DNA of 33,627 bases from a phage. Location: NCBI GenBank assembly GCA_012551655.1, contig GCA_012551655.1_3034.1, one strand, 5' to 3'. Numbering within the stretch: the first letter of the stretch is position 1; the number at the start of each line of letters is the position of its first letter. The notes below the pieces were generated by a model. The model made no database searches and had not been told where the DNA came from. It was given only the letters and a program-made list of their open reading frames with translations. The translations under genes were made by a program, and so were the position numbers. Positions 1 through 33,627 of this stretch are shown here, one piece after another.

Positions 1-152
1 TGATAAGCGGCATCAGACACCCGCATGCACCAATTATACTTAATAACATCATACTTTCCATTCATATGCTGTTTTATCATTAAATATAATTTATAAACTG
101 ATTTACCATCAATGTATCTTTCACCACCAGCAGGCATGCGGAGTTTAATCAT
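1..152 (-). CDS. 59: gp59 helicase-loading protein, N-terminal 50 codons only (gene runs off the window start)
   Basis: Reverse-strand translation from ATG at 152-150 gives MIKLRMPAGGERYIDGKSVYKLYLMIKQHMNGKYDVIKYNWCMRVSDAAY, which I recognise as the T4 gp59 N-terminus; start overlaps the gp33 stop (ATGA). Confidence 0.75.
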   Translation of the reverse strand, partial: MIKLRMPAGGERYIDGKSVYKLYLMIKQHMNGKYDVIKYNWCMRVSDAAY

Positions 153-487
153 AGCAGAAAATCTAATGTATTAGTTTTTTCACAACGAACAACAGAAGGA
201 CGTAAAAGATTTTCGTCAATAGCTTCTGACTGAATTTTTTCAATTATACCCGAAGGAATAAATTTAGCAAATTGAGTTTCAGGAATAGAATTTTCTTCTA
301 AGAATGCTGTTGTAGCTTCAAGATAACTCATTCCAAACTCTTCTACCATTTTTTCAATAATAAATCCGTTTTCTTGACGATCAAGAAGCTTTGCTATTTC
401 ATCCTTTTCTTTCTTGATTGAAAGTTCTTTTTCTGAAAGACCGGTCTCATCGACCGGACGAATATCATTTAGAGAAAACTGTGTCAT
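149..487 (-). CDS. 33: gp33 late-transcription accessory protein (112 aa)
   Basis: Track ORF 149..496 trimmed to ATG at 487-485 (MTQFSLNDIRP...); size and sequence match recalled T4 gp33; synteny 59-33-dsbA-rnh. Confidence 0.85.
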   Translation of the reverse strand: MTQFSLNDIRPVDETGLSEKELSIKKEKDEIAKLLDRQENGFIIEKMVEEFGMSYLEATTAFLEENSIPETQFAKFIPSGIIEKIQSEAIDENLLRPSVVRCEKTNTLDFLL

Positions 488-734
488 AAAGTTCAACTAC
501 CTCTTCGGTTTCAGCTTCAAACACATCACGGTTATCTTTATGATACAAAGCTAATAGACGATTAAACATCTTACCATCAACGCCAAGTTCATCTTTGGCA
601 CGAATTCGAATATCTTTAATCAGTTCATTATAACCGGAAATTTTCAGTTTATGATCAGATGCTTCTTTAATAAATTTAGCCAAGTCTTCGCCATGGATAG
701 CTTCATCAAATTCAACCATTTCTTTTTTAGCCAT
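465..734 (-). CDS. dsbA: DsbA double-stranded DNA-binding protein (89 aa)
   Basis: 89-aa ORF between rnh and 33, ATG at 734-732; size and position match T4 dsbA; overlaps 33 start by 23 nt. Confidence 0.75.
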   Translation of the reverse strand: MAKKEMVEFDEAIHGEDLAKFIKEASDHKLKISGYNELIKDIRIRAKDELGVDGKMFNRLLALYHKDNRDVFEAETEEVVELYDTVFSK

Positions 735-742
735 TATTCACC

Positions 743-1660
743 TCAAAATTCATTAATGCTATTAGTTAATTTAGAAAGACCCGCTTTTACAAAATATGAA
801 TAAATTTTGCCACGCGGTGGTAATTTATATGAATTATAGTAATTCACAATGTTTGAAGCAATATTATCAGGAATATAATCAAAATCAATTAGAACTAAAT
901 TTTCTTTATAACGATTATATTCAGATTCTGTGAGAAGCACCTTAGCTTGCTCACGGTCATTAGCAATAGCTTCAACGATTGAAGTTTTCATTGAAGGAGT
1001 TCGTTCACCTTCAACTCTAGTAAACCAAAAGTCAGATCGTACTTTAACTGAAGCAACGTTATCCTTTTTGTCGCCTTTAAGGATTTTAGTCATACAATCA
1101 ATTTCAGCAGAACCACTTTTAATTTTAACCCATTTCTTATGCATCGGTGACCATTGCTTAACATTTGGATATTTGTGAAGCTGAGTGAAGTCACCATCCG
1201 ATGAAATGATCAAAATCTTATGTCCTTCTAAAGAGAACTTTTTAACAAGAACAGCAATGTGGTCATCTGCTTCATACTTATCAATATCCATAACAATGTA
1301 TGGCATATAAGCTTTCAATTCATCTATAACTTTATGACTGGATTCAAAATAACCTTCCCAGTCCCAAGTAGATTCTTCTCGTGCTTTTCCACGGTTTTTC
1401 TTGTAATAATACGCGAAATCACGACGCCAGTATCCAGATTTCGCGTTATCAATACACAGTACAATTTTAGTGTATCCAAGCGTTTTTGCTTTTTTGACAT
1501 TAAACTTAATTGAGTTCAATATCAAATGACGAACCATTGATAAATTAATTTTTTCTTTATCTGGGAAGTTTACCAGAGCAGTTGAAAGCGCAATTTGACT
1601 AAAGTCAATAAAGCAAATTCCTTCTTTGTAATCTTCATCCAGCATCATTTCTAAATCCAT
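743..1660 (-). CDS. rnh: RNase H / 5'-3' exonuclease (305 aa)
   Basis: Track ORF 743..1675 begins with TTG; ATG at 1660-1658 gives MDLEMMLDEDYKEGICFIDFSQ..., the recalled T4 RNase H N-terminus and size. Confidence 0.9.
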   Translation of the reverse strand: MDLEMMLDEDYKEGICFIDFSQIALSTALVNFPDKEKINLSMVRHLILNSIKFNVKKAKTLGYTKIVLCIDNAKSGYWRRDFAYYYKKNRGKAREESTWDWEGYFESSHKVIDELKAYMPYIVMDIDKYEADDHIAVLVKKFSLEGHKILIISSDGDFTQLHKYPNVKQWSPMHKKWVKIKSGSAEIDCMTKILKGDKKDNVASVKVRSDFWFTRVEGERTPSMKTSIVEAIANDREQAKVLLTESEYNRYKENLVLIDFDYIPDNIASNIVNYYNSYKLPPRGKIYSYFVKAGLSKLTNSINEF

Positions 1661-1689
1661 ATGAACCTCGTTCAATTAGTGAGATTTCT

Positions 1690-1719
1690 ATTATATACCA
1701 TCCAAATCTTAAAGTAAAC
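1690..1719 (-). promoter_or_regulatory. T4-type early (sigma70) promoter for rnh
   Basis: Minus strand reads GTTTAC (1719-1714), 18-bp spacer, TATAAT (1695-1690), about 30 nt upstream of the rnh ATG. Confidence 0.5.
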
Positions 1720-1722
1720 AAG

Positions 1723-1730
1723 TATAAATA
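1723..1730 (+). promoter_or_regulatory. Late promoter for gene 34
   Basis: TATAAATA about 35 nt upstream of the gene 34 ATG. Confidence 0.7.
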
Positions 1731-1764
1731 CTTATTATTGAAAACACAATAGGAGCCCGGGAGA

Positions 1765-4700
1765 ATGGCCGAGATTAAAAGAAAGTTCAGAGCAGAAGAT
1801 GGTCTGGACGCAGGTGGCGATAAAATAATCAACGTAGCTTTAGCTGATCGTGCCGTAGGAACTGACGGTGTTAACGTTGATTACTTAATTCAAGAAAACA
1901 CAGTTCAACAATACGATCCAACTCGTGGATATTTAAAAGATTTTGTAATCATTTATGATAACCGCTTTTGGGCTGCTATAAATGATATTCCAAAACCAGC
2001 AGGAGCTTTTAATAGCGTACGCTGGAGAGCGTTACGTACTGATGCAAACTGGACAACTGTTTCATCAGGACCTTATCAATTAAAATCGGGCGAATCAATT
2101 TCAGTTGATACTGCAGCTGGTAATGACATTACATTTACTTTACCATCTTCTCCAATTGATGGTGATACCATCGTTCTCCAAGATATTGGAGGAAAACCTG
2201 GAGTTAATCAAGTTTTAATTACAGCTCCGGTACAAAGCATTGTAAATTTTAGAGGTCAGCAAGTACGTTCAGTACTAATGACTCATCCAAAATCACAGAT
2301 AGTTTTAATTTTTAGTAATCGTCTGTGGCAAATGTATGTTGCTGATTATAGTAGAGAAGCTGTAGTTGTAACTCCTGCGAGTCTCTATCAGGCACAATCA
2401 AACGATTTTATCGTACGTAGATTTACTTCTGCTTCAGCAATTAATATTAAACTTCCAAGATTTGCCAATCATGGCGATATTATTAATTTCGTTGATTTGG
2501 ATAAATTAAATCCTCTTTATCACACAATTGTTACTACATATGATGAAACAACTTCAGTACAAGAAGTTGGAACTCATTCCATTGAAGGTCGTACATCGAT
2601 TGACGGTTTCTTGATGTTTGATGATAATGAGAAATTGTGGAGATTGTTTGACGGGGATAGTAAAGCACGTTTACGCATTATAACAACTAATTCTAATATT
2701 CGTCCAAACGAAGAAGTCATGGTATTTGGCGCGAATAATGGAACAACCCAAACAATTGAACTTCAGCTTCCGACTGATATTTCTGTTGGTGATACTGTCA
2801 AAATTTCCATGAATTACATGAGAAAAGGACAAACAGTTAAAATCAAAGCTGCCGGTGAAGATAAAATTGCTTCTTCAGTTCAATTGCTGCAATTTCCAAA
2901 ACGTTCAGAATACCCACCTGAAACTAAATGGGTGACTGTTCAAGAATTAGTTTTTAATGGTGAAACCAATTATGTTCCAGTTTTACAGCTTGCTTATATC
3001 GAAGATTCCGATGGAAAATATTGGGTTGTACAGCAAAACGTTCCAACTGTAGAAAGAGTAGATTCTTTAAATGATTCTACTAGAGCAAGATTAGGCGTAA
3101 TTGCTTTAGCTACACAAGCTCAAGCTAACGTCGATTTAGAAAATTCTCCACAAAAAGAATTAGCAATTACTCCAGAAACATTAGCTAACCGTACTGCTAC
3201 AGAAACTCGTAGAGGTATCGCAAGAATAGCAACTACTGCTCAAGTTAACCAGGATACTACATTCTCTTTTGCTGATGATATTATCATCACTCCTAAAAAG
3301 CTGAATGAAAGAACTGCTACTGAAACTCGCAGAGGTGTTGCTGAAATTGCTACGCAGCAAGAAACTAATGCAGGAACCGATGACACTACAATCATCACTC
3401 CTAAAAAGCTTCAAGCTCGTCAAGGTTCTGAATCATTATCTGGTATTGTAACTTTTGTATCTACTGCAGGTGCTACTCCAGCTTCTAGCCGTGAATTAAA
3501 TGGTACAAATGTTTATAATAAAAACACTAATAACTTAGTTGTTTCACCTAAAGCCTTGGATCAGTATAAAGCTACTCCAACACAGCAAGGTGCAGTAATT
3601 TTAGCAGTTGAAAGTGAAGTAATTGCTGGACAGAGTCAAGAAGGATGGGCAAATGCAGTTGTAACTCCAGAAACGTTACATAAAAAGACATCAACTGATG
3701 GAAGAATTGGTTTAATTGAAATTGCTACGCAAAGTGAAGTTAATACAGGAACTGATTATACTCGTGCAGTCACTCCTAAAACTTTAAATGACCGTAGAGC
3801 AACTGAAAGTTTAAGTGGTATAGCTGAAATTGCTACACAAGTTGAATTCGACGCAGGCGTCGACGATACTCGTATCTCTACACCATTAAAAATTAAAACC
3901 AGATTTAATAGTACTGATCGTACTTCTGTTGTTGCTCTATCTGGATTAGTTGAATCAGGAACTCTCTGGGACCATTATACCCTTAATATTCTTGAAGCAA
4001 ATGAGACACAACGTGGTACACTTCGTGTAGCTACACAGGTCGAAGCTGCTGCAGGAACATTAGATAATGTTTTAATAACTCCTAAAAAGCTTTTAGGTAC
4101 TAAATCTACTGAAGCGCAAGAAGGTGTTATTAAAGTTGCAACTCAGTCTGAAACTGTGACTGGAACGTCAACAAATACTGCTGTATCTCCAAAAAATTTA
4201 AAATGGATTGTGCAGAGTGAACCTACTTGGGCAGCAACTACTCTGATAAGAGGTTTTGTTAAAACTTCATCTGGTTCAATTACGTTCGTTGGTAATGATA
4301 CAGTAGGTTCAACACAGCCATTAGAATCATATGAGAAAAATGGTTATGCAGTATCACCATATGAATTAAACCGTGTATTAGCAAATTATTTGCCGTTAAA
4401 AGCAAAAGCTGCTGATACAAATTTATTGGATGGTCTAGATTCATCTCAGTTCATTCGTAGGGATATTGCGCAGACAGTTAATGGTTCACTAACCTTAACC
4501 CAACAAACGAATCTGAGTGCCCCTCTTGTATCATCTAGTACTGCTACGTTCGGTGGATCAGTTTCAGCAAATAGTACATTAACTATTTCTAATACTGGAA
4601 CAGCAACTCGATTGATTTTTGAGAAAGGACCTCAAACTGGAACAAACCCAGCCCAAACGATGACTGTTAGAGTGTGGGGTAATCAATTTAGTGGGGAATC

Positions 4701-5634
4701 AGACACAACACGTTCTACTGTATTTGAAGTTGGTGATGAAACGTCTAATCATTTTTATTCTCAGCGCAATAAAGCTGGAAATATAACATTTAATATCAAC
4801 GGTACGGTAACACCTATAAATGTTAATGCTTCAGGAACATTGAATGCAAATGGCGTAGCAACATTTGGTAATTCAGTCACTGCAACTGGTGAAATTATTT
4901 CTCGAAGCGCAAATGCTTTCCGTGCTATTAGCGGAAATTATGGTTTCATTGTTCGCAATGATGGATCAGTAACGAATTTTATGCTTACTGCATCGGGTGA
5001 TCAGACTGGCGGATTTAATGGATTGCGTCCTTTAGCTATCAATAATGCATCTGGTCAAGTAACGATTGGCGAAAGCTTAATTATTGCCAAAGGTGCTACT
5101 ATAAATTCAGGCGGTTTGACTGTTAACTCGAGAATTCGTTCTCAGGGCACTAAAACATCTGATTTATACACCCGCGCGCCAACATCTGATACAGTAGGAT
5201 TCTGGTCAATTGATATTAACGATTCAGCCACTTATAATCAATTCCCTGGTTATTTTAAAATGGTTGAAAAAACTAATGAAGTGACTGGACTTCCATACTT
5301 AGAACGTGGTGAAGAGGTTAAATCTCCTGGTACATTGACTCAGTTTGGTAACACACTTGATTCGCTTTACCAAGATTGGATTACTTATCCAACAACACCA
5401 GAAGCGCGTACCACTCGTTGGACACGCACATGGCAGAAAACCAAAAACTCTTGGTCAAGTTTTGTTCAGGTATTTGACGGAGGTAACCCTCCTCAACCGT
5501 CTGATATTGGTGCTTTACCATCTGATAATGCTATAATGGGTAATCTTACTATTCGTGATTTCTTACGAATTGGTAATGTTCGCATTATTCCTGACCCAGT
5601 GAATAAAACTGTTAAATTTGAATGGGTTGAATAA
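1765..5634 (+). CDS. 34: Long tail fiber proximal subunit gp34 (1289 aa)
   Basis: 1289-aa ORF, same length as T4 gp34; late promoter upstream; followed by 35-36-37-38; internal ~38-aa repeats (ITPKKLNERTATETRRG...IATQ). Confidence 0.95.
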   Translation: MAEIKRKFRAEDGLDAGGDKIINVALADRAVGTDGVNVDYLIQENTVQQYDPTRGYLKDFVIIYDNRFWAAINDIPKPAGAFNSVRWRALRTDANWTTVSSGPYQLKSGESISVDTAAGNDITFTLPSSPIDGDTIVLQDIGGKPGVNQVLITAPVQSIVNFRGQQVRSVLMTHPKSQIVLIFSNRLWQMYVADYSREAVVVTPASLYQAQSNDFIVRRFTSASAINIKLPRFANHGDIINFVDLDKLNPLYHTIVTTYDETTSVQEVGTHSIEGRTSIDGFLMFDDNEKLWRLFDGDSKARLRIITTNSNIRPNEEVMVFGANNGTTQTIELQLPTDISVGDTVKISMNYMRKGQTVKIKAAGEDKIASSVQLLQFPKRSEYPPETKWVTVQELVFNGETNYVPVLQLAYIEDSDGKYWVVQQNVPTVERVDSLNDSTRARLGVIALATQAQANVDLENSPQKELAITPETLANRTATETRRGIARIATTAQVNQDTTFSFADDIIITPKKLNERTATETRRGVAEIATQQETNAGTDDTTIITPKKLQARQGSESLSGIVTFVSTAGATPASSRELNGTNVYNKNTNNLVVSPKALDQYKATPTQQGAVILAVESEVIAGQSQEGWANAVVTPETLHKKTSTDGRIGLIEIATQSEVNTGTDYTRAVTPKTLNDRRATESLSGIAEIATQVEFDAGVDDTRISTPLKIKTRFNSTDRTSVVALSGLVESGTLWDHYTLNILEANETQRGTLRVATQVEAAAGTLDNVLITPKKLLGTKSTEAQEGVIKVATQSETVTGTSTNTAVSPKNLKWIVQSEPTWAATTLIRGFVKTSSGSITFVGNDTVGSTQPLESYEKNGYAVSPYELNRVLANYLPLKAKAADTNLLDGLDSSQFIRRDIAQTVNGSLTLTQQTNLSAPLVSSSTATFGGSVSANSTLTISNTGTATRLIFEKGPQTGTNPAQTMTVRVWGNQFSGESDTTRSTVFEVGDETSNHFYSQRNKAGNITFNINGTVTPINVNASGTLNANGVATFGNSVTATGEIISRSANAFRAISGNYGFIVRNDGSVTNFMLTASGDQTGGFNGLRPLAINNASGQVTIGESLIIAKGATINSGGLTVNSRIRSQGTKTSDLYTRAPTSDTVGFWSIDINDSATYNQFPGYFKMVEKTNEVTGLPYLERGEEVKSPGTLTQFGNTLDSLYQDWITYPTTPEARTTRWTRTWQKTKNSWSSFVQVFDGGNPPQPSDIGALPSDNAIMGNLTIRDFLRIGNVRIIPDPVNKTVKFEWVE
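3150..4210 (+). repeat. Intragenic array of about 9 degenerate ~110-nt repeats inside gene 34
   Basis: Recurring nucleotide blocks (atcactcctaaaaagct..., actgaaactcg(c/t)agaggt...) encoding repeats of (I/V)TP(K/E)xLxxRxATE(T/S)xxG(I/V)AxIAT(Q/T). Confidence 0.7.
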
Positions 5635-5642
5635 GAGGTATT

Positions 5643-6761
5643 ATGGAAAAATTTATGGCAGAGTTTGGACAAGGATATGTCCAAACGCCATTTTTATCGG
5701 AAAGCAATTCAGTAAGATATAAAATAAGTATAGCGGGTTCTTGCTCGCTTTCTACTGCAGAAGGACCATACGTTAAATTTCAGGATAATCCTGTTGGAAG
5801 TCAAACATTTAGCGCAGGACTTCATTTAAGAGTTTTTGACCCTTCTACAGGAGCATTAGTTGATAGTAAGTCATATGCTTTTTCGACTTCAAATGATACT
5901 ACATCAGCTGCTTTTGTTAGTTTCATGAATTCTTTTTCAAACAACAGACTTGTTGCTATATTAACCAGTGGAAAGGTTAATTTTCCTCCTGAGGTAGTAT
6001 CTTGGCTAAGAGCCGCGGGAACGTCTGCTTTTCCATCTGATTCTATATTGTCAAGATTTGACGTATCATATGCTGCCTTTTATACTTCTTCTAAAAGAGC
6101 TATTGCATTAGAACATGTTAAACTAAGTAATAGAAAAAGCACAGATGACTATCAAACTATTTTAGATGTTGTATTTGATAGTTTAGAAGACGTTGGAGCT
6201 ACAGGATTTCCTAAAAGAACATACGAAAGCGTTGAGCAATTTATGTCAGCGGTTGGTGGAACTAATAACGAAATTGCACGTTTACCAACTTCATCCGCGA
6301 TAAGTAAACTCTCTGATTATAATTTAATTCCTGGCGATGTTCTTTATCTTAAAGCACAGCTATATGCTGATGCCGATTTACTTGCGCTTGGAACTACAAA
6401 TATATCTATCCGTTTTTATGATGAATCGAATGGATATATTTCTTCAACACATGCTGAGTTTACTGGACAAGCTGGGTCATGGGAATTAAAGGAAGATTAT
6501 GTAGTTATTCCAGAAAATGCAGTAGGATTTACGATATATGCACAAAGAACTGCCCAAGCAGGTCAAGGAGGCATGAGAAATTTAAGCTTTTCTGAAGTAT
6601 CAAGAAATGGCGGCATTTCAAAACCTGCTGAATTTGGCGTCAACGGTATTCGCGTTAATTATGTCTGTGAATCCGCTTCGCCTCCAGATATAATGGTACT
6701 TCCTACACAAGCATCGTCTAAAACTGGTAAAGTGTTTGGGCAAGAATTTAGAGAAGTTTAA
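5643..6761 (+). CDS. 35: Long tail fiber hinge connector gp35 (372 aa)
   Basis: 372-aa ORF as in T4 gp35; SD agagg before ATG; position between 34 and 36. Confidence 0.9.
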   Translation: MEKFMAEFGQGYVQTPFLSESNSVRYKISIAGSCSLSTAEGPYVKFQDNPVGSQTFSAGLHLRVFDPSTGALVDSKSYAFSTSNDTTSAAFVSFMNSFSNNRLVAILTSGKVNFPPEVVSWLRAAGTSAFPSDSILSRFDVSYAAFYTSSKRAIALEHVKLSNRKSTDDYQTILDVVFDSLEDVGATGFPKRTYESVEQFMSAVGGTNNEIARLPTSSAISKLSDYNLIPGDVLYLKAQLYADADLLALGTTNISIRFYDESNGYISSTHAEFTGQAGSWELKEDYVVIPENAVGFTIYAQRTAQAGQGGMRNLSFSEVSRNGGISKPAEFGVNGIRVNYVCESASPPDIMVLPTQASSKTGKVFGQEFREV

Positions 6762-6766
6762 ATTGA

Positions 6767-6793
6767 GGGAGCCTTCGGGTTCCCTTTTTCTTT
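6767..6793 (+). terminator. Rho-independent terminator after gene 35
   Basis: GGGAGCC-TTCG-GGTTCCC stem-loop followed by TTTTTCTTT. Confidence 0.6.
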
Positions 6794-6800
6794 ATAAATA
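6793..6800 (+). promoter_or_regulatory. Late promoter for gene 36
   Basis: TATAAATA 24 nt upstream of the gene 36 ATG, directly after the terminator. Confidence 0.7.
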
Positions 6801-6823
6801 CTATTAAAATAAAGGGGCATACA

Positions 6824-7480
6824 ATGGCTGATTTAAAAGTAGGTTCAACAACCGGAGGCTCTGTCATTTGGCATCAAGGAAATTTTCCATTGAATCCAGC
6901 CGGTGACGATGTACTCTATAAATCATTTAAAATATATTCAGAATATAATAAACCACAAGCTGCTGATAACGATTTCGTTTCTAAAGCTAATGGCGGTACT
7001 TATTTAAATAAAGTAATTTTTAATAAAGGAATGACTGTTCCTGGCGCAGGGTCAGGTGATAATGGTATTTTTGCTGGTCCTGGTGATAGTGCCACGTATG
7101 ATACTACAAATATGGATATTGTTTCGTGGTATGGTATTGGTTTTAAATCATCACAAGGAACAGCAGGTAGAACTGTAGTAATTAACACACGAAATGGAGA
7201 TATTAGCTCAAAGGGCGTAATTGAAGCATCACAAATCCGTGTAACTTCGTTATCACCAGTAAATAATTATGACCTTACGCGGAAAGATTATGTTGATGGA
7301 GCAATAAATATTGTTACAGCAAACGCAAACTCTAGGGTATTACGCTCTGGAGACACTATGACAGGAAATTTAACTGCGCCAAACCTTTTTTCACAGAATC
7401 CTGCATCTCAACCCTCGCATGTTCCACGATTTGACCAAATTGTTATTAAGGATTCTGTTCAAGATTTCGGCTATTATTAA
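6824..7480 (+). CDS. 36: Long tail fiber distal connector gp36 (218 aa)
   Basis: N-terminus MADLKVGSTTGGSVIWHQGNFPLNPAG matches recalled T4 gp36; position between 35 and 37. Confidence 0.9.
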   Translation: MADLKVGSTTGGSVIWHQGNFPLNPAGDDVLYKSFKIYSEYNKPQAADNDFVSKANGGTYLNKVIFNKGMTVPGAGSGDNGIFAGPGDSATYDTTNMDIVSWYGIGFKSSQGTAGRTVVINTRNGDISSKGVIEASQIRVTSLSPVNNYDLTRKDYVDGAINIVTANANSRVLRSGDTMTGNLTAPNLFSQNPASQPSHVPRFDQIVIKDSVQDFGYY

Positions 7481-7488
7481 GAGGACTT

Positions 7489-10400
7489 ATGGCTACTTTA
7501 AAACAAATACAATTTAAAAGAAGCAAAACTGCAGGAGCACGTCCTGCCGCTTCAGTATTAGCCGAAGGTGAATTGGCTATAAACTTAAAAGACCGTGTAC
7601 TTTTTACTAAAGATGACCAAGGAAATATTATTGATCTGGGTTTTGCTAAAGGCGGTAGTATTGACGGGAATGTTATTCATACAGGCAATTATAACCAAAC
7701 TGGCGATTATACTTTAAATGGCGTCTTCACTCAGACTGGTAATTTTAATTTAACTGGTATTGCTCGAGTAACTCGCGATATTATTGCCGCTGGGCAGATT
7801 ATGACTGAAGGCGGAGAACTTATTACAAAAAGTTCAGGTACAGCGCATGTTCGTTTTTTCGATAACAATAGTCGCGAACGCGGAATCATTTATGCCCCGG
7901 CTAATGATGGTTTAACTACACAAGTACTTAATATCAGGGTTCAAGACTACGCCGCTGGTAGCGAAAGCACTTATGCATTTTCAGGCAGTGGACTATTTAC
8001 TTCACCTGAAGTATCAGCATGGAAATCTATTTCGTCTCCACAAATTCTGACCAACAAAGTCATTACTAATAATAAATCTACGGGTGATTATGACATTTAT
8101 TCGATGGCAGACAATGTTCCACTGTCTGAAAGCACTACTGCTATTAATCATCTACGTGTCATGCGCAATGCAGTCGGTTCTGGTATTTTCCATGAAGTTA
8201 AAGATAATGATGGAATAACTTGGTATAGTGGAGATGGATTAGATGCTTATCTTTGGTCATTTACCTGGAGCGGCGGAATTAAATCAAGTCACTCAATTTC
8301 TATCGGTTTAACACCCGGTAATAAAGATTATTCAATATTAGGACCATCTAGCATTGCTTTAGGAGATAATGATACTGGATTTAAATGGCATCAAGACGGA
8401 TATTATTTCAGCGTTAATAATGGCACAAAAACGTTTTTATTTAGCCCTAGCGAAACAACTAGCCTAAGAAAATTTGTAGCTGGATATTCTACTAATGGAA
8501 CCGATTTAACTACTCCTCCAACTGAAAACTATGCTCTTGCTACTGTTGTGACATATCACGATAATAACGCGTTTGGAGATGGTCAGACTCTTTTGGGATA
8601 TTATCAAGGTGGTAATTATCATCATTATTTCCGCGGCAAGGGTACTACAAACATTAATACTCATGGCGGTTTGTTGGTTACTCCTGGTAATATTGACGTT
8701 ATTGGCGGTTCTGTAAATATAGATGGCCGTAATAATGCTTCTATACTGATGTTTAGAGGTAACACAACTGGTAGTAGCTCAGTTGATAATATGACAATTT
8801 CCGCGTGGGGTAATACTTTTACTAATCCTAGTGAAGGTACCCGTAAAAATGTCATGGAAATTTCTGATGCAACTAGCTGGATGAGCTATATTCAAAGACT
8901 TACTACTGGTGAAGTAGAAATGAACGTTAACGGTTCATTTGAATCATCTGGTGTTACTGCTGGAAATAGAGGAGTTCACACAACAGGCGAAATTTCATCT
9001 GGTGCAGTGAATGCTCTTCGTATTTGGAACGCAGATTATGGAGCCATTTTTAGACGTTCAGAAGGAAGTCTTCATATTATTCCAACTGCTTACGGTGAAG
9101 GTAAACACGGCGATATTGGTCCACTTCGCCCATTTAGTATGGCTTTAGATACTGGTAAAGTTACTATTCCAGATTTACAATCAAGTTACAATACGTTCGC
9201 TGCTAACGGTTATATTAAATTTGTTGGTCATGGAGCGGGTGCCGGCGGTTATGACATTCAATATGCTCAAGCGGCTCCTATTTTCCAGGAAATTGATGAT
9301 GATGCTGTAAGCAAATATTATCCTATTGTTAAACAGAAGTTTTTAAATGGTAAAGCCGTTTGGTCTTTAGGTACTGAAATTAATTCGGGTACATTCGTTA
9401 TTCATCATCTGAAAGAAGATGGATCACAGGGCCATACATCAAGATTTAATGCTGATGGTACAGTTAATTTCCCTGATAATGTTCTGGTCGGTGGTGGTGA
9501 AGCTGCTATTGCTCGTAATGGTAATATTTTCTCGGATATTTGGAAAACGTTTACTTCTGCAGGCGACGTAACTAATATTCGCGATGCAATAGCTACTCGT
9601 GTTGCCAAAGAAGGTGATACGATGACCGGCACTCTTTGGATTAATAAAGATGCTGCTGGAATAGTTCTTAATCCTCCTTTGGCCAGTGATTCATCATTTA
9701 TTCGTTCCGATACGGCCGGGGTCAATAATTGGTATATTGGTAAAGGCGGTGCCGACAATGGTCTAGGTTTTTACAGTTATGTTACACAAGGCGGTGTATA
9801 TATAACAAATAACGGAGAAATATCACTTTCTCCTCAAGGCCAAGGAACATTTAATTTTAATAGAGACCGCCTCCATATAAACGGTACACAATGGACCGCA
9901 CACCAGGGAGGTGGTTGGGGAAATCAATGGAATCAAGAAGCACCGGTATTTGTAGATTTTGGTAATGTTGGTAATGATAGTTATTATCCTATTATTAAAG
10001 GAAAATCCGGTATTACTAATGAAGGATACATATCTGGTGTAGATTTTGGTATGCGACGCATTACTAATACATGGGCACAAGGTATTATTCGTGTAGGTAA
10101 TCAGGAAAACGGTTACGACCCACAAGCTGTATATGAATTCCATCATAACGGTACTTTTTATGCTCCAAGCTTACTTAAGAGCAGTAGAGTATCAGCTGGT
10201 GGTGGTGACCCTGCATGGGGCGGGCCGTGTATTGTACTTGGAGATAACGATACCGGTTTGCTTTGGGAAAACGATGGTATTTTCAACGCATATGCAAACG
10301 GCCAAGGTGTGTTTAGTTTTAGACCTGGTTTAGCTCAGACATTCGGTGATGTTAACTTCCACTGTAATGCAGGTATGTATGTTCGTGATAACATTGATGT

Positions 10401-10740
10401 TAACGACGTTTATATTCGTTCTGATATTCGTTGTAAGTCGGAAATTAAGCTTATTAAGAACGCTCAAGAGAAATCTAAACTATTGGGCGGTTATACTTAT
10501 CTGCTTAAAAACTCTGTTACAGACGAAGTTAAACCGTCCGCAGGTTTAATTGCTCAGGAAGTTCAAGAAGTATTACCTGAACTTGTTTCTGAAGATAAAG
10601 AGACCGGACTGCTTCGTTTGAACTATAACGGTATTATTGGTTTAAATACAGCTGCAATAAACGAGCATACAGATGAAATCAAGGAATTGAAATCTGAAAT
10701 TGCCGAATTGAAAGCATTAATTAAATCATTGATAAAATAA
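7489..10740 (+). CDS. 37: Long tail fiber distal subunit gp37 (1083 aa) with C-terminal intramolecular-chaperone-like domain
   Basis: Large ORF after 36, N-terminus [39 protein letters not shown] typical of gp37; C-terminal ~120 aa ([10 protein letters not shown]...[15 protein letters not shown]...coiled coil) resembles auto-cleaved fiber chaperone domains. Confidence 0.95.
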   Translation: [1083 protein letters not shown]

Positions 10741-10745
10741 TAAAA

Positions 10746-10759
10746 GGGCCTTCGGGCCC
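10746..10759 (+). other. GGGCC-UUCG-GGCCC RNA hairpin at the 37-38 junction (no U-tract)
   Basis: Perfect 5-bp GC stem with UUCG tetraloop 6 nt after the 37 stop, followed by SD ggagg and the 38 ATG. Confidence 0.5.
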
Positions 10760-10770
10760 TGGAGGTTTAT

Positions 10771-11550
10771 ATGGCAGTAGTAGGAATCCCTGGTTGGATT
10801 GGGACTTCAGCCGTTGCTGAAACGGGACAAAGATGGATGACGGCTGCTTCAAGGGAACTTCGTTTAGGAAACCCTTCATGGATGTCCCAATTCGCGGGCC
10901 GTTCAAGAGAAATAATTCACACACTTGGAGCAGACCATAACTTCAATGGTCAATGGTTCCGAGATAGATGTTTTGAGGCAGGTAGTGCACCTATAGTGTT
11001 TAATATCACCGGAAATTTGGTATCATATAGTAAAGATGTTCCATTATTCTTTATGTATGGCGATACGCCAAATGAATATGTTACTTTGAATATTCATGGC
11101 GGAGTTCATATGTGGGGACGAGGTGGTAACGGTACTGTAAACGGAAACCCAGGCACTAATGGTGGCGATGTAATCCAAAATGATATCGGCGGAAGACTTC
11201 GTATTTGGAACTATGGCGTTATTGCATCAGGCGGTGGCGGTGGTGGTGCAGTGTCATTACAGAATAGCTGGGCACCAAATGCTACAGCAGGTGGCGGTGG
11301 TGGTAGACCGTTTGGCATCGGCGGAGGCGGCGTTAATTGGCCGGGTGGTAATGCTAGTTATGACGCGCCCGGCGGTGCCGGTTACACTTCCCAATTCGGC
11401 GGAGGCAATGGCGGTGATGCTGGAGGTCGGGGTGGAGATGGATGGGGTAATCACTTATCTAGATCCGGCGGTGGTGCTCCAGGTAGAGCGGTATTCGGTT
11501 CTTCACCATCATGGGGTGCAACAGGCACGATCTACGGTTCCTGGATTTAA
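10771..11550 (+). CDS. 38: gp38 receptor-binding adhesin of the T2/T6 type (259 aa, glycine-rich motifs)
   Basis: N-terminus [23 protein letters not shown]... and C-terminal half with poly-glycine blocks ([43 protein letters not shown]) as in T2-type gp38; the T4-type gp38 is a 183-aa chaperone. Confidence 0.9.
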
Positions 11551-11569
11551 ATGGTAATACCTCTCAGCA

Positions 11570-11577
11570 TATAAATA
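11570..11577 (+). promoter_or_regulatory. Late promoter for holin gene t
   Basis: TATAAATA 19 nt upstream of the t ATG; SD aaggagg. Confidence 0.7.
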
Positions 11578-11595
11578 TCCTTAAAAGGAGGGTCT

Positions 11596-12252
11596 ATGGC
11601 AGCACCTAGAATATCACTTTCGCCCTCTGATATTCTATTTGGTGTTCTAGATCGCTTGTTCAAAGATAACGCTACCGGGAAAGTTCTTGCTTCCCGGGTA
11701 GCTGTCGTAATTCTTTTGTTTATGATGGCGATTGTTTGGTATAGGGGAGATAGTTTCTTTGAGTACTATAAGCAATCAAAGTATGAAACATACAGTGAAA
11801 TTATTGAAAAGGAAAGAAATGCACGCTTTGAATCTGTCGCCCTGGAACAACTCCAGATAGTTCACATATCATCTGAGGCAGACTTTAGTGCGGTGTATTC
11901 TTTCCGCCCTAAAAACTTAAACTATTTTGTTGATATTATAGCATATGAAGGAAAATTACCTTCAACAATAAGTGAAAAATCACTTGGAGGATATCCTGTT
12001 GATAAAACTATGGATGAATATGCAGTTCATTTAAATGGACGTCATTATTATTCCAACTCAAAATTTGCTTTTTTACCAACTAAAAAGCCTACTCCCGAAA
12101 TAAACTACATGTACAGTTGTCCATATTTTAATTTGGATAATATCTATGCTGGAACGATAACCATGTACTGGTATAGAAATGATCATATAAGTAATGACCG
12201 CCTTGAATCAATATGTGCTCAGGCGGCCAGAATATTAGGAAGGGCTAAATAA
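11596..12252 (+). CDS. t: Holin T (218 aa)
   Basis: MAAPRISLSPSDILFGVLDRLFKDNATGK... with one N-terminal TMD and large periplasmic domain; size and sequence as recalled for T4 holin; follows 38. Confidence 0.9.
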   Translation: MAAPRISLSPSDILFGVLDRLFKDNATGKVLASRVAVVILLFMMAIVWYRGDSFFEYYKQSKYETYSEIIEKERNARFESVALEQLQIVHISSEADFSAVYSFRPKNLNYFVDIIAYEGKLPSTISEKSLGGYPVDKTMDEYAVHLNGRHYYSNSKFAFLPTKKPTPEINYMYSCPYFNLDNIYAGTITMYWYRNDHISNDRLESICAQAARILGRAK

Positions 12253-12525
12253 TTATTTGTTCGTATACATCTCTAGATATCGATATACACCCTCAAAACC
12301 CTCGTTGAATTCGTCGATGAGGGTTTTCTTATCTTCCTGAGTTAATTCAGAAACAATTTTACGGAATGAATTCTGATTTAATTTTCTACCTTCATGCGTT
12401 ACTCCAATCTCATTCAGAAATGCAATAAAATTAGCACGATTTTCAACAATATCTTCTCTGGAAAATTTAATCAAAATAGACGCAACAGTAATAATTTCAC
12501 GAACTGTATCAATATTTTTATTCAT
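12253..12525 (-). CDS. asiA: AsiA anti-sigma70 factor (90 aa)
   Basis: MNKNIDTVREIITVASILIKFSREDIVENRANFIAFLNEIGV... matches recalled T4 AsiA; 90 aa. Confidence 0.9.
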   Translation of the reverse strand: MNKNIDTVREIITVASILIKFSREDIVENRANFIAFLNEIGVTHEGRKLNQNSFRKIVSELTQEDKKTLIDEFNEGFEGVYRYLEMYTNK

Positions 12526-12537
12526 TAACTATACCAC

Positions 12538-12690
12538 TCAATTAGTTGACTTTGTTATAATATCATCAGACGCTTGATTTGTAAACTGGTCTGTGTTATT
12601 TTCTTCAAAAATTTTTTCTACGAATTCCTTGAACGACTCGCGTTCCTGAGCTGCATTATGCTCGATTACCTTTTCAAGATTATGACTCAT
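12538..12690 (-). CDS. Hypothetical acidic 50-aa protein between arn and asiA
   Basis: ATG at 12690-12688 overlaps the arn stop (ATGA); MSHNLEKVIEHNAAQERESFKEFVEKIFEENNTDQFTNQASDDIITKSTN; not in the ORF track (<60 aa). Confidence 0.35.
   Translation of the reverse strand: MSHNLEKVIEHNAAQERESFKEFVEKIFEENNTDQFTNQASDDIITKSTN
12557..12586 (-). promoter_or_regulatory. T4-type early promoter for asiA
   Basis: Minus strand GTTTAC (12586-12581), 18-bp spacer, TATTAT (12562-12557); lies inside the upstream small ORF. Confidence 0.55.
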
Positions 12691-12965
12691 TCGAAATAAT
12701 CTTCAATTTCGTAATCATGGACGTAAATCATTATAGTTTTTAATACATCATCAATACTTTTTCCTGGAGCTGGAATTACGTAAAAATATCCTGCTTTTGA
12801 GAGGTCTTTATAAGTTCCAACCAAGAAATCATTATTCTCGAGATGTAATTCTTCAACTAATTCATTAACAATTGAATGGTATAAATTTGGTAGAAACTTA
12901 TATAGCTTTTCTAGAATATCAATTTTGATTGTGTATTGAACCACAGACTGAGAATCAATAATCAT
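12687..12965 (-). CDS. arn: Arn anti-restriction protein (McrBC inhibitor), 92 aa
   Basis: 92-aa acidic ORF immediately upstream of asiA, size and position as T4 arn; sequence identity recalled only loosely. Confidence 0.75.
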   Translation of the reverse strand: MIIDSQSVVQYTIKIDILEKLYKFLPNLYHSIVNELVEELHLENNDFLVGTYKDLSKAGYFYVIPAPGKSIDDVLKTIMIYVHDYEIEDYFE

Positions 12966-13048
12966 AGACCTTCCCCTTGTGTTTCTGTTTGCGATTAGAT
13001 TCTTTAAACGCTTTCTTCTTATCTTTATGAACAGAAGCTTTATTAAAA

Positions 13049-13267
13049 TTATGCTTTGCGACTAAATTGTTCATAGTGCTGAATTACCTCTCTCAAACAT
13101 TTGCATGTGAATGAAAACTTTTTAGCTACACCACATTCAAATATGTGTTCTCTTAAATCACGTGTATCAGTATATCCCATCTCAACAATAAAATGCCGTA
13201 TTAGATTTTTATCTTTATCATTGAGAGAATTAAAATAATCAGATTTTGAATTAATTTCCCTGGCCAA
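13049..13267 (-). CDS. Hypothetical 72-aa protein (arn.x-like), probable TTG start
   Basis: ORF with SD aaggtga 5-6 nt before TTG at 13267; Cys-rich (ECGVAKKFSFTCKC); no ATG near the 5' end, so start uncertain. Confidence 0.4.
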   Translation of the reverse strand: MAREINSKSDYFNSLNDKDKNLIRHFIVEMGYTDTRDLREHIFECGVAKKFSFTCKCLREVIQHYEQFSRKA

Positions 13268-13547
13268 ATTGAATCACCTTCAGTTGACGTTTTAATTCTT
13301 TTATCATTTCTTCGTTCATCGCAATATAAAGATCGCGTAAAGCGGGTTTTAGCATTCCATTTACCGGAAAACTAAATGGGCATACATAATCTTTTCCTAC
13401 AAGCTTTTTAGTTAATTCCATATCACAGAACTGAAATGCCGGTTCATTGGCATAAATTCCCCAATTAGTTGACATCATTTTATTGGCATATTCCAACGCC
13501 TGGATTTGATTCATAATTCCATCAATTTGAAACTTTTTAATATTCAT
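13251..13547 (-). CDS. Hypothetical 98-aa protein
   Basis: ATG with GAGGA SD, start overlaps upstream stop by 1 nt; sits in the T4 arn.1-arn.4 position. Confidence 0.6.
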   Translation of the reverse strand: MNIKKFQIDGIMNQIQALEYANKMMSTNWGIYANEPAFQFCDMELTKKLVGKDYVCPFSFPVNGMLKPALRDLYIAMNEEMIKELKRQLKVIQFGQGN

Positions 13548-14008
13548 TAGTAAAGGTCCTCAGAGTAAAGTTCTTTTTCACTACCACCACGTTCAATACG
13601 TACTTGTCCAGCGTAAGTTGCAATAATCATTGCTTCTTCACGTGTCCAATAATTACTATATTGGTCAATAAATCCTTGGTCATCATCGCAAACTTGCTGA
13701 GTAACTAATTGAGGTTTAACTACATCTAAAACTTCTGCCATATCTTTAGAATAATGACGAGCACCTGGAATAATAAGAGTTCGTCCATCTTTTAATTTAA
13801 AACGATTGGCTGCGCAAACAATCCGTCGTTGATACTTTTGGTTTTCATCCCAATATGCAGTCTGCCAACAGATTTCAGGAACTTCTTTCAGAATATCTTC
13901 TTCTGTGCATTTATAACCATGCGCTTTAAATTTTTCAACAAGACTTTCTGGAGTCTCACGAGATAAAGGAACATTCAGCATTTTTAAACGATTAATAAAT
14001 GGGTTCAT
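13547..14008 (-). CDS. Hypothetical 153-aa protein
   Basis: ATG at 14008 overlaps upstream stop (ATGA); SD-like ggatgg; no motif I can name. Confidence 0.6.
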
Positions 14009-14334
14009 TTAAACCATCCTTTAATACGCTGCCACAAAGTTTTCTGTTGAGCTTTGTTAACACCAATTGAACGAATAACTGGTTGAGATTCCTGGAATTC
14101 TTTATAATCAGCAAGGTAAATTTCGTAAGCTGCATCCGTAAATGAACTTATCGCTGCCATAAAATTATTGCGAATACCTACTGGAGCATCTTTACTTTCA
14201 CGAATAATCATGTATTTACCAGTCTTAATCTTTACAATAGTTCCAAGATAAGCTCCATGGTACCAAATATCCCAACCCTCTTGAGTAGGTTCTGCACAAC
14301 GACGAAGTTCATTGACAATTTCTAACTTGTTCAT
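14005..14334 (-). CDS. Hypothetical 109-aa protein (motA.1 position)
   Basis: ATG with GAGGA SD, 10 nt downstream of the motA stop. Confidence 0.6.
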
Positions 14335-14344
14335 TATTTATTCC

Positions 14345-14980
14345 TCACAGTTCAGATGCTACAGTGATTACTGCTTCAATGTTTTCTACCGAGCGTTTAA
14401 TGTCAAGATACACATTACCGTTTTTAGCGATTTTACATGACATTCCGATGTCAGTAAATTTCTGAATATGATGTTCCATCATTTTATATCCAAAAATTCG
14501 CATATTTCCATTGTTGTTAATTTCAAAATTACGAATTCCGTGAGTGCGTTTTTCTAAAATAGCGAGATAGTTACTGCGATAAGTTTCAACCTTTTTAAGA
14601 ACAAATCCATTTTCATCTAAAAGTTTTAACATGAGGTCTTTATCTTCTTCCATATCGGAAGTAATCTCACGAGCTTTACGAGTTGCTCGTTTTTTCAGCA
14701 GTTCCGGAGCATTTTCCTGTGCGTATAAAGTTGCTGCATTTGAAATAATATCCTGAGCTTCACCTGTAATGATTAATCCATCACCAGATTTCTCCACCAG
14801 GCCTTTTTTAATCAATACCCCAATATTACTATTAACTACTGCGTTACCTAAATCTGGATGCACCTCACGAACTTCTGCAGCTGTAATGAAATCTTTCTTA
14901 GCAATGGTAATTAAAATCGCAGCAGTTTTTTCATTCAGAACATCGTTAGAAGCTTTGATGATGTAAGTTACTTTAGACAT
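14345..14980 (-). CDS. motA: MotA middle-transcription activator (211 aa)
   Basis: MSKVTYIIKASNDVLNEKTAAILITIAKKDFITAAEVREVHPDLG... matches recalled T4 MotA; 211 aa. Confidence 0.9.
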   Translation of the reverse strand: MSKVTYIIKASNDVLNEKTAAILITIAKKDFITAAEVREVHPDLGNAVVNSNIGVLIKKGLVEKSGDGLIITGEAQDIISNAATLYAQENAPELLKKRATRKAREITSDMEEDKDLMLKLLDENGFVLKKVETYRSNYLAILEKRTHGIRNFEINNNGNMRIFGYKMMEHHIQKFTDIGMSCKIAKNGNVYLDIKRSVENIEAVITVASEL

Positions 14981-15006
14981 TTTGTTTCTCCGTAGTTGAT
15001 AAGACT

Positions 15007-15036
15007 ATAATACCATAAGTTAAAGCAGAAGTAAAC
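15007..15036 (-). promoter_or_regulatory. T4-type early promoter for motA
   Basis: GTTTAC (15036-15031), 18-bp spacer, TATTAT (15012-15007), conserved leader tatcaactacggag, then ATG. Confidence 0.55.
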
Positions 15037-15044
15037 TTTATTTT

Positions 15045-15064
15045 GAGCTCTTTTTCAAGAGCTC
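15045..15064. other. Perfect 8-bp inverted repeat GAGCTCTT/AAGAGCTC (hairpin) between the 71-aa ORF and the motA promoter
   Basis: Seen directly; 4-nt loop; no flanking U-tract on either strand. Confidence 0.5.
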
Positions 15065-15077
15065 TGGTAAAAATTAC

Positions 15078-15293
15078 TTAGATTGATAGGTCTTTAATCT
15101 TAGCTATTAAAACAGCTTTTCCTTCACGAAGTTTTTCCAGTTTACGACCATTAGAGCCGCGAACTACTAAGGAATTTATCTCCACTTCCAACCAATTTAG
15201 TTTTTCAACTAGTTCTTTACGTTTAGCATTCATGCCGGGTTTAACTTTACCGAAACGGGTGGTAGCGTTTTGAGTATTTTTCATCTTATTCAT
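15078..15293 (-). CDS. Hypothetical basic 71-aa protein
   Basis: ATG at 15293 with GGAGA SD, downstream of an early promoter; K/R-rich. Confidence 0.55.
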   Translation of the reverse strand: MNKMKNTQNATTRFGKVKPGMNAKRKELVEKLNWLEVEINSLVVRGSNGRKLEKLREGKAVLIAKIKDLSI

Positions 15294-15335
15294 TTTAATC
15301 TCCAGTTATTTTTCTGTATCAGTAGTTGATAGTTG

Positions 15336-15365
15336 TATAGTACCATGGAATGCTTTGGTTGTAAA
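15336..15365 (-). promoter_or_regulatory. T4-type early promoter
   Basis: GTTTAC (15365-15360), 18-bp spacer, TACTAT (15341-15336), conserved leader tatcaactactga. Confidence 0.5.
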
Positions 15366-15374
15366 CCGTTTTGT

Positions 15375-15417
15375 GAAAAAAAAAATTTAAATAAAAAAGG
15401 GAGAGCCGAGGCTCTCC
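15375..15417 (-). terminator. Rho-independent terminator (minus strand) downstream of 52 and the 49-aa ORF
   Basis: Minus-strand GGGAGAGCC-(uc)-GGCUCUCCC stem followed by UUUUUUAUUUAAAUUUUUUUUUU. Confidence 0.7.
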
Positions 15418-15423
15418 CTAAAA

Positions 15424-15573
15424 TTACTGCATGACTGTGATAACTGTCATGATAACACGTTGAATTCCGAACGCAAGAAGACCTCCTGCTACGGCTGGAA
15501 CAACGCCTAAACCTGCCAGTAAAATGCTACCAGATACTAATGCAGCGCTTGTAATACCTATGAATGGACTCAT
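15424..15573 (-). CDS. Hypothetical 49-aa hydrophobic (Gly/Ala-rich) membrane peptide, 52.1-like position
   Basis: ATG at 15573 overlaps the gene 52 stop (ATGA); MSPFIGITSAALVSGSILLAGLGVVPAVAGGLLAFGIQRVIMTVITVMQ; not in the ORF track. Confidence 0.45.
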   Translation of the reverse strand: MSPFIGITSAALVSGSILLAGLGVVPAVAGGLLAFGIQRVIMTVITVMQ

Positions 15574-16898
15574 TTGATTTCCTCTAAATCTTTGGTGTAT
15601 TCTGTAACTACATCAGTAGTTTTCCAATATTCGTTTTCTTCTTTTTTAGCTTTAGCTTCTTCAGCAAGTTTCTTCGCTTCATCGGAAGTCATATGAAAAA
15701 TATTCATTCCAACTAGTTTATCAACATAAGAAGAATACATATCGATTTTCGAAAGTTCTTCGGTCAGTTCTTTACGAGTTTTACCCTGTACAACAATTTC
15801 ACCTGAAATTACTTTCTTAATGAAATGTGCCTTGGCAAAGGCTAAACGAAAAGCAGATTCAGTTTCTTTAATTTTGTTATCAATTCGTTTTTGGACATAA
15901 GTTTTACGAACTTCAACAAAGTCTTTAATTAAATCAACTACGTTATCGTAAACTTGTAGTTTTCCTTTCTCATTAATAACCGTAATATTCTGAGAACGAC
16001 GCTCAATCAACCCGAAGTCTTTCATAATTTTTGCATGACGTTCTTCTTCATTATCGCTCAAAGAATATTCTTTGCGGAATTTAACTTTGAATCCAAAACC
16101 ATGCTCACCACAAGCATCATCCCATGTAATGAAGCCTTTATCTTCAAGTGGGTCTAAGATTTTACTCACATAAGTTTCACGATCATACTTATACGGAATC
16201 TCAGTGATATGCATTTGAGTTCGTGAAGTAAACTTATATGTTCCACGAATTTCATATTGCCCATCAATTTCAACGACTTCACCGCGAAATTCTGGGAATT
16301 CTACCTTCGGTTTAGTTACTTTCTTTCCTTGAAGAGCTTGCAGTACAGCTTTCTTAACAGAAGAAACACTATGAGGAAGAATGTAAGTTGCATAACCAGT
16401 TGCAATACCGGAAACGCCATTAAGAAGAACAGTAGGAATAATAGGCAAATAGAAAGCAGGCGGAATGTGTTCTTTATCTTGATGTACCGGAGCATATTCA
16501 GTATCTTTATATACGTTATAGAAATTTTTACTTACACGAGCAAAAATATAACGACTTGCTGCTGCTTTTTGAACGGTACGAGAACCAAAGTTTCCTTGAC
16601 CATCTAACAGAGGAAAGTTATTATTCCAAGTATTAGCCATCAAAGCACCTGCATCTTGTGCAGAGTTTTCGCCATGGTGATATCCAAGGTCTGCTACACC
16701 ACCTGCAATAGAAGCGAGTTTGTGAAACTTATCTTTATTTCCTCGTGCCAAATCAAGAGCTCGAGCAATAACAAATCGTTGAACTGGCTTAAATCCATCA
16801 ATCATATTTGGAATGGCACGATTTTCAACCGTGTACATAGCATAAGCCAATGCTTCATTATCAATGATACTTTTTAAATCGCGATTATTCAGTTGCAT
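15570..16898 (-). CDS. 52: DNA topoisomerase II medium subunit gp52 (GyrA-like, 442 aa)
   Basis: 442 aa as T4 gp52; AAASRYIF active-site-Tyr-like motif; position downstream of ac/stp and upstream of motA. Confidence 0.9.
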   Translation of the reverse strand: MQLNNRDLKSIIDNEALAYAMYTVENRAIPNMIDGFKPVQRFVIARALDLARGNKDKFHKLASIAGGVADLGYHHGENSAQDAGALMANTWNNNFPLLDGQGNFGSRTVQKAAASRYIFARVSKNFYNVYKDTEYAPVHQDKEHIPPAFYLPIIPTVLLNGVSGIATGYATYILPHSVSSVKKAVLQALQGKKVTKPKVEFPEFRGEVVEIDGQYEIRGTYKFTSRTQMHITEIPYKYDRETYVSKILDPLEDKGFITWDDACGEHGFGFKVKFRKEYSLSDNEEERHAKIMKDFGLIERRSQNITVINEKGKLQVYDNVVDLIKDFVEVRKTYVQKRIDNKIKETESAFRLAFAKAHFIKKVISGEIVVQGKTRKELTEELSKIDMYSSYVDKLVGMNIFHMTSDEAKKLAEEAKAKKEENEYWKTTDVVTEYTKDLEEIK

Positions 16899-16902
16899 AA
16901 AT

Positions 16903-17043
16903 TTACCATACTAGTGAATGTAGTGCCATAATAACATCAGAAATGAAAAGCACGACTTGAATTAATCCGAACATTATTCCGTGATATAACGCTACCAATA
17001 AAGTAGCAAGGGCTAGTGAATAGCCCAAGATTTTCTTAATCAT
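16903..17043 (-). CDS. Hypothetical 46-aa hydrophobic membrane peptide immediately upstream of 52
   Basis: MIKKILGYSLALATLLVALYHGIMFGLIQVVLFISDVIMALHSLVW; stop 4 nt before the 52 ATG (52 has no good SD, so coupling is plausible); own SD weak. Confidence 0.4.
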   Translation of the reverse strand: MIKKILGYSLALATLLVALYHGIMFGLIQVVLFISDVIMALHSLVW

Positions 17044-17194
17044 TAGTAGATAACAACACAAATGTTAAATATGCACACATACCCTGGGCTAAAGCTTGTG
17101 AAAACACACTGCTAGCATCGATACAGATAGTTAAAACACATGCTACTATCCAACAAATAAATGAAATAACTCCTAATAATTTTGCGATATTCAT
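17036..17194 (-). CDS. Ac-like small membrane protein, copy 1 (52 aa)
   Basis: Track ORF 17036..17224 trimmed to ATG at 17194 with GAGGAG SD; MNIAKLLGVISFICWIVACVLTICIDASSVFSQALAQGMCAYLTFVLLSTND; size and position of T4 ac. Confidence 0.55.
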   Translation of the reverse strand: MNIAKLLGVISFICWIVACVLTICIDASSVFSQALAQGMCAYLTFVLLSTND

Positions 17195-17204
17195 AATATT
17201 CTCC

Positions 17205-17360
17205 TCAACTATTTTTAGAACCAATGTACGCGAATAATGATAAAATCGCTAATACGCCCTGAGCAGATGCTTGCAAAAATACTGAAGTTTCTCCAGTTAT
17301 TACTGTTCCGATGCATAAAAAGAACCAACAGAAAAAGGCTATACCGTGAACAAGTTTCAT
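17205..17360 (-). CDS. Ac-like small membrane protein, copy 2 (51 aa), paralog of copy 1
   Basis: ATG at 17360 with GAGGA SD; MKLVHGIAFFCWFFLCIGTVITGETSVFLQASAQGVLAILSLFAYIGSKNS; shares F-x-CW...SVF-Q-A-AQG pattern with copy 1; not in the ORF track. Confidence 0.55.
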   Translation of the reverse strand: MKLVHGIAFFCWFFLCIGTVITGETSVFLQASAQGVLAILSLFAYIGSKNS

Positions 17361-17367
17361 ATTTTCC

Positions 17368-17448
17368 TCACTGGCGTCCGAAGACGCCTTTAGTTTTAAG
17401 ATTGTTACGATAGAACTGCATCACATGTTCGTTATGGAAATTACTCAT
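17368..17448 (-). CDS. stp: Stp peptide (26 aa)
   Basis: Reverse translation gives [26 protein letters not shown], which I recognise as T4 Stp; ATG overlaps the ndd stop by 1 nt; 3' end contains a GGCGUC-UUCG-GACGCC hairpin. Confidence 0.8.
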
Positions 17449-17906
17449 TAATATGCCTGCAAAACAAATTTAAAGTTATCAGCCAACATACGGTTCATTT
17501 CTTCAAGTGTTTGATACTCAGAATGATGATTACGAGTAAACGCCAAAGCTAACTGACCTTTACCAAATCCCGTCGTCAGAGGTTTCATCTTAGAAGCAGG
17601 CAGATAAAATACTGTGTATGGAACATTGTTATTTGCAATAGTACGCGCAAGCTGAGACCGACGCTGACGAATATGACTTAGAACCGCACTGAATCCTTGC
17701 TTAGAACGCTGATTACCTACATAAAATCGTGCAGACACGCACGGATTACTAAATGGACGACCATCTAATTTACACACTAAAAAGTAAAATCCAGGTTTAG
17801 ATAAAATATCTTTGTGTGGAGTTCCCAAAAACCACTCACCGTTCTTGATTGTACCAATAACGGTAGCGCCTGCATTATTCAGATCAGTAACAGTCATATA
17901 TTTCAT
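17448..17906 (-). CDS. ndd: Ndd nucleoid disruption protein (151 aa)
   Basis: Track ORF 17448..17954 trimmed to ATG at 17906 (GAGGA SD): [21 protein letters not shown]... matches recalled T4 Ndd. Confidence 0.85.
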
Positions 17907-17938
17907 ATTAATTTCCTCTAAATTATTTTCTACTCCAA

Positions 17939-17960
17939 GGCCGCATGAATACACGCGGCC
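17939..17960 (-). other. Intergenic hairpin GGCCGC...GCGGCC upstream of ndd
   Basis: 6-bp GC stem with 10-nt loop; no U-tract. Confidence 0.4.
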
Positions 17961-17966
17961 ATTAAA

Positions 17967-18182
17967 TTAATCGTCGCAGTCGACGCTCAATTCCCAAAAC
18001 TCTTCTACGGTATAAGTTTCAGTATCATTTTCAATACAGAAACGTTCATTACTATTGTTTGCTAAAGTAGCATTAACTGTCATTTTCTCGCTAGTGCTCT
18101 TAAGTGGTGAAATACGAATTAACTGATCACCATTATCTAAACAAAAAATTTCACCAACTTTTACATCTTTAAAGCTTTTCAT
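17967..18182 (-). CDS. Hypothetical acidic 71-aa protein
   Basis: ATG with GAGGTGA SD; MKSFKDVKVGEIFCLDNGDQLIRISPLK... Confidence 0.55.
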   Translation of the reverse strand: MKSFKDVKVGEIFCLDNGDQLIRISPLKSTSEKMTVNATLANNSNERFCIENDTETYTVEEFWELSVDCDD

Positions 18183-18190
18183 AATTCACC

Positions 18191-18301
18191 TCAAGGAGTA
18201 TAAAATCCAAATGCAGTTGTTGACCATCCCATCCAATATGGGAAATTTGCACCAATGTAAAACATAAGAATATAAAACCAACCGCTCAGCAAATTCATCA
18301 T
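18191..18301 (-). CDS. Hypothetical 36-aa hydrophobic peptide
   Basis: MMNLLSGWFYILMFYIGANFPYWMGWSTTAFGFYTP; ATG overlaps the upstream stop (ATGA). Confidence 0.3.
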   Translation of the reverse strand: MMNLLSGWFYILMFYIGANFPYWMGWSTTAFGFYTP

Positions 18302-18495
18302 TTTACACCGTTCCAAATTGTTTCAACCACAGATTTTAAACCATTTTGATGAATATCCATTCCGACTACTGCCATCAAATAGATTCCAACTACAACTGAA
18401 CCTAAGGCAAAAATCAGCATGAAAATGAATAAAGCCGGAAAAATATTATCGAAAAACCATTCAATAAATGTAAAAGCACTGCGTTTACGCTTCAT
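18298..18495 (-). CDS. Hypothetical 65-aa membrane protein
   Basis: Track ORF 18298..18516 starts at TTG; ATG at 18495 with GAGGA SD gives MKRKRSAFTFIEWFFDNIFPALFIFMLIFALGSVVVGIYLMAVVG... Confidence 0.5.
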   Translation of the reverse strand: MKRKRSAFTFIEWFFDNIFPALFIFMLIFALGSVVVGIYLMAVVGMDIHQNGLKSVVETIWNGVK

Positions 18496-18502
18496 ATTTT
18501 CC

Positions 18503-18616
18503 TCACATAAATCCAAAGTAAACGTTTAATACATCAATCATTAAAACGATTGGGAATATACTCAAAACTATTAGTATTATAACTACATTCCATATAGCTT
18601 TAATAATCTTTTTCAT
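18503..18616 (-). CDS. Hypothetical 37-aa membrane peptide
   Basis: ATG at 18616 directly after promoter leader and SD GGAGGA: MKKIIKAIWNVVIILIVLSIFPIVLMIDVLNVYFGFM; the 82-aa track ORF is an N-terminal over-extension across the promoter. Confidence 0.45.
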   Translation of the reverse strand: MKKIIKAIWNVVIILIVLSIFPIVLMIDVLNVYFGFM

Positions 18617-18644
18617 TTTCTGTTCCTCCGTAGTTGATAGGGTA

Positions 18645-18674
18645 ATAGTACCACGGAAGAACAGTCTTGTAAAC
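18645..18674 (-). promoter_or_regulatory. T4-type early promoter
   Basis: GTTTAC (18674-18669), 18 bp, TACTAT (18650-18645), leader tatcaactacggagga. Confidence 0.5.
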
Positions 18675-18681
18675 AACTTTT

Positions 18682-18780
18682 TTAAAAATATTCGTAATAA
18701 ATGTGAATACCAACTACTACCGCTGAAACCTGTGCAACCCACCACGCACAAGCAATAAGTACAGAATTCAAAATTTTCAT
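18682..18780 (-). CDS. Hypothetical 32-aa hydrophobic peptide
   Basis: MKILNSVLIACAWWVAQVSAVVVGIHIYYEYF; ATG overlaps stop of the upstream 28-aa ORF (ATGA). Confidence 0.3.
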   Translation of the reverse strand: MKILNSVLIACAWWVAQVSAVVVGIHIYYEYF

Positions 18781-18863
18781 AATAACCTCATCACAAAAGT
18801 AAATGTTAAACAAATTACTGGAATACTAATTAACCAAACGAAACACCACCATAATGAACTCAT
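18777..18863 (-). CDS. Hypothetical 28-aa hydrophobic peptide
   Basis: MSSLWWCFVWLISIPVICLTFTFVMRLL; ATG overlaps stop of the upstream 87-aa ORF (ATGA). Confidence 0.3.
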   Translation of the reverse strand: MSSLWWCFVWLISIPVICLTFTFVMRLL

Positions 18864-19123
18864 AGTTCAATCTCAGCGATTTTCATTTCATTACTATTAA
18901 TAGCCTCTTTAAGACTATCTGAAAGAATTACATTCCAGTGGTCATTCATATGACCATTAACTAAGCGTGTAATTTCTTCAGGAGTTGAAAAATAAGGCTG
19001 ATCAGACTCCCAATGCGATAATTCTAAGCGAGTATAAATCATGCCTTCATCATCGCTAGAATATTCAACTGACACAAACTCATCAGTTATTTTATGTTTA
19101 GCGTAATAAAATTTAAATTTCAT
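18860..19123 (-). CDS. Hypothetical 87-aa protein
   Basis: Track ORF 18860..19216 trimmed to ATG at 19123 after SD GGAGGAG: MKFKFYYAKHKITDEFVSVEYSSDDEGMIYTRLELSHWESDQPYF... Confidence 0.55.
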   Translation of the reverse strand: MKFKFYYAKHKITDEFVSVEYSSDDEGMIYTRLELSHWESDQPYFSTPEEITRLVNGHMNDHWNVILSDSLKEAINSNEMKIAEIEL

Positions 19124-19149
19124 TTTTACTCCTCCGTAGCTGATAGTTG

Positions 19150-19179
19150 TATAGTACCACGGTCCTTGTGGTATGTAAA
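19150..19179 (-). promoter_or_regulatory. T4-type early promoter
   Basis: GTTTAC (19179-19174), 18 bp, TACTAT (19155-19150), leader tatcagctacggaggag. Confidence 0.5.
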
Positions 19180-19197
19180 CCATTTTGTGAAATTTTT

Positions 19198-19755
19198 TTA
19201 AATGGAAAGATACCATCCGTTGTAGTTGCTTTTTCTTACAACCTTACGAAGGTCTTCTCTGTCACCGATGAACTTCGGAGTGTACTGGATGACACCTGGA
19301 TGAATTTCTTTAGTGTTGAATATAATTATACAGTCAGCGACTTGATGATTTAGAATGGGCCCTAGATTTATTCCAGAACCATATGGATACTCTCCGCTGC
19401 ATCCTGTTGTTACCGAAATCCAACGTGAGTCAGTTTGATGTGTCTTAACTTCTACACGAAGCCCGCAGTATCTTGGATGCGCCAATACATCCCATGCGTA
19501 TGTATACGGGTCATTAACATCCTCTTGGCCTTTATTGACATATCCGCTTAGCCAATCTGCTACAAAAAATTCTGCGTACACAGCAATACGGCATCTTTCG
19601 ATAACTTCTGCCTTATCCTGATTTGGGTTTTGTTTTAAAGAGTATCTTGCAGTATTAGCAATTTTGACCTTCATTTCACTAGTCAAGTCACTGTTCGATA
19701 GGGTAAATGTCGGAATCTGAAATAGTCTCTGTAGCCCCGGATTCGTTTTCTGCAT
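19198..19755 (-). CDS. denB: Endonuclease IV DenB (185 aa)
   Basis: 185 aa as T4 DenB; AGGAAAG SD before ATG at 19755; position between ndd cluster and rIIB. Confidence 0.75.
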   Translation of the reverse strand: MQKTNPGLQRLFQIPTFTLSNSDLTSEMKVKIANTARYSLKQNPNQDKAEVIERCRIAVYAEFFVADWLSGYVNKGQEDVNDPYTYAWDVLAHPRYCGLRVEVKTHQTDSRWISVTTGCSGEYPYGSGINLGPILNHQVADCIIIFNTKEIHPGVIQYTPKFIGDREDLRKVVRKSNYNGWYLSI

Positions 19756-20017
19756 TTAAACTTTCCTTTTTACCGCTGAGATAAGCGTTATACACTTTAA
19801 GAGTACCGTAGTAAATTCGGTCATTTTCATCTAAAGACACACGGTCAAGTTCATCAAGTTCCTTTTTATCCATGACTATAACATCATTGCAATAAAGAAA
19901 CCCAAGTTTTTCGTGACCAAACTCAAATTTATTACAGTACACAATATTAGCGTGATGATTTCCATGCAGTTTAATCTCTTTTATGTCGGAATCACCGATA
20001 TTCATACAATAAATCAT
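19688..20017 (-). CDS. Hypothetical 109-aa protein; 3' end overlaps denB by 68 nt
   Basis: ATG at 20017 with aaggaaaa SD directly after a terminator-like hairpin; acidic low-complexity C-terminal tail. Confidence 0.5.
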   Translation of the reverse strand: MIYCMNIGDSDIKEIKLHGNHHANIVYCNKFEFGHEKLGFLYCNDVIVMDKKELDELDRVSLDENDRIYYGTLKVYNAYLSGKKESLNAENESGATETISDSDIYPIEQ

Positions 20018-20033
20018 AATTTTTCCTTAAAAC

Positions 20034-20052
20034 AAAAGGGCCGAAGCCCTTT
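20034..20052 (-). terminator. UUCG-loop hairpin with flanking T-tracts (partial terminator)
   Basis: AAAGGGC-CGAA-GCCCTTT on plus (UUCG loop on minus); T-rich both sides; between the 64-aa and 109-aa ORFs. Confidence 0.5.
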
Positions 20053-20055
20053 ATT

Positions 20056-20250
20056 TTACTTGAATTGTGCAATTCTTTTCTCTAGACATTCAGCATAAGA
20101 TTTCATTGAGATGAACTGTGAAAGCAGCAGTTCTTGCTCAACTGCACTAACCGTTAGAAACTTTGTGCTTTCTAAAAATTTGCTCAGTGCATTAATTTTG
20201 AGCATTAATTGATCGTATTCTTCTTTTACTCGTGCTTGATAACCTAACAT
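20056..20250 (-). CDS. Hypothetical 64-aa protein between rIIB and denB
   Basis: ATG at 20250 with AAGGAAAA SD directly after the rIIB 3' hairpin; predicted helical (MLGYQARVKEEYDQLMLKINALSKFLEST...). Confidence 0.5.
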   Translation of the reverse strand: MLGYQARVKEEYDQLMLKINALSKFLESTKFLTVSAVEQELLLSQFISMKSYAECLEKRIAQFK

Positions 20251-20267
20251 AATTTTCCTTAATATGA

Positions 20268-20285
20268 TAAGGGCCGAAGCCCTTA
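20268..20285 (-). other. UUCG-loop hairpin spanning the rIIB stop codon
   Basis: TAAGGGC-CGAA-GCCCTTA on plus; minus-strand RNA GGGC-UUCG-GCCC. Confidence 0.5.
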
Positions 20286-21221
20286 TTTAAATTGTTCAGT
20301 AACGTCTTCAACTACTTCGTATTGGCAGGTACGCATTTTAGCATCGTTGTAATCAATCGGAATTGATACTACATCACGTGGATGTACTTTAACTTTTACA
20401 ACTCGGCTGGTTGAACTGCCAAAGTGACGAATATAAGATTTAGAACACACATGCAGACCACGAGAACAAGTTTGTGTATCATCGTCATTCACACGAGTAC
20501 GCGGCATTTTAACTACTTTACCAGGACTGTTATCAAAGGTGTTTGAGTGACAGTCAAAGTAGTTGTCACGAACTACTTTCCAAGCATAGAAGTAACCATC
20601 TTCTGTAATTTCAATATCGTTTGCTACCAAGAAATCAAAGAGTCGAGATACCGCTTTCTGGCTTGGGTTTTCCAGCAGATTTTCCAAGAACGGAAAATAA
20701 AATTCAAAGTTTTCACCTTTTTCCATCGAATCGAGAATACGATCAACTAAACCAGACCGTAATTCGATATTTTGATAGAACAAGCTTCCGCCTTCAATTC
20801 GAACATCGCCGGAAATATATTTTTCAACAGCGCGACGAACATTAATTTTTTGTGCCGCTTCTTCCAACTTATCTGCTACAAGCAGATTAAGAATTTCCTG
20901 GAAGTTTGAATGAGTATTAGGAGTTGCGTTATAAGTTACACCGTCAACAGTAATTGAAATGAATTTTTTAGATGCATTCCAAATAATGTCAGATTTAGCA
21001 ACTGGAGCAATAACTGCATCGCTATTAACTTTAATTGTAATATCACCGCTAATAGTAACTTTAGAGCGTTTAGCTTCTTCAGCATTTTTCAAAACACGAC
21101 GAATTGTGTCAACCGATACACCTTGCCAATCAGCCAATTCCTGTTGGGTGTAATTACCGCTTGAATACAATTTAACAATTTCAGCTTGTTCGTTTTTGGT
21201 CAGGCATTTAATATTGTACAT
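20283..21221 (-). CDS. rIIB: rIIB protein (312 aa)
   Basis: 312 aa as T4 rIIB, immediately downstream of the 725-aa rIIA; MYNIKCLTKNEQAEIVKLYSSGNYTQQELADWQG... Confidence 0.9.
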   Translation of the reverse strand: MYNIKCLTKNEQAEIVKLYSSGNYTQQELADWQGVSVDTIRRVLKNAEEAKRSKVTISGDITIKVNSDAVIAPVAKSDIIWNASKKFISITVDGVTYNATPNTHSNFQEILNLLVADKLEEAAQKINVRRAVEKYISGDVRIEGGSLFYQNIELRSGLVDRILDSMEKGENFEFYFPFLENLLENPSQKAVSRLFDFLVANDIEITEDGYFYAWKVVRDNYFDCHSNTFDNSPGKVVKMPRTRVNDDDTQTCSRGLHVCSKSYIRHFGSSTSRVVKVKVHPRDVVSIPIDYNDAKMRTCQYEVVEDVTEQFK

Positions 21222-21232
21222 AATTTTCCTTA

Positions 21233-23410
21233 TTAGGCCGCAAGGGCCTTCATAGTTTTAGCGATTTGGGAAACTTCATCATCACTCAAAGAGTTACGAT
21301 AACCGATGAAGTCGGAAACAATACGGAATTTCTTGGTAAACTCAGCAACCATTTTATCACTATTTTTTGAAGCATTACGTGATAATTCATCAAAGAGATT
21401 AGTTACTGTCCAGATATCATGACCGATGGTATCTTTTCCACCATTGAAATATACACCGCGTAATGAACTAACCATATTACCAAGTCGTGTATATTCTTCA
21501 GAAACTTCATCTGTACTGAAGTACTTCATCATAAAATCTAGTTCAGGATACTTGATAATTTTATCAATATATCGTTGAGCTGAACTTGAATAACCTACAT
21601 ACTTATCATAATCTACATCATCAAAAGCATCTACATATAAATCACGCAAAGCTTCAAAAATACATTGGCACTGACCAAGCTCTTTTACCTTTTTCTGCAA
21701 AAGCGGACGAATAACATAAAATTCATTAATGCCAATAAGATTAGCCATACGAATCAAAATATTCATAGATGGATGACAAAGCGATGTAGTACCATCCATA
21801 GAGAAAATATCAGAACGATGCATATACGCTACATAACCAGTAATTTCATCTGCTTCTGACGTAAGTGTAAATAGTTCCTCTTTTTCCCATCGTCCATCTT
21901 TAATTTCAAATTTAAATGCTGTAGCAGCTTTAGGACGAGGAGCTTTACTTTTAACTACCTTTGGAATATAGCTTTTAACTAAAGCTTCAATTTCTGACAA
22001 ATAATGAATGTTAACTTCATCACTTTCAAACATTGCCATAATATCAGGTAGTAAATCAATCTGCGATTCTACTTCCGGATTAATAAACAGAAGACGCTCA
22101 TTGTGATGAATATTTAAAGTGTTATTAAATTCACTATCATCTAACGCATGCGCTAATCCACGGACAATATTAACACGATTTTTAATATTATCAATAACGA
22201 TATTAATTTTTGTTGTATTAATACCAAACAGACGATAACTTGATGCAACGGCTGAAGTTTCATGGCTTTGCTTAATACGCTTCAGTCGAGGGTCAAGATT
22301 TACTTCATACACAACCCCTGCATTGCATAGCTTACTGTCAGGTTCAAACATGCTCTGCATTTTCTTATATGACAGATTTTTAGTCGTGAATTTGACTGAA
22401 TTACTAATCATATAATCTCGAGCAGAATACCCCATCTTCATTAATTCACGATATGTGTGACGAGGAGATGTAGATTCTTTAAATCGTTTTACATCTTCAT
22501 TAAATGCTTTCTCACTGAGTTCTTTAACTCGTTCAATGATATTTTTACGAGTACGATCATCCAGTGAAAGAGCCTCACGAGATGGAGCAATATCAAGTGA
22601 ACCCATTGGAAACTTAATGTAATTCACTTCATTGCGAATGCTTAGCCAGTTACGGTCTCTAATAACACCATCGATAGGATAAACAATACCGCCGTAGATA
22701 GCATATAATCCACCACGATCAGGCCAGTATCTTTCTGGATTTACACCGTAATAGTCATCAAAATCTGGAAAATAATCAATTTCGCGGTCAAGACCATTAA
22801 TGATAGCCAAATCTTTGAATGGTCGCATGATATAAGAAACTTCATAAGCAAAGTTTCTAAAGTCTTTTTCTTCAACTGGAACTACAATTTCAATACCAGT
22901 TTTATCATCTGGACCCATTTCTTTTACGAATGTAGGTTTAATCTGTGGACCATCACCATCCATATAAGCTACATAACCACGAATTTCACCTTTATGATAC
23001 GAAGTAATACTAAATGTATCAGTATAACTAAACGGAGATTTAGAACCTAAACCAAATCCGCCAATGAAATCGTTAGATTCAGCCTTAGATGAACTGAAGT
23101 ATGAATTATACAACCCAGGAGAATTATCATCACCTTGAATATCAAAATCACTCATACCCGGACCAAAATCTCGACAAACAAATCGTGGGTCTAAACGTCC
23201 AGGAATTTGTATGATAAATTTTTCAGGATTTCCATTAAGTGCATGAGCATCAATCATGTTAGTAATCAATTCACGGACTACTGCGCGAATCTTGTTTGTA
23301 TACAAATCAGATGATAGAATTTTAAATACTTTAGGATTTGCTGCGATGCTAAATGCTTTTGATTTAGAACCATTACCAAGAATTGTTTCTTTTTCAGTGG
23401 TGATAATCAT
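21233..23410 (-). CDS. rIIA: rIIA protein (725 aa)
   Basis: 725 aa as T4 rIIA; GHKL-like N-terminal region (IDAHALNG...DFGPGM); followed by rIIB with 11-nt gap. Confidence 0.9.
21236..21250 (-). other. GGCC-loop-GGCC hairpin encoded within the last codons of rIIA
   Basis: GGCCGCAAGGGCC palindrome overlapping the ...MKALAA* coding end. Confidence 0.4.
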
Positions 23411-23420
23411 AATTTCCTCA

Positions 23421-23624
23421 TTAATTCATATTACGTTTAATAACTTCGGCAACTTCTAGTAGTTCATCTTTAGTTGCAGTGTCGGATTGAATTTTATCTC
23501 TAATATCTTTAAAGCGGTTTTTAAATTCTTCGGCTTCTCCCATATCGAAAAAGCGTTGAATGATTCTATATTCTCGATGAACTGCTTTATCAAAAAGTTC
23601 TAAATTTACTTTATATGATTTCAT
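23421..23624 (-). CDS. rIIA.1-like hypothetical 67-aa protein
   Basis: ATG with GAGGA SD downstream of an early promoter, upstream of rIIA. Confidence 0.6.
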
Positions 23625-23649
23625 TTCAATATCCTCATTTGCCCAATTA

Positions 23650-23679
23650 ATTATACCACATCCTTGTGGTAAAGTAAAC
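23650..23679 (-). promoter_or_regulatory. T4-type early promoter for rIIA.1-rIIA, overlapping the 3' end of gene 39
   Basis: GTTTAC (23679-23674), 18 bp, TATAAT (23655-23650). Confidence 0.55.
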
Positions 23680-25496
23680 TACTGGCTCATCCATTCTTTA
23701 CGAAGGTCAGCATTATCTCCCATGAGCATTTCAAAAAGCTCTTTCCAGTTCTCAGGAAGTTTAACAACATCATATACTGGATTTTGAATCATCTCACGAT
23801 ATTCAGATTTTTCCAAAGAGCCAAGTCCTTTAATATAACGGATGCTATGTTTAGGTAGAGCATCTTTGGCACTCTCATATTCAGCGACTGTATAAAACCA
23901 TTCTTGTTTTTTACCGACCTGAGCGATGATTACAGGAGTTTTGACAAAGCGAATTCGTCCTTGCTCAAACAATTCTGGCCAATTACTAAAAAATCCAAGC
24001 AGAGAAGGATAAATGCTTCCTAGACCATCATGGTCAGCATCAGTCATAATAGCAATATTATGATAATTCAAGTTTTCAGCTTTTTCACCGAGAACTAATC
24101 CAGTGATTGCGCAAATATCAAATAGTTCTTTGTTTTTAAGCATATCAGCATATGACATACCCCAACTATTAAGAACTTTACCACGCAATGGATAACCACC
24201 ATGAAGTTCTTTATCACGAACATCAATAAGATATCCGATAGCCGAATCACCCTCAGTCAAGAAAAGAGTCGTGTCAGCATCTTTACCACAAAGATTCGCT
24301 TTAATATGTTTATGAACCTTAGCTTTAGAAGCCTTTTTAGCTGCTTTTGTTTCTGCTGCTTTTTCTGCTGCCAATTTACGAGCCAAAGCAGCTTCAATAA
24401 TCGGCATTAGAATTGCTTCATTATTTAGAATAGCACGTGAAATCTTTTTAGCATCAAGCTGAATATGACTACGGATTTCACCAAATGGAGAAGTCAAACG
24501 CTCTTTAGTTTGAGAATCAAATCGCATGTTTTTCATATCACGAACAAACATAACGATAGTCAAACATTCTTTAACACGTGCTTTAGTTACATCAATTTTG
24601 AATTTACGTTTGATTTGTGGAATAAGGTCTTCACAAATATCATCCATAACACAGTCAATGTGATGGCCACCATTCTTAGTGTGAATGTTATTCACATAAG
24701 TTAATTGACGAAATCCATCCGGTGAACGACCAACCGCAATAGAACAATTTTCTTGTTCTTGAACAATAGCATGTTCATCATACTGTCGTGCATATTTCTT
24801 AAAATTACCCTGAACCTTTTTACCATTAAAGGTAAATTGAATATCAGGATAAACAACAGCAAGTGTCTGGAGACGATCTAGTGTAATGTCAAGATAAACT
24901 TGGGACAGCTCATTAGTTTCAAATGACATAAAATCAGGAATGAAAGTAACACGAGTTCCTTTCCATTTTCCTGGAATAGTTTCCCATGATTTATTTTCCA
25001 TGCCATTTGAACAACGAACTACAATATTATTTTGACCATCGCCAGTTTCACCAACAAACATCACAGAAAAAATGTTAGTTAAACTAGAACCAACACCGTT
25101 CATACCGCCGGTGACGCGTTCTTTATCATCACCGAAGTTACCACCTGCTTTTGGAATAGTCCATGCAGCAACAGGACCAGGAATTTCTTCACCGGTAGGT
25201 GTTTTAACCATCGCTTGTGGAATACCGCGACCGTTATCTTCAACTGTTACTTGATTGTTTTTAATAGTAACGTTAATTTTATTTGCGAATTTAAACTTAG
25301 TACGAATACCTTCATCTACTGAGTTATCGATAATTTCATCAATAAGCTTAACAAGACCAGGTACATACTGAACACTTTCCCATTTACCAAACAGAAAGCG
25401 CTCATGCATTTCATTAGCAGAAGAACCAATGTACATGCCGCTACGCTTTTTGATATGTTCAATATCGCTCAGAATTTTAATTTCATTCTTAATCAT
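23679..25496 (-). CDS. 39: DNA topoisomerase II large subunit gp39, unsplit (605 aa; GyrB-like ATPase plus Toprim)
   Basis: Track ORF begins at GTG; ATG at 25496 with GAGGA SD. Motifs EIIDNSVDE and DNGRGIP (GHKL ATPase), EGDSA and DADHDG (Toprim). Single continuous ORF. Confidence 0.9.
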   Translation of the reverse strand: MIKNEIKILSDIEHIKKRSGMYIGSSANEMHERFLFGKWESVQYVPGLVKLIDEIIDNSVDEGIRTKFKFANKINVTIKNNQVTVEDNGRGIPQAMVKTPTGEEIPGPVAAWTIPKAGGNFGDDKERVTGGMNGVGSSLTNIFSVMFVGETGDGQNNIVVRCSNGMENKSWETIPGKWKGTRVTFIPDFMSFETNELSQVYLDITLDRLQTLAVVYPDIQFTFNGKKVQGNFKKYARQYDEHAIVQEQENCSIAVGRSPDGFRQLTYVNNIHTKNGGHHIDCVMDDICEDLIPQIKRKFKIDVTKARVKECLTIVMFVRDMKNMRFDSQTKERLTSPFGEIRSHIQLDAKKISRAILNNEAILMPIIEAALARKLAAEKAAETKAAKKASKAKVHKHIKANLCGKDADTTLFLTEGDSAIGYLIDVRDKELHGGYPLRGKVLNSWGMSYADMLKNKELFDICAITGLVLGEKAENLNYHNIAIMTDADHDGLGSIYPSLLGFFSNWPELFEQGRIRFVKTPVIIAQVGKKQEWFYTVAEYESAKDALPKHSIRYIKGLGSLEKSEYREMIQNPVYDVVKLPENWKELFEMLMGDNADLRKEWMSQ

Positions 25497-25523
25497 CACT
25501 TATCCTCGTTTGGTTTCGGGAAT

Positions 25524-25547
25524 ATTATACTCCGGTAATCATAAAGC
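25524..25547 (-). promoter_or_regulatory. Candidate MotA-dependent middle promoter for gene 39
   Basis: Minus strand aGCTTTA (MotA-box-like, one mismatch to TGCTTtA), 12 bp, TATAAT (25529-25524); no GTTTAC -35. Confidence 0.4.
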
Positions 25548-25548
25548 T

Positions 25549-25566
25549 AAAGGCCCGAAGGCCTTT
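25549..25566 (-). other. AAAGGCC-UUCG-GGCCUUU hairpin between the lipoprotein gene and the gene 39 promoter
   Basis: 7-bp stem, UUCG loop on the minus-strand RNA; short U-run only. Confidence 0.45.
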
Positions 25567-25826
25567 TATTTAAAACGGATAGTCGAATCCTTGAAGAATA
25601 GACCAGAACATACGGTTCCTTCTACTTTCTGCCCGGTAGGTCCAATAGCGCGAAATCCAGTATGTTGGAAATCATTTTCAGAGCAACCGAACCAATTGTA
25701 TCCAGTGATTTCAATATTAGTAAAACCGCTTGATGACAAAATTTTGGTTGCATTATCAGCATCAGTACATCCTGCTAAAGACACTGCTAATACTAATGCT
25801 GCGATAGAACGATTAATATATTTCAT
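25566..25826 (-). CDS. Hypothetical small lipoprotein (86 aa)
   Basis: ATG at 25826 gives MKYINRSIAALVLAVSLAGCTDADN...: signal peptide with lipobox LAGC; the track start at 25838 is TTG. Confidence 0.55.
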   Translation of the reverse strand: MKYINRSIAALVLAVSLAGCTDADNATKILSSSGFTNIEITGYNWFGCSENDFQHTGFRAIGPTGQKVEGTVCSGLFFKDSTIRFK

Positions 25827-25830
25827 AATT

Positions 25831-26202
25831 TCACTCAAATTTAATGGCTTGAAGAAGACTAATAATTCTCAAGCGACTTCTTTCATCTTTAACTGTAAAA
25901 GAAAGAGGGTCACCAGATTTCATAGTGATGGTGCATCCAAAATCAAAATCTTCTGTAACTTCTTCGAAGAAGTCAAATTCTTCATCATAAATTAGAACAT
26001 TACTCTGAAAGCTGTGAAGAATTTTTCCATCATTTCCAGATGCTGTACTAATCATTGTAACATTATGACCTTTCATATCTTCAACGATAAATTCGCTTGT
26101 AGATATTACTGCATTAATAGAACCGTTCCTATGAATAGCAGAAAATAGATATTTCTTTTCTTCACCTTCGCGAACACGATATTTCTTACCGATTTTAAAC
26201 AT
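25831..26202 (-). CDS. Hypothetical 123-aa protein
   Basis: ATG at 26202, 2 nt after the upstream stop. Confidence 0.55.
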   Translation of the reverse strand: MFKIGKKYRVREGEEKKYLFSAIHRNGSINAVISTSEFIVEDMKGHNVTMISTASGNDGKILHSFQSNVLIYDEEFDFFEEVTEDFDFGCTITMKSGDPLSFTVKDERSRLRIISLLQAIKFE

Positions 26203-26204
26203 AA

Positions 26205-26381
26205 TTACCCTTTAAGTAAGTCGTAAAATCCACCATTCACATGCTTAGGAGCAGAAGGCCGACGAGTAGACAAACGATGACATTTAGGGCAAACATCATT
26301 TTCTCGTTCAGAAATCTTTTTAATTTTTTCATATTCATGCCCGCAATCTTCGGATTGGCATTTATAATCATACATTGGCAT
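26205..26381 (-). CDS. Hypothetical 58-aa zinc-ribbon protein (two CxxC pairs)
   Basis: MPMYDYKCQSEDCGHEYEKIKKISERENDVCPKCHRLSTRRPSAPKHVNGGFYDLLKG; AAGGAA SD; tightly packed between neighbours; not in the ORF track. Confidence 0.5.
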   Translation of the reverse strand: MPMYDYKCQSEDCGHEYEKIKKISERENDVCPKCHRLSTRRPSAPKHVNGGFYDLLKG

Positions 26382-26383
26382 AA

Positions 26384-26809
26384 TTATTCCTTAAAGTGTG
26401 CTTTCAACATCTGATACAAGGACCATGCCTGTTCATTATTTTCAATAGTAACTTTCATGACCGGGAATTCTGTGAAATCTTCTATTTGTTCTTGCTCTTT
26501 CTCTTCCTGCTCTTGCTCTTCAGCTGCCTGGTATGGATTTTCAACTTCATCAAAGAACCCAGCTTCGCTAGTAGAAAGCCAGATAAAGTTTTCGTCAAGG
26601 ATATCACCATGTGTTGCATATCCAACTGTGCCAGTAGATGTCACAATTTTAGTAGGACGACCAAGATGGTCAACATCTAAAATTTTAAAAGGATGCATAC
26701 CTAAACGGCGCGCATAGATTCCGTTATCAGTATGATCTTTAATAAAATTTTCTTGAGCTTGTTTATTTTTAAATTGATACCATTTATTAACTTCAAATTT
26801 AATAGCCAT
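26384..26809 (-). CDS. Hypothetical 141-aa protein (size and position of T4 goF)
   Basis: 141 aa, acidic [12 protein letters not shown] tract; assignment by size and synteny only. Confidence 0.55.
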
Positions 26810-27024
26810 TAATAAGTTTCCTTCCAGTAAGTTGTGCCATCTTCAGTAATTTCACGAAATACACCGTAAATTGGTTGTTTATCACCAACCTTTTCATACA
26901 CATAAACCGAAGTCAAGTGAGTAAACTTAACGGTATGTTCTTTTTGAACTACTACCAAATCTGGATCGAATAGTACATCTTCAAATTCGTCATTAGTGCA
27001 ATTCTGAACAATTTTACGTTTCAT
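26809..27024 (-). CDS. Hypothetical 71-aa protein (size and position of T4 cef)
   Basis: 71 aa; stop overlaps downstream ATG by 1 nt; assignment by size and synteny only. Confidence 0.5.
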
Positions 27025-27037
27025 TACAATTTCCTCA

Positions 27038-27307
27038 TTAATTGAACAGTGGAGCGATGCGTTTCAGAAGAGTAGCAGCACCTTTAGCGAATTTTACATC
27101 ATGAAAAACAGTTTCTTCTTCCGTTACAACACGAGCTTTAATGTTTTCACAATCCCAATTTTTGCGAACAATCTTCAAAAGCTGCAGTAAATCTTTACAT
27201 TCAGCAATATCGATAACACATCCACGAGAATCTTCCATTATCGCACGATAACCGTAAGCCATACCATAATCATTGAAAGATTGCTCGATGATAATTAAAT
27301 TTTCCAT
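27038..27307 (-). CDS. Hypothetical 89-aa protein
   Basis: Track ORF starts at TTG; ATG at 27307 with GGAGA SD after promoter leader. Confidence 0.55.
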   Translation of the reverse strand: MENLIIIEQSFNDYGMAYGYRAIMEDSRGCVIDIAECKDLLQLLKIVRKNWDCENIKARVVTEEETVFHDVKFAKGAATLLKRIAPLFN

Positions 27308-27331
27308 TTTATTCTCCAAGTTGTTTTCTGT

Positions 27332-27374
27332 ATCAGTAGTTGATATTGATATAGTACCATAATCAACTACTGAT
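27332..27374 (-). promoter_or_regulatory. Early-promoter-like element: -10 TACTAT flanked by a perfect 13-bp inverted repeat (no GTTTAC -35)
   Basis: atcagtagttgat (27332-27344) and atcaactactgat (27362-27374) flank the -10 at 27351-27356; conserved leader present. Confidence 0.4.
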
Positions 27375-27404
27375 GTATATAGTTTTATGAAAAAATTTTA
27401 AACT

Positions 27405-27896
27405 TTATGCATAGCGAGCTTTGCTATAGTGTTTAATCCAACTTTCAGGAATGACTTTGTATGTTCCTAAAAATACCGCGTTGTATAACTTAACGCCATC
27501 TTCTACCCATTGATCAGTAATGTATGCACACATAGCGCGAGTACGGTTAACAACACCTTCCTCACCTTCAGTAAATTCAAACTCATAAGGAGCAACGAAC
27601 TTAATAGCCTGACCGAGTTTCCACTTAAAGTCTACACCTACATGCGAAGTATCAATCGTTTCAATTCCTTTAGCGGGAACAGCTTTCAAAAACGCAGGCT
27701 CAAGAAATTTCCATCGAACATAACCAAACTGAGGTTTAGACATTCCATCTTTAGGAATGATACGCACTTTTACTTCAGAATCTTCATCTTTAACACCATG
27801 TTTAAGCTGAATGCTTACGACTTCAACCAATTTTCCTGCTGCTTTAGAACGGGATTTATCAGATACACGAGCAATTTCACCGATATTAATATTCAT
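27405..27896 (-). CDS. MotB-like protein (163 aa; assignment by size and position)
   Basis: 163 aa vs 162 for T4 MotB, preceded by an early promoter; C-terminal ~40 aa paralogous to the next ORF. Confidence 0.55.
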   Translation of the reverse strand: MNINIGEIARVSDKSRSKAAGKLVEVVSIQLKHGVKDEDSEVKVRIIPKDGMSKPQFGYVRWKFLEPAFLKAVPAKGIETIDTSHVGVDFKWKLGQAIKFVAPYEFEFTEGEEGVVNRTRAMCAYITDQWVEDGVKLYNAVFLGTYKVIPESWIKHYSKARYA

Positions 27897-27940
27897 AATT
27901 ATCTCTCACTTGTTAAAAAGATTTTATACTCCGCAGGACC

Positions 27941-27970
27941 ATTATACTCTGGTCCCAAGAGTTTGTAAAC
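27941..27970 (-). promoter_or_regulatory. T4-type early promoter for the MotB-like gene
   Basis: GTTTAC (27970-27965), 18 bp, TATAAT (27946-27941). Confidence 0.55.
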
Positions 27971-28470
27971 TAGCTTACACGAACATTAATCACTGCGCTG
28001 CGAGGAACTACAGAGTACTCTCCAGCATGAACTACGTTCAGAAGTTCAACACCATCTTCAATCCACTGATCAGTTACCCAACCGCCAATCGGATTCGCGA
28101 ATGGACGACGAATATAAACTGCCTTACACAACAAATCAGTCGGGTCTTCAATTTTTTCAACTGGTGTTACATACATAGAAACTAAATCCATATCAATATG
28201 GGATTTTTCTTGTTCTTCTTTTTCAATTTCTGTCAATAAATTGAAATCTTCTTCATAGATGATGAATGATGATACCCTTCCATAATAGTTTCTAATTTCC
28301 ATGTACACTGTACCAATGAGAATTCCGCTATTAACACTAATAACAGTAAAAGGATATCCGCCAGTTGTACCAAGAAGTTCCCAAAACTTGCTATCAGTCG
28401 TATTCGACATTGTCTGGAAATCAATTTCAGATGGTTTTTTCATTTGATACGTAGTATTAATTTTAATCAT
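27970..28470 (-). CDS. Hypothetical 166-aa protein, C-terminal domain paralogous to the MotB-like ORF
   Basis: ATG with AAAGGAAA SD; C-terminus GWVTDQWIEDGVELLNVVHAGEYSVVP vs YITDQWVEDGVKLYNAVFLGTYKVIP in the neighbour. Confidence 0.55.
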   Translation of the reverse strand: MIKINTTYQMKKPSEIDFQTMSNTTDSKFWELLGTTGGYPFTVISVNSGILIGTVYMEIRNYYGRVSSFIIYEEDFNLLTEIEKEEQEKSHIDMDLVSMYVTPVEKIEDPTDLLCKAVYIRRPFANPIGGWVTDQWIEDGVELLNVVHAGEYSVVPRSAVINVRVS

Positions 28471-28479
28471 AATTTTCCT

Positions 28480-28992
28480 TTAATCTAAGGTAATAAAGCC
28501 TTTTAATTCGGCATGCGATTTGCGAAACATTACTTGATGCCCACCAATGATAACTTGATCATCTGGCACTTCATAAATCGCAATGTACATTCCACGATCT
28601 TTTAAGTCTTCACGCTCTTCTCGAGTAAACCATCTCATTATATCATATTCACTAGCGAAAGCAAAATGATATAATGCAATAAACCACAATGGAATATAAT
28701 TTTCAATTCGTGAATAATCTTTATTCCATTTAGTTTTAATAGCATCATTAGCATTTTCAACTAATAACTTATCATCGTGCGGAATAGGAATACTTTCATG
28801 ACTTTCATAATTATCGCTATGATGATGAAATGACGATGAATTAATACCGCAAAATTTTAGCCAAGTTCGAGTTTTCATAGAATCAAATCCACGATAAGGA
28901 GTTGATTGAACACATAACTCTTGCCTAATTTTCATTATACCACTATCATCATTTAATGCGCTAAACGATGATTCAACACGATAAATTTTCAT
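28480..28992 (-). CDS. Hypothetical 170-aa protein
   Basis: Track ORF 28480..29031 trimmed to ATG at 28992 after SD GAGGA and promoter leader: MKIYRVESSFSALNDDSG... Confidence 0.55.
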   Translation of the reverse strand: MKIYRVESSFSALNDDSGIMKIRQELCVQSTPYRGFDSMKTRTWLKFCGINSSSFHHHSDNYESHESIPIPHDDKLLVENANDAIKTKWNKDYSRIENYIPLWFIALYHFAFASEYDIMRWFTREEREDLKDRGMYIAIYEVPDDQVIIGGHQVMFRKSHAELKGFITLD

Positions 28993-29019
28993 TTTATTAT
29001 CCTCAGTAGCTATGGTGTT

Positions 29020-29049
29020 ATAATACCACAACTGACCGAGGAAGTAAAC
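29020..29049 (-). promoter_or_regulatory. T4-type early promoter
   Basis: GTTTAC (29049-29044), 18 bp, TATTAT (29025-29020). Confidence 0.55.
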
Positions 29050-29055
29050 AACTTT

Positions 29056-29739
29056 TTATCGTTTAGTTGGAAGAGATAGAGGATCGCATTCTTCCTCTGA
29101 TGGAGCGTCTTCTAGACCCATAGCGTATCGCAAAGCATACTTCATCATCAGGATGTCTTTCGCACAGTCATGAATAGAATCATGTGCAACGAATCCATCT
29201 AAAGTTCCCTTTGGAAGAGGACATGTGGTCATATCACGAACAAGCAGAAGTGCTTCAATTCTGGTACGAATATCACGCTGATTCCAGAATTTACACGGTT
29301 CTAACTTAAATGTGTCAAGCTCATTCTCAGAAACACCATTAAGACGTTGAATATCACGAATGAGATCGACTAAAATTGGAAAATCAAACGACATTCCACG
29401 GCACCAGCCTTGAGATTTCCAAGGATCGATATTATGCGCATTGATGTAATCATTAAATTTTGCAATACCATCGATAGTGCTTACATCTTCATCGGATGGT
29501 GCAATATTTTTTCGAGCTTCAGGAGATTGATTCTTCCACCATTCGATAGTGCTTTTAGTAAAAAGACGATGTCCTTTTTGGCTTTTTAAATCAAATTTGA
29601 TTTTAATGCCACGTGAAACTAATTCATCAAACGTTTCAACTACTTCTGGGTTAGGGTCAAAAGCAATTACAGCCAAATCAATAACAGCTGCTTTTTCACC
29701 GCTTCCCATTGTTTCAAAATCTATAATAAAATCAAACAT
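29056..29739 (-). CDS. dexA: Exonuclease A DexA (227 aa), DEDDh 3'-5' exonuclease
   Basis: 227 aa as T4 DexA; DFETMG (Exo I) and H-x4-D in FVAHDSIHDCAKD (Exo III) motifs. Confidence 0.85.
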   Translation of the reverse strand: MFDFIIDFETMGSGEKAAVIDLAVIAFDPNPEVVETFDELVSRGIKIKFDLKSQKGHRLFTKSTIEWWKNQSPEARKNIAPSDEDVSTIDGIAKFNDYINAHNIDPWKSQGWCRGMSFDFPILVDLIRDIQRLNGVSENELDTFKLEPCKFWNQRDIRTRIEALLLVRDMTTCPLPKGTLDGFVAHDSIHDCAKDILMMKYALRYAMGLEDAPSEEECDPLSLPTKR

Positions 29740-29981
29740 TAAATTTTCCTCGCTAAATCACGAATTTGACCTACAGTATAGTCTTGAATATAAACTTTAT
29801 TGATAGGCTCATCAATAAATTTTGCCATAGATTCAATGTCTTTTTGTATTTCTTCAAGACTGTATACTATCTTTAAAGCTTTTTCGCGAATAGTAATATT
29901 TTCAGGACCCTGATTTTCTTCAATGACAGCTTTAACATTTGTCATAAGAGATTTAAATTGGTACCAACTTAATTCAATCAT
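29739..29981 (-). CDS. Hypothetical ~80-aa protein, tandem paralog 1
   Basis: Track ORF 29739..29996; second ATG (29981) has GAGG SD and avoids overlap; MIELSWYQFKSLMTNVKAVIEE...LEEIQKDI...YIQDYTVGQI. Confidence 0.5.
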   Translation of the reverse strand: MIELSWYQFKSLMTNVKAVIEENQGPENITIREKALKIVYSLEEIQKDIESMAKFIDEPINKVYIQDYTVGQIRDLARKI

Positions 29982-30219
29982 TAATAATCGCCTCATAAAG
30001 ATAGCTAATTTCGCCTAAAACATAATCATTAATTGTAACAGTTTTCACTTCACCGCAAAAGAATTCTAACGCAATTAAATCTCGTTCAATTTCTTCTAAT
30101 TGAAGCATCAACTTACTAGATTCAATTTTTACAGTTTCACGATTTTTACCATGAGCAATTTCATAAATTTCGCTAACTTTATCCTGAAGAAGATAAAACT
30201 GATCTTTAGTTATTTCCAC
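29974..30219 (-). CDS. Hypothetical ~81-aa protein, tandem paralog 2 (probable GTG start)
   Basis: No ATG near the 5' end; GTG at 30219 preceded by GAGGAAG; VEITKDQFYLLQDKVSEIYE...LEEIERDL...TINDYVLGEI aligns with paralog 1. Confidence 0.45.
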   Translation of the reverse strand: MEITKDQFYLLQDKVSEIYEIAHGKNRETVKIESSKLMLQLEEIERDLIALEFFCGEVKTVTINDYVLGEISYLYEAIIND

Positions 30220-30466
30220 GAATAGCTTCCTCAAATTTAATCAATAATTTACAGACACTTTCATCTAGTGTAATTACCGTATCTGTATTACTGTGATATG
30301 ATTGTTTTTCAATTCGTTTAATTGCTAATATAGTATCACTTATAAGATAAAGCTTATGAAGGAGCTCAGCTCCTGTTACCATAACATTAAGATTATCTTG
30401 CTTATTAGTATGCTTCCTTATACCATCTATTAGACGATTTAAATATTTTGAATTGATGTTAATCAT
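30206..30466 (-). CDS. Hypothetical 86-aa protein (possibly a distant third paralog)
   Basis: ATG with GAGGA SD, 6 nt after the dda stop. Confidence 0.55.
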   Translation of the reverse strand: MININSKYLNRLIDGIRKHTNKQDNLNVMVTGAELLHKLYLISDTILAIKRIEKQSYHSNTDTVITLDESVCKLLIKFEEAIRGNN

Positions 30467-30472
30467 ATATCC

Positions 30473-31792
30473 TCACACATAAAACACATCATAACGACCA
30501 CGAGTGACACCAACATAAAGAAGCTGCTGAGCTAATTCAGCATCTGCATAATGAATACAAGGCGTATAAATGAAAGCACGGTCTACAGACATACCCTGCG
30601 CTTTATGGAATGTTGATGCAGGAAGTGCTTTCACTTTACTAAACTGTGATTTAGCATCCCAAAAATCGCTCCACGGAGCTTTTCCGCCTTTGTTCCAATT
30701 TTTATAAGTTTCTGCTGTTTTACCTAAAAATAGGTTAAACTTATACAATTCTTCATCAGATGAAATTATTTTAATCTTTTCACGATAATATTCATCATCG
30801 CCATAAGTTTCTACTGTTAAATCCCAATGACGAATTAAGTATTCCCCAGAAACACCACGAGCTTTAACAAACGTTGATGTATACTCTGCTTCTATAATAC
30901 GAACTAATTGTCCGTTATTAAAAATAATTTCTGACACAGGCTTTCCATCAATTTTATATGTTTTAATTAATGGTTCCTGCATTACAATAATTTCACCGAC
31001 AATAAAATCTTTATCAGTTTCAAAAATCTTTTTACGAATGATGTTATTTAACTTGTCAACAGATTTATTCGTAAATGCCATTACGCGATTTTCAAACAAA
31101 TCATCTAGTGATTTTACGATTGAAAAATAATTTACCATAAAATCGCGTAAAGCAGTATCACCAGTAAATCCACGTACTCCATGCCCGTCAACAACTTTGT
31201 CATAAATCCACTTACCGTTGCGAACGTCAGTAGCTACATCAATAATAGGAGCATTACTGCGTTTAACTTCAGTGAGTTCACACTGATAAAAATCTTTATG
31301 TGTAAAGAATGGACTGATATAAGCAGTATTTTCTCCTGGGTCAACAGGTCTAATTTGCTTATTATCACCTATTCCAATTATAGTACACCACGGCGGGATA
31401 GTTGAAAGCAGAATTTTAAATAGCTTTCTATCATACATTGACACTTCATCGCAGATTAATACCCTGCATTTAGCTAAATCTGGTACTTCCTTCTGCTCAA
31501 AAAGAACGTTTTCTTCATATGTTACTGGGTTAATTTTAAGAATACTATGAATAGTACTTGCTTCTTTCCCTGATAGTTTTGAAAGAATCTTTTTAGCTGC
31601 ATGAGTAGGAGCTGCTAAAATAATACCAGTTTCACCCGTAGATATTAAAGCTTCAATGATGAATTTGGTAAGAGTAGTCTTACCGGTGCCAGCAGGTCCA
31701 TTAATAGTTACATGATGTTTCTTTTCTTTAATAGCCTTCATAACAATGTTAAAGGCATTTTTCTGGCCTTCGGTCAAATCATCAAATGTCAT
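30473..31792 (-). CDS. dda: Dda DNA helicase (439 aa, SF1)
   Basis: 439 aa as T4 Dda; Walker A GPAGTGKTT; MTFDDLTEGQKNAFNIVMKAIKEKKHHVTINGPAGTGKT... Confidence 0.9.
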   Translation of the reverse strand: MTFDDLTEGQKNAFNIVMKAIKEKKHHVTINGPAGTGKTTLTKFIIEALISTGETGIILAAPTHAAKKILSKLSGKEASTIHSILKINPVTYEENVLFEQKEVPDLAKCRVLICDEVSMYDRKLFKILLSTIPPWCTIIGIGDNKQIRPVDPGENTAYISPFFTHKDFYQCELTEVKRSNAPIIDVATDVRNGKWIYDKVVDGHGVRGFTGDTALRDFMVNYFSIVKSLDDLFENRVMAFTNKSVDKLNNIIRKKIFETDKDFIVGEIIVMQEPLIKTYKIDGKPVSEIIFNNGQLVRIIEAEYTSTFVKARGVSGEYLIRHWDLTVETYGDDEYYREKIKIISSDEELYKFNLFLGKTAETYKNWNKGGKAPWSDFWDAKSQFSKVKALPASTFHKAQGMSVDRAFIYTPCIHYADAELAQQLLYVGVTRGRYDVFYV

Positions 31793-32100
31793 CGTAAATT
31801 CCCTGCAATTGGTATACTAACAATACGCCCAGTATCTAAAATTCGCTGATATAATCTTTGTGTGTCTACGTCAGGCTTAACATGTTTAACTTCTATTTTA
31901 TTAAACCAAAACTTACGTGGAGTCTCAACTAATCTTGGAATTCCCTTACCTAAAGCTAGTCGATACTGTTCTTTAAGAGTAGTAAATACTTTATCAGCAA
32001 TCTTCCATTCAAAAAATACAGCAGGACGATGTTCATCAAGCGGAACTGGCGCCGTAAATCCGTCTTTGTCTCGGTAAACTATCGCATATACATAAACCAT
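31789..32100 (-). CDS. Hypothetical 103-aa protein between srd and dda
   Basis: ATG 1 nt after the srd stop; 3' end overlaps the dda start by 4 nt. Confidence 0.55.
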   Translation of the reverse strand: MVYVYAIVYRDKDGFTAPVPLDEHRPAVFFEWKIADKVFTTLKEQYRLALGKGIPRLVETPRKFWFNKIEVKHVKPDVDTQRLYQRILDTGRIVSIPIAGNLR

Positions 32101-32101
32101 A

Positions 32102-32848
32102 TTATCCTCGGATAAGTTTAAAAATTGAACAATTTAGCGGGTATCCTCTTTTCAGTTTAAGTTTATCAATAAAAGACAAGTTTTGATACCGCTCTACACC
32201 TTGAATAATTTTATCACACATATCATATTGCATTTCTGCTTCTGACAACTTTTTCACAATTTTCCAATCCGAGCCTTTAAGAAGAACGTTCAGTTTAACA
32301 ACTTCAGCGCCTTCTGCTATGCGAGAACCATCAATACGAGCTTTAAGTGCTATAATCCTTAGCTTAATGTCAGAGGTCTGTTTTGATTTAGAAAGCTGAG
32401 AAATGTGTTCAATTCGATTTTCACGTTTTTTCTGTATAGCTTTAATTTGATTATAAGTCTTTTTGATTTTAGCCCATTTCTTTTCATCTAAATTTAGTTT
32501 ATGAACTTTTTTCGCAGATGAACGACCAATTCGCAAAGCAAATAAATCCCGTTTTTCAATTAACTCCTCTAAAGTATAATCAGAACGAAATGTATTATAC
32601 TTTTTCTTTACTGCAATAACATTCCCTTTAATGTATCCAACGTTATTATCAAAACGTTCTAATGATAATTTCTCTCCTTCAATACGATTATCAAAAGGTT
32701 CTCCCGAGTAAGCACAAACTTTTTGATCTAAAATGTTCTTAATGTAATTGAAGTCTAAGTTAAAATCTTTAGAACGTCTTTTTGCAGATGCCTGAGTATG
32801 CTCTAAACGACGTTTAATTTTACGAATTTGGTTATTAGACAGCTTCAT
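32102..32848 (-). CDS. Srd-like protein (248 aa; assignment by size and position)
   Basis: Basic 248-aa ORF upstream of dda with its own early promoter, as for T4 srd; sequence not independently recognised. Confidence 0.5.
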   Translation of the reverse strand: MKLSNNQIRKIKRRLEHTQASAKRRSKDFNLDFNYIKNILDQKVCAYSGEPFDNRIEGEKLSLERFDNNVGYIKGNVIAVKKKYNTFRSDYTLEELIEKRDLFALRIGRSSAKKVHKLNLDEKKWAKIKKTYNQIKAIQKKRENRIEHISQLSKSKQTSDIKLRIIALKARIDGSRIAEGAEVVKLNVLLKGSDWKIVKKLSEAEMQYDMCDKIIQGVERYQNLSFIDKLKLKRGYPLNCSIFKLIRG

Positions 32849-32884
32849 ATTTTTCTCACATCTTACGGACGGTTAACTACTTAT

Positions 32885-32914
32885 ACTATAACATTTTTAC
32901 TTCAGCTTGTAAAC
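32885..32914 (-). promoter_or_regulatory. T4-type early promoter for the srd-dda-dexA transcription unit
   Basis: GTTTAC (32914-32909), 18 bp, TATAGT (32890-32885). Confidence 0.5.
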
Positions 32915-32971
32915 AACTTTATGTAAAAATGCTTTAAAAATTTCATGGTATAATGAATCTAAGTCCTTCCA

Positions 32972-33574
32972 TTATAGATTAAATCCTTCAAAATCAAGAG
33001 TATAGATAGTGTATGTTGAATACTTTTTGTACTCATATCTATCTGCAATTCTAAATACACTTCCAGCTGGTATCATTACTTCTTGTTCATCTGAAACTAA
33101 TTCCATATTACGATAACGATGGCTATCCGGAAACTTAAAGTTTGGATTGTATTCTTTACAGCGCAGAGCTTTTATAGCATACTCCTGGAAATTGAATACC
33201 ATAGGAGCTTTGAATTCAAAAATAACTTGTGTGTTATACTCTAAACCAGAAGCAAAATGTAGAGCTATATTTTTATCATATGAAGCTGATACGACTTTAT
33301 CAAATGTAATAATATCAATTCCTTGATTTAACACCTGCTTAGTCTCAGCTGGAACACCTCTCCAAAGAGGTTTATCGTTTGGAACCAAACGAGATTTGAT
33401 TATTTCATTTAACCAAGTATGGTCATCTGGCTTATTAGTAATACAATGAATTAAAAGTTCAATTTCAGATAAATTAAACCCTTCAGAAAGTAATTCTTCA
33501 CGAATAGAAGCACGCACCGATGCATCCATTGATTTTATTTTAAAATCTTTTAGTTGCATTACTGAGTATTTCAT
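32972..33574 (-). CDS. ADP-ribosyltransferase of the ModA/ModB family (200 aa)
   Basis: 200 aa; candidate R (LWRGV), S-x-S (VSASY) and E-x-E-like (DEQEV) residues in the expected order; position next to srd as T4 modB/modA. Which of the two it is cannot be decided. Confidence 0.55.
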   Translation of the reverse strand: MKYSVMQLKDFKIKSMDASVRASIREELLSEGFNLSEIELLIHCITNKPDDHTWLNEIIKSRLVPNDKPLWRGVPAETKQVLNQGIDIITFDKVVSASYDKNIALHFASGLEYNTQVIFEFKAPMVFNFQEYAIKALRCKEYNPNFKFPDSHRYRNMELVSDEQEVMIPAGSVFRIADRYEYKKYSTYTIYTLDFEGFNL

Positions 33575-33627
33575 TCAACTACCTCAATATCATAAACTTT
33601 AAATGTTCCAAATGAATCGTGTAATTT
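33571..33627 (-). CDS. 3' end (18 codons) of an upstream minus-strand gene, probably the second mod-family gene
   Basis: Open frame ...KLHDSFGTFKVYDIEVVE* whose TGA overlaps the ATG at 33574 (ATGA). Confidence 0.4.
   Translation of the reverse strand, partial: KLHDSFGTFKVYDIEVVE

Follow-up and report, generated by a model that had tools for sequence, protein, structure and literature searches.

A T2/T6-type gp38 adhesin with a predicted OmpF specificity domain, encoded downstream of an S74-bearing tail fiber gene

The DNA analysed is a 33,627-nt stretch of a phage genome (contig GCA_012551655.1_3034.1), designated hereafter as the window. It features the gene order 37-38-t on the plus strand. 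Gene 37 (7489..10740), recognized by its Pfam matches to Peptidase_S74 and Gp34_trimer, encodes the 1083-aa distal subunit of the long tail fiber that gp38 is predicted to cap. Gene 38 (10771..11550, stop codon included) starts with ATG and has 259 codons, as defined from the ORF list and its translation; matches in Pfam and the PDB assign its product to the T2-type tail fiber tip adhesins. The downstream neighbor is the holin gene t (11596..12252, plus strand; Pfam Phage_holin_T, 7e-117), which belongs to a backbone similar to that of phage ECP52. The glycine content of gp38 is 35% in aa 116-259 and 11% in aa 1-115, and the G+C content rises to 55% in the glycine-rich stretch of the gene versus 36% (35.7%) for the window. 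The preliminary description of this locus had reported a 259-aa product with a glycine-rich C-terminal half; the ORF is exact and every glycine block quoted there is present in the translation. The reading frame is genuine, as the protein matches the Pfam family GP38 (4e-83) and is 100% identical to annotated phage proteins. An origin of the glycine blocks from a wrong frame was rejected on the same grounds and because the strand opposite to 10771..11550 is crowded with stop codons. A second ORF of 125 aa in the +2 frame (11180..11557) overlaps gene 38; it probably arises from the high G+C content of the glycine codons.

Gene 38 is inferred to be co-transcribed with genes 36 and 37. A TATAAATA late-promoter box ahead of gene 36 (6793..6800, plus strand) is, from its position, the likely start of a 36-37-38 transcript, and the search of the window returned no such box for gene 38 itself. 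The three TATAAATA sites of the window (1723, 6793 and 11570) precede genes 34, 36 and t, at 25-42 nt from the gene starts, a placement that matches T4-type late transcription units. Their number carries no weight since it is not above chance (3 versus 4.75 expected), and it is their positions that are suggestive of promoter function. The spacer between genes 37 and 38 is 30 nt long. It contains an AGGGCC-UUCG-GGCCCU hairpin (10745-10760) with a perfect 6-bp stem and a UUCG loop (-12.3 kcal/mol), followed by a GGAGG Shine-Dalgarno sequence (10761-10765) spaced by 5 nt from the ATG of gene 38; the whole element spans 10745..10765 on the plus strand. The hairpin was rejected as a significant structure (z=-1.17, 24 of 200 shuffled sequences folding equally well) and is not terminator-like because no T-run follows it. 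Hairpins of the C(UUCG)G kind are known from the intercistronic RNA of T4.

Three regions were delimited in gp38. The N-terminal attachment domain (aa 1-42, 10771..10896), which the preliminary description had correctly proposed to be conserved, corresponds to Pfam Gp38_N and carries Trp9, Trp22 and Trp37, the first two being almost invariant among 111 homologues. It is followed by a conserved core (aa 43-115, 10897..11115) defined by alignment, beta-rich in the AlphaFold2 model and 89-100% identical among gp38 proteins of the T6, OmpA and OmpF types. The C-terminal specificity domain (aa 116-259, 11116..11547) was defined from the segment alignment, from glycine columns that are invariant in the 111 homologues, and from the model. 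In the standard scheme, gp38 comprises five glycine-rich motifs (GRM) alternating with four hypervariable segments (HVS) (PMC3157838; PMC12032242). This modular layout, with a Trp-bearing N-domain, five GRMs separating four HVSs and a conserved C-terminus, is found in the window protein when aligned with gp38 of T2, T6, S16, AV119 and the OmpF group described below. The limits, set here from the alignment, are GRM1 aa 116-121 (GRGGNG), HVS1 aa 122-129, a conserved stretch aa 130-152, GRM2 aa 153-159, HVS2 aa 160-171, GRM3 aa 172-186, HVS3 aa 187-209, GRM4 aa 210-222, HVS4 aa 223-231, GRM5 aa 232-237 and a C-terminal strand region aa 238-259. The glycine blocks first described are all present and the non-glycine segments between them correspond to HVS1-4, but that parsing missed GRM1, and its third block (aa 201-226) took in, besides GRM4, the end of HVS3 (YTSQF, with Q208) and the start of HVS4 (DGWG).

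The assignment of gp38 to the adhesin family is supported by Pfam GP38 (PF05268; E=4e-83, 279 bits for a cut-off of 25, aa 47-259) and Gp38_N (PF21721; E=8e-21, 74.2 bits for a cut-off of 25, aa 1-42). Sequence searches of the PDB matched the receptor-binding domain of PP01 gp38 (9v85; 2.9e-73) and S16 gp38 as present in the gp37-gp38 tip complex (6f45_D; 2.1e-48), the latter match extending along the full length. An AlphaFold2 model computed with the 111 homologues in the alignment has a mean pLDDT of 86.9 and a pTM of 0.80. In the core, where beta strands are present, the pLDDT is mostly 79-97, with 72-73 at aa 43-50; confidence dips at HVS2 (mean pLDDT 65, aa 161-170). The preliminary description had suggested modeling of a polyglycine sandwich, and the predicted fold is indeed a polyglycine-II sandwich. 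When compared to the PDB with Foldseek, the model resembles only the two solved gp38 adhesins (9v85_C, TM 0.91 and rmsd 1.5 Å; 6f45_D, TM 0.80-0.83), the next match having E=3. Both are of the OmpC type; no gp38-OmpF complex and no structure of an OmpF-type gp38 was found by PDB sequence search, Foldseek or literature search. Sequence analysis and modeling show the family, the fold, the gene context and the identity of the allele, and no feature of the sequence speaks against an adhesin.

The gene context provides a second line of evidence. Gene 38 lies directly downstream of a gene 37 whose product has a Peptidase_S74 domain ('Chaperone of endosialidase') at aa 978-1033 (Pfam, E=9.7e-12). A DVYIR^SD sequence is found at aa 973-979 of gp37; cleavage at this motif was predicted in the fPS phages by analogy with DLNVS^SD of S16 (PMC7917993). 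The residues DVYIR (aa 973-977, 10405..10419, plus strand) would form the last strand before autocleavage at R977^S978 and the putative docking surface for gp38, while the C-terminal intramolecular chaperone (aa 978-1083, 106 aa; 10420..10737, plus strand) is predicted to be removed after trimerization. By their sequences genes 37 and 38 are both of the T2/S16 type, which supports the adhesin interpretation put forward earlier. Comparison across the panel revealed that the gp38 N-terminal type tracks the type of the gp37 tip. The proteins of PECP20, AlbertHofmann and AugustSocin are 100% identical to those of the window over gp38 aa 1-42 and 91-100% identical at the gp37 tip, while the corresponding values for ECP52 are 48% and 33%. 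This co-variation fits a physical docking of one protein on the other. By analogy with S16, whose structure assigns a role to Trp 'prongs' (as given in PMC7917993), gp38 aa 1-42 probably docks onto the gp37 tip.

These data converge on a model that we consider highly probable: gp38, as a monomeric adhesin, caps the long tail fiber at its distal tip in a T2/T6-like phage with a Tequatrovirus backbone and presents loops that bind OmpF. By analogy with related phages, gp37 is assumed to be cleaved, gp38 to be part of the virion and OmpF to be bound. According to this model the S74-type chaperone at the C-terminus of gp37 would assist its trimerization and would then excise itself after DVYIR (R977^S978). 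The Trp-bearing segment of gp38 (aa 1-42; Trp9/22/37) would dock at the exposed hydrophobic tip of gp37, and the C-terminal domain would build from its GRMs a lattice of polyglycine-II helices that presents the HVS1-4 loops at the far end of the fiber. These loops would most probably bind the porin OmpF in a reversible first contact that precedes binding of the short tail fibers to the LPS core. A dual role, in which gp38 is both the adhesin and a factor needed for assembly of the distal half-fiber, so that its loss would yield fiber-less particles, is rather unlikely. T6 gene 38 amber mutants with a truncated C-terminal domain produce virions of normal morphology that do not adsorb (PMC3157838), and the window gp37 brings its own intramolecular chaperone. 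This role supplements the tip adhesin function and does not replace it.

According to the preliminary description, the sequence does not reveal the receptor. That view is outdated, as identity to experimentally typed alleles predicts OmpF. Residues 100-259 of the window gp38, which include all four HVSs, were compared with those of phages of known receptor. RB51, whose receptor was identified as OmpF by RB-TnSeq (preprint 10.64898/2026.04.02.716166), has no difference over this segment. FL31 has one (I183L) and FL33 five, four of which lie in HVS3; both phages are OmpF-dependent, although the plating drop of FL31 on an ompF mutant is weak, only about one log (PMC12032242). Two differences (I183L and R220W) are found in AlbertHofmann/Bas47 and AugustSocin/Bas38, which were typed as OmpF phages (PMC8594841 and its supplementary table). 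Phage fPS-2, which uses OmpF plus LPS in Yersinia (PMC7917993), has I183L and an ambiguous residue at the switch codon discussed below. The gp38 of ChristianSchoenbein/Bas46, also typed as OmpF-dependent (PMC8594841 supplementary table), is 95.8% identical overall. HVS1, HVS2 and HVS4 are identical in all aligned members (RB51, Bas47, Bas38, FL31, FL33 and fPS-2), and HVS3 of the window is identical to that of RB51, Bas47, Bas38 and FL31. The window I183 (Leu in most of the others) and R220 (Trp in Bas38/Bas47) are both located in GRMs. RB51, FL31 and ECP52 combine another N-terminal attachment domain (48-52% identity over aa 1-42) with the same specificity domain. The OmpF group (RB51, Bas47, Bas38, Bas46, FL31, FL33, fPS-2 and fPS-90) carries this domain on both Tequatrovirus and Mosigvirus backbones. 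The HVSs of the window are just 0-50% identical to those of gp38 from T2 (FadL/OmpF), AV119 (OmpA), T6 (Tsx) and S16 (OmpC). The specificity domain thus points to OmpF as the very likely primary receptor, a prediction drawn from its identity to experimentally typed alleles.

This prediction has to be weighed against the possibility that gp38 is a tip adhesin whose functional receptor on the natural host is not OmpF or not OmpF alone; the candidates would be OmpW, a different porin, or the LPS core as an obligatory co-receptor to which gp38 itself binds. A Q206L exchange in HVS3 of RB51 (A617T) changes the receptor from OmpF to OmpW and the reverse change restores OmpF (preprint 10.64898/2026.04.02.716166), so one Gln to Leu substitution is sufficient to redirect this allele class. 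Since a single residue can alter specificity, an argument from strict identity carries no further than the typed panel, in which the RB51 typing and the Q206L switch rest on a preprint. In the alignment the equivalent of RB51 Q206 is codon 208 of the window, a CAA coding Gln within HVS3 (11392..11394, plus strand); the window keeps Gln, not Leu, at the OmpF/OmpW switch position. As for a co-receptor, fPS-2 and fPS-90 also require the LPS outer core (PMC7917993), Bas47 is waaC/waaG-dependent (PMC8594841), and FL31, FL33 and FL34 also lose about one log on a tolC mutant (PMC12032242). Nevertheless, the dependence of T-even phages on the LPS core was attributed to their short tail fibers (PMC8594841). 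The LPS-core and tolC effects seen in the relatives may be indirect, or due to the short tail fibers. Deep-rough and tolC mutants also carry less OmpF. Taken with the identity of the entire specificity domain to that of the OmpF-typed RB51 and with OmpF dependence in eight independently typed relatives from four studies, this leaves a receptor other than OmpF, or one additional to it, improbable. Variants of the host OmpF loops and shielding by O-antigen could still block infection by a phage using OmpF.

Two database records touch on the switch site. RB68 is reported to differ from RB51 by Q206L and to use OmpW (preprint 10.64898/2026.04.02.716166). Its public gene 38 (KM607004) is identical at every nucleotide to that of RB51 (FJ839693), with A617 and Gln206. 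Either different stocks are involved or the mutation arose after the deposited sequence was determined; the public RB68 record provides no check on the OmpW switch because its gp38 is identical to that of RB51. In fPS-2 (LR215722) the sole ambiguous base of gene 38 is nt 623, the middle of codon 208 (CNA), which is the switch nucleotide. It hints at a mixed population at the OmpF/OmpW switch site in that stock.

The exact protein is already known: PECP20 (OQ873415) and CAU_ECP01 (PQ572755) encode gp38 proteins 100% identical over the 259 residues. All 24 nucleotide differences between the window gene 38 and that of PECP20 are synonymous, and most of them lie 3' of gene nt 447. The dN/dS ratios are 0.03-0.15 in comparisons with PECP20, AlbertHofmann, AugustSocin and FL33, with dS values up to 0.41. 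The NG86 dN of 0.003 obtained against PECP20, despite the lack of amino acid changes, is a path artefact generated by a two-step synonymous change of a Ser codon (gene nt 730-731). This is evidence from sequence comparison that gene 38 is under strong purifying selection. The low dN/dS and the exclusively synonymous changes indicate that the 'hypervariable' loops of the OmpF allele are not drifting. They form a discrete conserved allele common to Tequatrovirus and Mosigvirus phages, in line with the idea that gp38 varies among a restricted number of alleles, each specific for a receptor (PMC3157838; preprint 10.64898/2026.04.02.716166).

The window backbone is Tequatrovirus-like. Its G+C content (35.7%) compares with the 35.4% and 37.7% listed in BASEL for Tequatrovirus and Mosigvirus genomes, respectively, and genes 36, t and asiA are 98-99% identical in DNA to ECP52 versus 62-78% to PECP20 (98% and 73% for gene t). 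A 60-nt mismatch profile showed that this affinity reverses, becoming PECP20-like, from about position 9684 inside gene 37 (codon ~732) to 11163-11217. The patch of about 1.5 kb has 3 mismatches to PECP20 in about 1250 nt and comprises the gp37 tip and chaperone as well as the gp38 attachment domain, core, GRM1 and HVS1. Its right-hand recombination junction (11163..11217, plus strand), placed by informative sites, lies within codons 131-149 of gene 38, in the conserved stretch that separates HVS1 from the GGGGGG block. The ratio of PECP20-like to ECP52-like informative sites is 260:3 on the left side of the junction and 9:214 on the right side (maximum chi-square 439). Further upstream, gene 37 is a finer mosaic of mixed affinities at 8200-9700. 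PECP20 is the closest source of the patch in hand; its flanks and gene layout resemble those of the Mosigvirus AlbertHofmann and its record carries no genus.

The specificity domain is the same in the two putative parents, so that the exchange did not alter the protein sequence of the receptor loops. The whole of these observations is probably best accounted for by gene 38 being a natural intragenic recombinant, in which a PECP20-like patch entered a Tequatrovirus backbone whose own gene 38 already had an identical OmpF specificity domain. The gp37 tip and the gp38 N-terminus would travel as a unit, and the receptor loops would constitute a separate allele, frozen by purifying selection, common to the two genera and one A to T change (position 11393) away from OmpW specificity. 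The mosaic is an instance of a known process, not of a new one: its junction offers a natural example of the module exchange proposed by Trojet et al. and reproduced by recent engineering work.

A search with tblastn identified 12 records with gp38 proteins at least 99% identical to that of the window and 86 records with at least 80% identity, with E. coli (some O157:H7), Shigella, Yersinia and Salmonella among the hosts of the phages. GenBank labels of the 99-100% identical proteins comprise 'receptor-recognizing protein', 'adhesin tip' and 'hypothetical protein', but also 'long tail fiber assembly chaperone', '(distal long tail fiber) assembly catalyst' and 'tail protein and peptidase'. The chaperone and catalyst labels, carried by many records, are T4-derived misannotations, wrong for the adhesin family and still propagating. 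A function of gp38 as a T4-type chaperone that aids gp37 folding and is absent from the virion, for which only the gene name, the place downstream of gene 37 and these inherited labels speak, can be dismissed with near certainty: the protein has no similarity to the 183-aa T4 gp38 (best blastp E=2.0 over 14 aa, not a meaningful alignment) and falls in the Pfam adhesin families, the window gp37 has an S74 intramolecular chaperone while T4 gp37 consists of Collar and Phage_fiber domains without S74, and the T4 record itself states that the T2-subfamily 'gp38' is unrelated and is an adhesin. T4 gp38 matched no Pfam family at E<=0.01, GP38 included, and Pfam is for that reason unusable as a positive test for the T4 family. 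The distinction drawn in the preliminary description between a T2/T6-type adhesin and the T4-type chaperone is thus borne out, and alignment with T2, T6 and S16 confirmed that their gp38 proteins are homologous to that of the window and belong to the same family.

Two of the homologues collected have unusual records. A 303-aa 'tail fiber domain-containing protein' (P0079) has both Peptidase_S74 and GP38 domains and may be the end of gene 37 fused to gene 38, or the product of a mis-called start. The other, a gp38 homologue attributed to Bacillus cereus (P0026), is probably due to contamination or a wrong label.

Both the gp38 adhesin family and the fold and modular logic of its members were already established, and the present work has little value for discovery; its practical value lies in annotation and prediction. 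It adds the OmpF prediction, the evidence for strong purifying selection and a recombination junction located within gene 38. Prediction of OmpF from allele identity can aid the choice or engineering of phages.

Comparison with known systems situates the window gp38 within its family. It shares with T4 gp38 only its name and its place between genes 37 and t, and the two sequences are unrelated. In T4, receptor binding is carried out by the gp37 tip itself. PECP20 and CAU_ECP01 have the closest gp38, and their gp37 is also of the 1083-aa type (1058 of the 1083 residues of the window gp37 identical to PECP20); the flanking t, asiA and gene 36 of PECP20 are the divergent ones described above. The gp38 of T2 (FadL/OmpF) and T6 (Tsx) share family and gene position with the window protein. 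Identity to T2 is 50.8% overall, 37% in the core and 25-50% in the HVSs; identity to T6 is 89% in the core (aa 43-115) and 0-38% in the HVSs. The designation T2/T6-type thus names the family and not the allele. S16 gp38 (6f45) is 45% identical over the full length (E=2.1e-48) and has the same three-part architecture, and S16 gp37 likewise combines an S74 chaperone with a cleavage motif (DLNVS^SD; DVYIR^SD in the window). S16 differs by its HVSs (0-30% identity), by a gp37 tip that is just 23% identical to that of the window before the cleavage site, and by its receptor, the Salmonella OmpC. The closest solved structure is PP01 gp38 (9v85; PMC12892980), 61-64% identical, which shares the polyglycine-II lattice and the protruding loops. 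The sequences of these loops are different, and PP01 gp38 binds OmpC of E. coli O157 (PMC12892980), whereas OmpF is the receptor predicted for the window phage.

Follow-up and report, generated by a model that had tools for sequence, protein, structure and literature searches.

Two divergent Ac-family genes stacked between stp and gene 52.1 in a T4-type phage

Ac is a genetic marker 60 years old. In a 33,627-nucleotide stretch of phage DNA (the window; GenBank assembly GCA_012551655.1) two Ac-like reading frames stand side by side, and the locus raises the question of how a second one came to be there and whether it works. The original prediction had picked out three small ORFs at this place, and all three are found there on the minus strand. 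It had also credited T4 with a single ac gene, correctly: in the same position T4 (NC_000866) carries 52.1, just one ac, and stp. T4 therefore does not encode both Ac-like peptides, because it lacks ac1. The DNA missing from T4 is precisely the segment that runs from the ac1 ATG up to the ac2 leader, and the flanks of the tandem are 96-97% identical to T4 DNA.

The ndd-52 interval and its junctions

On the minus strand, where all features described here lie, the interval reads ndd, stp, ac1, ac2, 52.1, 52, a chain of tightly abutting ORFs. The upstream end is ndd (nucleoid disruption protein; 17448..17906), assigned from its ORF, synteny and the annotation in T4 and ADUt. Its stop overlaps the ATG of stp (TAATG). 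The stp gene (17368..17448) encodes a 26-aa peptide that activates PrrC, the anticodon nuclease of the host, and its product is identical to T4 Stp (PF08133 at 75.3 bits, gathering cut-off 25; phrog_6763). It is followed by ac1 (17205..17360), which has no counterpart in T4, by ac2 (17036..17194), by gene 52.1 (16903..17043) and by gene 52 (15570..16898), which encodes the DNA topoisomerase II medium subunit, as assigned from its ORF and synteny with T4. The interval is very probably the cluster of small genes that a phage of the T4 type (Tequatrovirus) has between ndd and 52, here with a type-B and a type-A ac gene stacked in it, both with a probable Ac-like function.

A Shine-Dalgarno (SD) sequence of its own had been proposed for each of the two ac ORFs, and both are present: GAGGAAAAT-ATG for ac1 and GAGGAGAATATT-ATG for ac2, at -6.5 and -9.3 kcal/mol against the anti-SD, respectively. 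The ac1 leader (17361..17367) is identical to the T4 ac leader. When the stp stop is included the sequence is TGAGGAAAAT-ATG, and the TGA of that stop forms part of the ac1 SD. The ac1/ac2 junction (17195..17204), including the ac1 stop, reads AAAAAT|AGTTGAGGAGAATATT-ATG and is a second, diverged copy of this leader. For comparison, T4 has CC|AGTGAGGAAAAT-ATG and the RB51 trailer is AAAAAT|GATTAAG.

The third ORF is, as predicted, a separate hydrophobic micro-ORF in tight coupling with gene 52. It is not new, being already known as T4 gene 52.1. The 46-aa peptide (MIKKILGYSL...HSLVW) is 93% identical to T4 gp52.1 (phrog_3595), with the same position and the same coupling to ac and 52, and DUF7396 (PF24129) covers residues 1-46 of 46 (77.6 bits, cut-off 27, E 7.7e-22). 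Across genera, 52.1 peptides show 83% mean column identity and 21 invariant positions. Homology of 52.1 to Ac was considered and ruled out (hhalign probability 0.2%). The gene has no SD (+0.9 kcal/mol). Its start and the ac2 end share 8 nt (ATGATTAA), which is the same overlap as between ac and 52.1 in T4, and its stop lies 4 nt ahead of the gene 52 ATG, where the SD is weak (-2.8 kcal/mol). The chain from ndd to 52 is probably translationally coupled, and this arrangement suggests that coupling to 52.1 probably accounts for the translation of gene 52. Gene 52.1 would encode a conserved membrane peptide unrelated to Ac, and its translation probably feeds ribosomes into gene 52.

At the RNA level, the 281-nt fold of the interval is unremarkable (z -0.77) and only a local C(UUCG)G tetraloop hairpin (GGCGTC-TTCG-GACGCC; 17373..17388) stands out. 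It was read from the sequence and is present in both MFE and centroid folds. The hairpin lies within the last stp codons, 3 nt before the ac leader, and is invariant in T4, RB51, RB33, wV7 and UPEC01. No Rfam family matched the interval at E up to 1. A sigma-70 promoter scan of the region returned 17 sites against 16.7 expected from shuffles, and the only promoter-like hexamer pair between stp and 52.1 is one weak 9/12 match. Neither a MotA-box middle promoter nor a late-promoter motif was found between ndd and 52.

The small-ORF regions of T4-type genomes are reportedly plastic, with modules shuffled by PeSLs. The interval resembles such regions in that conserved genes are separated by a variable number of very small ORFs, most of them for membrane peptides, and in recurrent insertion at one slot with short flanking motifs repeated. 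However, the repeated motifs of the window are translational junctions (the stop-in-SD leader and the ATGATTAA overlap), with no promoter-like site between the ORFs. A PeSL mobile cassette, which combines an early promoter with a stem-loop, was considered and rejected: the hairpin does precede the ac leader, but without an adjoining sigma-70-type promoter.

One family, two types

The original prediction had seen a shared pattern in the two ORFs of about 51 aa and called them Ac-like membrane peptides, and the comparison bears this out. The peptides are MKLVHGIAFFCW...SKNS for ac1 (51 aa) and MNIAKLLGVISFICW...STND for ac2 (52 aa from the ATG). BLASTP aligns them with 18/40 identities (45% over 40 aa, E 2e-10; 41% in the identity matrix), and each matches the phrog_2501 profile end to end (ac1 E 6e-26, residues 1-50 on profile positions 1-50; ac2 E 3.7e-25). 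All 15 aligned family members, ac1 and ac2 among them, have the residues W, T, V, Q and QG without variation. Both carry the Ac motif, which consists of a W in helix 1, a T, and, where helix 2 begins, [ST]-V-[FI]-x-Q-x-x-[AS]-Q-G; ac1 G35 aligns with G38 of T4 Ac. Both lie where the family is located, on the early-gene strand with stp/ndd on one side and 52.1/52 on the other. Both also fall within its length of 47-52 aa and are predicted to have two hydrophobic helices with a short polar turn, according to hydropathy and charge for the two peptides and AlphaFold2 for ac1 (helices 2-22 and 25-50, pLDDT 76 from a shallow alignment of 8 sequences). On this evidence ac1 and ac2 are true homologues.

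The T4 acridine sensitivity protein Ac (NP_049877, annotated as "acridine resistance protein", 51 aa) has its orthologue in ac2. The two genes differ by one synonymous and no non-synonymous change, plus one inserted Thr codon before the C-terminal ND. The 52-aa sequence is present at 99% identity or more in 330/463 records. This type A (T4-type) is divergent and almost confined to T4-type phages (460/463 tblastn hits at 80% identity or more). In contrast, ac1 shares with T4 Ac the profile, the length, the predicted hairpin and the W...T...SVFxQAxAQG motif, but is only 40-41% identical to it, has the loop TGETS instead of IDASS, ends in KNS and does not overlap 52.1.

The closer relatives of ac1 are of type B. 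This type is the sole ac in RB51-, RB33- and wV7-like Tequatroviruses and in Gaprivervirus, Mosigvirus and Jiaodavirus phages. A B-type gene lies between stp/ndd and 52.1 in RB51, RB33, wV7, UPEC01, REP4, ESh15, F2 and KP179. The ac1 product is 70-90% identical to type-B members from Tequatrovirus (including the single-copy ac of RB51, RB33, wV7 and UPEC01) and Gaprivervirus, vs 47-53% for those from Mosigvirus and Jiaodavirus. Single-copy type-B genes (RB51, RB68, RB33, RB32, wV7, UPEC01, Mosigvirus, Jiaodavirus) have the same leader after stp as ac1. They stand alone and end in ...ND and a stop over the 52.1 start codon, whereas the 3' junction of ac1 is a hybrid and another Ac gene comes next. 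Types A and B normally share one slot, from the stp leader with its stop in the SD to the ATGATTAA overlap with 52.1.

Neither the Pfam copy searched nor NCBIfam returned an Ac match for the peptides of the window. In newer Pfam releases PF26944 (Ac) is precomputed for two close type-B relatives (P0004 and P0007). A word-indexed search for the family returned 7 proteins, and a full HMM scan of 1.84 billion representatives gave 8 matches at E <=0.001; with so few matches, the Ac family is tiny. Two of the HMM matches, local ones within proteins of 859 and 2254 aa, were not counted as members. An IMG/VR scan gave four loci, all of them type-A-only, and a match on a high-GC contig (L016) was discarded as spurious.

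The idea that these might be unannotated peptides does not survive comparison with public genomes. The ac1 gene together with the junction is present in 51 public Tequatrovirus records (about 9% of records), and a search with a sequence spanning both types gave 576 places in 526 records. The label "acridine resistance" is already attached to both genes in several tandem carriers, among them Aplg8, ADUt, Geo, TB37 and JLBYU22. In many public records ac1, ac2 or 52.1 is uncalled or "hypothetical", and PST labels ac1 alone as ac. The literature searched contains no mention of two ac genes or of an ac paralogue. The tandem is thus real but ordinary, since about 50 public genomes share the layout and several are already annotated.

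Origin of the tandem

Duplication, the other explanation offered by the original prediction, turns out to be a misleading term. Synonymous sites between ac1 and ac2 are saturated (dS about 2.6) and ac1 falls with the ac genes that stand single in RB51, RB33 and wV7 (70-90%), not with its own neighbour (41%). These values indicate that the window stacks two old allelic types and not the products of a fresh duplication. The stop-in-SD leader recurs at the junction, which points to illegitimate recombination at the cassette slot. A type-B and a type-A cassette would have been put together by recombination, illegitimate or unequal, involving the 3' trailer of one (AAAAAT|GATTAA) and the 5' leader of the other (|AGTGAGGAAAATATG). 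This event may have left the hybrid junction and given ac1 its new C-terminus, KNS in place of KND. The junction similarities involved are short (about 12-15 nt with three differences) and undatable. In REP4 an independent stacking is found at the same slot, where an unrelated 53-aa membrane ORF is accompanied by longer copies of the trailer and leader.

Two other histories were weighed against this one. A tandem duplication of ac that took place recently and in situ, with the copies diverging afterwards within this phage lineage, would explain why the genes are adjacent, have the same orientation and size, and each follow a similar stop-in-SD leader. It is nevertheless extremely improbable: the copies are only 41-45% identical while their surroundings are 96-97% identical to T4, each copy has a close counterpart in the single ac of other phages (type-B members for ac1, T4 Ac for ac2, which adds one Thr), and type-B genes occur alone in other genera. 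Alternatively, the tandem (B then A) could be ancestral in Tequatrovirus, with T4-like phages having lost B and RB51-like phages A through leader/trailer deletion. The stretch missing in T4 would fit a leader-to-leader deletion, and many named phages whose hosts are Escherichia, Shigella, Yersinia and Citrobacter carry the tandem. However, phages of the outgroup genera Gaprivervirus, Mosigvirus and Jiaodavirus have just one B-type gene, the end of which forms the ATGATTAA overlap with 52.1, and the single-B state therefore looks ancestral. In the tandem, ac1 lacks that trailer and has the hybrid end instead, carriers are a small minority of records, and REP4 demonstrates that stacking does occur at this slot. 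An ancestral tandem is thus unlikely, and the joining of two old cassettes remains the preferred history.

Function of the Ac peptides

Loss of ac serves as an acriflavine-resistance selection in T4. The same use is described in bioRxiv 10.1101/2025.06.30.662393, where deletion of T4 ac gave resistant phage, Ac expression sensitised E. coli to acriflavine, and the G38R change, which inactivates Ac, conferred acriflavine resistance. Spontaneous resistant T4 plaques were reported there at about 2e6 per 1e10 PFU. An ESMFold model in the same work gives T4 Ac the same two-helix picture. Its proposal that Ac blocks AcrAB-TolC comes from the phenotype and the predicted fold, and is repeated in PMC13250531. 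Acridine sensitivity has been tied genetically to type A only (T4, T2, PP01).

The ac1 and ac2 products are predicted to be two-helix inner-membrane hairpins with both termini inside, as judged from a positive-inside pattern. A conserved polar stripe would mark the start of helix 2 (S26/Q30/Q34-G35 in ac1, S29/Q33/Q37-G38 in ac2). Both peptides probably act like T4 Ac: made early and inserted into the inner membrane, they would raise the intracellular level of acridines or similar hydrophobic cations. Blocking of AcrAB-TolC efflux is the sole current mechanistic proposal, and an oligomeric leak would be an alternative. Small membrane proteins of the AcrZ type bind the AcrB efflux pump, AcrZ being a host-encoded single helix. 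The likeness to Ac is a functional analogy: an inner-membrane helical peptide of about 50 aa, with Ac proposed to modulate AcrAB-TolC. Neither sequence nor fold searches related Ac to AcrZ: the Ac profile had no match at E up to 1 among PDB chain sequences, and Foldseek found nothing significant in the PDB (the best hit was a sensory-rhodopsin transducer hairpin, E 9.3).

The conservation of ac1 suggests that the gene probably encodes a functional membrane hairpin of two helices, similar to Ac. Among the matches listed, the ORF is full-length and 96-100% identical at the amino acid level in tandem carriers, with 48 records at 95% or more; the exception is BCH953P4, where it aligns in two pieces. 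Against five orthologues its dN/dS is 0.27-0.46. Within the tandem clade substitutions are too few for a measurement of selection (one synonymous and one non-synonymous difference from ADUt). A silent or decaying passenger ORF without its own function would agree with the absence of ac1 from most Tequatroviruses, and with the survival of T4, at about 50% yield, after loss of the whole 52.1-denB region (PMC6071114). It would not be expected to remain full-length, to keep a good SD at the correct spacing, to show such dN/dS values or to retain all family-invariant residues, including the G38 equivalent, and this reading is very unlikely. It is also improbable that the micro-ORFs are mainly a translational-coupling relay which brings ribosomes to the weak-SD gene 52, with the peptides secondary. 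The junctions do have the anatomy of such a relay: the stp and ac1 stops each lie inside the next SD, the SD-less 52.1 overlaps ac2, gene 52 begins just past the 52.1 stop, and promoter-like signals inside the interval are not above chance. However, the peptides themselves are conserved across genera (the columns of 52.1, the invariant motif of Ac), dN/dS is below 1, and the phenotype of ac point mutations is unrelated to topoisomerase. The preferred reading includes probable Ac-like activity of both peptides as well as probable coupling, and the junctions illustrate neatly, on a small scale, how micro-ORFs are stacked in T4-type genomes while coupling to the essential downstream gene stays intact.

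Carrying both types may widen or strengthen the natural benefit of Ac. A further possibility, on balance doubtful, is that the types are non-redundant and have different host inner-membrane targets (e.g. different RND pumps, or pump variants of different enterobacterial hosts) or form a hetero-oligomer. In that case the slot between stp and 52.1 would be a site primed for recombination, at which T4-type phages mix such effectors via the stop-in-SD leader and the ATGATTAA trailer. If this is true, ac-based acriflavine selection would fail or differ in the roughly 9% of Tequatroviruses that have both genes.

The significance of the tandem is modest. If ac1 is functional, a two-copy phage may need both genes removed for acriflavine-resistance selection. 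The phages also form a natural comparison set of A only (T4, T2, T6), B only (RB51, RB33, wV7) and both (ECML-134, PST, the BASEL phage FriedrichZschokke, MZ501067, and the window), which can serve the search for the host target of Ac and the testing of the AcrAB-TolC hypothesis.

Gene order between ndd and gene 52

The window is a T4-type phage: with 88-98% identity it matches phage T4 from roughly position 149,045, across the genome ends, up to 12,563. Six genes lie on its minus strand in the order ndd (17906..17448, 152 aa), stp (17448..17368, 26 aa, the canonical anticodon-nuclease activator, PF08133), ac1 (17360..17205, 51 aa, MKLVHGIAFFCWFFLCIGTVITGETSVFLQASAQGVLAILSLFAYIGSKNS), ac2 (17194..17036, 52 aa, MNIAKLLGVISFICWIVACVLTICIDASSVFSQALAQGMCAYLTFVLLSTND), 52.1 (17043..16903, 46 aa, MIKKILGYSLALATLLVALYHGIMFGLIQVVLFISDVIMALHSLVW) and gene 52 (16898..15570, 442 aa), and the ORF map agrees with the original prediction in coordinates and description. 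They are arranged as a relay. The ndd stop overlaps the stp ATG (TAATG), the Shine-Dalgarno (SD) sequence of ac1 includes the stp TGA (TGAGGAAAAT-ATG, -6.5 kcal/mol for the duplex with anti-SD) and that of ac2 includes the ac1 TGA (TGAGGAGAATATT-ATG, -9.3 kcal/mol). 52.1 lacks an SD sequence (+0.9), and its start codon lies within the end of ac2 (ATGATTAA, 8-nt overlap); its stop is separated by 4 nt from gene 52, the SD sequence of which is weak (-2.8).

At this site T4 is annotated with 52, 52.1 (46 aa), ac (51 aa), stp and ndd. T4 Ac is the orthologue of ac2, which differs by a single synonymous change and an additional Thr codon. T4 lacks ac1, as expected from the prediction that it has one ac, and its ac directly follows stp with a leader identical to the ac1 leader of the window. 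T4 gp52.1 is 93% identical to the window protein, so the third micro-ORF is a known T4 gene. It falls in a family of its own (Pfam DUF7396, 77.6 bits, cut-off 27; phrog_3595), and profile comparison detected no similarity to Ac.

The last stp codons hold a C(UUCG)G tetraloop hairpin (GGCGTC-TTCG-GACGCC, 17373..17388, minus strand), with the ac leader 3 nt downstream. It is invariant across T4, RB51, RB33, wV7 and UPEC01 despite differing neighbouring codons; read on the plus strand, it has a T-run behind it and a terminator-like score. Many further very hydrophobic micro-ORFs of 28-82 aa, motA.1 and ndd.2-ndd.6-like, are found nearby (15424..15573 and 18298..18863, minus strand), making the motA-denB stretch a membrane-peptide-rich zone, in agreement with the T4 annotation.

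The topoisomerase II large subunit is a single 606-aa ORF (23679..25499, minus strand), whereas in T4 it is split into 39/60 with 60.1, mobA and a 50-nt translational bypass, all absent here (T4 2793-3911 unmatched). Segments without a T4 counterpart surround a 71-aa basic ORF (MNKMKNTQNATTRFGKVKPG...; 15078..15293, minus strand; ~300 nt) between motA and motA.1 and a 118-aa ORF (18860..19216, minus strand; ~240 nt) between the ndd.x micro-ORFs and denB, and another of ~200 nt lies beyond denB (19769..19965). The distal tail-fibre/adhesin region (genes 37/38, 7655..11570) had no T4 match by blastn; the receptor-binding module is therefore different from that of T4.

Two types of ac and the origin of the tandem

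ac1 and ac2 share 18/40 identities (BLASTP, E 2e-10), and each is matched end to end by one phage family profile, phrog_2501 (6e-26 and 3.7e-25), a likeness beyond chance. The Ac family is tiny: 1.84 billion representatives yielded 8 matches at E up to 0.001, and two of these, local matches in long proteins, were not counted as members. Rfam, PDB sequence and fold, NCBIfam and promoter searches found nothing.

In the other loci compared, the single ac gene occurs in two very different forms in one slot. Type A, the T4 form, was detected by tblastn in 463 records (460 at at least 80% identity, 330 at at least 99%). Type B is found in Tequatrovirus (RB51, RB33, wV7, REP4), UPEC01 (Gaprivervirus), ESh15 (Mosigvirus), F2 (same sequence type as ESh15), KP179 (classified in Jiaodavirus) and Roth20. 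ac1 shares 70-90% identity with the type-B genes of Tequatrovirus and Gaprivervirus but just 41% with its neighbour ac2; ac1/ac2 synonymous divergence is saturated (dS about 2.6), and the flanks are 96-97% identical to T4. The original observation thus stands and the pair are Ac-like homologues, but they are two allelic types and not a fresh duplication, so the interpretation first offered, a possible duplication or unannotated peptides, is supported in part.

In single-copy ac genes, whether type A or type B, the 3' end reads ...AAT GAT TAA and contains the 52.1 start codon, and their leaders read ...(C)AGTGAGGAAAAT ATG or ...TAATGAGGAAAAT ATG. At the end of ac1 the window reads AAAAAT followed by AGTTGAGGAGAATATT ATG: the ac1/ac2 junction joins six bases from the start of the type-B trailer to a slightly altered leader copy. 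This hybrid probably arose through unequal or illegitimate exchange between a type-B and a type-A genome; the trailer-leader exchange would also be why ac1 terminates in KNS instead of KND. An ancestral tandem followed by differential loss is improbable, and the tandem is regarded as derived, given that outgroup genera carry just one ac gene, of type B and with its trailer intact.

In REP4, an unrelated 53-aa membrane ORF (710..871 of its locus, L010) precedes a longer copy of the trailer (AAAAATGATTAAGAAATCC); after six further bases come a copy of the leader (TAATGAGGAAATTATG) and type-B ac, an arrangement whose sequence shows a probable second, independent event in the same slot. 101117BS1 has the tandem and a further 57-aa membrane ORF between ndd and stp (L019 892..1065), related to an ORF in the Klebsiella phages KP179/Roth20. 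The junction and these insertions together mark the ndd-52 interval as a relay-preserving stacking site for small membrane ORFs. KP179 also has a small hydrophobic ORF of 51 aa here (L007 755..910), and the inserted ORFs of all three phages are joined to their neighbours through overlapping start and stop codons. In UPEC01 the annotated 52-aa ORF corresponds to Stp extended at its N terminus by a hydrophobic stretch, perhaps through a miscalled start.

Conservation and predicted action of ac1

Several features bear on whether ac1 is a real gene, its SD sequence being one. In the tandem-carrying records listed, the alignment spans all of ac1 with 96-100% amino-acid identity; in BCH953P4 it is in two pieces. 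Against five type-B orthologues its dN/dS is 0.27-0.46, with too few changes within the tandem clade for a direct estimate of selection. It keeps all invariants of a 15-member family alignment: the helix-1 W, a Thr, and the V, Q and Q-G of the motif [ST]VFxQxx[AS]QG. An internal 7-bp hairpin (ACTGGAG-AAA-CTTCAGT then ATTTTT, 17281..17297, minus strand) covers the conserved TGETSVFLQ codons and is kept in type-B genes of other phages; it may be an RNA signal or merely the protein motif.

AlphaFold2 with a small family alignment modelled ac1 as helices 2-22 and 25-50 with G-E between (pLDDT 76), in agreement with the ESMFold hairpin reported for T4 Ac (bioRxiv 10.1101/2025.06.30.662393). Judged by the charges (K2, E24 in the turn, K49), both termini would be cytoplasmic and the turn periplasmic. 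Three invariant polar residues, S26, Q30 and Q34, recur at i, i+4, i+8, with G35 next, and would line a single face of helix 2 near its periplasmic end. A G38R change at the T4 equivalent of G35 abolishes function, T4 with ac deleted or point-mutated grows on acriflavine, and plasmid-expressed Ac sensitises E. coli by ~3 logs; the authors of that work propose that Ac blocks AcrAB-TolC rather than raising uptake (bioRxiv 10.1101/2025.06.30.662393), repeated as an assumption in PMC13250531. The T4 52.1-denB block is dispensable as a whole, and its deletion abolishes post-infection stimulation of phospholipid synthesis (PMC6071114). ac1 and ac2 would be early inner-membrane hairpins whose helix-2 polar face may bind a host membrane protein or self-associate. 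Ac-like activity of ac1 is fairly probable; AcrB as the target is a tentative suggestion.

Distribution and annotation of the tandem

The metagenomic Ac-family sequence P0009 falls between the two types and as a tblastn query detects both, in 576 places in 526 records, which implies two Ac-family genes in some 50 records; T2 and T6 each have a single one, type A. By megablast, the 651-nt region matched 567 records, 51 with full coverage, and a 181-nt probe over ac1 and the junction returned the same 51 (94-99% identity), some of which are GenBank and RefSeq versions of the same phage. Both genes are labelled "acridine resistance" in Aplg8, ADUt, Geo, TB37, EL, JLBYU22, ESh29, ESh33, 101117BS1 and T4_ev151. 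In other tandem records one gene is uncalled or the genes are labelled hypothetical, and PST gives the ac name only to ac1. No mention of a second copy was found in the searchable literature, including the 2025 preprint on T4 Ac, the survey of which has only matches with 93-100% nucleotide identity (bioRxiv 10.1101/2025.06.30.662393). The tandem is therefore already in public annotation, though undiscussed. As a gene-content polymorphism it is of a known kind and lies in a region known to be plastic; ~50 public genomes have it, partly annotated, and what interest remains lies in its use as a natural experiment for learning what Ac does.

Follow-up and report, generated by a model that had tools for sequence, protein, structure and literature searches.

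The window analysed here, a stretch of phage DNA of 33,627 nucleotides, contains a 26-codon reading frame whose last codons also spell a stable RNA hairpin. This locus raises the question of which gene is present, and whether the hairpin is a mere by-product of the peptide encoded by the same bases or an RNA element selected in addition to it.

Identity and Genomic Context of the stp Gene

A preliminary description of this DNA had placed the ORF at 17368-17448 and named its product Stp. Coordinates and peptide turned out to be exact; the strand, which had been left unstated, is minus according to the ORF list and the sequence (26 codons followed by the stop TGA at 17370..17368), and the plus-strand translation of 17368-17448 yields nothing Stp-like. 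The peptide is identical to T4 Stp (NP_049878.1, T4p267) in 26 out of 26 residues. Realignment to T4 stp, which had been proposed as a check, left the peptide the same, with 80 of 81 nt shared and a single, synonymous difference (His8, CAC>CAT). The Pfam family PF08133 “Anticodon nuclease activator family” covers residues 1-26 of 26 at 75.3 bits (curated cut-off 25 bits), PHROG 6763 matches with E = 4.4e-21, and the gene order ndd, stp, ac-family, then 52.1 and 52, is the Tevenvirinae synteny expected for stp. Judged by these matches, the region 17448..17368 (minus strand) is the stp gene of a T4-like phage and thus a re-identification of an annotated T4 gene.

All genes neighbouring stp are located on the minus strand. 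Upstream, ndd (17448..17906, minus strand) encodes the nucleoid disruption protein with 152 aa counted from the ATG, as supported by PF06591 (317 bits), PHROG 1102 and the annotations of matching records; its stop codon shares one base with the stp start codon (TAATG). Downstream, stp is followed by an ac-family paralog (17205..17360, minus strand) encoding a small membrane protein of 51 aa (MKLVHGIAFF..., PHROG 2501 at 6e-26), annotated as “Acridine resistance” in Escherichia phage vB_Eco_EL, and by a second ac-family copy of 52 aa (17036..17194, minus strand; MNIAKLL..., PHROG 2501 at 3.7e-25), which matches T4 ac and represents the T4-type ac gene. The 46-aa homolog of gene 52.1 (16903..17043, minus strand) was assigned by Pfam DUF7396, PHROG 3595 and the T4 annotation, and gene 52, encoding the medium subunit of topoisomerase II, is located after 52.1 at 15570..16898.

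In the T4 reference annotation, the order at the same place is ndd - stp - ac - 52.1 - 52, and the T4 record gives the stp product (NP_049878.1) as a peptide of 26 aa that activates the lysyl-tRNA endonuclease PrrC of the host. Peptide, hairpin, the junction of stop codon, Shine-Dalgarno sequence and ATG (base for base), and the upstream ndd gene are common to T4 and the window, whereas the gene past the junction differs, being the extra ac-family paralog here and ac itself in T4. The preliminary description had omitted that the arrangement is the annotated T4 one, base for base, and that CUUCGG hairpins have long been known in T4 mRNAs. The paralog at 17205..17360 is missing from T4 at this position, where the T4 alignment diverges right after ATGAA; accordingly, two tandem ac-family genes, both assigned to PHROG 2501, occur in the window versus one in T4, with the additional copy inserted between stp and the T4-type ac. 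The single-ac arrangement of T4 looks like a deletion between two similar Shine-Dalgarno/ATGAA junctions.

A stretch of 851 nt around stp matches 562 phage records, nearly all of them T4-like, with Escherichia phage vB_Eco_EL as the best match (98.6%). Further genes of the window encode DenB, rIIB, an unsplit large subunit of topoisomerase II and a T2-type gp38 adhesin, which identifies the window as part of a Tequatrovirus genome. The large topoisomerase subunit is encoded by a single ORF of 606 aa (23679-25499, minus strand) spanning the gp39 and gp60 parts, and thus this phage lacks the gene 39/60 split of T4 and the translational bypass of gene 60. In vB_Eco_EL (OZ034682; 2053-2141 of the retrieved stretch) as well as in many other deposited T4-like genomes, the stp ORF is intact and carries no CDS annotation. 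Consequently, annotation for phage therapy or host-range prediction misses a known trigger of host defence in these genomes.

Known Function of Stp

Stp is necessary and sufficient for activation of PrrC, the latent tRNA-Lys anticodon nuclease (Uzan and Miller 2010, PMC3014915). According to the same review, Stp relieves type Ic restriction (EcoprrI, EcoR124I) and does not relieve type Ia restriction (EcoKI, EcoBI), the block of restriction thereby unmasks PrrC, and the cut tRNA is repaired by phage polynucleotide kinase and RNA ligase 1. Interference with host type I restriction and triggering of PrrC, as attributed to the peptide in the preliminary description, agree with this account, refined by the limitation to type Ic. 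Suppressor and loss-of-function mutations cluster at residues 4-14, T4 relatives show hardly any variation in the N-terminal 18 residues, and deletion of the last eight stp codons lowers both activities only moderately (PMC3014915).

In the window, all of the N-terminal 18 residues, including the mutation cluster at 4-14, are identical to those of T4. Inhibition of type Ic restriction and activation of PrrC, which are known for the identical T4 peptide, would thus be the expected role of the Stp encoded here. Following the literature on T4, the 26-residue peptide would bind the host type Ic complex EcoprrI and block DNA restriction; the change in the Stp-bound complex would unmask the associated latent PrrC, which then cuts tRNA-Lys, and the phage would subsequently mend the tRNA by means of polynucleotide kinase and RNA ligase 1, the genes of which are both located outside the window. 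In T4 Stp, the activity resides in the N-terminal 18 residues. Stp is double-edged, acting as an anti-restriction factor and at the same time as the trigger of the PrrC abortive-infection nuclease.

A cUUCGg Hairpin in the Coding End of stp

The segment GGCGUC-UUCG-GACGCC, which had been described as serving both as coding sequence and as RNA hairpin, is located at 17388..17373 on the minus strand and forms a six-pair stem (17373..17388) with the loop at 17382..17379. It is composed of the codons GGC GUC UUC GGA CGC CAG, i.e., Gly21-Val22-Phe23-Gly24-Arg25 and the first base of Gln26. For an isolated 22-mer containing the hairpin, a free energy of -11.5 kcal/mol was predicted, with the hairpin accounting for 99% of the ensemble (z = -4.46; none of 200 shuffles was equally stable), and in a context of 151 nt the predicted pairing probability of the stem is approximately 1. 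The location just before the Shine-Dalgarno sequence of the ac-like gene was confirmed as well: the hairpin ends 3 nt before GAGG and one base before GUGAGG, which comprises stop codon and Shine-Dalgarno sequence. GAGG (17369..17366) overlaps the stp stop codon and the next ATG is situated at 17360..17358, so that the junction TGAGGAAAATATG (17358..17370, minus strand) consists of stp stop, overlapping GAGG, spacer and the ac-family start codon.

C(UUCG)G hairpins were described in T4 mRNAs by Tuerk et al. (1988, PNAS 85:1364), as cited in PMC4371310 and PMC8948821, and their exceptional stability became apparent as a reverse-transcriptase stop. The class is defined as UUCG closed by C-G and flanked by 2-8 complementary bases (PMC8948821); the stp hairpin, with its UUCG loop, C-G closing pair and six Watson-Crick pairs, falls within this definition. 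The UUCG loop is formed on the minus strand only, which is the transcribed strand. In the window, five GC-rich CUUCGG hairpins with a stem of at least six pairs were found, all on the locally transcribed strand and four of them on the minus strand, where 0.64 would be expected even with a stem of at least four pairs. Three of the others (25566-25549, 20286-20267, and 20052-20035, minus strand) are situated at gene ends and are terminator-like with flanking A- and T-tracts; the remaining one (10745-10760, plus strand) is located just after gene 37. The rIIB stop codon is part of the 5' arm of the hairpin at 20286, and the first base of that at 25566 is the final base of a stop codon.

The stp hairpin thus belongs to the CUUCGG hairpins already known from T4. 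It is like the rest of this over-represented class in its cUUCGg loop, GC-rich stem and location on the transcribed strand, and it stands out only by its position, with all of its bases in a coding sequence, whereas most of the described cases are intergenic. A covariance scan of 16800-18100 against Rfam at a permissive E-value gave chance-level hits only (E >= 2, far below gathering thresholds). The exact 16-mer of the hairpin occurs in 110 stretches of IMG/VR, a few of which are T4-like stp loci and the rest other contigs of many sizes; the total seems to be approximately what is expected from the volume of contigs alone and is therefore uninformative.

Codon Choice versus Peptide Constraint

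Four synonymous third bases contribute to the stem (Gly21, Val22, Gly24, and Arg25), and the loop additionally requires UUC for Phe. The codons in question are rare in the minus-strand genes of the window (GGC 12%, GTC 6.5%, TTC 24%, and CGC 11.5%). Given the amino acids, the probability of exactly these hairpin codons is 6.7e-5, and that of six Watson-Crick pairs under local codon usage is 2.8e-4. When synonymous codons were resampled according to their usage in the early-strand (minus) genes of the window, 0.08% of 5000 trials were as stable as the native sequence (p = 8e-4). The GVFGR tail itself is prone to weak self-complementarity, with a probability of 0.098 if G.U pairs are allowed.

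A natural counterpart is provided by Kagunavirus siphophages (K1ind2 and IMG/VR relatives), in which the tail [TA]KGVFGK is encoded by GGA/GGG GTG TTT GGA AAA. Here the predicted energy is 0 kcal/mol, i.e., no structure is formed, and about half of all codons are synonymously changed in comparison to stp. Taking the rare-codon statistics and the Kagunavirus tail together, the peptide sequence does not by itself dictate the hairpin. The comparison with Kagunavirus furthermore argues that the amino acids of the tail are conserved independently of the hairpin and that the hairpin is an added, T-even-specific layer, which makes it a clear case, provided by nature, of codon choice imposing an RNA structure on a peptide gene.

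It is on codon statistics and the Kagunavirus contrast that the case for selection is based, rather than on covariation. Among the variants compared, compensatory double substitutions in the stem were absent and only wobble-preserving single changes were seen. Synonymous variation affects two out of five hairpin codons versus approximately 12 out of 18 upstream stp codons, which is not significantly lower. With regard to the downstream gene, the predicted accessibility of the Shine-Dalgarno sequence is 0.28 for the native sequence versus a mean of 0.28 for 250 synonymous recodings of codons 21-25; insulation or sequestration of the ac-family ribosome-binding site by the hairpin was dropped as a candidate function because accessibility was unchanged by recoding.

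Distribution and Variants of the Hairpin

The 45-nt hairpin/Shine-Dalgarno junction was found at a coverage of at least 80% in 509 phage records (Tevenvirinae), of which 279 are identical, and hairpin plus TGAGGAAAATATG are retained in Tequatro-, Dhaka-, and Gaprivervirus. Except for EC121, the variants seen mostly keep the pairing. A change of GGC to GGT results in a G.U pair (-8.9 kcal/mol), CAG>UAA in a G.U closing pair (-9.3 kcal/mol), and the Gaprivervirus loop is changed from UUCG to UUUG (-10.8 kcal/mol). In case of EC121 (MF001359; approximately 75-95 of the retrieved stretch), Val22Ile introduces an A.C mismatch into the stem and Gln26 is replaced by TAG; this is the only hairpin-weakening point variant seen.

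A T2-type junction without the hairpin occurs in approximately 32 records. In these phages, codons 1-18 of stp are joined to another tail, NFGILGFKK or NFGILGSKNS, which matches the 3' end of an ac-family paralog; in T2 (PV958097) and TOPO13 the variant-tail stp is located at 601-690 of each retrieved stretch. The match of the TOPO13 tail DNA to the 3' end of the ac paralog suggests that a deletion fused stp to this paralog. As T2-type phages exist without the hairpin and EC121 carries a mismatch, the hairpin is dispensable and any function it has must be non-essential.

The absence of the hairpin from T2-type phages is also an argument for the view that it has no function of its own and is a historical by-product, e.g., a former intergenic stem-loop that became part of the stp 3' end, or a fortuitous combination of codons hitch-hiking in a slowly diverging gene. 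The near dispensability of the last eight codons for the peptide (PMC3014915), the missing double covariation and the indifference of Shine-Dalgarno accessibility to recoding point in the same direction. However, a combination of rare codons with P ~3e-4 is difficult to reconcile with chance, and the structure has been kept across three genera while most other synonymous sites of stp vary. Furthermore, both stp copies of Dhakavirus retain the hairpin, and the preservation of the same amino acids without a hairpin in Kagunavirus indicates that the tail is more than a stem-loop that happens to be translated. We therefore consider a lack of function improbable.

Relation to Transcription Termination

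Equally improbable, in our view, is that the hairpin acts on the sense strand as an intrinsic terminator or as a pause site for RNA polymerase, partly ending the ndd-stp transcript so that expression of ac, 52.1, and 52 would depend on read-through. A GC-rich stem of 6 bp with a very stable loop would be appropriate for such a function, the other three minus-strand CUUCGG hairpins of the window are terminator-like, and the records of G4500, G9062, and KAW1E185 label exactly these 16 nt as “putative transcriptional terminator, -10.30”, a product of automated annotation. Unlike these three neighbours with their flanking A- and U-tracts, the stp hairpin lacks such tracts. Its sense-strand tail is AGUGAGGAAAAU, which falls outside the definition of an intrinsic terminator; the stem continues into AGUGAGGAAAAUAUG with no U-tract, and a consensus scan gave no call on the minus strand. 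Due to the absence of a U-tract after the stem, the hairpin is not a canonical terminator. In addition, the hairpin is part of a translated ORF, with the closely spaced next start 8 nt further downstream, so that ribosomes would unwind it. A literature search for maps of T4 transcript 3' ends returned nothing usable.

A translational role of the same region was considered in the form of stop read-through or gene-60-like bypassing at GGA...UGA GGA. This candidate was rejected, since the frame past the stp stop is not conserved between T4 and the window, where the downstream genes differ.

The stp/ac Junction as a Possible Mobile Unit

The junction TGAGGAAAATATG hardly varies among Tequatro-, Dhaka-, and Gaprivervirus, including phages with a different downstream ORF (ac', ac, or another ac-family gene). 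Dhakavirus, e.g., NC-G (334-414 and 568-675 of the retrieved stretch) and two further loci, contains two stp copies, each with the same hairpin end and each preceding a different ac-family gene. The second of these copies lacks the usual ATG and is part of a 35-aa ORF, in which an 11-residue leader (MIKKSWATVLR) replaces the initiator Met. In EAWsc9 (Gaprivervirus; approximately 60-130 of the retrieved stretch), a second locus consists of a 5'-truncated stp with hairpin, Shine-Dalgarno sequence and ATG, followed by an ac paralog that resembles the one in the window, and appears to be a remnant cassette. The constancy of hairpin and TGAGGAAAATATG with a changing downstream ORF, the tandem units of Dhakavirus and the EAWsc9 remnant tie the element to the cistron boundary and not to the peptide.

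Short conserved stem-loop junctions flanking variable small genes in a hyperplastic region are known from the PeSL promoter/stem-loop cassettes of T4-type phages (Arbiol et al. 2010, PMC2839356; Comeau et al. 2014, PMC4122927), and the stp junction resembles them in this respect. PeSL cassettes, however, are joined to an early promoter and occur in many copies per genome, whereas the stp hairpin has no promoter-like site next to it and is essentially single-copy, which places it outside the PeSL definition. By analogy, the junction could work mainly at the DNA level, providing short homology for duplication, deletion and swapping of stp-ac cassettes. Such a role would explain why the junction is constant while the ac-family genes behind it differ, why stp-hairpin-ac units occur in tandem in Dhakavirus and as a remnant in EAWsc9, and why cassette-sized insertions or deletions distinguish T4, the window, and T2 exactly at the junction. 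Nevertheless, we regard it as somewhat less probable than the two preceding alternatives: in 521 of 534 records the junction is found at one place per genome, the scan detected no early-promoter-like site adjacent to the hairpin, and short conserved junctions would result from shared ancestry alone.

The weakest alternative, and in our estimation a very improbable one, is an action of the palindrome on the plus strand, terminating antisense or late read-through transcription that enters the early region. On the plus strand, GGCGTC-CGAA-GACGCC runs into TTTAGTTTTA, and a T-rich tail is present in this reading only; the scan made a terminator-like call at 17373..17388, and the antisense hairpin is predicted at -10.3 kcal/mol. 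However, a search for late promoters (TATAAATA) on the plus strand gave none closer than 11570, and the cUUCGg loop with its special stability is confined to the minus strand. In VR7-type phages, which retain the hairpin, the codons upstream of it (AAA TTA ACT) provide a poorer antisense U-tract.

Proposed Role of the Hairpin

The reading that we favour, with a probability of roughly 0.8, is that of a Tequatrovirus stp gene with a hairpin that is a selected sense-strand RNA element, marks an mRNA boundary at the stp/ac junction, and is dispensable to the phage. The last 5.3 codons of stp are written in rare synonyms so that the mRNA is predicted to fold into the 6-bp cUUCGg hairpin, which belongs to the T4 CUUCGG class and would act as a boundary element, being neither a canonical terminator nor needed for the function of the Stp peptide. 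Since the element is tied to the cistron boundary, a role in mRNA boundary formation or stability is favoured on grounds of sequence comparison. The hairpin would most likely block 3'-to-5' exonucleases and stabilise the upstream ndd-stp message, or else fix the local fold beside the downstream translation start.

It is tempting to speculate further that the Stp tail in the Tevenvirinae is a true dual-coding segment, with KGVFG conserved across unrelated phage families and the hairpin superimposed by rare codons, and that the unit of stp 3' end, hairpin, stop/Shine-Dalgarno sequence and ATG is a portable expression junction, which was duplicated and re-used before different ac-family membrane-protein genes and governs either how these genes are expressed or how stable the message upstream is. 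This extended proposal is tentative and, taken as a whole, rather doubtful. The T4 stp gene, the role of Stp in anti-restriction and PrrC triggering, and the CUUCGG hairpin class (1988) are already known; the dual-coding and cassette reading represents a mildly new angle.

Stp-Like Genes outside the Tevenvirinae

By tblastn, Stp-like peptides were detected in 818 phage records, and beyond the Tevenvirinae they occur in Kagunavirus, Drexlerviridae, and Caminolopintovirus. The siphophage peptides (Kagunavirus K1ind2; U136B, ZL19, and XT34 of the Drexlerviridae; Caminolopintovirus STGO-35-1) have the same core [FW]HNEH[VI]MQ[FWL]YR..[LI]K, and the forms of Kagunavirus and ZL19 share the KTKGVFG tail with T4-like Stp. 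Otherwise the tails of these peptides are different. The genes also differ from the T-even ones in their genomic contexts, and none of them contains a hairpin in its coding end.

In case of U136B (Tlsvirus, T1-like), the Stp-like gene (601-681 of the retrieved stretch) is followed, after approximately 570 nt, by a gene for a putative polynucleotide kinase/phosphatase (1251 onward), so that the trigger of PrrC and one component of the counter-measure by tRNA repair are close neighbours. Several Drexlerviridae possess a strong conserved hairpin, e.g., GGGGTTGCGCTATAGTAACCCC, approximately 12 nt past the stop codon of the Stp-like gene, with TATAGT in the loop region; this hairpin may be a terminator or a promoter-associated structure.

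Follow-up and report, generated by a model that had tools for sequence, protein, structure and literature searches.

The window analysed here, a 33,627-nucleotide stretch of phage DNA, derives from a Tequatrovirus. Comparison with the T4 and RB14 annotations by tblastn identifies the small-gene block between its denB and ndd genes as the Tequatrovirus form of the "D-region" early block of T4. The reading frames in this block bear the marks of real genes under purifying selection, and their products are probably independent early accessory effectors that act at the inner membrane of the host. The genes ndd.1–ndd.6 are themselves already known: their annotation goes back to the T4 genome project, they belong to PHROG and Pfam DUF families, and recent genome-wide T4 screens covered them.

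Seven ATG-initiated minus-strand ORFs of 87, 28, 32, 37, 65, 36, and 71 amino acids follow one another between positions 17967 and 19123 (Table 1), as the earlier note had described, and together they cover 93% of these 1157 nucleotides. Dinucleotide-preserving shuffles of the region (n = 2000) reach a mean coverage of 23% and a maximum of 70%, so that none attains the observed value; seven or more ORFs arise in 4 of the 2000 shuffles, none of them with the observed coverage. Strand and order match ndd.1–ndd.6 in the T4 and RB14 annotations. In T4 (NC_000866), the loci T4p269–T4p275 (ndd.1, ndd.2, ndd.2a/ndd.3, ndd.4, ndd.5, ndd.6) occupy the same place with the same order, strand, and early-promoter layout. 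The assignment to the ndd.1–ndd.6 position therefore stands for six of the ORFs, which are 97–100% identical to T4 products by tblastn; the 87-residue ORF (orfA) is not an ndd.x gene and has no counterpart in T4. All seven proteins give near full-length matches to PHROG families (2390, 8851, 5011, 3098, 2401, 4135, and 2183; E-values from 1.6e-17 to 3.3e-46).

Table 1. Position and main properties of the genes, promoters, and RNA element of the denB–ndd interval.
Feature	Coordinates	Strand	Description
denB (endonuclease IV)	19198..19755	-	upstream flank; 97% identical to T4 DenB
early promoter P1	19151..19180	-	GTTTACA-17-TGGTACTAT; TTTACA-17-TACTAT at 19179-19151; between denB and orfA, just outside 17967-19123
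orfA	18860-19123	-	87 aa, soluble; RB69ORF270c / RB14ncORF269c family; Shine-Dalgarno GGAGGAG
ndd.6	18777-18863	-	28 aa, predicted single-helix hydrophobic micro-protein; phrog_8851; 100% identical to T4 Ndd.6
ndd.5	18682-18780	-	32 aa, predicted single-helix hydrophobic micro-protein; phrog_5011; 100% identical to T4 Ndd.5
early promoter P2	18645..18674	-	GTTTACA-17-TGGTACTAT; TTTACA-17-TACTAT at 18673-18645; within the cluster
ndd.4	18503-18616	-	37 aa; basic N-terminus, one predicted TM helix; phrog_3098; 100% identical to T4 over 37 aa
65-aa gene	18298-18495	-	T4 ndd.3 + ndd.2a; Pfam DUF7248 (PF23906)
ndd.2	18191-18301	-	36 aa from first ATG; conserved second ATG at 18298 gives 35 aa (18191..18298); phrog_4135; 97% identical to T4 Ndd.2
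ndd.1	17967-18182	-	71 aa, soluble, acidic; Shine-Dalgarno GAGGTG; phrog_2183; 98% identical to T4 Ndd.1
RNA hairpin	17939..17960	-	GGCCGCGUG-UAUU-CAUGCGGCC; between ndd.1 and ndd; no U-run after it
ndd (nucleoid disruption protein)	17448..17906	-	downstream flank; 96% identical to T4 Ndd

The window differs from the T4 reference in three respects. Where the window has a single 65-residue gene, NC_000866 shows two, ndd.3 (26 aa) and ndd.2a (40 aa). This split arises because the reference is one base short in codon 3 of the 65-residue gene (ATGAA-CGT); the modern T4 assembly OZ209023.1 contains the intact 65-residue ORF, and the product from the window is 98% identical to the ndd.2a frame. Second, T4 ndd.4 is annotated with 42 residues, starting from an ATG within the Shine-Dalgarno sequence. 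In the window this ATG is replaced by ACG, which leaves the 37-residue start as the sole option. The third difference is orfA upstream of ndd.6, of which T4 retains only the last ~10 codons. The likely starts are those that give 37 residues for ndd.4 and 35 residues for ndd.2; of 17 relatives, 4 carry ATA in place of the first ATG of ndd.2. The old labels "outer membrane," "periplasmic," and "naphthalene dioxygenase" attached to genes of this block are unfounded.

The products fall into two kinds. The earlier note had counted four hydrophobic proteins, and those of 28, 32, 37, and 65 residues are indeed strongly so (GRAVY 0.85–1.88; best 19-residue window 2.2–3.1); the 36-residue product of ndd.2 (GRAVY 0.62) has to be added, which brings the number to five of seven. 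Their best 19-residue Kyte–Doolittle windows score 2.33, 2.17, 3.06 (ndd.4), 2.71, and 1.17, and by hydropathy all five have the profile of small single-pass membrane proteins, with a hydrophobic helix of about 19 or more residues in fewer than about 70 amino acids. From hydropathy and charge bias, the positive-inside rule predicts an N-in/C-out orientation in the host inner membrane for the products of ndd.5, ndd.4, and the 65-residue gene and, less certainly, for that of ndd.2; the product of ndd.6 is predicted to be C-in. Bacterial AcrZ, MgtS, and MgrB as well as T4 Ac, 52.1, Imm, and Sp share the size class and the single transmembrane helix, and the neighboring genes ac and 52.1 encode small membrane proteins of a similar kind. 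None of these proteins is related in sequence to the products of the cluster, and the comparison is offered as a "works-like" analogy.

Each family carries its own signature. The motif SSKxWCxIWxxxIPxIC of ndd.6 is shared by 22 distinct sequences that span several genera, and ndd.5 was seen in Tequatrovirus only in the cross-genus comparison. Of all the genes in the cluster, ndd.4 is conserved most widely; its motif MKKxLKAIWN..VLxIFPxVxMID recurs in Dhakavirus, Gaprivervirus, Marfavirus, Cronobacter phage Pet-CM3-4, and Edwardsiella phage PEi20. The 65-residue protein combines a KRKR N-terminus, one long transmembrane segment, and the tail GLKSVxxxxWNG, which is conserved at the C-terminus; residues 6–63 match PF23906 with 71.9 bits (cutoff 27), and this model also matches six of six diverged homologues. 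The aromatic-rich, hydrophobic ndd.2 product contains no charged residue, and its motif GxNxPYWxG is present in Klebsiella Marfavirus, Pet-CM3-4, and PEi20. The orfA product matches phrog_2390 over its full length (3e-46). It occurs in the same place in RB14, is 67% identical to its homologue in Mosigvirus JK42, and represents one of three alleles with ~50% identity that circulate in Tequatrovirus. For Ndd.1, an exhaustive HMMER search among 1.84 billion representative proteins returned only ~5 real clusters; with a pLDDT of 44, the AF2 model is of no use.

Family, structure, and defense-library searches gave no clue to function. With all seven proteins as queries, DUF7248 was the sole match in Pfam, NCBIfam, and PADLOC; PADLOC returned nothing at E ≤ 1, and no relevant exclusion or defense family was found in Pfam or NCBIfam. 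Sequence searches of the PDB with Ndd.1 and with the ndd.4 and DUF7248 family profiles gave no match. A word-indexed search with the 65-residue protein, Ndd.1, and orfA recovered close T4-like relatives only, and a structure search of BFVD recovered uncharacterized phage proteins only.

Substitution patterns support the view that these frames are real genes. Among 18 Tequatrovirus sequences, pN/pS is 0.12 for ndd.6, 0.09 for ndd.5, 0.07 for the 65-residue gene, 0.12 for ndd.2, and 0.11 for ndd.1, compared with 0.05 for denB, 0.09 for ndd, and 0.04 for stp as references. Where a gene has sufficient variable sites, its shifted frames yield values from 0.8 to >3 or are not estimable. In ndd.5, 11 of 14 variable sites are third codon positions. 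The in-genus value for ndd.4 (0.64) is based on 7 variable sites only and is uninformative; across genera, dN/dS for this gene is 0.15–0.16 at 61% identity. The corresponding values are 0.17–0.36 for ndd.1 and about 0.4–0.8 (0.42–0.76) for ndd.6, the latter from only 28 codons with few informative sites. The amino acid motifs are conserved despite saturated synonymous sites. The lack of conservation in related phages that would have counted against the earlier note is not seen: the frames are conserved and under purifying selection.

The genes are retained in about 492–495 of 495 Tequatrovirus records. By blastn with at least 80% coverage, ndd.6 plus ndd.5 are found in 494 Tequatrovirus records, ndd.4 in 495, the 65-residue gene plus ndd.2 in 492, and ndd.1 in 495, with the Tequatrovirus-type ndd in 495. 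The five membrane genes are nearly invariant within the genus. Subsets of the families, in conserved order between denB and ndd, occur in Mosigvirus, Dhakavirus, Gaprivervirus, Klebsiella Marfavirus, Cronobacter Pet-CM3-4, Edwardsiella PEi20, and Salmonella CGG4-1. Neighbors that are coupled in the window can occur apart in other genera: ndd.6 without ndd.5, the 65-residue gene without ndd.2, and ndd.2 without the 65-residue gene. We therefore rejected the idea that the products form one obligate complex. Natural loss, breakage, or fusion within the cluster in ESH35, T2, and Sf25 shows that individual genes are expendable.

Two sigma-70-type T4 early promoters appear to drive the block. The earlier note had placed both inside the cluster; this holds for P2, and P1 lies at the upstream edge, outside the cluster. 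P1 scores 9/12 in a consensus scan and has a TG before its −10 box, as does P2, which is followed by the leader TATCAACTACGGAGGAACAGAAA. Both promoters are conserved in 18 of 18 aligned Tequatrovirus sequences, and P2 is nearly invariant. The same promoter-plus-leader module also occurs at positions 14979, 15309, and 27323 of the window, each time at another early gene; hence, it is not a repeat peculiar to this locus. A further promoter-like site within the 65-residue gene (18474-18445, 10/12) was put down to chance, since the number of sites in the scan does not exceed that in shuffles (10 vs 10.6).

This promoter layout resembles the PeSL (promoter-early stem-loop) cassettes, which are shuffled as modules in T4-like phages (Arbiol 2010, PMC2839356; Comeau 2014, PMC4122927). 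P1 and P2 fit the T4/PST early-promoter consensus TTTACW-N17-TAYWAT (PMC4122927), and the example in Figure 6A of Comeau 2014, T4 ndd.4/ndd.5 compared with ORF268/269 of phage PST, is the same locus (PMC4122927). In the 18 Tequatrovirus sequences, the promoter P1 is constant, and the cassette that follows it differs: relatives carry orfA, RB32ORF266c plus orfA, RB32ORF266c alone, or neither. In contrast to the hyperplasticity of PeSL cassettes, the genes that follow orfA show almost no variation within Tequatrovirus. No convincing or terminator-like hairpin was called beside P1 or P2, and Rfam gave no match over positions 17000–20000.

The junctions between the genes are tight. ATGA stop–start overlaps, reported in the earlier note, were found at orfA/ndd.6, ndd.6/ndd.5, and 65-residue gene/ndd.2; at the last of these, the overlap reads TGATG or ATGA. 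Two other junctions are gaps of 7–8 nucleotides, with the stop codon embedded in the Shine-Dalgarno sequence of the next gene (TGAGGAAAATATG, TTGAGGTGAATTATG). A strong GGAGG Shine-Dalgarno sequence is found only on the first gene of each unit. Downstream of the block, ndd carries its own Shine-Dalgarno sequence and is separated from ndd.1 by 60 nucleotides and a hairpin. The centroid energy of this hairpin is −17.9 kcal/mol, and the 71-nucleotide segment folds at −19.4 kcal/mol (z = −3.5); the stem is preserved in 17 relatives via G–U pairs and compensating changes. This is the only strong hairpin; no promoter accompanies it, and it was not among the intrinsic terminators called.

Published T4 data fit the designation as uncharacterized early genes. 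RNA-seq classifies the RNAs of all ndd.1–ndd.6 genes as early (PMC9697503 supplement); this is a T4 observation, and for the window early transcription is read from the conserved promoter consensus. Mass spectrometry detected T4 Ndd.1 as an early protein and none of the five hydrophobic products (PMC9697503); for Ndd.4 (P39249, 5 kDa), the authors blame its small size. No ribosome-profiling study of T4 appeared among the results listed by a literature search, and no paper on the function of an ndd.x gene was found. These genes are dispensable for T4 in laboratory E. coli: CRISPRi-ART scores all of them as "Not Fit" (PMC11879866 supplement), HIDEN-SEQ as "Non-essential" (10.1101/2025.11.20.689424 supplement), and a phage with the sa-delta-9 deletion, which lacks the whole block, still reaches 50% of the wild-type yield (PMC6071114). 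Deletion on hosts with defense systems, proposed in the earlier note, has partly been done: a saturated HIDEN-SEQ insertion library of T4 was challenged with RexAB, RnlAB, CBASS, DarTG1, and DarTG2. The named hits are other genes, the ndd.x genes are likewise absent from the hits named for minimal medium, and each ndd.x gene seen in one conditional table has q = 1.0 (10.1101/2025.11.20.689424). Neither knock-down nor transposon insertion had an effect on fitness.

How may these small proteins work? Judging from sequence and T4 data, P1 and P2 would give rise to mRNAs within minutes of infection: one unit covers orfA, ndd.6, and ndd.5, the other ndd.4, the 65-residue gene, ndd.2, and ndd.1; read-through from upstream probably adds transcripts. 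Since the later genes start at ATGA/TGATG overlaps or 7–8 nucleotides past stops embedded in Shine-Dalgarno sequences, ribosomes probably pass on from one gene to the next (translational coupling). The five single-helix proteins of 28–65 residues are predicted to enter the host inner membrane, and orfA and Ndd.1 would remain small soluble proteins. Each family has its own conserved motifs of polar, aromatic, or proline residues, and the combination of families differs by genus. Selection on these motifs, together with the varied combinations, leads us to infer that each protein may bind its own target in the envelope or membrane rather than serve as a subunit of a complex. Because the genes are dispensable in laboratory E. 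coli, their benefit must be conditional on host strain, defense system, competing phage, or physiology. The label "accessory effector" is in part a default conclusion. The earlier wording, that membrane-targeted host-takeover or exclusion functions are plausible but unproven, still fits the state of knowledge.

A rival reading would be a counter-defense or exclusion arsenal, in which the micro-proteins block membrane-acting defenses (abortive-infection pores, Rex-like systems) or superinfecting phages in the manner of T4 Imm and Sp. The genes are early, membrane-directed, non-essential, and adjoin the anti-RexAB genes rIIA/rIIB; gene content is mosaic across genera, and the three divergent orfA alleles within one genus form a pattern frequent in arms-race genes. 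The hits named by HIDEN-SEQ nevertheless lie elsewhere, none of the seven proteins matches an exclusion or defense model in Pfam or PADLOC at E ≤ 1, and the near invariance of the membrane genes within Tequatrovirus is unlike that of fast-evolving counter-defense genes. We consider this reading unlikely. Less likely still is lipid remodeling, whereby one or several of the membrane micro-proteins would raise early phosphatidylglycerol (PG) synthesis via a host phospholipid enzyme. The switch of T4-infected cells from phosphatidylethanolamine (PE) to PG synthesis was first seen in 1968–69 and has been traced no more closely than to the sa-delta-9 region of ~3.4 kb. This deletion, which removes 52.1, ac, stp, ndd, ndd.1–6, and denB, abolishes the stimulation (Kutter et al. 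2018, PMC6071114); the partly overlapping deletion rII-delta-DD2 also lacks PG-specific stimulation, and a protein made within 5 min is required (PMC6071114). No named gene in the deletion accounts for the effect, and the cluster supplies five predicted early inner-membrane candidates. The mapping is coarse, however, the strains bore several further mutations, ac and 52.1 would serve just as well as membrane candidates, and no sequence link to lipid enzymes was seen. The narrower proposal that the ndd.4, ndd.2, or DUF7248 protein binds a host inner-membrane protein that carries out or regulates phospholipid synthesis, and is the long-sought T4 determinant of the PE-to-PG switch, is quite unlikely.

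In many genera the block strictly keeps its gene order and its place between denB and ndd, which could also mean that its products aid DenB and Ndd in the takeover of host DNA; they might, for instance, tether the disrupted nucleoid or Ndd to the inner membrane. The T4 annotation has Ndd binding host DNA to the membrane. Shared descent explains this synteny equally well, gene content differs between genera, and phages with the most divergent ndd (40–50% identity) have none of these families beside it. Cloned ndd by itself reportedly disrupts the nucleoid, as Bouet et al. are said to have found in 1998. A helper role is very unlikely in our view. We give scarcely any credence to the idea that the peptides are irrelevant, that is, chance or leader-type frames whose translation merely tunes mRNA stability or ndd expression. 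The frames are indeed hydrophobic, of very small size, and set in AT-rich DNA; the lack of a knock-down phenotype would also suit this idea, as would the GGAG motifs in both strong Shine-Dalgarno sites, which presumably could be targets of the T4 RegB nuclease. Against it stand the third-position bias and low pN/pS in the annotated frame only, the motifs conserved where synonymous sites are saturated, tiling far above that of shuffles, and the separate ribosome-binding site and spacing of ndd. Independent accessory effectors at the inner membrane remain our preferred explanation.

As a discovery, these results carry little weight; they do have some practical value. The tiny frames can now be treated as real genes that are selected, kept in nearly all Tequatrovirus, and kept in part in other T4-like groups. 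In the mended reference picture, one 65-residue gene replaces ndd.3 and ndd.2a. Functional models are narrowed to independent modules that, judging from the hits named in the T4 screen, are not needed against the five defense systems tested. Finally, the block offers a shortlist of candidates for the unexplained effect of T4 on host phospholipid synthesis.

The earlier note had described seven micro-ORFs on the minus strand between denB and ndd, an accurate observation: they cover 93% of 1157 nt, compared with a mean of 23% and a maximum of 70% in 2000 dinucleotide-preserving shuffles. Its ATGA stop–start overlaps are confirmed at three junctions. At two others, gaps of 7–8 nt place the stop codon within the Shine-Dalgarno sequence of the next gene. 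The two spacers of 65–74 nt each contain one promoter, followed by the leader TATCA(A/G)CTACGGAGGA. Both promoters had been placed inside the cluster, but only one lies there; the other sits just upstream of orfA, the 87-aa ORF. Likewise, four hydrophobic products (28, 32, 37 and 65 aa) had been counted correctly, but the 36-aa product, which contains no charged residues, makes five. The products of orfA and ndd.1 are hydrophilic. Between ndd.1 and ndd stands a conserved, GC-rich hairpin of 9 bp without a U-tract, followed by a GGAG motif; this hairpin may act in RNA processing or stability, or terminate transcription weakly.

Features of the cluster and its surroundings, with pN/pS in 18 Tequatrovirus sequences and results of the wider profile search
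Feature	Position	Strand	Description	pN/pS	Found in	Conserved motif
109-aa ORF	19688-20017	minus	RB32ORF268c type
37-nt module	20015-20051; 20248-20284	minus	two copies
denB	19755-19198	minus	known gene, upstream flank	0.05
Early promoter	19179-19151	minus	GTTTACA-17-TGGTACTAT
orfA	19123-18860	minus	87 aa, ATG		Tequatro-, Mosig-, Dhaka-, Gaprivervirus; three further IMG/VR loci
ndd.6	18863-18777	minus	28 aa, ATG	0.12	Tequatro-, Mosig-, Dhaka-, Gaprivervirus; Salmonella CGG4-1; PEi20 group	SSKxWCxIWxxxIPxIC
ndd.5	18780-18682	minus	32 aa, ATG	0.09	Tequatrovirus only
Early promoter	18673-18645	minus	GTTTACA-17-TGGTACTAT
ndd.4	18616-18503	minus	37 aa, ATG		Tequatro-, Dhaka-, Gapriver-, Marfavirus; Cronobacter Pet-CM3-4; Edwardsiella PEi20	MKKxLKAIWN..VLxIFPxVxMID
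16-mer repeat	18491-18506; 17356-17371	minus	GTGAGGAAAATATGAA
65-aa gene	18495-18298	minus	65 aa, ATG	0.07	Tequatro-, Gaprivervirus; Pet-CM3-4 group; PEi20	GLKSVxxxxWNG, C-terminal tail; TM segment variable
ndd.2	18301-18191	minus	36 aa; 35 aa from conserved second ATG	0.12	Tequatro-, Marfavirus; Pet-CM3-4; PEi20	GxNxPYWxG
ndd.1	18182-17967	minus	71 aa, ATG	0.11	Tequatro-, Mosig-, Dhaka-, Gaprivervirus	KxFKDxxVGExFxLxNGxQLIR
Hairpin	17939-17960	minus	9 bp
GGAG motif	17936-17933
ndd	17906-17448	minus	known gene, downstream flank	0.09
stp			known gene	0.04
ac paralogue	17205-17360	minus	51 aa, between stp and ac
ac	17036-17194		true orthologue
52.1	16903-17043		next after ac

The window belongs to a Tequatrovirus: megablast of the region hits 566 phage records, the best at 96–97% identity. 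Six ORFs are ndd.6, ndd.5, ndd.4, ndd.2a, ndd.2 and ndd.1, with 97–100% amino acid identity to the T4 and RB14 annotations. The proposed T4 ndd.1–ndd.6 position holds for these six but not for orfA, which is not a T4 gene and belongs to the RB69ORF270c/RB14ncORF269c family (phrog_2390). T4, RB3 and T2 keep only its last ~10 codons, bearing the ndd.6 coupling site; in RB3 and T2, the place of orfA is taken by a 68-aa gene of the RB32ORF266c type. PHROG holds a separate family for each of the seven ORFs, and the 65-aa protein is Pfam DUF7248. Many database records label ndd.1 and ndd.4 homologues as "naphthalene 1,2-dioxygenase", "outer membrane protein" or "periplasmic protein". Since profile searches found no support for these labels, they look like propagated annotation errors.

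The 65-aa gene corrects the T4 reference. At codon 3, within 18487-18495, NC_000866 is one base short, reading ATGAA-CGT where 16 other aligned sequences read ATGAAGCGT. T4 "ndd.3" (26 aa) is the out-of-frame head of this gene and "ndd.2a" (40 aa) its tail from Met26. The recent T4 assembly OZ209023.1 contains the intact ORF, and ndd.3 measures 82 nt in the T4 annotation behind HIDEN-SEQ (10.1101/2025.11.20.689424), a length pointing to an additional base in that version as well. Rather than two genes, the split thus reflects a stock polymorphism or an error in sequencing. In T2 record AP018813, the gene is broken into pieces of 32 and 25 aa. The 42-aa ndd.4 of T4 starts at an ATG within the Shine-Dalgarno sequence; because the window has ACG there, translation probably begins at the conserved start that gives 37 aa.

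In the alignment of 18 Tequatrovirus sequences, the frames are intact apart from three records: the T4 reference with its one-base gap, an IMG/VR contig (L003) with 2 nt inserted at the 3′ end of ndd.6, and Shigella phage ESH35 with a large deletion. Substitutions concentrate at third codon positions. Shifted frames of genes with enough variable sites give pN/pS from 0.8 to above 3 or are not estimable. Within the genus, ndd.4 varies at too few sites; in the comparison of Tequatrovirus with Dhakavirus, its dN/dS is 0.16 at 61% identity. The ndd.6 signal is weaker, 0.4–0.8 on 28 codons, with a clear motif kept. Frame conservation in relatives, one of the two points on which the earlier note let its reading depend, is what we observe (pN/pS 0.07–0.12). 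The three orfA alleles share ~50% amino acid identity (inter-allele dN/dS 0.13–0.43), with ~16 residues at the start and ~8 at the end conserved. This pattern points to an exchange of cassettes whose limits are the promoter leader and the ndd.6 coupling site. The alleles sit in otherwise ~95% identical Tequatrovirus genomes (18860-19123; loci L008-L010, L018 and L019). Comeau et al. (2014) described the locus as an example of gene replacement via promoter cassettes (PeSL; PMC4122927).

Blastn at coverage of at least 80% found ndd.6+5 in 494 records, ndd.4 in 495, the 65-aa gene with ndd.2 in 492 and ndd.1 in 495. Since 495 records contain Tequatrovirus-type ndd, the block is almost invariant within the genus. 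Iterated family profiles were also searched against all stop-to-stop frames of 42 ndd-bearing IMG/VR loci and of phage records from other genera. All matches fall in the interval from denB to ndd and keep the same order; in phages with ndd only 40–50% identical, the profiles found none of these families. Coupled neighbours occur singly in other phages, which favours independent modules over one obligate complex.

The 16-mer GTGAGGAAAATATGAA (stop, Shine-Dalgarno, start) is repeated exactly before the 65-aa gene and the ac paralogue. The latter encodes a hydrophobic protein 45% identical to the acridine-resistance protein Ac; T4 and most relatives lack it, and ESh30 and Sf23 are among the relatives matching right through. 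In ESH35 (L015, an UNVERIFIED record), a deletion at GTGAGGAAAATATGAA brings ndd.4 directly next to ac, with loss of the 65-aa gene, ndd.2, ndd.1, ndd and stp. Shigella phage Sf25 (P0007) encodes a 62-aa protein in which the first 31 residues of Ndd.4 continue in frame into the last 31 of the 65-aa protein, a chimera of two micro-genes produced naturally by deletion. Between rIIB and denB, two small genes are preceded by copies (81% identical) of a 37-nt module comprising a GC hairpin (AAGGGCTTCGGCCCTT), then a Shine-Dalgarno sequence and start codon. T4 lacks the 109-aa ORF, which shares 68 nt with the beginning of the 185-aa denB frame. As some relatives annotate denB from an internal ATG (158 aa), its start is ambiguous in phages with this gene.

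Library, structure and homology searches gave no functional clue for the seven proteins. The orfA model is a confident small α/β fold for which no known structural relative was found; the Ndd.1 model is unusable. In T4, all ndd.x transcripts are early, and Ndd.1 alone was detected as protein, the authors attributing non-detection to small size and naming the 5-kDa Ndd.4 (PMC9697503). All ndd.x genes scored "Not Fit" in CRISPRi-ART knock-down (PMC11879866) and non-essential in HIDEN-SEQ transposon mutagenesis (10.1101/2025.11.20.689424). This dispensability, like gene identity, selection and retention, is shown by the present analysis or by the T4 work cited. In the best-supported account, the cluster would form two early transcription units with translation coupled inside each. 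The products would be two small soluble proteins and five micro-proteins that span the inner membrane once, and each of the seven would act on the host envelope as an effector of its own, useful under certain conditions. We infer membrane insertion and effector action, as well as expression in this phage.

Several rivals compete with independent envelope effectors. The products could serve counter-defence or exclusion; HIDEN-SEQ with RexAB, RnlAB, CBASS, DarTG1, DarTG2 or minimal medium named other genes, not ndd.x, and among the entries listed from one conditional table, every ndd.x gene has q = 1.0 (10.1101/2025.11.20.689424). They could also remodel lipids. The T4 deletion sa-delta-9, spanning 52.1 through denB, has a burst of 50% of wild-type and abolishes the stimulation of phosphatidylglycerol synthesis, which is also lost in a partly overlapping deletion; these strains carried additional mutations (PMC6071114). 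Alternatively, the products might help DenB and Ndd, whose genes flank them, or the ORFs might be translated into peptide without function, a reading against which the low pN/pS values speak. The cautious view that membrane-targeted takeover or exclusion is plausible but unproven stands.

The genes of the cluster had been annotated before, and the block does not represent a novel type of system. Worth keeping are the correction of the T4 reference, the comparisons across phages, which show the micro-genes to be genuine and old, and a link, amenable to testing, with the as yet unexplained effect of T4 on host phospholipid synthesis.

Follow-up and report, generated by a model that had tools for sequence, protein, structure and literature searches.

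The early promoters (Pe) of phage T4 are reportedly treated in Wilkens and Rueger 1994, Miller et al. 2003, Nolan et al. 2006 and Hinton 2010. Their published consensus combines GTTTAC at -36 to -31, a GT-rich or TGn extended -10, TAnnnT and an A-rich UP element (PMC1524935; PMC2988021), with the TGn being carried by 'most' T4 early promoters (PMC2988021). One of them, Pe148.6, was found by primer extension to be active 1 min after infection (PMC6024815), and reverse-transcriptase stops have been reported at the motB promoter (PMC1702504). Strong sites for RegB/S1 follow the consensus GG*AGRAYARAA and usually lie in the Shine-Dalgarno (SD) sequence of early genes (PMC3014915; PMC1702504). Cleavage has been demonstrated experimentally in the T4 leaders of motB (GGAG), motB.2 (GGAU) and motA (PMC1702504). 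Furthermore, T4-like phages carry PeSL cassettes, composites of a stem-loop or terminator, an early promoter, an SD and an ATG that adjoin indels in hyperplastic regions, and a PeSL model of cassette recombination has been published (Arbiol 2010, Comeau 2014; PMC2839356, PMC4122927).

The window analysed here, a stretch of phage DNA of 33,627 nucleotides, is a Tequatrovirus (T4-like) segment that runs from rnh through the tail-fibre genes 34-38 and t to asiA...modA. A megablast search with positions 17000-21000 returned 701 phage records, mostly Escherichia/Shigella Tequatrovirus, with a top identity of 96.4%. T4 itself is about 96% identical overall and aligns colinearly at 88-98%. More specifically, rnh lies on the minus strand and is followed by genes 34-38 and t on the plus strand, after which a minus-strand early region holds, in order, asiA, arn, motA, 52, ac, stp, ndd, denB, rIIB, rIIA, 39, goF, cef, motB, dexA, dda, srd and modA. 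At about 12 kb the GC skew reverses its sign, in agreement with the strand switch from t to asiA.

The window is studded with promoter cassettes which, with high confidence, we assign to the T4-type early promoters of a Tequatrovirus. They belong to systems that are already known, the T4 early promoters and the PeSL cassettes, and no new mechanism is implied. Counted with fixed spacing (GTTTAC, exactly 18 nt, TAnnnT), the signature occurs 11 times in the window, against 0.36 +/- 0.61 expected, and none of 100 shuffles reached 11. Ten of these matches are on the minus, early-gene strand, with the G of GTTTAC at 1719, 12586, 15036, 15366, 18674, 19180, 23679, 27970, 29049 and 32914, and all ten coincide with the sites that a sequence-only reading of this DNA had picked out. 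The remaining match, at 9549 on the plus strand inside gene 37, has neither TGn nor a start codon and was judged to be a chance occurrence. That reading had spoken of at least ten copies; the ten hold, but it missed an eleventh cassette at 27305-27404, whose -35 is degenerate. An unbiased repeat search likewise returned the promoter family as the largest direct-repeat family, with a reference copy at 18617-18656.

At each of the ten minus-strand sites, the distance from the predicted +1 to the ATG is 19-38 nt and an SD precedes the ATG. The genes 3' of these sites are rnh, asiA, motA, ORF71, ndd.4, ORF87, rIIA.1, motB, motB.2 and srd, each of them a T4 early gene or a member of a PHROG family whose profile suits the short form of the ORF. 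Across the aligned cassettes, the column information rose above the 99th percentile of a null built from random sites at -58, -52, -44, -42 and -40 (the UP region), at -36 to -31, at -16 to -7 and at +1/+2. GTTTAC is exact at -36 to -31 in all cassettes except the eleventh, which has ATATAC. A TAnnnT -10 at 17-bp sigma-70 spacing, with TTTACn as the -35 hexamer, is found in all eleven; the 18 bp that the sequence-only reading had counted after GTTTAC is the optimal 17 bp in sigma-70 terms, because TTTACn is the hexamer. Read directly from the sequences, the TGn extended -10 is present in 9/11 cassettes and missing at 1719 and 27970, while a sigma-70 scan of 12000-31999, which leaves out 1719, placed TG before the -10 at 8 of the 10 listed sites and not at 27970. 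The A+T content over -60 to -37, the UP region, varies from 58 to 88% among the cassettes. A generic sigma-70 consensus scan was not enriched in this AT-rich window (72 found vs 85.6 expected), so that only the phage-specific signature discriminates. Conservation between phages at the site upstream of ndd.4 is uninformative, since the six sequences compared are 97% identical there.

We then compared the cassettes with those of T4. A scan for GTTTAC-N18-TAnnnT over 144 of the 169 kb of T4, omitting the late genes at 80-105 kb, gave 38 matches, all 38 on the minus strand, which comes close to the about 40 early promoters of T4. Nine of the ten minus-strand sites of the window have an identically placed T4 counterpart, orthologous in both position and sequence, which bears out the proposal that these are T4-like early promoter/leader cassettes. 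The T4 RefSeq/GenBank records hold no promoter features and only one note that names a promoter, Pe133295, between cd.2 and cd.3; at the site that matches it, the G stands at 133331, and the +1 therefore lies 36 nt downstream of the G. The same arithmetic applied to the T4 rnh promoter leads from 150763 to 150,727, the map unit given for Pe148.6. The +1 convention used here is calibrated on these two T4 sites tied to named promoters, and the comparison with the T4 early promoters that had been proposed as a check thus reproduced both coordinates.

In GTTTAC at -36 to -31, 17-bp sigma-70 spacer, TGn, TAnnAT, A-rich UP element, minus-strand location and position upstream of the same early genes, the cassettes equal the T4 early promoters. 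Nothing essential differs; upstream of motA, one additional copy has come in with ORF71 in this phage, and some leaders are not those of T4. Judging from the T4 literature, each cassette would be a very strong sigma-70 promoter built from four elements, namely UP (about -60 to -40), GTTTAC, the extended -10 (TGn) and a TAnnAT -10, and unmodified host RNA polymerase would use it from the moment of DNA entry. In T4, Alt boosts some early promoters by ADP-ribosylating the alpha subunit. Transcription would start 36 nt past the G, give unstructured leaders of 19-38 nt and drive short minus-strand early units, namely rnh, asiA, motA, ORF71, ndd.4, ORF87/ndd.6, rIIA.1-rIIA, ORF89-cef, motB, motB.2 and srd. 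The logic of recognition by the host polymerase is shared with T7 A1 and lambda PL, strong sigma-70 promoters with an UP element and an extended -10, but the -35 is TTGACA there and GTTTAC here, and some Pe members respond to Alt-modified polymerase. The eleven promoters with their predicted start sites provide a corrected early-transcription map for this phage, the significance of which reaches little beyond annotation.

All cassettes are on the minus strand. The early promoter 5' of rnh (1658..1743) has its -36 G at 1719, the -10 TATAAT at 1690-1695, a predicted +1 at 1683 and the ATG at 1660, and is the orthologue of T4 Pe148.6 (T4 -36 G at 150763). The promoter 5' of asiA (12523..12610) is located inside asiA.1, with the -36 at 12586, TGA-TATTAT, a predicted +1 at 12550 and the ATG at 12525; its T4 orthologue is at 161211. 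Two cassettes precede motA. The proximal one (14978..15072) consists of a stem-loop (15051-15072; fold -12.8 kcal/mol), an early promoter and a short ATCAACTACGGAG leader, with the -36 at 15036, a predicted +1 at 15000 and the ATG at 14980. It has no T4 counterpart and is an extra copy that arrived with ORF71. The ORF71 cassette (15291..15419) is made up of an intrinsic terminator (15398-15419), an early promoter and a long leader ATCAACTACTGATACAGAAAA..GGAGATTAAAATG, with the -36 at 15366, a predicted +1 at 15330 and the ATG at 15293, and is the positional orthologue of the T4 motA promoter (163673). The focal cassette, the early promoter 5' of ndd.4 (18614..18698), has the -36 at 18674, TGG-TACTAT, a predicted +1 at 18638 that is the A of ATCAACTAC, an SD of GGAGG and the ATG at 18616; it is orthologous to T4 166807. 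Downstream of denB, a promoter at 19121..19204 (-36 at 19180, predicted +1 at 19144, ATG at 19123; T4 167086) stands here 5' of an 87-aa ORF (ORF87, 18860-19123) absent from T4, where the counterpart drives ndd.6.

Further along, the promoter 5' of rIIA.1/rIIA (23622..23703; -36 at 23679, TGG-TATAAT, predicted +1 at 23643, ATG at 23624) is the orthologue of T4 2458 and lacks the ATCAACTAC leader. The one 5' of motB (27894..27994; -36 at 27970, TATAAT without TGn, predicted +1 at 27934, ATG at 27896) is orthologous to T4 7215, and its leader contains GGAGTATAAAA, which is the RegB site investigated in motB of T4 (PMC1702504). The promoter 5' of motB.2 (28990..29073; -36 at 29049, TGG-TATTAT, predicted +1 at 29013, ATG at 28992) corresponds to T4 8218 and has the SD/RegB motif GGATAATAAAA. 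Lastly, the promoter 5' of srd (32846..32938; -36 at 32914, TGT-TATAGT, predicted +1 at 32878, ATG at 32848) is the orthologue of T4 11851 and is also without the ATCAACTAC leader. Directly upstream of it, the plus strand carries a mirror-image promoter-like site at 32930-32954 (TGCTTTA-N11-TGGTATAAT), situated within an imperfect 24-nt inverted repeat (32887-32936) with a similar sequence in T4. If used, this site would make an RNA antisense to modA.

The eleventh cassette (27305..27404), 5' of an 89-aa ORF upstream of cef (ATG at 27307), was revealed by an exact TATCAACTAC at 27336-27345, and the same element lies 5' of cef in T4. It has the degenerate -35 ATATAC (27375-27380), TGG-TACTAT, TGGTACTAT, an exact ATCAACTAC leader and the RegB motif GGAGAATAAAA. 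With its poor -35, it may depend on TGn/-10 alone or be inactive; its candidate start would be at 27344. Its spacer is replaced by an inverted copy of the leader (ATCAGTAGTTGAT), and a palindrome with 20-nt arms that are 85% complementary (27332-27374) is centred on its -10. In read-through RNA, this palindrome would fold as a hairpin of -20.2 kcal/mol (z -5.1). T4 has a sequence identical to it upstream of cef. It could be an attenuator, a processing site or a scar of inverted recombination.

The ORF list translated some of the leaders as false N-terminal extensions, as the sequence-only reading had noticed, and this applies to five ORFs. More specifically, the ORF at 18503-18751 is listed with 82 aa where 37 are real (ndd.4, start at 18616), 18860-19216 with 118 instead of 87 aa (ORF87, start at 19123), 28480-29031 with 183 instead of 170 aa (motB.2, start at 28992), 27038-27319 with 93 instead of 89 aa (start at 27307) and 743-1675 with 310 instead of 305 aa (rnh, start at 1660). 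The short starts are backed by PHROG profile lengths (37/37, 87/87) and by the annotations of four relatives, and the five over-long calls were corrected. One family, phrog_28140, has an 80-position profile of which the 37-aa ndd.4 matches positions 44-80 only; it seems to be an over-long ndd.4 call that was annotated often enough to become a family of its own.

The ATCAACTAC leader occupies exactly +1 to +9 of the transcript under the 36-nt convention and occurs in five of the ten minus-strand sites, at 15036, 15366, 18674, 19180 and, in diverged form, 29049, as well as in the eleventh cassette. It is weak at 1719 and 12586 and absent at 23679, 27970 and 32914. The leader that had been called conserved, tatcaactac(g/t)gagg, is found in only half of the ten sites. 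Equally, a block described as near-identical and recurring almost verbatim turned out to be only 37-74% identical in pairwise comparison over -36 to +10. Overall, that first reading is supported; its exaggeration is limited to how alike the sites are and how widely the leader is shared. An extended block, tttcacaaa..GTTTAC..TGGTACTATacaactATCAACTAC.., defines a subfamily with 6 members among the 11 sites here and 8 among the 38 in T4. At three sites, where a stem-loop or terminator accompanies it, the combination may constitute PeSL-type composite cassettes. Folding of the leaders gave no significant structure (MFE of 0 kcal/mol for the focal leader, z = -0.6 for the long form), and Rfam had no match anywhere in the window; an interpretation as an RNA element was dropped on these two results.

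Scored against the RegB consensus, the motifs at 27380 (GGAGAATAAAA) and 29049 (GGATAATAAAA) match at 11/11 positions, those at 27970 and 15366 at 10/11 and that at 15036 at 9/11. These five SD/leader motifs are of the same kind as the RegB/S1 sites of T4 early leaders, although the motA leader here differs from the T4 motA leader. The short-leader cassettes at 18674 and 19180 (GGAGGAAC.., GGAGGAGT..) reach only 8-9/11 and may be poorer RegB substrates. We propose that the GGAG/GGAU SD with its A-rich tail doubles as a target of the RegB/S1 endoribonuclease, which would later inactivate the early mRNAs. Since the leaders match RegB sites that are cleaved in T4, the cassette would unite a promoter, a ribosome-binding site and a built-in shut-off, as is already known for T4.

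The similarity within the ATCAACTAC subfamily may result from the recent duplication of cassettes, together with recombination or gene conversion, and not from per-base selection for promoter/leader function. We consider the chances of this explanation to be even, and it complements the assignment as early promoters rather than excluding it. Compared with T4, the window carries two insertions, one of 295 bp with ORF71 (15078-15293) between the two cassettes upstream of motA and one of 240 bp with ORF87 within the ndd.6 promoter's leader, and in the T4 alignment all four of their junctions fall in leaders. We estimate from our own count that 4 of about 18 indel junctions of the early region fall in about 2% of its sequence. 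T4 has one cassette upstream of motA and nothing in the slot there, which contains ORF71 in the window and the unrelated ORF75 in phage G29; in both the window and G29, two cassettes enclose ORFs that give no BLASTP alignment with each other (phrog_6200 vs phrog_10955). In the three-way alignment of the window, T4 and G29, homology ends inside the leader, right after ATCAACTA(C) (ATCAA.TA). The motA-slot arrangement of the window recurs in 4 of 699 related records, and ORF87 is present in 420 of 499. Furthermore, one cassette copy matches the upstream region of T2L e.8 at 86.6%.

The published crossovers agree with this picture, both those of PeSL cassettes in RB49/phi1, which were mapped between the -10 and the ATG (PMC2839356), and the exchange of ndd.4/.5 between PST and T4 (PMC4122927), where the ndd region serves as the published example. 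Against it, a significant stem-loop is found in only 3/11 cassettes, at 15036 (z -3.9/-4.3), 15366 (the terminator, z -5.5) and 27380 (the hairpin over the -10, z -5.1), with none significant on folding of the other eight, and five cassettes without the shared leader still keep their promoter elements. In this respect, the window departs from the PeSL description: most of its sites are plain promoters. Repeated homology among the cassettes would let ORFs swap in and out, as had been suggested when the repeats were proposed as recombination substrates; the insertion junctions inside leaders speak for that suggestion, which matches the PeSL model (PMC2839356, PMC4122927). T4, this phage and G29 offer a clean three-way example of ORF swapping between cassettes that backs the model.

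It is a good deal less probable that ATCAACTAC is functional in itself, as a 5'-end RNA signal, a promoter-escape element or a specific recombinase site. Its exact placement at +1 to +9 in 6/11 sites here and 8/38 in T4, its retention across phages at the focal site and the inverted copy at 27332-27374 that forms a hairpin over the -10 would fit such a role, but it is missing from 5/11 promoters here and from most in T4, RegB requires nothing 5' of GGAG (PMC1702504), and the leaders are unstructured and without Rfam match. Shared ancestry is the simpler account of the pattern. Similarly, we think it unlikely that the +1 to +9 block AUCAACUAC is selected, be it as a preferred crossover site that gives the cassettes portability or as a 5'-end RNA signal; if it were, the palindrome at 27332-27374 would be a by-product of inverted recombination there.

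That the cassettes are MotA/AsiA-dependent middle promoters instead of early ones is very improbable. The MotA-box pattern, TGCTTnA located 11-13 nt upstream of the -10 and replacing the -35, has 9 matches in the window (2.1 expected), and among the cassettes it overlaps only 15036, where TGCTTTA, 11 nt and TATAGT follow each other. The other ten cassettes are without a MotA box, a -35-type GTTTAC stands at sigma-70 spacing, and the known T4 middle promoters of the region map elsewhere, at 836-860, 3974-3999, 21351-21374 and 31129-31154 (PMC2988021). The middle-promoter assignment was rejected on the single MotA box and the separate positions of these promoters. Least tenable of all is an origin as functionless chance matches to sigma-70 in AT-rich DNA, which the lack of enrichment of generic matches and the chance-like plus-strand site at 9549 might recall, but which is refuted by the excess over all shuffles, the strict strand bias, the fixed start-codon distance and the orthology with T4.

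The MotA-box matches deserve a description of their own. In the extra motA cassette, the TGCTTTA-11 nt-TATAGT arrangement is at 15002-15027 on the minus strand, and the T4 motA promoter has no MotA box; to judge by this pattern, motA of this phage and of G29 might be served by a dual early/middle promoter. The minus-strand matches at 21351-21374 and 31129-31154 correspond to the T4 start-site positions 122 (PrIIB2) and 10058 (Pdex.2). The minus-strand match at 836-860 is inside rnh, where PmdsbA is drawn, and the one at 3974-3999 is antisense in gene 34 and is probably P34i.

Further observations concern sequences outside the promoter cassettes. CUUCGG hairpins are a feature of T4 described in the older literature, and a second intergenic repeat cassette of the window, at 20015-20051, 20248-20284 and 17373-17388, consists of a GGGCTTCGGCCC or GGCGTCTTCGGACGCC hairpin (UUCG tetraloop) followed by an SD and an ATG. 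These UUCG-hairpin cassettes flank denB.1 and an inserted 109-aa ORF, and one is also found 5' of the second ac-like gene. Two 51-aa paralogues of Ac, the membrane protein of acridine resistance, are encoded in tandem at 17042-17197 and 17205-17360, where T4 has one. Gene 39 (topoisomerase; 23679-25499) is a single 606-codon ORF, and the window lacks the T4 split into 39 and 60 with its 50-nt translational bypass, as well as 60.1 and mobA. In the gene 37/38 region (7489-11550), the ORF in the position of 37 has 1083 aa and that in the position of 38 has 259 aa, and identity with T4 is lost across 7655-11570. On the basis of size, we class gp38 as a T2-type adhesin rather than a T4-type chaperone. 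Finally, small ORFs of the early region at 25831-26202 (123 aa), 30206-30466 (86 aa) and 27038-27307 (89 aa) are absent or truncated in T4, the T4 version of the 89-aa ORF being shortened by an internal deletion that begins 10 nt past the ATG.

Follow-up and report, generated by a model that had tools for sequence, protein, structure and literature searches.

C(UUCG)G hairpins at the gene junctions of a T4-like phage segment: a corrected inventory and their likely roles in mRNA

The UUCG tetraloop was discovered in T4 mRNA and is exceptionally stable (PMC4371310). Phage intergenic regions, above all those of T4, are rich in sequences with the pattern (X)2-8CUUCGG(Y)2-8 (Tuerk et al. 1988, as summarized in PMC8948821); the hairpins that they form stop reverse transcriptase, and their known functions vary. 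Intergenic stem-loops of T4 have also been described as "like transcription terminators," often with a UUCG tetraloop (PMC1702504). In one T4 case, a hairpin ahead of gene 38 cuts a 22-nt spacer to 5 nt and is required for translation (PMC3014915, section 29). A further set of stem-loops, the promoter-early stem-loop (PeSL) cassettes, mediates shuffling in other T4-like phages (PMC2839356, PMC4122927).

Here, we analyzed a stretch of phage DNA of 33,627 nucleotides (GCA_012551655.1; the window), which is a Tequatrovirus (T4/T2-like) segment with the T4 gene order. A megablast search with positions 19000-22000 as the query found 270 phage records in which 80% or more of the query matches at a single location, and the majority of these are Tequatrovirus with 95-97% identity. 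When T4 proteins were translated from the annotated T4 record and mapped onto the window, identity to T4 was mostly 95-100% among the mapped window proteins. The plus strand carries, in order, rnh, 34, 35, 36, 37, a T2-type gene 38, and t; the minus strand carries asiA, arn, motA, motA.1, 52, ac, stp, ndd, denB, denB.1, rIIB, rIIA, rIIA.1, and an unsplit gene 39, then dexA, dda, srd, and modA. Gene 39 (23679-25499, minus strand) is one open reading frame (ORF) of 606 amino acids, and both the mobA/60.1 insertion and the 39/60 split are absent. Because gene 39 is unsplit, the window lacks the translational-bypass hairpin of T4 gene 60, which is itself a CUUCGG hairpin (T4 2834-2857). Directly after stp lies an ORF of 51 amino acids (17205-17360, minus strand) that has 45% identity to the T4 Ac protein and resembles an ac paralogue; T4 does not have one at that position.

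A sequence-only reading of this DNA had listed eight hairpins with UUCG loops (or CGAA on the other strand). We looked for such structures in three ways: we listed exhaustively all TTCG loops flanked by complementary arms, searched for GC-clamped hairpins, and scanned folding energy in sliding windows. The results were concordant. A hairpin is present at all eight coordinates, but the loop is UUCG, with C:G as the closing pair, at only six of them; the hairpin at 15398 has a CUCG loop, and the one at 21236 has a loop of CUUGC (Table 1). The predicted free energies of the six UUCG hairpins range from -10.7 to -15.1 kcal/mol. In the folding check suggested by the earlier reading, 21236 was not supported, since 62 of 200 shuffled sequences folded equally well. 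The UUCG hairpins have modest single-site z scores (-1.2 to -2.9), as a short GC block can fold even when its sequence is shuffled. Across the window, CTTCGG occurs 19 times against 7.1 expected, and six C(UUCG)G hairpins have stems of 6 bp or longer, where chance would give 0.07 (2000 dinucleotide shuffles; maximum, 2). Their stems of 6-9 bp fall within the arm length of the class described by Tuerk in 1988 (arms of 2-8 nt, G-U pairs allowed). A scan of the whole window against Rfam at the gathering score returned no matches to any curated RNA family.

Table 1. Hairpins in the window. The first number of each pair in the coordinates is the name used in the text. dG is predicted (kcal/mol); z is from shuffling; d is the hairpin/U-tract discriminant and serves for ranking only; gap is the distance in nucleotides from the upstream stop codon to the hairpin.
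Coordinates	Strand	Stem and loop	dG	z	d	Gap	Location	Downstream sequence
6765-6786	+	GAGGGAGCC-UUCG-GGUUCCCUU	-15.1	-2.8	+32	+3	between gene 35 (stop 6759-6761) and gene 36	U-tract UUUUUCUUU, then late-promoter motif TATAAATA before gene 36
10745-10760	+	AGGGCC-UUCG-GGCCCU	-12.3	-1.2	-30	+4	past gene 37 stop	no U-tract; GGAGG (10762-10766), gene 38 ATG (10771)
11671-11702		32-nt near-perfect palindrome	about -17, either strand				in holin gene t	
12295-12327	+	14-bp hairpin	-17.4				about 43 nt past the end of t	
15398-15419	-	9 bp, CUCG loop	-20.0	-5.2	+55	+4	past motA.1 stop	UUUUUUAUUU
17373-17388	-	GGCGUC-UUCG-GACGCC	-11.5	-2.9	-50		within the last six stp codons (GGC GUC UUC GGA CGC CAG = GVFGRQ; stop 17368-17370); 12 nt upstream of the next ORF's ATG	no U-tract
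17939-17960	-	GGCCGCGUG-UAUU-CAUGCGGCC	-17.9				between ndd.1 and ndd	UUGGAG, no U-tract
20035-20052	-	AAAGGGC-UUCG-GCCCUUU	-13.6	-2.6	+12	+3	past denB.1 stop; 17 nt before ORF109 ATG	UUUUGUUUU
20267-20286	-	AUAAGGGC-UUCG-GCCCUUAU	-11.9	-2.7	-22	-4	5' arm holds rIIB stop (20283-20285); 16 nt before denB.1 ATG	weak U content (UUAUCAUAUU)
21236-21248	-	GGCC-CUUGC-GGCC (4-bp stem, 5-nt loop)	-8.0	-0.57	-55		within the last rIIA codons	
25549-25566	-	AAAGGCC-UUCG-GGCCUUU	-10.7	-1.8	-13	-1	overlaps gene 39.1 stop by 1 nt; ends 52 nt before gene 39 ATG	UUUAGCUUUAU, overlapping AGCTTTA, 12 nt, TATAAT

The UUCG lies on the mRNA-sense strand of the flanking genes in all six window hairpins. For comparison, we rebuilt the whole T4 genome from five pieces and counted C(UUCG)G hairpins with stems of at least 4 bp; 21 of the 23 found are in the sense orientation (binomial p = 7e-5), and no stems in the set are shorter than those of the other two, which are antisense. 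Because palindromic DNA would favor neither strand, the bias points to selection at the level of RNA. Antisense terminators, with CGAA loops and T-rich tails (10760-10745 and 17373-17388), are unlikely to be a selected function, since UUCG is sense biased by 21:2 in T4. The hairpins are also fixed relative to stop codons. The sequence-only reading had placed them within a few bases of stop or start codons, which agrees with gaps of -4 to +4 nt from the stop codon in five of six window hairpins and with the position of the sixth in the last codons of stp; those five are intercistronic or overlap the stop codon. In T4, 14 of 20 hairpins begin -4 to +6 nt from a stop codon, and the distance to the next start codon varies widely (4-93 nt). 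As in the Tuerk class, then, the window hairpins are mainly intercistronic and lie on the transcribed strand of a T4-type phage. From sequence features and conservation, on which all our functional assignments rest, we consider it highly likely that the window hairpins are T4-type C(UUCG)G hairpins that work at the RNA level and have several different jobs. Small GC-rich stems with an extra-stable UUCG cap would act in the mRNA at or just after the stop codon of the upstream cistron.

Some of these jobs appear to be transcription termination. A consensus terminator scan found a sense-strand hairpin followed by a T-run at three sites (15419-15398 on the minus strand, 6765-6786 on the plus strand, and 20052-20035 on the minus strand). 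The same three were the only ones of the eight scored to have a positive value in a d'Aubenton-Carafa-style (1990) hairpin/U-tract discriminant, which we computed with modern energy parameters and used for ranking only. The earlier reading had credited just 6765 and 15398 with a U-tract and the look of a terminator; 20035 belongs with them. The three sites score as intrinsic (rho-independent) terminator-like, 25549 is borderline, and 10745, 17373, 20267, and 21236 do not combine a GC-rich hairpin with a U-rich tract directly after it. We infer that the hairpin at 6765 is an intrinsic terminator after gene 35, that the one at 15398 is a strong intrinsic terminator after motA.1, and that the one at 20035 closes the rIIA.1-rIIA-rIIB-denB.1 block, possibly as a bidirectional terminator. 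At each site, the hairpin and U-tract would end a transcription unit, and two of the three (6765 and 15398) directly precede the promoter of the next gene. A literature search for genome-wide T4 3'-end maps (Term-seq, cappable-seq) found no usable ones.

At three junctions (35/36, 37/38, and upstream of gene 39), the hairpin also occurs in distant relatives and is much older than the one at rIIB/denB.1. The T4 35/36 hairpin differs from that of the window by one stem base, and the arrangement of hairpin, U-tract, and TATAAATA is kept down to 41% gp36 identity. Relatives have four different UUCG-capped stems at this junction, as well as UUUG, UUAU, GAAA, and GCAA loops. In a set of 11 distinct variants, pairing holds in 97% of cells, five of seven pairs have changed on both sides, and the covariation score is matched by 0 of 500 shuffles. 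Upstream of gene 39, the hairpin-site sequence in T4 is identical to that of the window, as it also is at stp. Phages with 72-80% gp39 identity have a hairpin, UUUUU, and TGCTTTA located 49-53 nt before the gene 39 ATG, with loops of UUCG, UACG, UUAG, UAAC, GCAA, or CUAGU; four of seven stem pairs covary, and again 0 of 500 shuffles match. A MAFFT alignment of this region was out of structural register, and fixed-length segments of 7+4+7 nt were used in its place. The hairpins at both junctions were chosen by folding and aligned in loop register, and the covariation counts therefore lean toward structure; fixed genomic position is the independent argument. Loops in relatives often switch among tetraloop classes of special stability (UUCG, UACG, and GNRA), and UUUG, UUAG, CUCG, and triloops also occur, indicating that UUCG is favored and not required. 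Collectively, this comparative evidence points to the 35/36 and gene 39 upstream hairpins as conserved terminator-then-promoter modules.

At the second of these modules, the sequence after the 25549 hairpin overlaps AGCTTTA, which resembles a MotA box with one mismatch, and AGCTTTA-12-TATAAT is predicted to be a MotA-type middle promoter for gene 39. The hairpin is probably a weak terminator or attenuator just ahead of this promoter, in which case gene 39 could be reached either by read-through past 25549 or by fresh initiation. Some lineages keep the MotA box upstream of gene 39 without the hairpin.

The hairpin at 15398 is likewise followed by an early-type promoter, here for motA (TTTACA-17-TACTAT, 15365-15337). 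T4 and the window differ at this terminator only in two central loop bases, which are TC in the window, GA in T4 (about 15700) and one relative, and TT in another relative. GA and TC are reverse complements, as would be produced by a loop inversion between near-identical phages. In one relative, a deletion takes out the U-tract together with the -35 region of the motA promoter.

Three other structures in the window are separate from the UUCG set. The strong non-UUCG hairpin between ndd.1 and ndd is annotated as a stem_loop in X75802 and was absent from the earlier reading. The 14-bp hairpin beyond holin gene t sits within the convergent asiA coding sequence, which is on the opposite strand, and may be a terminator of late t transcripts. 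Gene t itself contains a 32-nt near-perfect palindrome (Table 1).

The remaining UUCG hairpins, at 10745, 17373, and 20267, have no U-tract (U-tract scores, 0.3-2.4) and lie 10-16 nt upstream of the next start codon. They are most likely very stable, nonterminating structures near the 3' end of a cistron. As such, they would block 3'-to-5' exonucleases acting on the upstream cistron, and they would prevent sequence farther upstream from base pairing with the ribosome-binding site next to them. Because the hairpins are anchored to stop codons and not to start codons, such a 3'-end role is favored at these three sites, and a role in RNA stability or processing, as the sequence-only reading had proposed for hairpins of this kind, is plausible. 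RegB processing at GGAG was rejected as a general partner of the hairpins, since GGAG follows only the hairpin at 10745, in a late transcript.

The main alternative for these three sites, possible though we would not bet on it, is that hairpins lacking a U-tract serve chiefly in translation and either organize the downstream ribosome-binding site, like those of T4 genes 38 and 25, or uncouple neighboring cistrons. The 37/38 junction bears most directly on this idea. The hairpin there adjoins the Shine-Dalgarno sequence of gene 38, and at 13 of 13 T2-type gp38 loci a GC hairpin ends directly against GGAG, never against a U-run, even though its loop varies (UUCG, CUCG, UUAG, and tri- and pentaloops) and one locus has a C-G to G-C swap. 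This invariant contact keeps the translational reading alive, as does the observation that window hairpins end 10-17 nt ahead of the next ATG. T4 gene 38 is unrelated to the T2-type gene 38 of the window, and T4 has its own, homologous-looking CUUCGG hairpin at 37/38 (GAGGGGCUUCGGCCCUUC), the one needed for translation, which lies between the Shine-Dalgarno sequence and the AUG (PMC3014915, section 29). The order in T4 is GGAG, hairpin, and AUG; in the window, however, it is hairpin, GGAGG, and AUG. The 10745 hairpin thus does not separate the Shine-Dalgarno sequence from the start codon, and since GGAGG follows it at normal spacing to the AUG, this hairpin bridges no split ribosome-binding site. 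In addition, T4 hairpins track the upstream stop and not the next start, contrary to what a translation element would suggest.

A 15-nt core, GAGGGGCTTCGGCCC, is common to the T4-type (T4 11620-11650) and T2-type (window and relatives) 37/38 junctions, and its flanks, the C-terminal part of gp37 and gene 38, are nonhomologous between the two types. One possibility is that the 37/38 hairpin marks the boundary at which gene 38 modules are swapped; another is that this motif simply recurs.

A second alternative is that every hairpin, with or without a U-tract, is a terminator or pause site and that together they grade read-through from immediate-early to delayed-early genes. T4 delayed-early expression does rely on read-through (PMC2988021), automated annotation of MK373781 calls the homologues of both 20267 and 20035 putative transcriptional terminators, and the hairpin upstream of gene 39 has a full U-tract in relatives. 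This alternative is nonetheless unlikely, because the hairpins at 10745, 17373, and 20267 have negative discriminant values along with their low U-tract scores, the 17373 hairpin lies within coding sequence, and GGAGG comes straight after the 37/38 hairpin in every relative.

Anchoring to stop codons makes a more specific idea testable, namely, that CUUCGG hairpins are translation-gated attenuators. Most hairpins start within about 5 nt of a stop codon, so a ribosome on the stop would cover the 5' arm. Under tight coupling of transcription and translation, the hairpin would not form and RNA polymerase would continue into the delayed-early gene that comes next; if the two were uncoupled, transcription would stop or the RNA end would be sealed. 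We regard such gating as distinctly unlikely, but if true, it would be a cis-acting explanation for the protein-synthesis dependence of T4 delayed-early RNA, which has long been debated (PMC2988021).

The RNA-level reading also has to be weighed against one in which the hairpins are DNA-level palindromes, that is, recombination or indel hot spots or PeSL-like cassette boundaries. The two cassettes on either side of denB.1 share about 83% identity across some 48 nt, GAGGGGCTTCGGCCC is present in both types of 37/38 junction between nonhomologous flanks, and stem-loop cassettes mediate shuffling elsewhere in the T4-like phages (PMC2839356, PMC4122927). The orientation of UUCG toward the mRNA strand in T4 and in the window speaks against this reading, as does the lack of an early promoter at 20035 and 20267. 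The nearby indel boundary of ORF109 lies about 40 nt downstream of the hairpin and not in it. We thus consider a primarily DNA-level role very unlikely; a role of the hairpins as microhomology for module swaps, such as the exchange of gene 38, is less likely than the gating described above.

ORF109 (19688-20017, minus strand) encodes 109 amino acids matching Pfam DUF7418 (E = 5e-36); its position is between denB.1 and denB, with a 68-nt overlap at the denB start, and T4 and several relatives retain only its first 40 nt or so. We tested and rejected a model in which two near-identical repeats of hairpin and ribosome-binding site delimit denB.1 as a cassette, given that distant relatives keep a hairpin-free denB.1 overlapping rIIB and that the ORF109 breakpoint is outside any hairpin. 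These relatives have 51-53% rIIB identity, and their rIIB runs into the denB.1 homologue with a TAATG overlap; the rIIB/denB.1 hairpin is therefore lineage specific and dispensable. Among close relatives, 14 conserve both the 20035 and the 20267 hairpins, with UUCG changed to UUUG in two. An initiation string, AAGGAAAATTATG, is identical before denB.1, rIIB, and motB.1 (20248-20260, 21219-21231, and 28468-28480, minus strand), with three exact occurrences and one with a single mismatch against 0.2 expected.

The two hairpins that flank denB.1 are imperfect in the old T4 reference (NC_000866, AF158101, and X75802; T4 19683-20013), in which one G is missing from the 5' arm at rIIB/denB.1 and one C is missing from the 3' arm of the hairpin that follows denB.1, the latter annotated as a stem_loop in X75802. 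Resequenced T4 (MT984581) has GGGC-UUCG-GCCC at both sites, exactly as in the window, and about ten further T4 records resemble it (99.1% identity, +2 nt). The missing stem bases in the 1990s reference are probably gel band-compression errors and would then hint indirectly at the unusually high thermal stability ascribed to CUUCGG stems. Gel compression is the artifact by which CUUCGG hairpins were first noticed.

An origin of the hairpins by chance, as palindromes that happen to arise in an AT-rich genome, is refuted for the six UUCG hairpins and 15398 and is almost certainly wrong in general, given that 0 of 2000 shuffles reach six hairpins and that it would leave unexplained the sense bias, the constant position at stop codons, and the covarying stems of relatives; it fits 21236 only. 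That stem is invariant in close relatives and absent in distant ones, the site sequence at rIIA/rIIB is identical in T4, and it is probably just coding sequence, indistinguishable from chance.

The class of hairpin at these known positions is already known; the specific sites are annotated in public T4-family records, and the subject has been textbook material since 1988. What our analysis adds is a corrected site list, in which six of the eight are UUCG hairpins, one is a terminator with a CUCG loop, and one is a chance stem, and a prediction from sequence that separates terminating from nonterminating hairpins.

Set against described systems, the hairpins at 6765, 15398, and 20035 resemble the intrinsic terminators of Escherichia coli and its phages: their GC-rich stems (7-9 bp) have 4-nt loops, lie just past a stop codon, and are followed by five or more U residues within 8 nt. 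Unlike those terminators, the hairpins at 10745, 17373, and 20267 lack a U-tract, the U-tract at 25549 is interrupted, and hairpins of both the window and T4 are unusually near the stop codon (-4 to +6 nt). PeSL cassettes (PMC2839356, PMC4122927) likewise consist of stem-loop terminators among small early genes, and 15398 has a layout in which a terminator is followed by an early-type promoter; 20035 and 20267, by contrast, are not followed by such a promoter, and no indel breakpoint was found in the hairpins (the ORF109 boundary was examined). The split Shine-Dalgarno/AUG hairpins of T4 genes 38 and 25 (PMC3014915) are similar in that a CUUCGG hairpin occupies the 37/38 junction, with a core, GAGGGGCUUCGGCCC, that it shares with relatives of the window phage, and differ in that the window GGAGG is 3' of the hairpin, at a normal 4-nt spacing from the AUG. 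The closest match is the CUUCGG class of T4 itself (Tuerk 1988, PNAS 85:1364), which has the same C(UUCG)G, complementary arms, intercistronic location, and placement on the mRNA strand. The sequence-only reading had called these hairpins a T4 hallmark, and the proteins of the window, which are 96-100% T4-like, the same junctions in T4, and the literature class all bear this out. Comparison of positions with T4, which that reading had also suggested, places hairpins at the same sites (35/36, stp, denB.1, rIIB, and 39.1/39 among them) everywhere except 37/38, where each phage has a CUUCGG hairpin of its own. Nothing substantive separates the window hairpins from the T4 class; the hairpin at 37/38 simply precedes the Shine-Dalgarno sequence of a T2-type gene 38.

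Follow-up and report, generated by a model that had tools for sequence, protein, structure and literature searches.

In T4 the type IIA topoisomerase has three subunits, the only such enzyme known, and in T2 and T6 it has two, gp39 and gp52, with structures given for the T6 enzyme (PMC11461880). We asked which of these arrangements is encoded by a phage contig of 33,627 nt (GCA_012551655.1_3034.1; the whole stretch analysed is called the window from here on), in which an earlier note, made from the sequence without database searches, had described an unsplit gene 39. We are almost certain of the answer: the window carries an intact Tequatrovirus gene 39 that lacks the MobA/bypass cassette, is translated conventionally, would contribute the large subunit of a two-subunit enzyme with gp52 and should present an unoccupied target to MobA.

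The ORF list gives the frame of gene 39 as 23679..25499 (-), with 606 aa from a GTG codon, and an ATG one codon downstream, at 25496, yields a product of 605 aa that begins with MIKNEIK, which is also the start of gp39 in T4, T2 and T6. The coordinates proposed earlier for one continuous 605-codon ORF, 23679-25496, were exact, although the minus strand on which the gene lies had been left unstated, and a scan for in-frame stops returned codon 606 alone. ORFs in other frames within gene 39 are at most 79 aa long and none is MobA-like; the absence of an endonuclease ORF was a point that the earlier note had asked to have confirmed. The G+C content of the window is ~35%, at which an open frame of 605 codons would be far beyond chance. 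A scan of 23300..26000 for promoters and terminators was uninformative on expression, with 7 promoter-like sites against 10.4 expected from shuffled sequences and 1 terminator-like site against 1.2. The coordinates of the gene, its partner and the features discussed below are collected in the following table.

Table. Features of the topoisomerase locus in the window, and differences between its gene 39 and those of three unsplit relatives.
Feature	Position	Strand	Basis or remark
Gene 39, uninterrupted; DNA topoisomerase II large subunit (GHKL ATPase, transducer, Toprim)	23679..25496	-	605 codons plus stop at 23679..23681; ORF list, motifs, Pfam, PHROG, T6 identity
GAGGA, putative ribosome-binding site of gene 39	25503..25507	-	6 nt upstream of the ATG at 25496; read from the sequence
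Native 64-nt segment, replaced in T4 by the ~1.1-kb MobA/bypass cassette	24015..24078	-	Codon 473 third base to codon 494; blastn break points
Codons 491-492, GGT CTA (Gly-Leu), at the T4 gene 60 take-off position	24021..24026	-	Codon-by-codon print of the window and T4 39/60
Gene 52, GyrA-like DNA-cleavage subunit, 442 aa, partner of gp39	15570..16898	-	Pfam DNA_topoisoIV, 259 bits, E = 9e-77
rIIA	21233..23410		Neighbour of gene 39
rIIA.1	23421..23624		Pfam T4_RIIA1
Gene 39 compared with T2			61 nucleotide and 2 amino-acid differences
Gene 39 compared with T6			48 nucleotide and 1 amino-acid differences
Gene 39 compared with PST			33 nucleotide and 1 amino-acid differences

All four motifs that had been assigned to the two halves of the protein were located on this one ORF, the ATPase motifs EIIDNSVDE at aa 54 and DNGRGIP at aa 87 and the Toprim motifs EGDSA at aa 415 and DADHDG at aa 486. 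Residues 47-149 match Pfam HATPase_c at 38.4 bits (cut-off 26.4) and contain the N-box and G1 motifs of a GHKL (Bergerat) ATPase, and residues 250-384 match Pfam DNA_gyraseB at 51.1 bits (cut-off 27), which identifies the transducer (second GyrB) domain; its QTK loop reads RFDSQTK, with QTK at aa 329. The conserved Glu of EGDSA and the DxD acidic cluster of DADHDG show that one polypeptide bears both the Toprim signature and the ATPase. Among the gp39 matches at E <= 0.001 the Pfam model for Toprim proper, PF01751, was absent, and the Toprim assignment draws on the motifs, on a match to Pfam TOPRIM_C at 30.7 bits (cut-off 29) and on a full-length alignment to solved type IIA topoisomerases, all of which are present. 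PHROG 543 ("DNA topoisomerase II large subunit") covers residues 1-605 with E = 1.6e-295.

To compare the gene with its split counterpart we used T4 genes 39 and 60 as translated from NC_000866. Residues 1-473 of the window protein are 98% identical to residues 1-473 of T4 gp39 and residues 472-605 are 96% identical to residues 27-160 of T4 gp60, an alignment in which a single gene covers both T4 products without interruption, as had been claimed; the window protein has nothing that corresponds to the C-terminal 43 residues of T4 gp39 or to the N-terminal ~30 of gp60. At the nucleotide level (blastn), window 25828..24079 aligns with T4 5661..3911 (95.9%) and window 24014..23401 with T4 2793..2180 (98.9%), which sets the break points at window 24079 = T4 3911 and window 24014 = T4 2793. 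Between the two aligned blocks the window has 64 nt (24078..24015) where T4 has ~1.1 kb. The T4 insert resembles the window in T4 2899..2854 only, at 76% over 46 nt, and this is T4's recoded, insert-borne copy. The 64-nt segment of the window is, base for base, that of T2 (64/64), in a gene whose overall nucleotide identity to T2 gene 39 is 96.6%.

The codons at the junction also differ between the two phages. In T4 gene 60 the take-off codon GGA is followed by the UAG stop and the 50-nt coding gap (GAT GGA TAG, 50-nt gap, TTA GGT TCT), whereas the window continues as GAT GGT CTA GGA AGC (D-G-L-G-S), so that its codons 490-493, GAT GGT CTA GGA, include no stop and no gap. This codon-by-codon comparison, with neither a 50-nt gap nor a stop at the hop position, upholds the earlier claim that no translational bypass is involved. 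We also looked for a frameshift or hidden stop at the position of the 39/60 junction, which the earlier note had named as the observation that would speak against an unsplit gene, and found none. Across the junction the window protein reads ...GEKA-ENLNYHNIAIMTDADHDG..., with neither the C-terminal extension of gp39 nor the N-terminal extension of gp60. What the T4 insert adds is a 43-aa C-terminal extension of gp39, the gene for the HNH endonuclease MobA (pseudogenised in the laboratory reference), and a 30-aa N-terminal extension of gp60 together with a recoded homologous stretch and the GGA-UAG take-off with its 50-nt gap.

The further claim that no remnant of mobA persists was borne out by searches of the whole window. 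Full-length MobA (the 272-aa protein of T4T) gave a best tblastn match of E = 0.74, outside the topoisomerase gene, and neither the gp39 C-terminal nor the gp60 N-terminal extension gave a tblastn match with E below 0.1, the best value for all of these queries being E = 0.16. A blastn search with the T4 insert at word size 7 found nothing in the window beyond the 46-nt stretch of 76% identity, and no bypass sequence (take-off GGA, UAG, 50-nt gap, landing GGA) occurs in the window.

Elsewhere in the gene, at 24510..24536 (codons 323-331), the window, T2 and T4T read NMRFDSQTK and the T4 RefSeq gp39 (NC_000866) reads NMRLIRQTK. In the DNA this difference comes down to two indels, -1 and +1, that compensate each other (CGATTGATTCGTCAA against CGATTTGATTCTCAA) just before the conserved QTK loop, and the T4 reference most likely preserves a sequencing error of long standing here; NP_049621.1, the accession that has NMRLIRQTK, was the source of the T4 construct in the cryo-EM paper (PMC11461880).

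The break points can be set against what is known of the element that interrupts the gene in T4. mobA encodes a free-standing HNH endonuclease whose target is gene 39 (PMC2988022). The MobA element is 1097-1106 nt long; it endows the first ORF with a C-terminal extension and the second with an N-terminal extension and the bypass cassette, and from the parental gene it removes 55-75 nt (64 in the worked example), putting in their place a recoded homologous region of 67-81% identity that, in the clade 1 element, reaches 9 nt past the landing codon (bioRxiv 10.1101/2022.08.31.505936). The window corresponds to this description at each point, with the break after codon 473, a replaced stretch of 64 nt, an identity of 76% to the T4 copy and three divergent codons past Gly491. 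In the part of the same preprint that summarises Bonocora et al. 2011, MobA is stated to nick T2 within the replaced region, phages without MobA are stated to be converted efficiently in mixed infection, and the bypass insert is stated to shield the donor from self-cleavage (bioRxiv 10.1101/2022.08.31.505936, citing Bonocora et al. 2011). The T2 gene, unsplit like that of the window, is the recipient that has been used experimentally. Judged by its sequence, the 64-nt segment of the window would likewise be an unoccupied, naive homing target of MobA, and co-infection with a T4-type phage carrying an intact mobA should convert the window gene to the split form by homing. We make this prediction because the segment agrees at every base with the stretch of T2 that MobA, by the preprint's summary, is reported to nick. 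The practical value of the locus is only that of a reference empty site, in a phage that should act as a recipient in MobA homing crosses.

We then considered how common this state is. A 2.5-kb region used as a query matched 562 phage records at 95-99% identity, and nearly all belong to Tequatrovirus-type phages that infect Escherichia, Shigella, Yersinia and Salmonella. Since a query of this length could merge pieces that flank a 1.1-kb insert, we used a 191-nt query centred on the junction and scored the junction as uninterrupted where at least 80% of the query was covered in one place. This was the case in 456 phage records, and 43 records in the same collection have the T4-type insert, so that about nine-tenths of the sequenced relatives are unsplit. 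An unsplit gene 39 is thus the ordinary majority state, with the split form of T4 as the exception, and it was already known: genomes such as this one have been termed 'parental genomes (no MobA insert)' (bioRxiv 10.1101/2022.08.31.505936). The earlier observation is confirmed and its interpretation supported, and the caveat concerns their significance and not their correctness. One might ask whether the site, whose sequence here equals that of a target into which MobA reportedly homes with efficiency, stays empty in this phage and in ~90% of relatives by virtue of selection against a split, bypass-dependent enzyme, or of a barrier to homing, and not from mere lack of exposure. We think this unlikely; if it were true, the window allele would be a useful naive recipient in which to measure the fitness cost of the cassette.

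An intact gene might also be a restored one. The lineage could once have had the MobA/bypass cassette and have lost it precisely, for instance by recombination with an unsplit relative, in which case the unsplit state would be secondary and not ancestral. T-even genomes are mosaics, no record is near-identical to the window (the closest matches 95% of 25 kb at 95.6%, broken into 5 pieces), similarity to T4 is higher on the downstream side of the site (98.9%) than on the upstream side (95.9%), and lineages with partial loss of the element have been described (bioRxiv 10.1101/2022.08.31.505936). However, the losses described there retain the C-terminal extension, the N-terminal extension or the bypass, and the window shows no scar of any of these; in addition its 64-nt segment has the native form, identical to that of T2, and not that of the 76% insert-borne copy, and its nearest matches suggest a placement among unsplit phages. 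A perfect back-conversion is indistinguishable from never having been invaded, and we hold precise loss to be very improbable.

That the continuous ORF is an artefact of assembly or consensus, with an interruption masked by a collapsed insert or by a chimera of two co-occurring phages, is harder still to reconcile with the data: an independent record, PQ799574, agrees with the window at all 191 nt of the junction region (100%), the junction is uninterrupted in the 456 records counted above, and the gene is colinear with those of T2, T6 and PST with zero indels. We give this explanation next to no probability. The same holds for an interruption or recoding of another kind than that of T4, such as an intein, a homing endonuclease of another family or a programmed frameshift. 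Other phages do have GIY-YIG, VSR and intein variants at this locus (bioRxiv 10.1101/2022.08.31.505936), but the window protein, at exactly 605 aa, equals the solved T6 protein in length and has nothing inserted, its gene has neither an in-frame stop nor any ORF above the 79-aa limit in other frames, and its Pfam matches are to topoisomerase domains only. Colinearity with T6 gp39, the lack of any indel and these Pfam matches exclude an intein, a GIY-YIG or VSR endonuclease and a frameshift in gene 39. Overall, an intact gene 39 that does not carry the cassette is the reading with which we proceed; annotators need seek neither a gene 60 nor a bypass in this phage, and the call correctly marks it as a Tequatrovirus of the T2/T6 type, whose topoisomerase II has two subunits.

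The surroundings of the gene were also inspected. Gene 39.1 (25566..25826, -) encodes 86 aa from an ATG; the N-terminus resembles a signal peptide and there is a lipobox-like LAGC, features shared with T6 and T4T. In the T4 RefSeq the 65-aa version alone is annotated, without that N-terminus. Its product matches PHROG 902 (unknown function) and no Pfam or NCBIfam family. Between 39.1 and 39.2 lies an ORF of 123 aa (25831..26202, -) that is found in T6 and PST ('RB69ORF005c-like') and belongs to PHROG 622 (unknown function), with a weak match to the N-terminal part of goF-type families; T4 is without a counterpart and has a gap of ~106 nt there. An ORF of 188 aa on the opposite strand (25429..25995, +) is antisense to the 5' end of gene 39, to gene 39.1 and to the 3' end of the 123-aa ORF; this frame is probably spurious. 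Between cef and motB is a 93-aa ORF (27038..27319, -) that matches PHROG 3720 (unknown function) and no Pfam family; the equivalent place holds an ORF in T2 and only an intergenic gap in T4, T6 and PST.

Further away, the G+C content peaks at 11-12 kb (0.447 against ~0.35), coinciding with the gene for a 259-aa gp38 adhesin (10771..11550, +; Pfam GP38 and Gp38_N), which is preceded by that for a 1083-aa distal long-tail-fibre protein (7489..10740, +) with a C-terminal Peptidase_S74 'chaperone of endosialidase' domain. We take this gp38 to be of the T2/T6 type and not the 183-aa chaperone of T4, and a T2/T6-type gp38 fits a T2/T6-like topoisomerase locus. Across the whole window the top-matching record changes from segment to segment, and over 25 kb it is AUBRB02, with 95.6% identity at 95% coverage, split into 5 pieces; the phage, a mosaic Tequatrovirus, is itself absent from the phage collection searched.

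What enzyme would such a locus provide? Gene 39 would be translated into one polypeptide of 605 residues that comprises the GHKL ATPase, the transducer with its QTK loop and the Toprim domain, with no need for ribosomal bypass. The product of gene 52 matches NCBIfam models of the GyrA/ParC type below the cut-offs of the bacterial equivalogs. Together with gp52, encoded ~7 kb away, gp39 would form an ATP-dependent A2B2 topoisomerase of type IIA, as its counterparts do in T2 and T6, a proposal made because of its near-identity to the active T6 enzyme. T-even topoisomerase II relaxes DNA and does not supercoil it. Relaxation in preference to supercoiling is also reported for the T-even enzymes in PMC11461880, and the 604/605 identity of the window protein to the active T6 protein (PMC11461880) suggests that it too would have ATP-dependent DNA relaxation activity.

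Among known systems the unsplit T-even phages are the closest. Gene 39 is 1818 nt long in the window phage, T2, T6 and PST, and the alignment for which the earlier note had called is colinear throughout with zero indels; the gene order rIIA, rIIA.1, 39, 39.1 is that of T2, T6 and PST. T6 gp39 (YP_010067157.1; cryo-EM chain 8ylu_C, PDB 8ylu and related entries), also of 605 aa, is identical at 604 positions and colinear, the sole substitution being Q526 in the window for H526 in T6, and most of the nucleotide differences between the two genes (48) are silent. The domain order and the two-subunit arrangement with gp52 are common to both, and at one residue from a solved structure the window protein needs no structural work of its own. 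Bacterial GyrB and ParE share the fold family and the motif set, and gp39 aligns over its full length with their structures and models. However, it scores 218 bits against a cut-off of 882 with the gyrB model TIGR01059, 234 against 740 with PRK05644 and 169-209 against 723-900 with the parE models of NCBIfam, far below the curated cut-offs, and is accordingly a homologue and not a member of the bacterial gyrase B and Topo IV ParE equivalogs. T4 has the same enzyme and the same neighbours as the window, rIIA, rIIA.1 and 39.1.

Follow-up and report, generated by a model that had tools for sequence, protein, structure and literature searches.

Gene 39.1 of bacteriophage T4 has come to be annotated as a 7 kDa, cytoplasmic-looking open reading frame (ORF) because both its sequence and its start are wrong in NC_000866, the T4 reference genome on which proteomics and CRISPRi guide design are based. 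Read from the present window, a 33,627-nucleotide stretch of phage DNA (NCBI GenBank assembly GCA_012551655.1, contig GCA_012551655.1_3034.1), the corresponding gene appears to encode the precursor of a small lipoprotein. The reading that we place just on the probable side, taken as a whole, is that the ORF is the 39.1 ortholog, an accessory lipoprotein gene at the end of an early transcription unit, whose product may bind a conserved envelope component on its own and serve in envelope protection. Any specific downstream role is well short of probable.

Identity and genomic setting of the gene

The ORF lies on the minus strand, where it extends from an ATG at 25826 to a TAA at 25566-25568 and comprises 86 codons (coding sequence 25566-25826, stop codon included). 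The product begins with MKYINRSIAALVLAVSLAGC and continues with TDADNATK; its full 86-residue sequence is MKYINRSIAALVLAVSLAGCTDADNATKILSSSGFTNIEITGYNWFGCSENDFQHTGFRAIGPTGQKVEGTVCSGLFFKDSTIRFK. Over the 901 bases around the ORF, identity reaches 99.9% with Escherichia phage JY01 and 90-99% with about 500 other phage records, most of them from Tequatrovirus. Judged from sequence, the window belongs to a Tequatrovirus, and the ORF is orthologous to gene 39.1 of T4. It is annotated under that name in PP01, T6 and JS10, and in PHROGs it matches phrog_902, the T4 gp39.1 family of unknown function, across residues 1-86 (E 4.1e-37). The gene itself is no discovery, being already present in databases, where a few records label it a lipoprotein: it is a 'putative lipoprotein' in JLBYU31 and in Stenotrophomonas phage Moby, and one UniRef cluster is named 'Lipoprotein'. 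No functional study of gp39.1, or of 39.1 as a lipoprotein, was found in the literature.

Pairwise dN/dS values were obtained by the Nei-Gojobori method for the copies in the window, T4, T2, T6, PP01, JS10, Klebsiella Jiaodavirus and Raoultella Slopekvirus. Wherever dS was unsaturated they fell between 0.03 and 0.14, which marks a real gene under purifying selection. Its start is best placed at the ATG, which is conserved in T4 while the sequence upstream of it differs there. An alternative TTG start (25836-25838, minus strand; MSEIMKY...) is used in the JLBYU31 annotation and reaches into the end of the preceding gene. It is probably not used, and its use would leave the lipoprotein signal unchanged.

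The local gene order is motB, cef, goF, 39.2, a 123-residue goF-like gene, 39.1, 39, rIIA.1 and rIIA. The order 39.2-39.1-39 is common to PP01, T6, T2, T4 and JS10, to which the window adds the goF-like gene. This paralog (25831-26202, minus strand; phrog_622) ends in a TGA situated 4 nt before the 39.1 ATG; its matches to the goF family are weaker, and it is found in T6, T2, PP01 and JY01 and is absent from T4.

Downstream, a UUCG-tetraloop hairpin that begins within the 39.1 stop codon (AAAGGCC-UUCG-GGCCUUU; 25549-25566, minus strand) is followed by a U-rich tract. Its fold is weak (z -1.95) and a generic terminator scan did not flag it; related phage records annotate 'terminator' and 'promoter' features under the same stretch. 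The hairpin is a probable terminator or RNA-stabilising end of an early transcription unit. Directly after it and before gene 39 lies a MotA-box-like TTTAGCTTTA, separated by a 12-nt spacer from TATAAT (25524-25551, minus strand). The pair resembles the T4 middle-promoter consensus and probably forms a middle promoter for gene 39, placed after the end of the early unit. Gene 39 itself, a topoisomerase gene (23679-25499, minus strand), is a single ORF of 606 residues equivalent to 39 plus 60, with a likely start at the ATG at 25496. Like T2 and T6, the window lacks the division into 39 and 60 that is specific to T4, and with it mobA, 60.1 and the 50-nt translational bypass.

The first-pass annotation had assigned the gene to the early region, and both its position in the motB-cef-goF-39.2-39.1 cluster and expression data from T4 agree. 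In the supplements of a multi-omics time course, T4 39.1 RNA falls into the early class, and the protein is detected and belongs to the late accumulation class (PMC9697503). Another small exported early protein appears to be encoded elsewhere in the window, in the ndd-denB region (about 18539-18736, minus strand), where the closest relative, JY01, has a 65-residue gene product annotated as 'periplasmic protein' (JY01_100).

A part in lysis, as an outer-membrane spanin-like component or as an accessory of lysis timing, may be considered at this point. Like the o-spanins, gp39.1 is a predicted outer-membrane lipoprotein, and the homolog in Raoultella phage Rpl1 is encoded four genes upstream of the endolysin. 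The T4 spanins, however, are pseT.3 and pseT.2, and Moby has a separate annotated i-/o-spanin pair elsewhere in its genome. Furthermore, no i-spanin is adjacent to or embedded in 39.1, no transmembrane-protein gene stands on either side, and the modelled domain is folded and neither proline-rich nor extended. With the RNA placed in the early and not the late class in the T4 supplements (PMC9697503), a lysis function is highly unlikely.

Signal peptide and lipobox

Residues 1-19 (25770-25826, minus strand) have the makeup of a lipoprotein signal peptide, with an n-region MKYINR, an h-region SIAALVLAVSL and the first three residues of a lipobox. The lipobox, L-A-G-C at residues 17-20 (25767-25778, minus strand), ends in Cys20, which is predicted to be acylated and with which the mature protein would begin. 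PROSITE rule PS51257 describes such signals by a Lys or Arg within the first seven residues, an uncharged h-region, the pattern [LIVMFWSTAG](2)-[LIVMFYSTAGCQ]-[AGS]-C, and a Cys at position 15-35. The rule was used as a regular expression on the ORFs of the window and of relatives. In 39.1, K2 and R6 lie within the first seven residues and the uncharged ALVLAV-SL-A-G-C places the Cys at position 20. The LPAM_1 profile matches the signal peptide weakly (E 0.096).

Across 571 start/ORF combinations in the window, the lipobox expression matched three ORFs. The other two matches are spurious: a Ser/Cys-rich ORF (26457-26717, plus strand) that runs antisense to goF, and an ORF (17036-17194, minus strand) that lies within gene 52 but out of its frame. 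Both indicate the false-positive rate of the pattern alone. Although the expression is not very specific when used by itself, the lipobox of 39.1 stands above chance because it is conserved family-wide. The rule held for 31 of the 32 close relatives and for 106 of the 141 more distant ones despite diverging signal-peptide sequence, lipobox and signal peptide are still conserved in relatives down to 42-48% identity, and Cys20 is near-invariant (at least 90%) in the alignments. The N-terminus is thus very likely a type II (lipoprotein) signal peptide, for which lipidation and cleavage by LspA are predicted. The earlier proposal of a small lipoprotein gene with a signal peptide and a lipobox Cys is upheld by these comparisons.

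The residue that follows the Cys offers a prediction about sorting. In the Enterobacteria, Asp at the +2 position is the Lol avoidance signal, a rule established in the E. coli literature. The protein encoded in the window has Thr at +2 and lacks the avoidance Asp, and among the 106 lipobox-bearing relatives the +2 residue is Thr in 76 and Ser in 17 (93 of 106 together) and never Asp. By the E. coli rule, gp39.1 is therefore predicted to be sorted to the outer membrane in a Lol-dependent manner, and it is probably anchored there.

Errors in the T4 reference sequence

The T4 reference presents a different protein. In NC_000866/AF158101, 39.1 is a gene of 198 nt and 65 codons that starts at an internal ATG (MLINATK...) and has no signal peptide, and UniProt Q01435 (Y00C_BPT4), which is T4 gp39.1, is named a 7.2 kDa protein. 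In the reference entry L-I-N-S takes the place of the lipobox, and reading on past the signal peptide is prevented by a 1-nt insertion that closes the frame. These records would favor the alternative that 39.1 is no lipoprotein at all and that an internal start yields a small cytoplasmic protein. The first-pass annotation had named a start of this kind as the event that would remove the signal peptide. Such a start does correspond to the T4 reference annotation, where it can be traced to errors in the reference sequence.

Comparison of NC_000866 with the resequenced T4 genome MT984581 reveals 14 differences, including indels, over 974 aligned bases. All of them are confined to positions 5588-5766 of the record, a patch of about 180 nt that corresponds to approximately 25730-26300 of the window and that also cuts 39.2 from 58 to 45 residues. 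The faulty version of 39.1 is limited to the old Sanger-derived records M89919, X06220, AF158101 and NC_000866. In a 111-nt stretch, at least ten T4-type genomes that were deposited independently are shorter by one base and have 92.9% identity to the reference; the T4-type genomes that lack the patch include T4T, KJ477684-6, MT984581, OZ209023 and OZ209057. Both of the resequenced T4 genomes inspected, MT984581 and T4T, encode the intact 86-residue lipoprotein. Because the differences are clustered and occur in the old Sanger-derived records only, the patch looks like a set of reference errors and not biology. Together with a frame in the window that is open from the ATG at 25826 and a signal peptide kept at 42-48% identity, this distribution of the L-I-N-S reading and the frameshift leaves the cytoplasmic alternative with next to no likelihood.

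The errors also bear on genetic data. A CRISPRi-ART screen of T4 scored 39.1 as 'Not Fit', that is, without a fitness defect on knock-down (PMC11879866). The 39.1 guides shown in supplements 8, 15 and 25 of that study cover positions 5565-5605 of the T4 record, on the mis-annotated internal start, and they contain erroneous reference bases. Since these guides target a faulty start and bases absent from resequenced T4, the negative score for 39.1 is weak and unreliable.

The mature domain

The mature chain, residues 20-86 with Thr at +2 (25569-25769, minus strand), consists of one helix and four beta strands in the AlphaFold models, which are confident and show a compact alpha+beta domain (pLDDT 79.5 and 82.3). 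Conserved motifs along it are ITGY, CSxDD, HTGF, GTVCSG and STIRF. Besides Cys20, the near-invariant positions are Leu30, Gly34, the T-G-Y at the end of strand 1, Cys48, Asp52, T56-G57-F58, Ala60, Gly65, G70-T-V-C73-S-G, Lys79 and T82-I-R84. Cys48 (codon 25683-25685, minus strand) is located in the loop that joins strand 1 to strand 2 and Cys73 (codon 25608-25610, minus strand) at the end of strand 3. Of the 106 lipobox-bearing relatives, 79 contain two Cys beyond that of the lipobox, neither more nor fewer. Since this pair is conserved, the two residues may well be joined by a disulfide in the periplasm.

Searches of Pfam, NCBIfam and PDB sequences with 39.1 returned matches at the level of the signal peptide or of chance only. 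A set of 141 diverse family members matched no Pfam family beyond the lipid-attachment motif; hits to DUF6491 came from six of the 141, at E 0.065 or worse. In structure searches, Foldseek comparison of the 39.1 model with the PDB gave no match, and matches in BFVD were restricted to other phage lipoproteins and hypothetical proteins, all of the same family. The likeness to the cystatin, PepSY and VirB8 (NTF2-like) periplasmic domains is one of common alpha+beta topology only, as none of the three has a sequence-profile relationship or a Foldseek match to 39.1. In the main rival to an envelope-protecting role, a cystatin/PepSY-like domain would inhibit a periplasmic hydrolase or protease. Its target could be a conserved host peptidoglycan hydrolase or protease or, as for Spackle, an incoming tail lysozyme, and premature lysis would thereby be averted. 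We regard an inhibitor of this kind as unlikely.

Distribution of the family

By exhaustive profile search, the gp39.1 family comprises 2229 cluster representatives at E <=1e-3 and 1123 at E <=1e-10, clustered at 50% identity; a word-indexed search returned 50 relatives. Homologs of 39.1 are found in 1066 GenBank phage records and homologs of gp39 in 1499, and RB69 has no 39.1 at the site upstream of gene 39. The gene is therefore a frequent accessory and not a core gene. The homolog-bearing phages infect Escherichia, Klebsiella, Enterobacter, Serratia and others, and also include phages of Stenotrophomonas, Sinorhizobium and Rhizobium and Pseudomonas jumbo phages, so that gamma- and alpha-proteobacterial hosts are both represented.

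Outside phages the family is rare. A DNA search of 5426 complete E. coli genomes gave zero matches to 39.1, and three plasmids carry a homolog. In about 185,000 species genomes, a restrictive peptide pattern built from a 7-sequence alignment identified five loci of the family. Four are on contigs of 6-39 kb from metagenome-assembled genomes (MAGs), and the fifth is on a 2.6-Mb MAG contig, in a mobile-element island beside an integrase, TnpB, a GIY-YIG protein and ThyX. On these sequence searches, the family is essentially phage-borne.

No neighbor of 39.1 is conserved across eight unrelated phages and contigs, among them Moby, phiM7, RHph_N2_6, DT01 and metagenomic T4-like contigs. This lack of a constant partner gene suggests that gp39.1 acts alone. 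In Rhizobium phage RHph_N2_6 (3947-8189) the next gene after the homolog encodes a membrane protein of the prohibitin (SPFH) family, and rIIA lies some 2.4 kb downstream. The T-even phages likewise have rIIA about 2.5 kb downstream of 39.1, and the likeness may be a coincidence.

The means of attachment varies within the family. In some relatives the lipobox is replaced by an N-terminal cytoplasmic extension and transmembrane helix or by a type IV pilin-like N-methylation leader, and one member has two tandem copies of the domain (variants are P0089, P0118, P0127, P0140 and P0126). Because some relatives exchange the lipobox for another anchor or leader, the constant feature of the family appears to be a tethered periplasmic domain.

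Proposed mechanism and significance

If it follows the established Gram-negative lipoprotein pathway, the 39.1 precursor would leave the cytoplasm through Sec, receive its lipid from Lgt, lose the signal peptide to LspA immediately ahead of Cys20 and then be acylated by Lnt. The 66-residue mature domain, modelled as a helix on a four-stranded sheet with a probable Cys48-Cys73 clamp, would then face the periplasm. There it may act alone, with a conserved part of the Gram-negative envelope, as opposed to a phage-specific receptor, as its binding partner. The likeliest outcome would be protection of the infected cell at the level of the envelope, either by excluding a secondary attack independently of the receptor or by keeping wall and outer membrane stable until the latent period ends. 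On laboratory hosts, 39.1 would be dispensable.

The best-studied virulent phage, T4, thus carries a conserved and expressed envelope protein that has no Pfam family and is represented by some 2200 sequence clusters. It may have been overlooked in part because the T4 reference hides its signal peptide. With a corrected sequence, 39.1 becomes a defined candidate for existing T4 genetics. If its binding partner is a conserved envelope component, a receptor-independent mechanism would join the ways in which phages control the host envelope, and the protein could be used to probe that component.

Relation to other phage envelope proteins

The closest point of reference is gp39.1 of T4. The copy in the window is 98% identical to the resequenced T4 copy, lies as in T4 between 39.2 and 39, and shares with it the terminator hairpin and the promoter of gene 39 that follow; the 123-residue goF-like gene, which T4 lacks, is the difference in gene order. 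More broadly, the copies in T2, T4, T6 and PP01 are 97-98% identical, and their differences are limited to lipobox position -2, residue 29, I4V in PP01 and G75S in T6. The receptors of these four phages are FadL/OmpF for T2, OmpC/LPS for T4, Tsx for T6 and OmpC for PP01.

Receptor masking, one of two roles that the first-pass annotation had named as examples for small phage lipoproteins, does not sit well with this pattern. On this view, modelled on Llp of T5 and on Cor, the lipoprotein attaches from the periplasmic side to the outer-membrane receptor that its own phage uses, so that superinfecting or progeny phage can no longer adsorb. T5 Llp, which blocks FhuA, does resemble gp39.1 in being a small early phage lipoprotein of the outer-membrane type whose mature chain has about 60-66 residues and extra Cys. 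However, llp abuts the receptor-binding gene oad/pb5, whereas 39.1 lies among early genes of DNA and RNA metabolism with no receptor-binding-protein gene adjacent, and in hhalign only 18 columns of signal peptide align between the two proteins. The near-identical copies do not co-vary with the different receptors, a low dN/dS is unlike that of an arms race, and the family extends to phages that infect Stenotrophomonas, Rhizobium, Sinorhizobium and Pseudomonas. Masking of the receptor is therefore improbable, and the near-identity of the copies, the low dN/dS and the spread over alpha- and gamma-proteobacterial phages favor a conserved host target instead. A receptor-independent role in the envelope, superinfection exclusion included, is possible.

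Spackle (gp61.3) offers a comparison from within T4. It is, like 39.1, an early, secreted, small accessory protein that acts in the envelope, and it is annotated as periplasmic. Spackle differs in being soluble, without a lipid anchor and all-helical in its published structures, and hhalign relates the two proteins with a probability of 3% and over the signal peptide only. A broader generalisation, tentative and somewhat doubtful as it stands, would make the gp39.1 family a stand-alone lipoprotein tethered in the periplasm and employed by large virulent myoviruses of many Proteobacteria against a universal Gram-negative envelope machine or peptidoglycan. In T4, gp39.1 would then be a third factor of envelope exclusion or protection beside Imm and Spackle.

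Follow-up and report, generated by a model that had tools for sequence, protein, structure and literature searches.

The closest described counterpart of the gene analyzed here is gene 39.2 of phages T4 and RB69, whose product, Gp39.2, is said to have been named NwgI by Ang and Georgopoulos (Genetics 2012;190:989). The gene was reportedly first found from RB69, the homologues in T4, RB43 and RB49 are said to behave alike, and overproduction is reportedly lethal. A paper by one of the NwgI authors (PMC5153855) describes the T4 39.2 product as a 58-aa peptide and a subtle modulator of GroES/GroEL. According to that paper, genetic and biochemical data suggest that Gp39.2 shifts GroEL toward an open conformation to which co-chaperones of the GroES type, from the host or the phage, can bind, and T4 lacking 39.2 is blocked when certain groEL mutants serve as host. 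PMC4396842 gives the same summary, and our literature search on Gp39.2 and NwgI found no newer mechanistic or structural work.

The second point of reference is the FmdB family of zinc ribbons (PF09723; TIGR02605, CxxC_CxxC_SSSS), which is characterized by an N-terminal MPxYxYxC and two cysteine knuckles. The protein described here follows this plan with MPMYDYKC...C and CPKC, but its first knuckle is Cx4C whereas that of the family is nominally CxxC. Bacterial members of the family are 86-120 aa long, have Ser/Lys-rich tails and mostly sit upstream of aspS; the phage protein lacks the Ser-rich extension and its gene lies among phage early genes.

The DNA analyzed is a single stretch of 33,627 nucleotides, hereafter the window (contig GCA_012551655.1_3034.1). 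Judging from DNA identity, it comes from a Tequatrovirus, a T4-like phage: Tequatrovirus records give the best matches both to a 1.7-kb and to a 24.6-kb stretch of it, with identities of 94-99%. The frame under study occupies positions 26205..26381 on the minus strand and comprises 58 codons and a TAA stop (26207..26205), with an ATG start at 26381..26379 and the product MPMYDYKCQSEDCGHEYEKIKKISERENDVCPKCHRLSTRRPSAPKHVNGGFYDLLKG. In BLASTP this product is identical to Gp39.2 of resequenced T4 (T4T) at 47 of 58 positions, with no gaps (81%, E 5e-37), and to RB69 Gp39.2 at 53 of 57 positions (93%, E 1e-41). The T4 and RB69 proteins are 58 and 59 aa long, respectively, and occupy the same slot, between goF and 39.1/39. 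In the window the order on one strand is cef (26809..27024, minus), goF (26384..26809, minus, directly upstream of 39.2), 39.2, an extra 123-aa ORF (25831-26202, minus), 39.1 (25566-25826, minus) and 39, encoding the topoisomerase large subunit (23679-25499, minus). This order matches PP01, T4 and RB69, and the PP01 record, which uses T4 gene names, calls the homologous ORF 39.2 and shows it flanked by goF/cef and 39.1/39. By similarity and position, the frame is an ordinary orthologue of T4 gene 39.2, a gene that already has a name and has been studied. The first-pass annotation had presented it as an unlisted ORF, which is true of the ORF track that it worked from; public records do annotate it, under the names 39.2, "FmdB-like transcriptional regulator" and "zinc ribbon domain protein."

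The start region is as the first-pass annotation had described it, with an AAGGAA Shine-Dalgarno sequence, an ATG and tight packing between neighbors, to which we can add the strand that it left unstated. Read on the minus strand, the sequence preceding the ATG is ...TTTAAGGAATAATTATG, in which the AAGGAA (26392..26387) lies 5 nt before the ATG and within the last codons of goF. The goF stop codon TAA (26386..26384) falls between the two elements, giving the order AAGGAA, TAATT, ATG, and the ATG of the next gene is at 26202, 2 nt after the 39.2 stop, so that 39.2 is separated from each neighbor by 2 nt and is indeed tightly packed. A DNA alignment shows that the Shine-Dalgarno sequence, the start and the goF junction are identical in T4 and PP01.

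The surrounding genes depart from the T4 arrangement in some details. The 123-aa ORF splits 39.2 from 39.1 here and in PP01, whereas T4 has no such ORF. It shares a PHROG with goF (phrog_622, E 2e-28). BLASTP of the ORF against its neighbor goF gives no significant match (E 0.21), and the ORF could be a paralogue of goF that has diverged strongly. Gene 39.1 encodes a predicted lipoprotein of 86 aa, MKYINRSIAALVLAVSLAGC..., whose lipobox is LAGC; its ATG at 25826 agrees with the T4T start, and the mechanical ORF call reaches an upstream TTG. Gene 39 is unsplit (605/606 aa), as in RB69, and is without the T4 gene 60 / mobA insertion and translational bypass. Its true start is likely the ATG at 25496 (MIKNEIK...) and not the mechanically listed GTG at 25499. 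The 39.1 stop is followed by a hairpin, AAGGCC-TTCG-GGCCTT (25565..25549, minus). Next to it on the 3' side is TAGCTTTA (25548..25541), and a TATAAT (25529..25524) comes after a further 11 nt, shortly before gene 39. From what is known of T4, we take these elements at 25524-25565 (minus) to resemble a terminator and, after it, a middle promoter of the MotA-box type; a simple scan listed neither a hairpin terminator nor a middle promoter there.

That the 58-codon frame is a genuine gene follows not from ORF length alone but from profile matches, conservation in many phages and coding-type substitutions. The first-pass annotation had suggested a search against zinc-ribbon profiles, and two of these match above their curated cut-offs: Pfam PF09723 (Zn_ribbon_8; E 6.7e-12; 45.7 bits, gathering score 34.4) and NCBIfam TIGR02605 (FmdB-family zinc ribbon; 44.9 bits, cut-off 31.3). 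The protein also matches phrog_1076 (E 7e-12). The frame is also conserved in other phages, a point that the first-pass annotation had proposed to check in T-even phages. A tblastn search with the protein finds it in 886 phage records, with coverage of at least 80% in 852 of the 886 and an identical sequence in 216, and the hosts of these phages span several genera (Escherichia, Shigella, Yersinia, Salmonella, Serratia, Citrobacter, Erwinia and Cronobacter). The differences from RB69 and T4 lie mainly at third codon positions. Of the codon changes relative to RB69, 12 are synonymous and 4 non-synonymous, and third positions account for 13 of the 19 base differences; the corresponding codon counts relative to T4 are 16 and 11.

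By profile score and motif, the 39.2 protein is a member of the FmdB zinc-ribbon family, and the first-pass call of a zinc ribbon holds, with four ligand positions in place. The description of the ligands as two CxxC pairs 20 residues apart needs correction. The second knuckle, C31-PK-C34 (26280..26291, minus), is indeed CxxC; the first, C8-QSED-C13 (26343..26360, minus), is Cx4C, and 17 residues lie between C13 and C31. The TIGR02605 match is confined to profile positions 1-39 of 52, and the tail, SAPKHVNGGFYDLLKG, contains no Ser run. A Ser-rich region is not demanded by the Pfam domain definition of PF09723.

An exhaustive search of 1.84 billion cluster representatives yielded 155 relatives at E <=0.001, from which the alignments were built; a word-indexed protein search returned 7 close clusters only. 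Most of the 155 are 50-120 aa long and start with MPxYxYxC. All sequences in an alignment of 57 have M1, C8 and C34; C13 and C31 are nearly invariant, and P2, Y4, Y6, C13, C31, P32 and G51 are at least 90% conserved. All of the 142 short relatives examined have the four ligand positions, and the conservation of the cysteines, on which the first-pass reading depended, is thereby borne out, with the qualification that one ligand can be His. The spacing of the ligands is variable: 75 of the 142 are CxxC...CxxC and 39 are Cx4C...CxxC, and a Cx4C first knuckle occurs in 43. The 39.2 homologues of krischviruses such as RB49 (RB49 locus 3129-3302) are CxxH...CxxC, with His in place of the second Cys (CEEHG), and the homologues in RB43 (locus 5454-5615) and in Certrevirus phages (loci 1501-1677) are CxxC...CxC. 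Homologues of 39.2 are also found outside the Straboviridae, in the Vequintavirinae, where they adjoin a pyrophosphatase gene.

An AlphaFold2 model built from the homologue alignment has strands at residues 3-8, 16-20, 28-30 and 37-40, with a pLDDT of 86-87 for residues 1-40. One modelled knuckle joins strands 1 and 2 and the other strands 3 and 4, a topology like that of a zinc ribbon. Two beta-hairpins, each with a knuckle, as predicted here, would match the topology of generic zinc ribbons of known structure (Rpb12, ribosomal protein bL33, the MCM N-terminal zinc ribbon and RbpA). A PDB sequence search with the protein gave a non-significant match to bL31 only (E 0.78). The 39.2 protein presumably binds zinc.

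The other conserved part of the protein is its C-terminal tail, S43-APKHVNGGFY-D54 (26220..26255, minus), recognized from its conservation in T4-like homologues. The pattern (S/T)AP-x4-GG(F/Y)YD is kept in T4, RB69, TG1, RB49 and 15 further cluster representatives, and in this T4-like subgroup it is the best-conserved segment outside the knuckles. The T4 and RB69 proteins have the same Cx4C...CxxC cysteine pattern and an identical tail, PKHVNGGFYDLLK. T4 Gp39.2 differs from the protein in the window at 11 of 58 positions, mostly between the knuckles and just past the second one, and despite these differences the tail motif and the ligands are identical. The model has a pLDDT of ~60 over residues 41-58, which is low confidence, and this segment is probably flexible. 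The tail corresponds to the bacterial F-x-LKGGGWY motif, with G-G-aromatic-aromatic following the ribbon in both, and the conserved SAPxxxNGGFYD may be a partner-binding motif. One plausible division of roles has the ribbon as a compact scaffold, with the tail serving as a short linear motif for contact with a partner, presumably GroEL. The mobile loop of GroES has the sequence SAGGIVL, which the tail sequence NGGFYDLL loosely resembles. Because the motif is too short and degenerate for a sequence test, this likeness is speculation.

Gene 39.2 in the window is the orthologue of NwgI, and we consider it probable that its product, a zinc ribbon with a conserved tail, is by orthology a modulator of GroEL. 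The GroEL effect itself, including the suppression of groEL/groES mutant phenotypes, is taken from the literature on T4 and RB69 and is, by orthology, the most likely function; the allele in the window would be expected to behave like those of T4 and RB69. The gene would be translated from a leftward early-region transcript that also carries cef, goF, the 123-aa ORF and 39.1, its start being closely coupled to the end of goF. Residues 1-40 would form the four-ligand FmdB-family ribbon (Cys8, Cys13, Cys31 and Cys34), and residues 41-58 the conserved, probably flexible tail. The protein would bind host GroEL and shift its equilibrium toward an open form that accepts GroES or the phage co-chaperonin. 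As an outcome, the folding of phage proteins that depend on the chaperonin would be helped in hosts with a poorly matching GroEL.

A different main partner could be engaged through the GG(F/Y)Y tail, with the GroEL phenotypes being secondary, for example an effect of overproducing a small polypeptide that interacts with GroEL. The tail motif is common to Gp39.2 and the bacterial homologues of the FmdB family, whose genomic setting we examined in 80 bacterial loci fetched with a 12-sequence alignment. In 65 of these loci the conserved neighbor is not groESL; aspS lies directly downstream, followed by yebC and ruvCAB, and these aspS-type loci are mostly from Gammaproteobacteria. Against another main partner stands the phenotype of the T4 deletion on specific groEL mutant hosts, given in PMC5153855; an artefact of overproduction is hard to square with a deletion phenotype at native expression. 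A further point against it comes from the same 80 loci, searched by tblastn for chaperonin neighbors with E. coli GroEL and GroES query sequences. In three of them, all in metagenome-assembled genomes of Myxococcota, the family member is 70-90 nt upstream of groES-groEL and on the same strand. On balance we regard another main partner as unlikely.

The three Myxococcota loci (L013, 6832-7547; L015, 10001-12331; L021, 10001-12272) are an isolated lead. The genes upstream of groES in these loci encode proteins of 104-120 aa with an LKGGGWY motif and a Ser-rich tail. A general association of FmdB genes with chaperonin genes can be rejected, with groESL adjoining 3 of the 80 loci and aspS 65, and since its members are mostly upstream of aspS, the family gives no independent support for a GroEL role. 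It is formally conceivable that the GG-aromatic-aromatic tail is a chaperonin-docking motif of the whole FmdB family, and that Gp39.2 is a minimal version of a widespread bacterial type of GroEL modulator. The sole independent hint of this is the three Myxococcota genes upstream of groES-groEL, and we think it distinctly unlikely. If it were true, the label "transcriptional regulator" would be wrong for thousands of bacterial genes.

That label underlies another reading, in which 39.2 encodes a small zinc-ribbon transcription regulator or nucleic-acid binder that acts on phage or host expression. Both the RefSeq/PHROG label "FmdB-like transcriptional regulator" and the first-pass annotation, which saw in the ribbon a nucleic-acid-binding or regulatory module, suggest as much. 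The label, as used in RefSeq and PHROGs, reflects the family name only, and Pfam and NCBIfam searches with the protein detect no DNA-binding family at cut-off and only sub-threshold zinc-finger noise. What experiments on Gp39.2 found is modulation of GroEL, and this points to a protein-protein role. A regulator is very unlikely; of the first-pass reading the zinc ribbon survives, and the suggested nucleic-acid-binding role differs from the published function. Finally, although ORFs as short as 58 codons do arise by chance in AT-rich DNA, profile matches at E ~1e-11 and above curated cut-offs, conservation in 886 phage genomes across several genera, an excess of synonymous change, a conserved Shine-Dalgarno sequence and coupled start, and the genetics of T4 39.2 as summarized in PMC5153855 leave an unexpressed chance ORF with a negligible probability, and on the conservation data we reject it.

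The comparison with the NwgI orthologue of T4 also brings out a problem with the T4 reference, NC_000866, in which the annotated 39.2 is just 45 aa long. This is due to one extra base: in the DNA alignment its 39.2 region (locus 5650-5839) is a base longer than those of the window and PP01, and removal of a single base restores a 58-aa frame. In the resequenced T4 records HM137666, MT984581 and KJ477684 the product is 58 aa long, which fits the 58-amino acid peptide of PMC5153855. An old sequencing error is the probable origin of the extra base in NC_000866. Similarly, 39.1 is 65 aa long in the T4 reference and 86 aa in resequenced T4 because of another one-base discrepancy. In LR746311 (vB_SsoM_113) and PP987310 (Manna), the tblastn match to 39.2 is in two pieces and the deposited proteins end out of frame with ...VIVCLLVGLLLLSM, which indicates frameshifts, either sequencing errors or pseudogenes.

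As a discovery, the gene carries little weight, since hundreds of T4-like genomes already have 39.2 annotated and a function has been published for its product. Of practical value is the recognition that the NC_000866 discrepancy shortens 39.2 to 45 aa and that 39.1 is cut short in a similar way. The sole experimental evidence, which is of GroEL modulation, is at odds with the label "FmdB-like transcriptional regulator," although this annotation is widely propagated. GroEL is an 800-kDa chaperonin of 14 subunits, and the conserved tail offers a concrete target for mapping how a protein of 58 aa may act on it.
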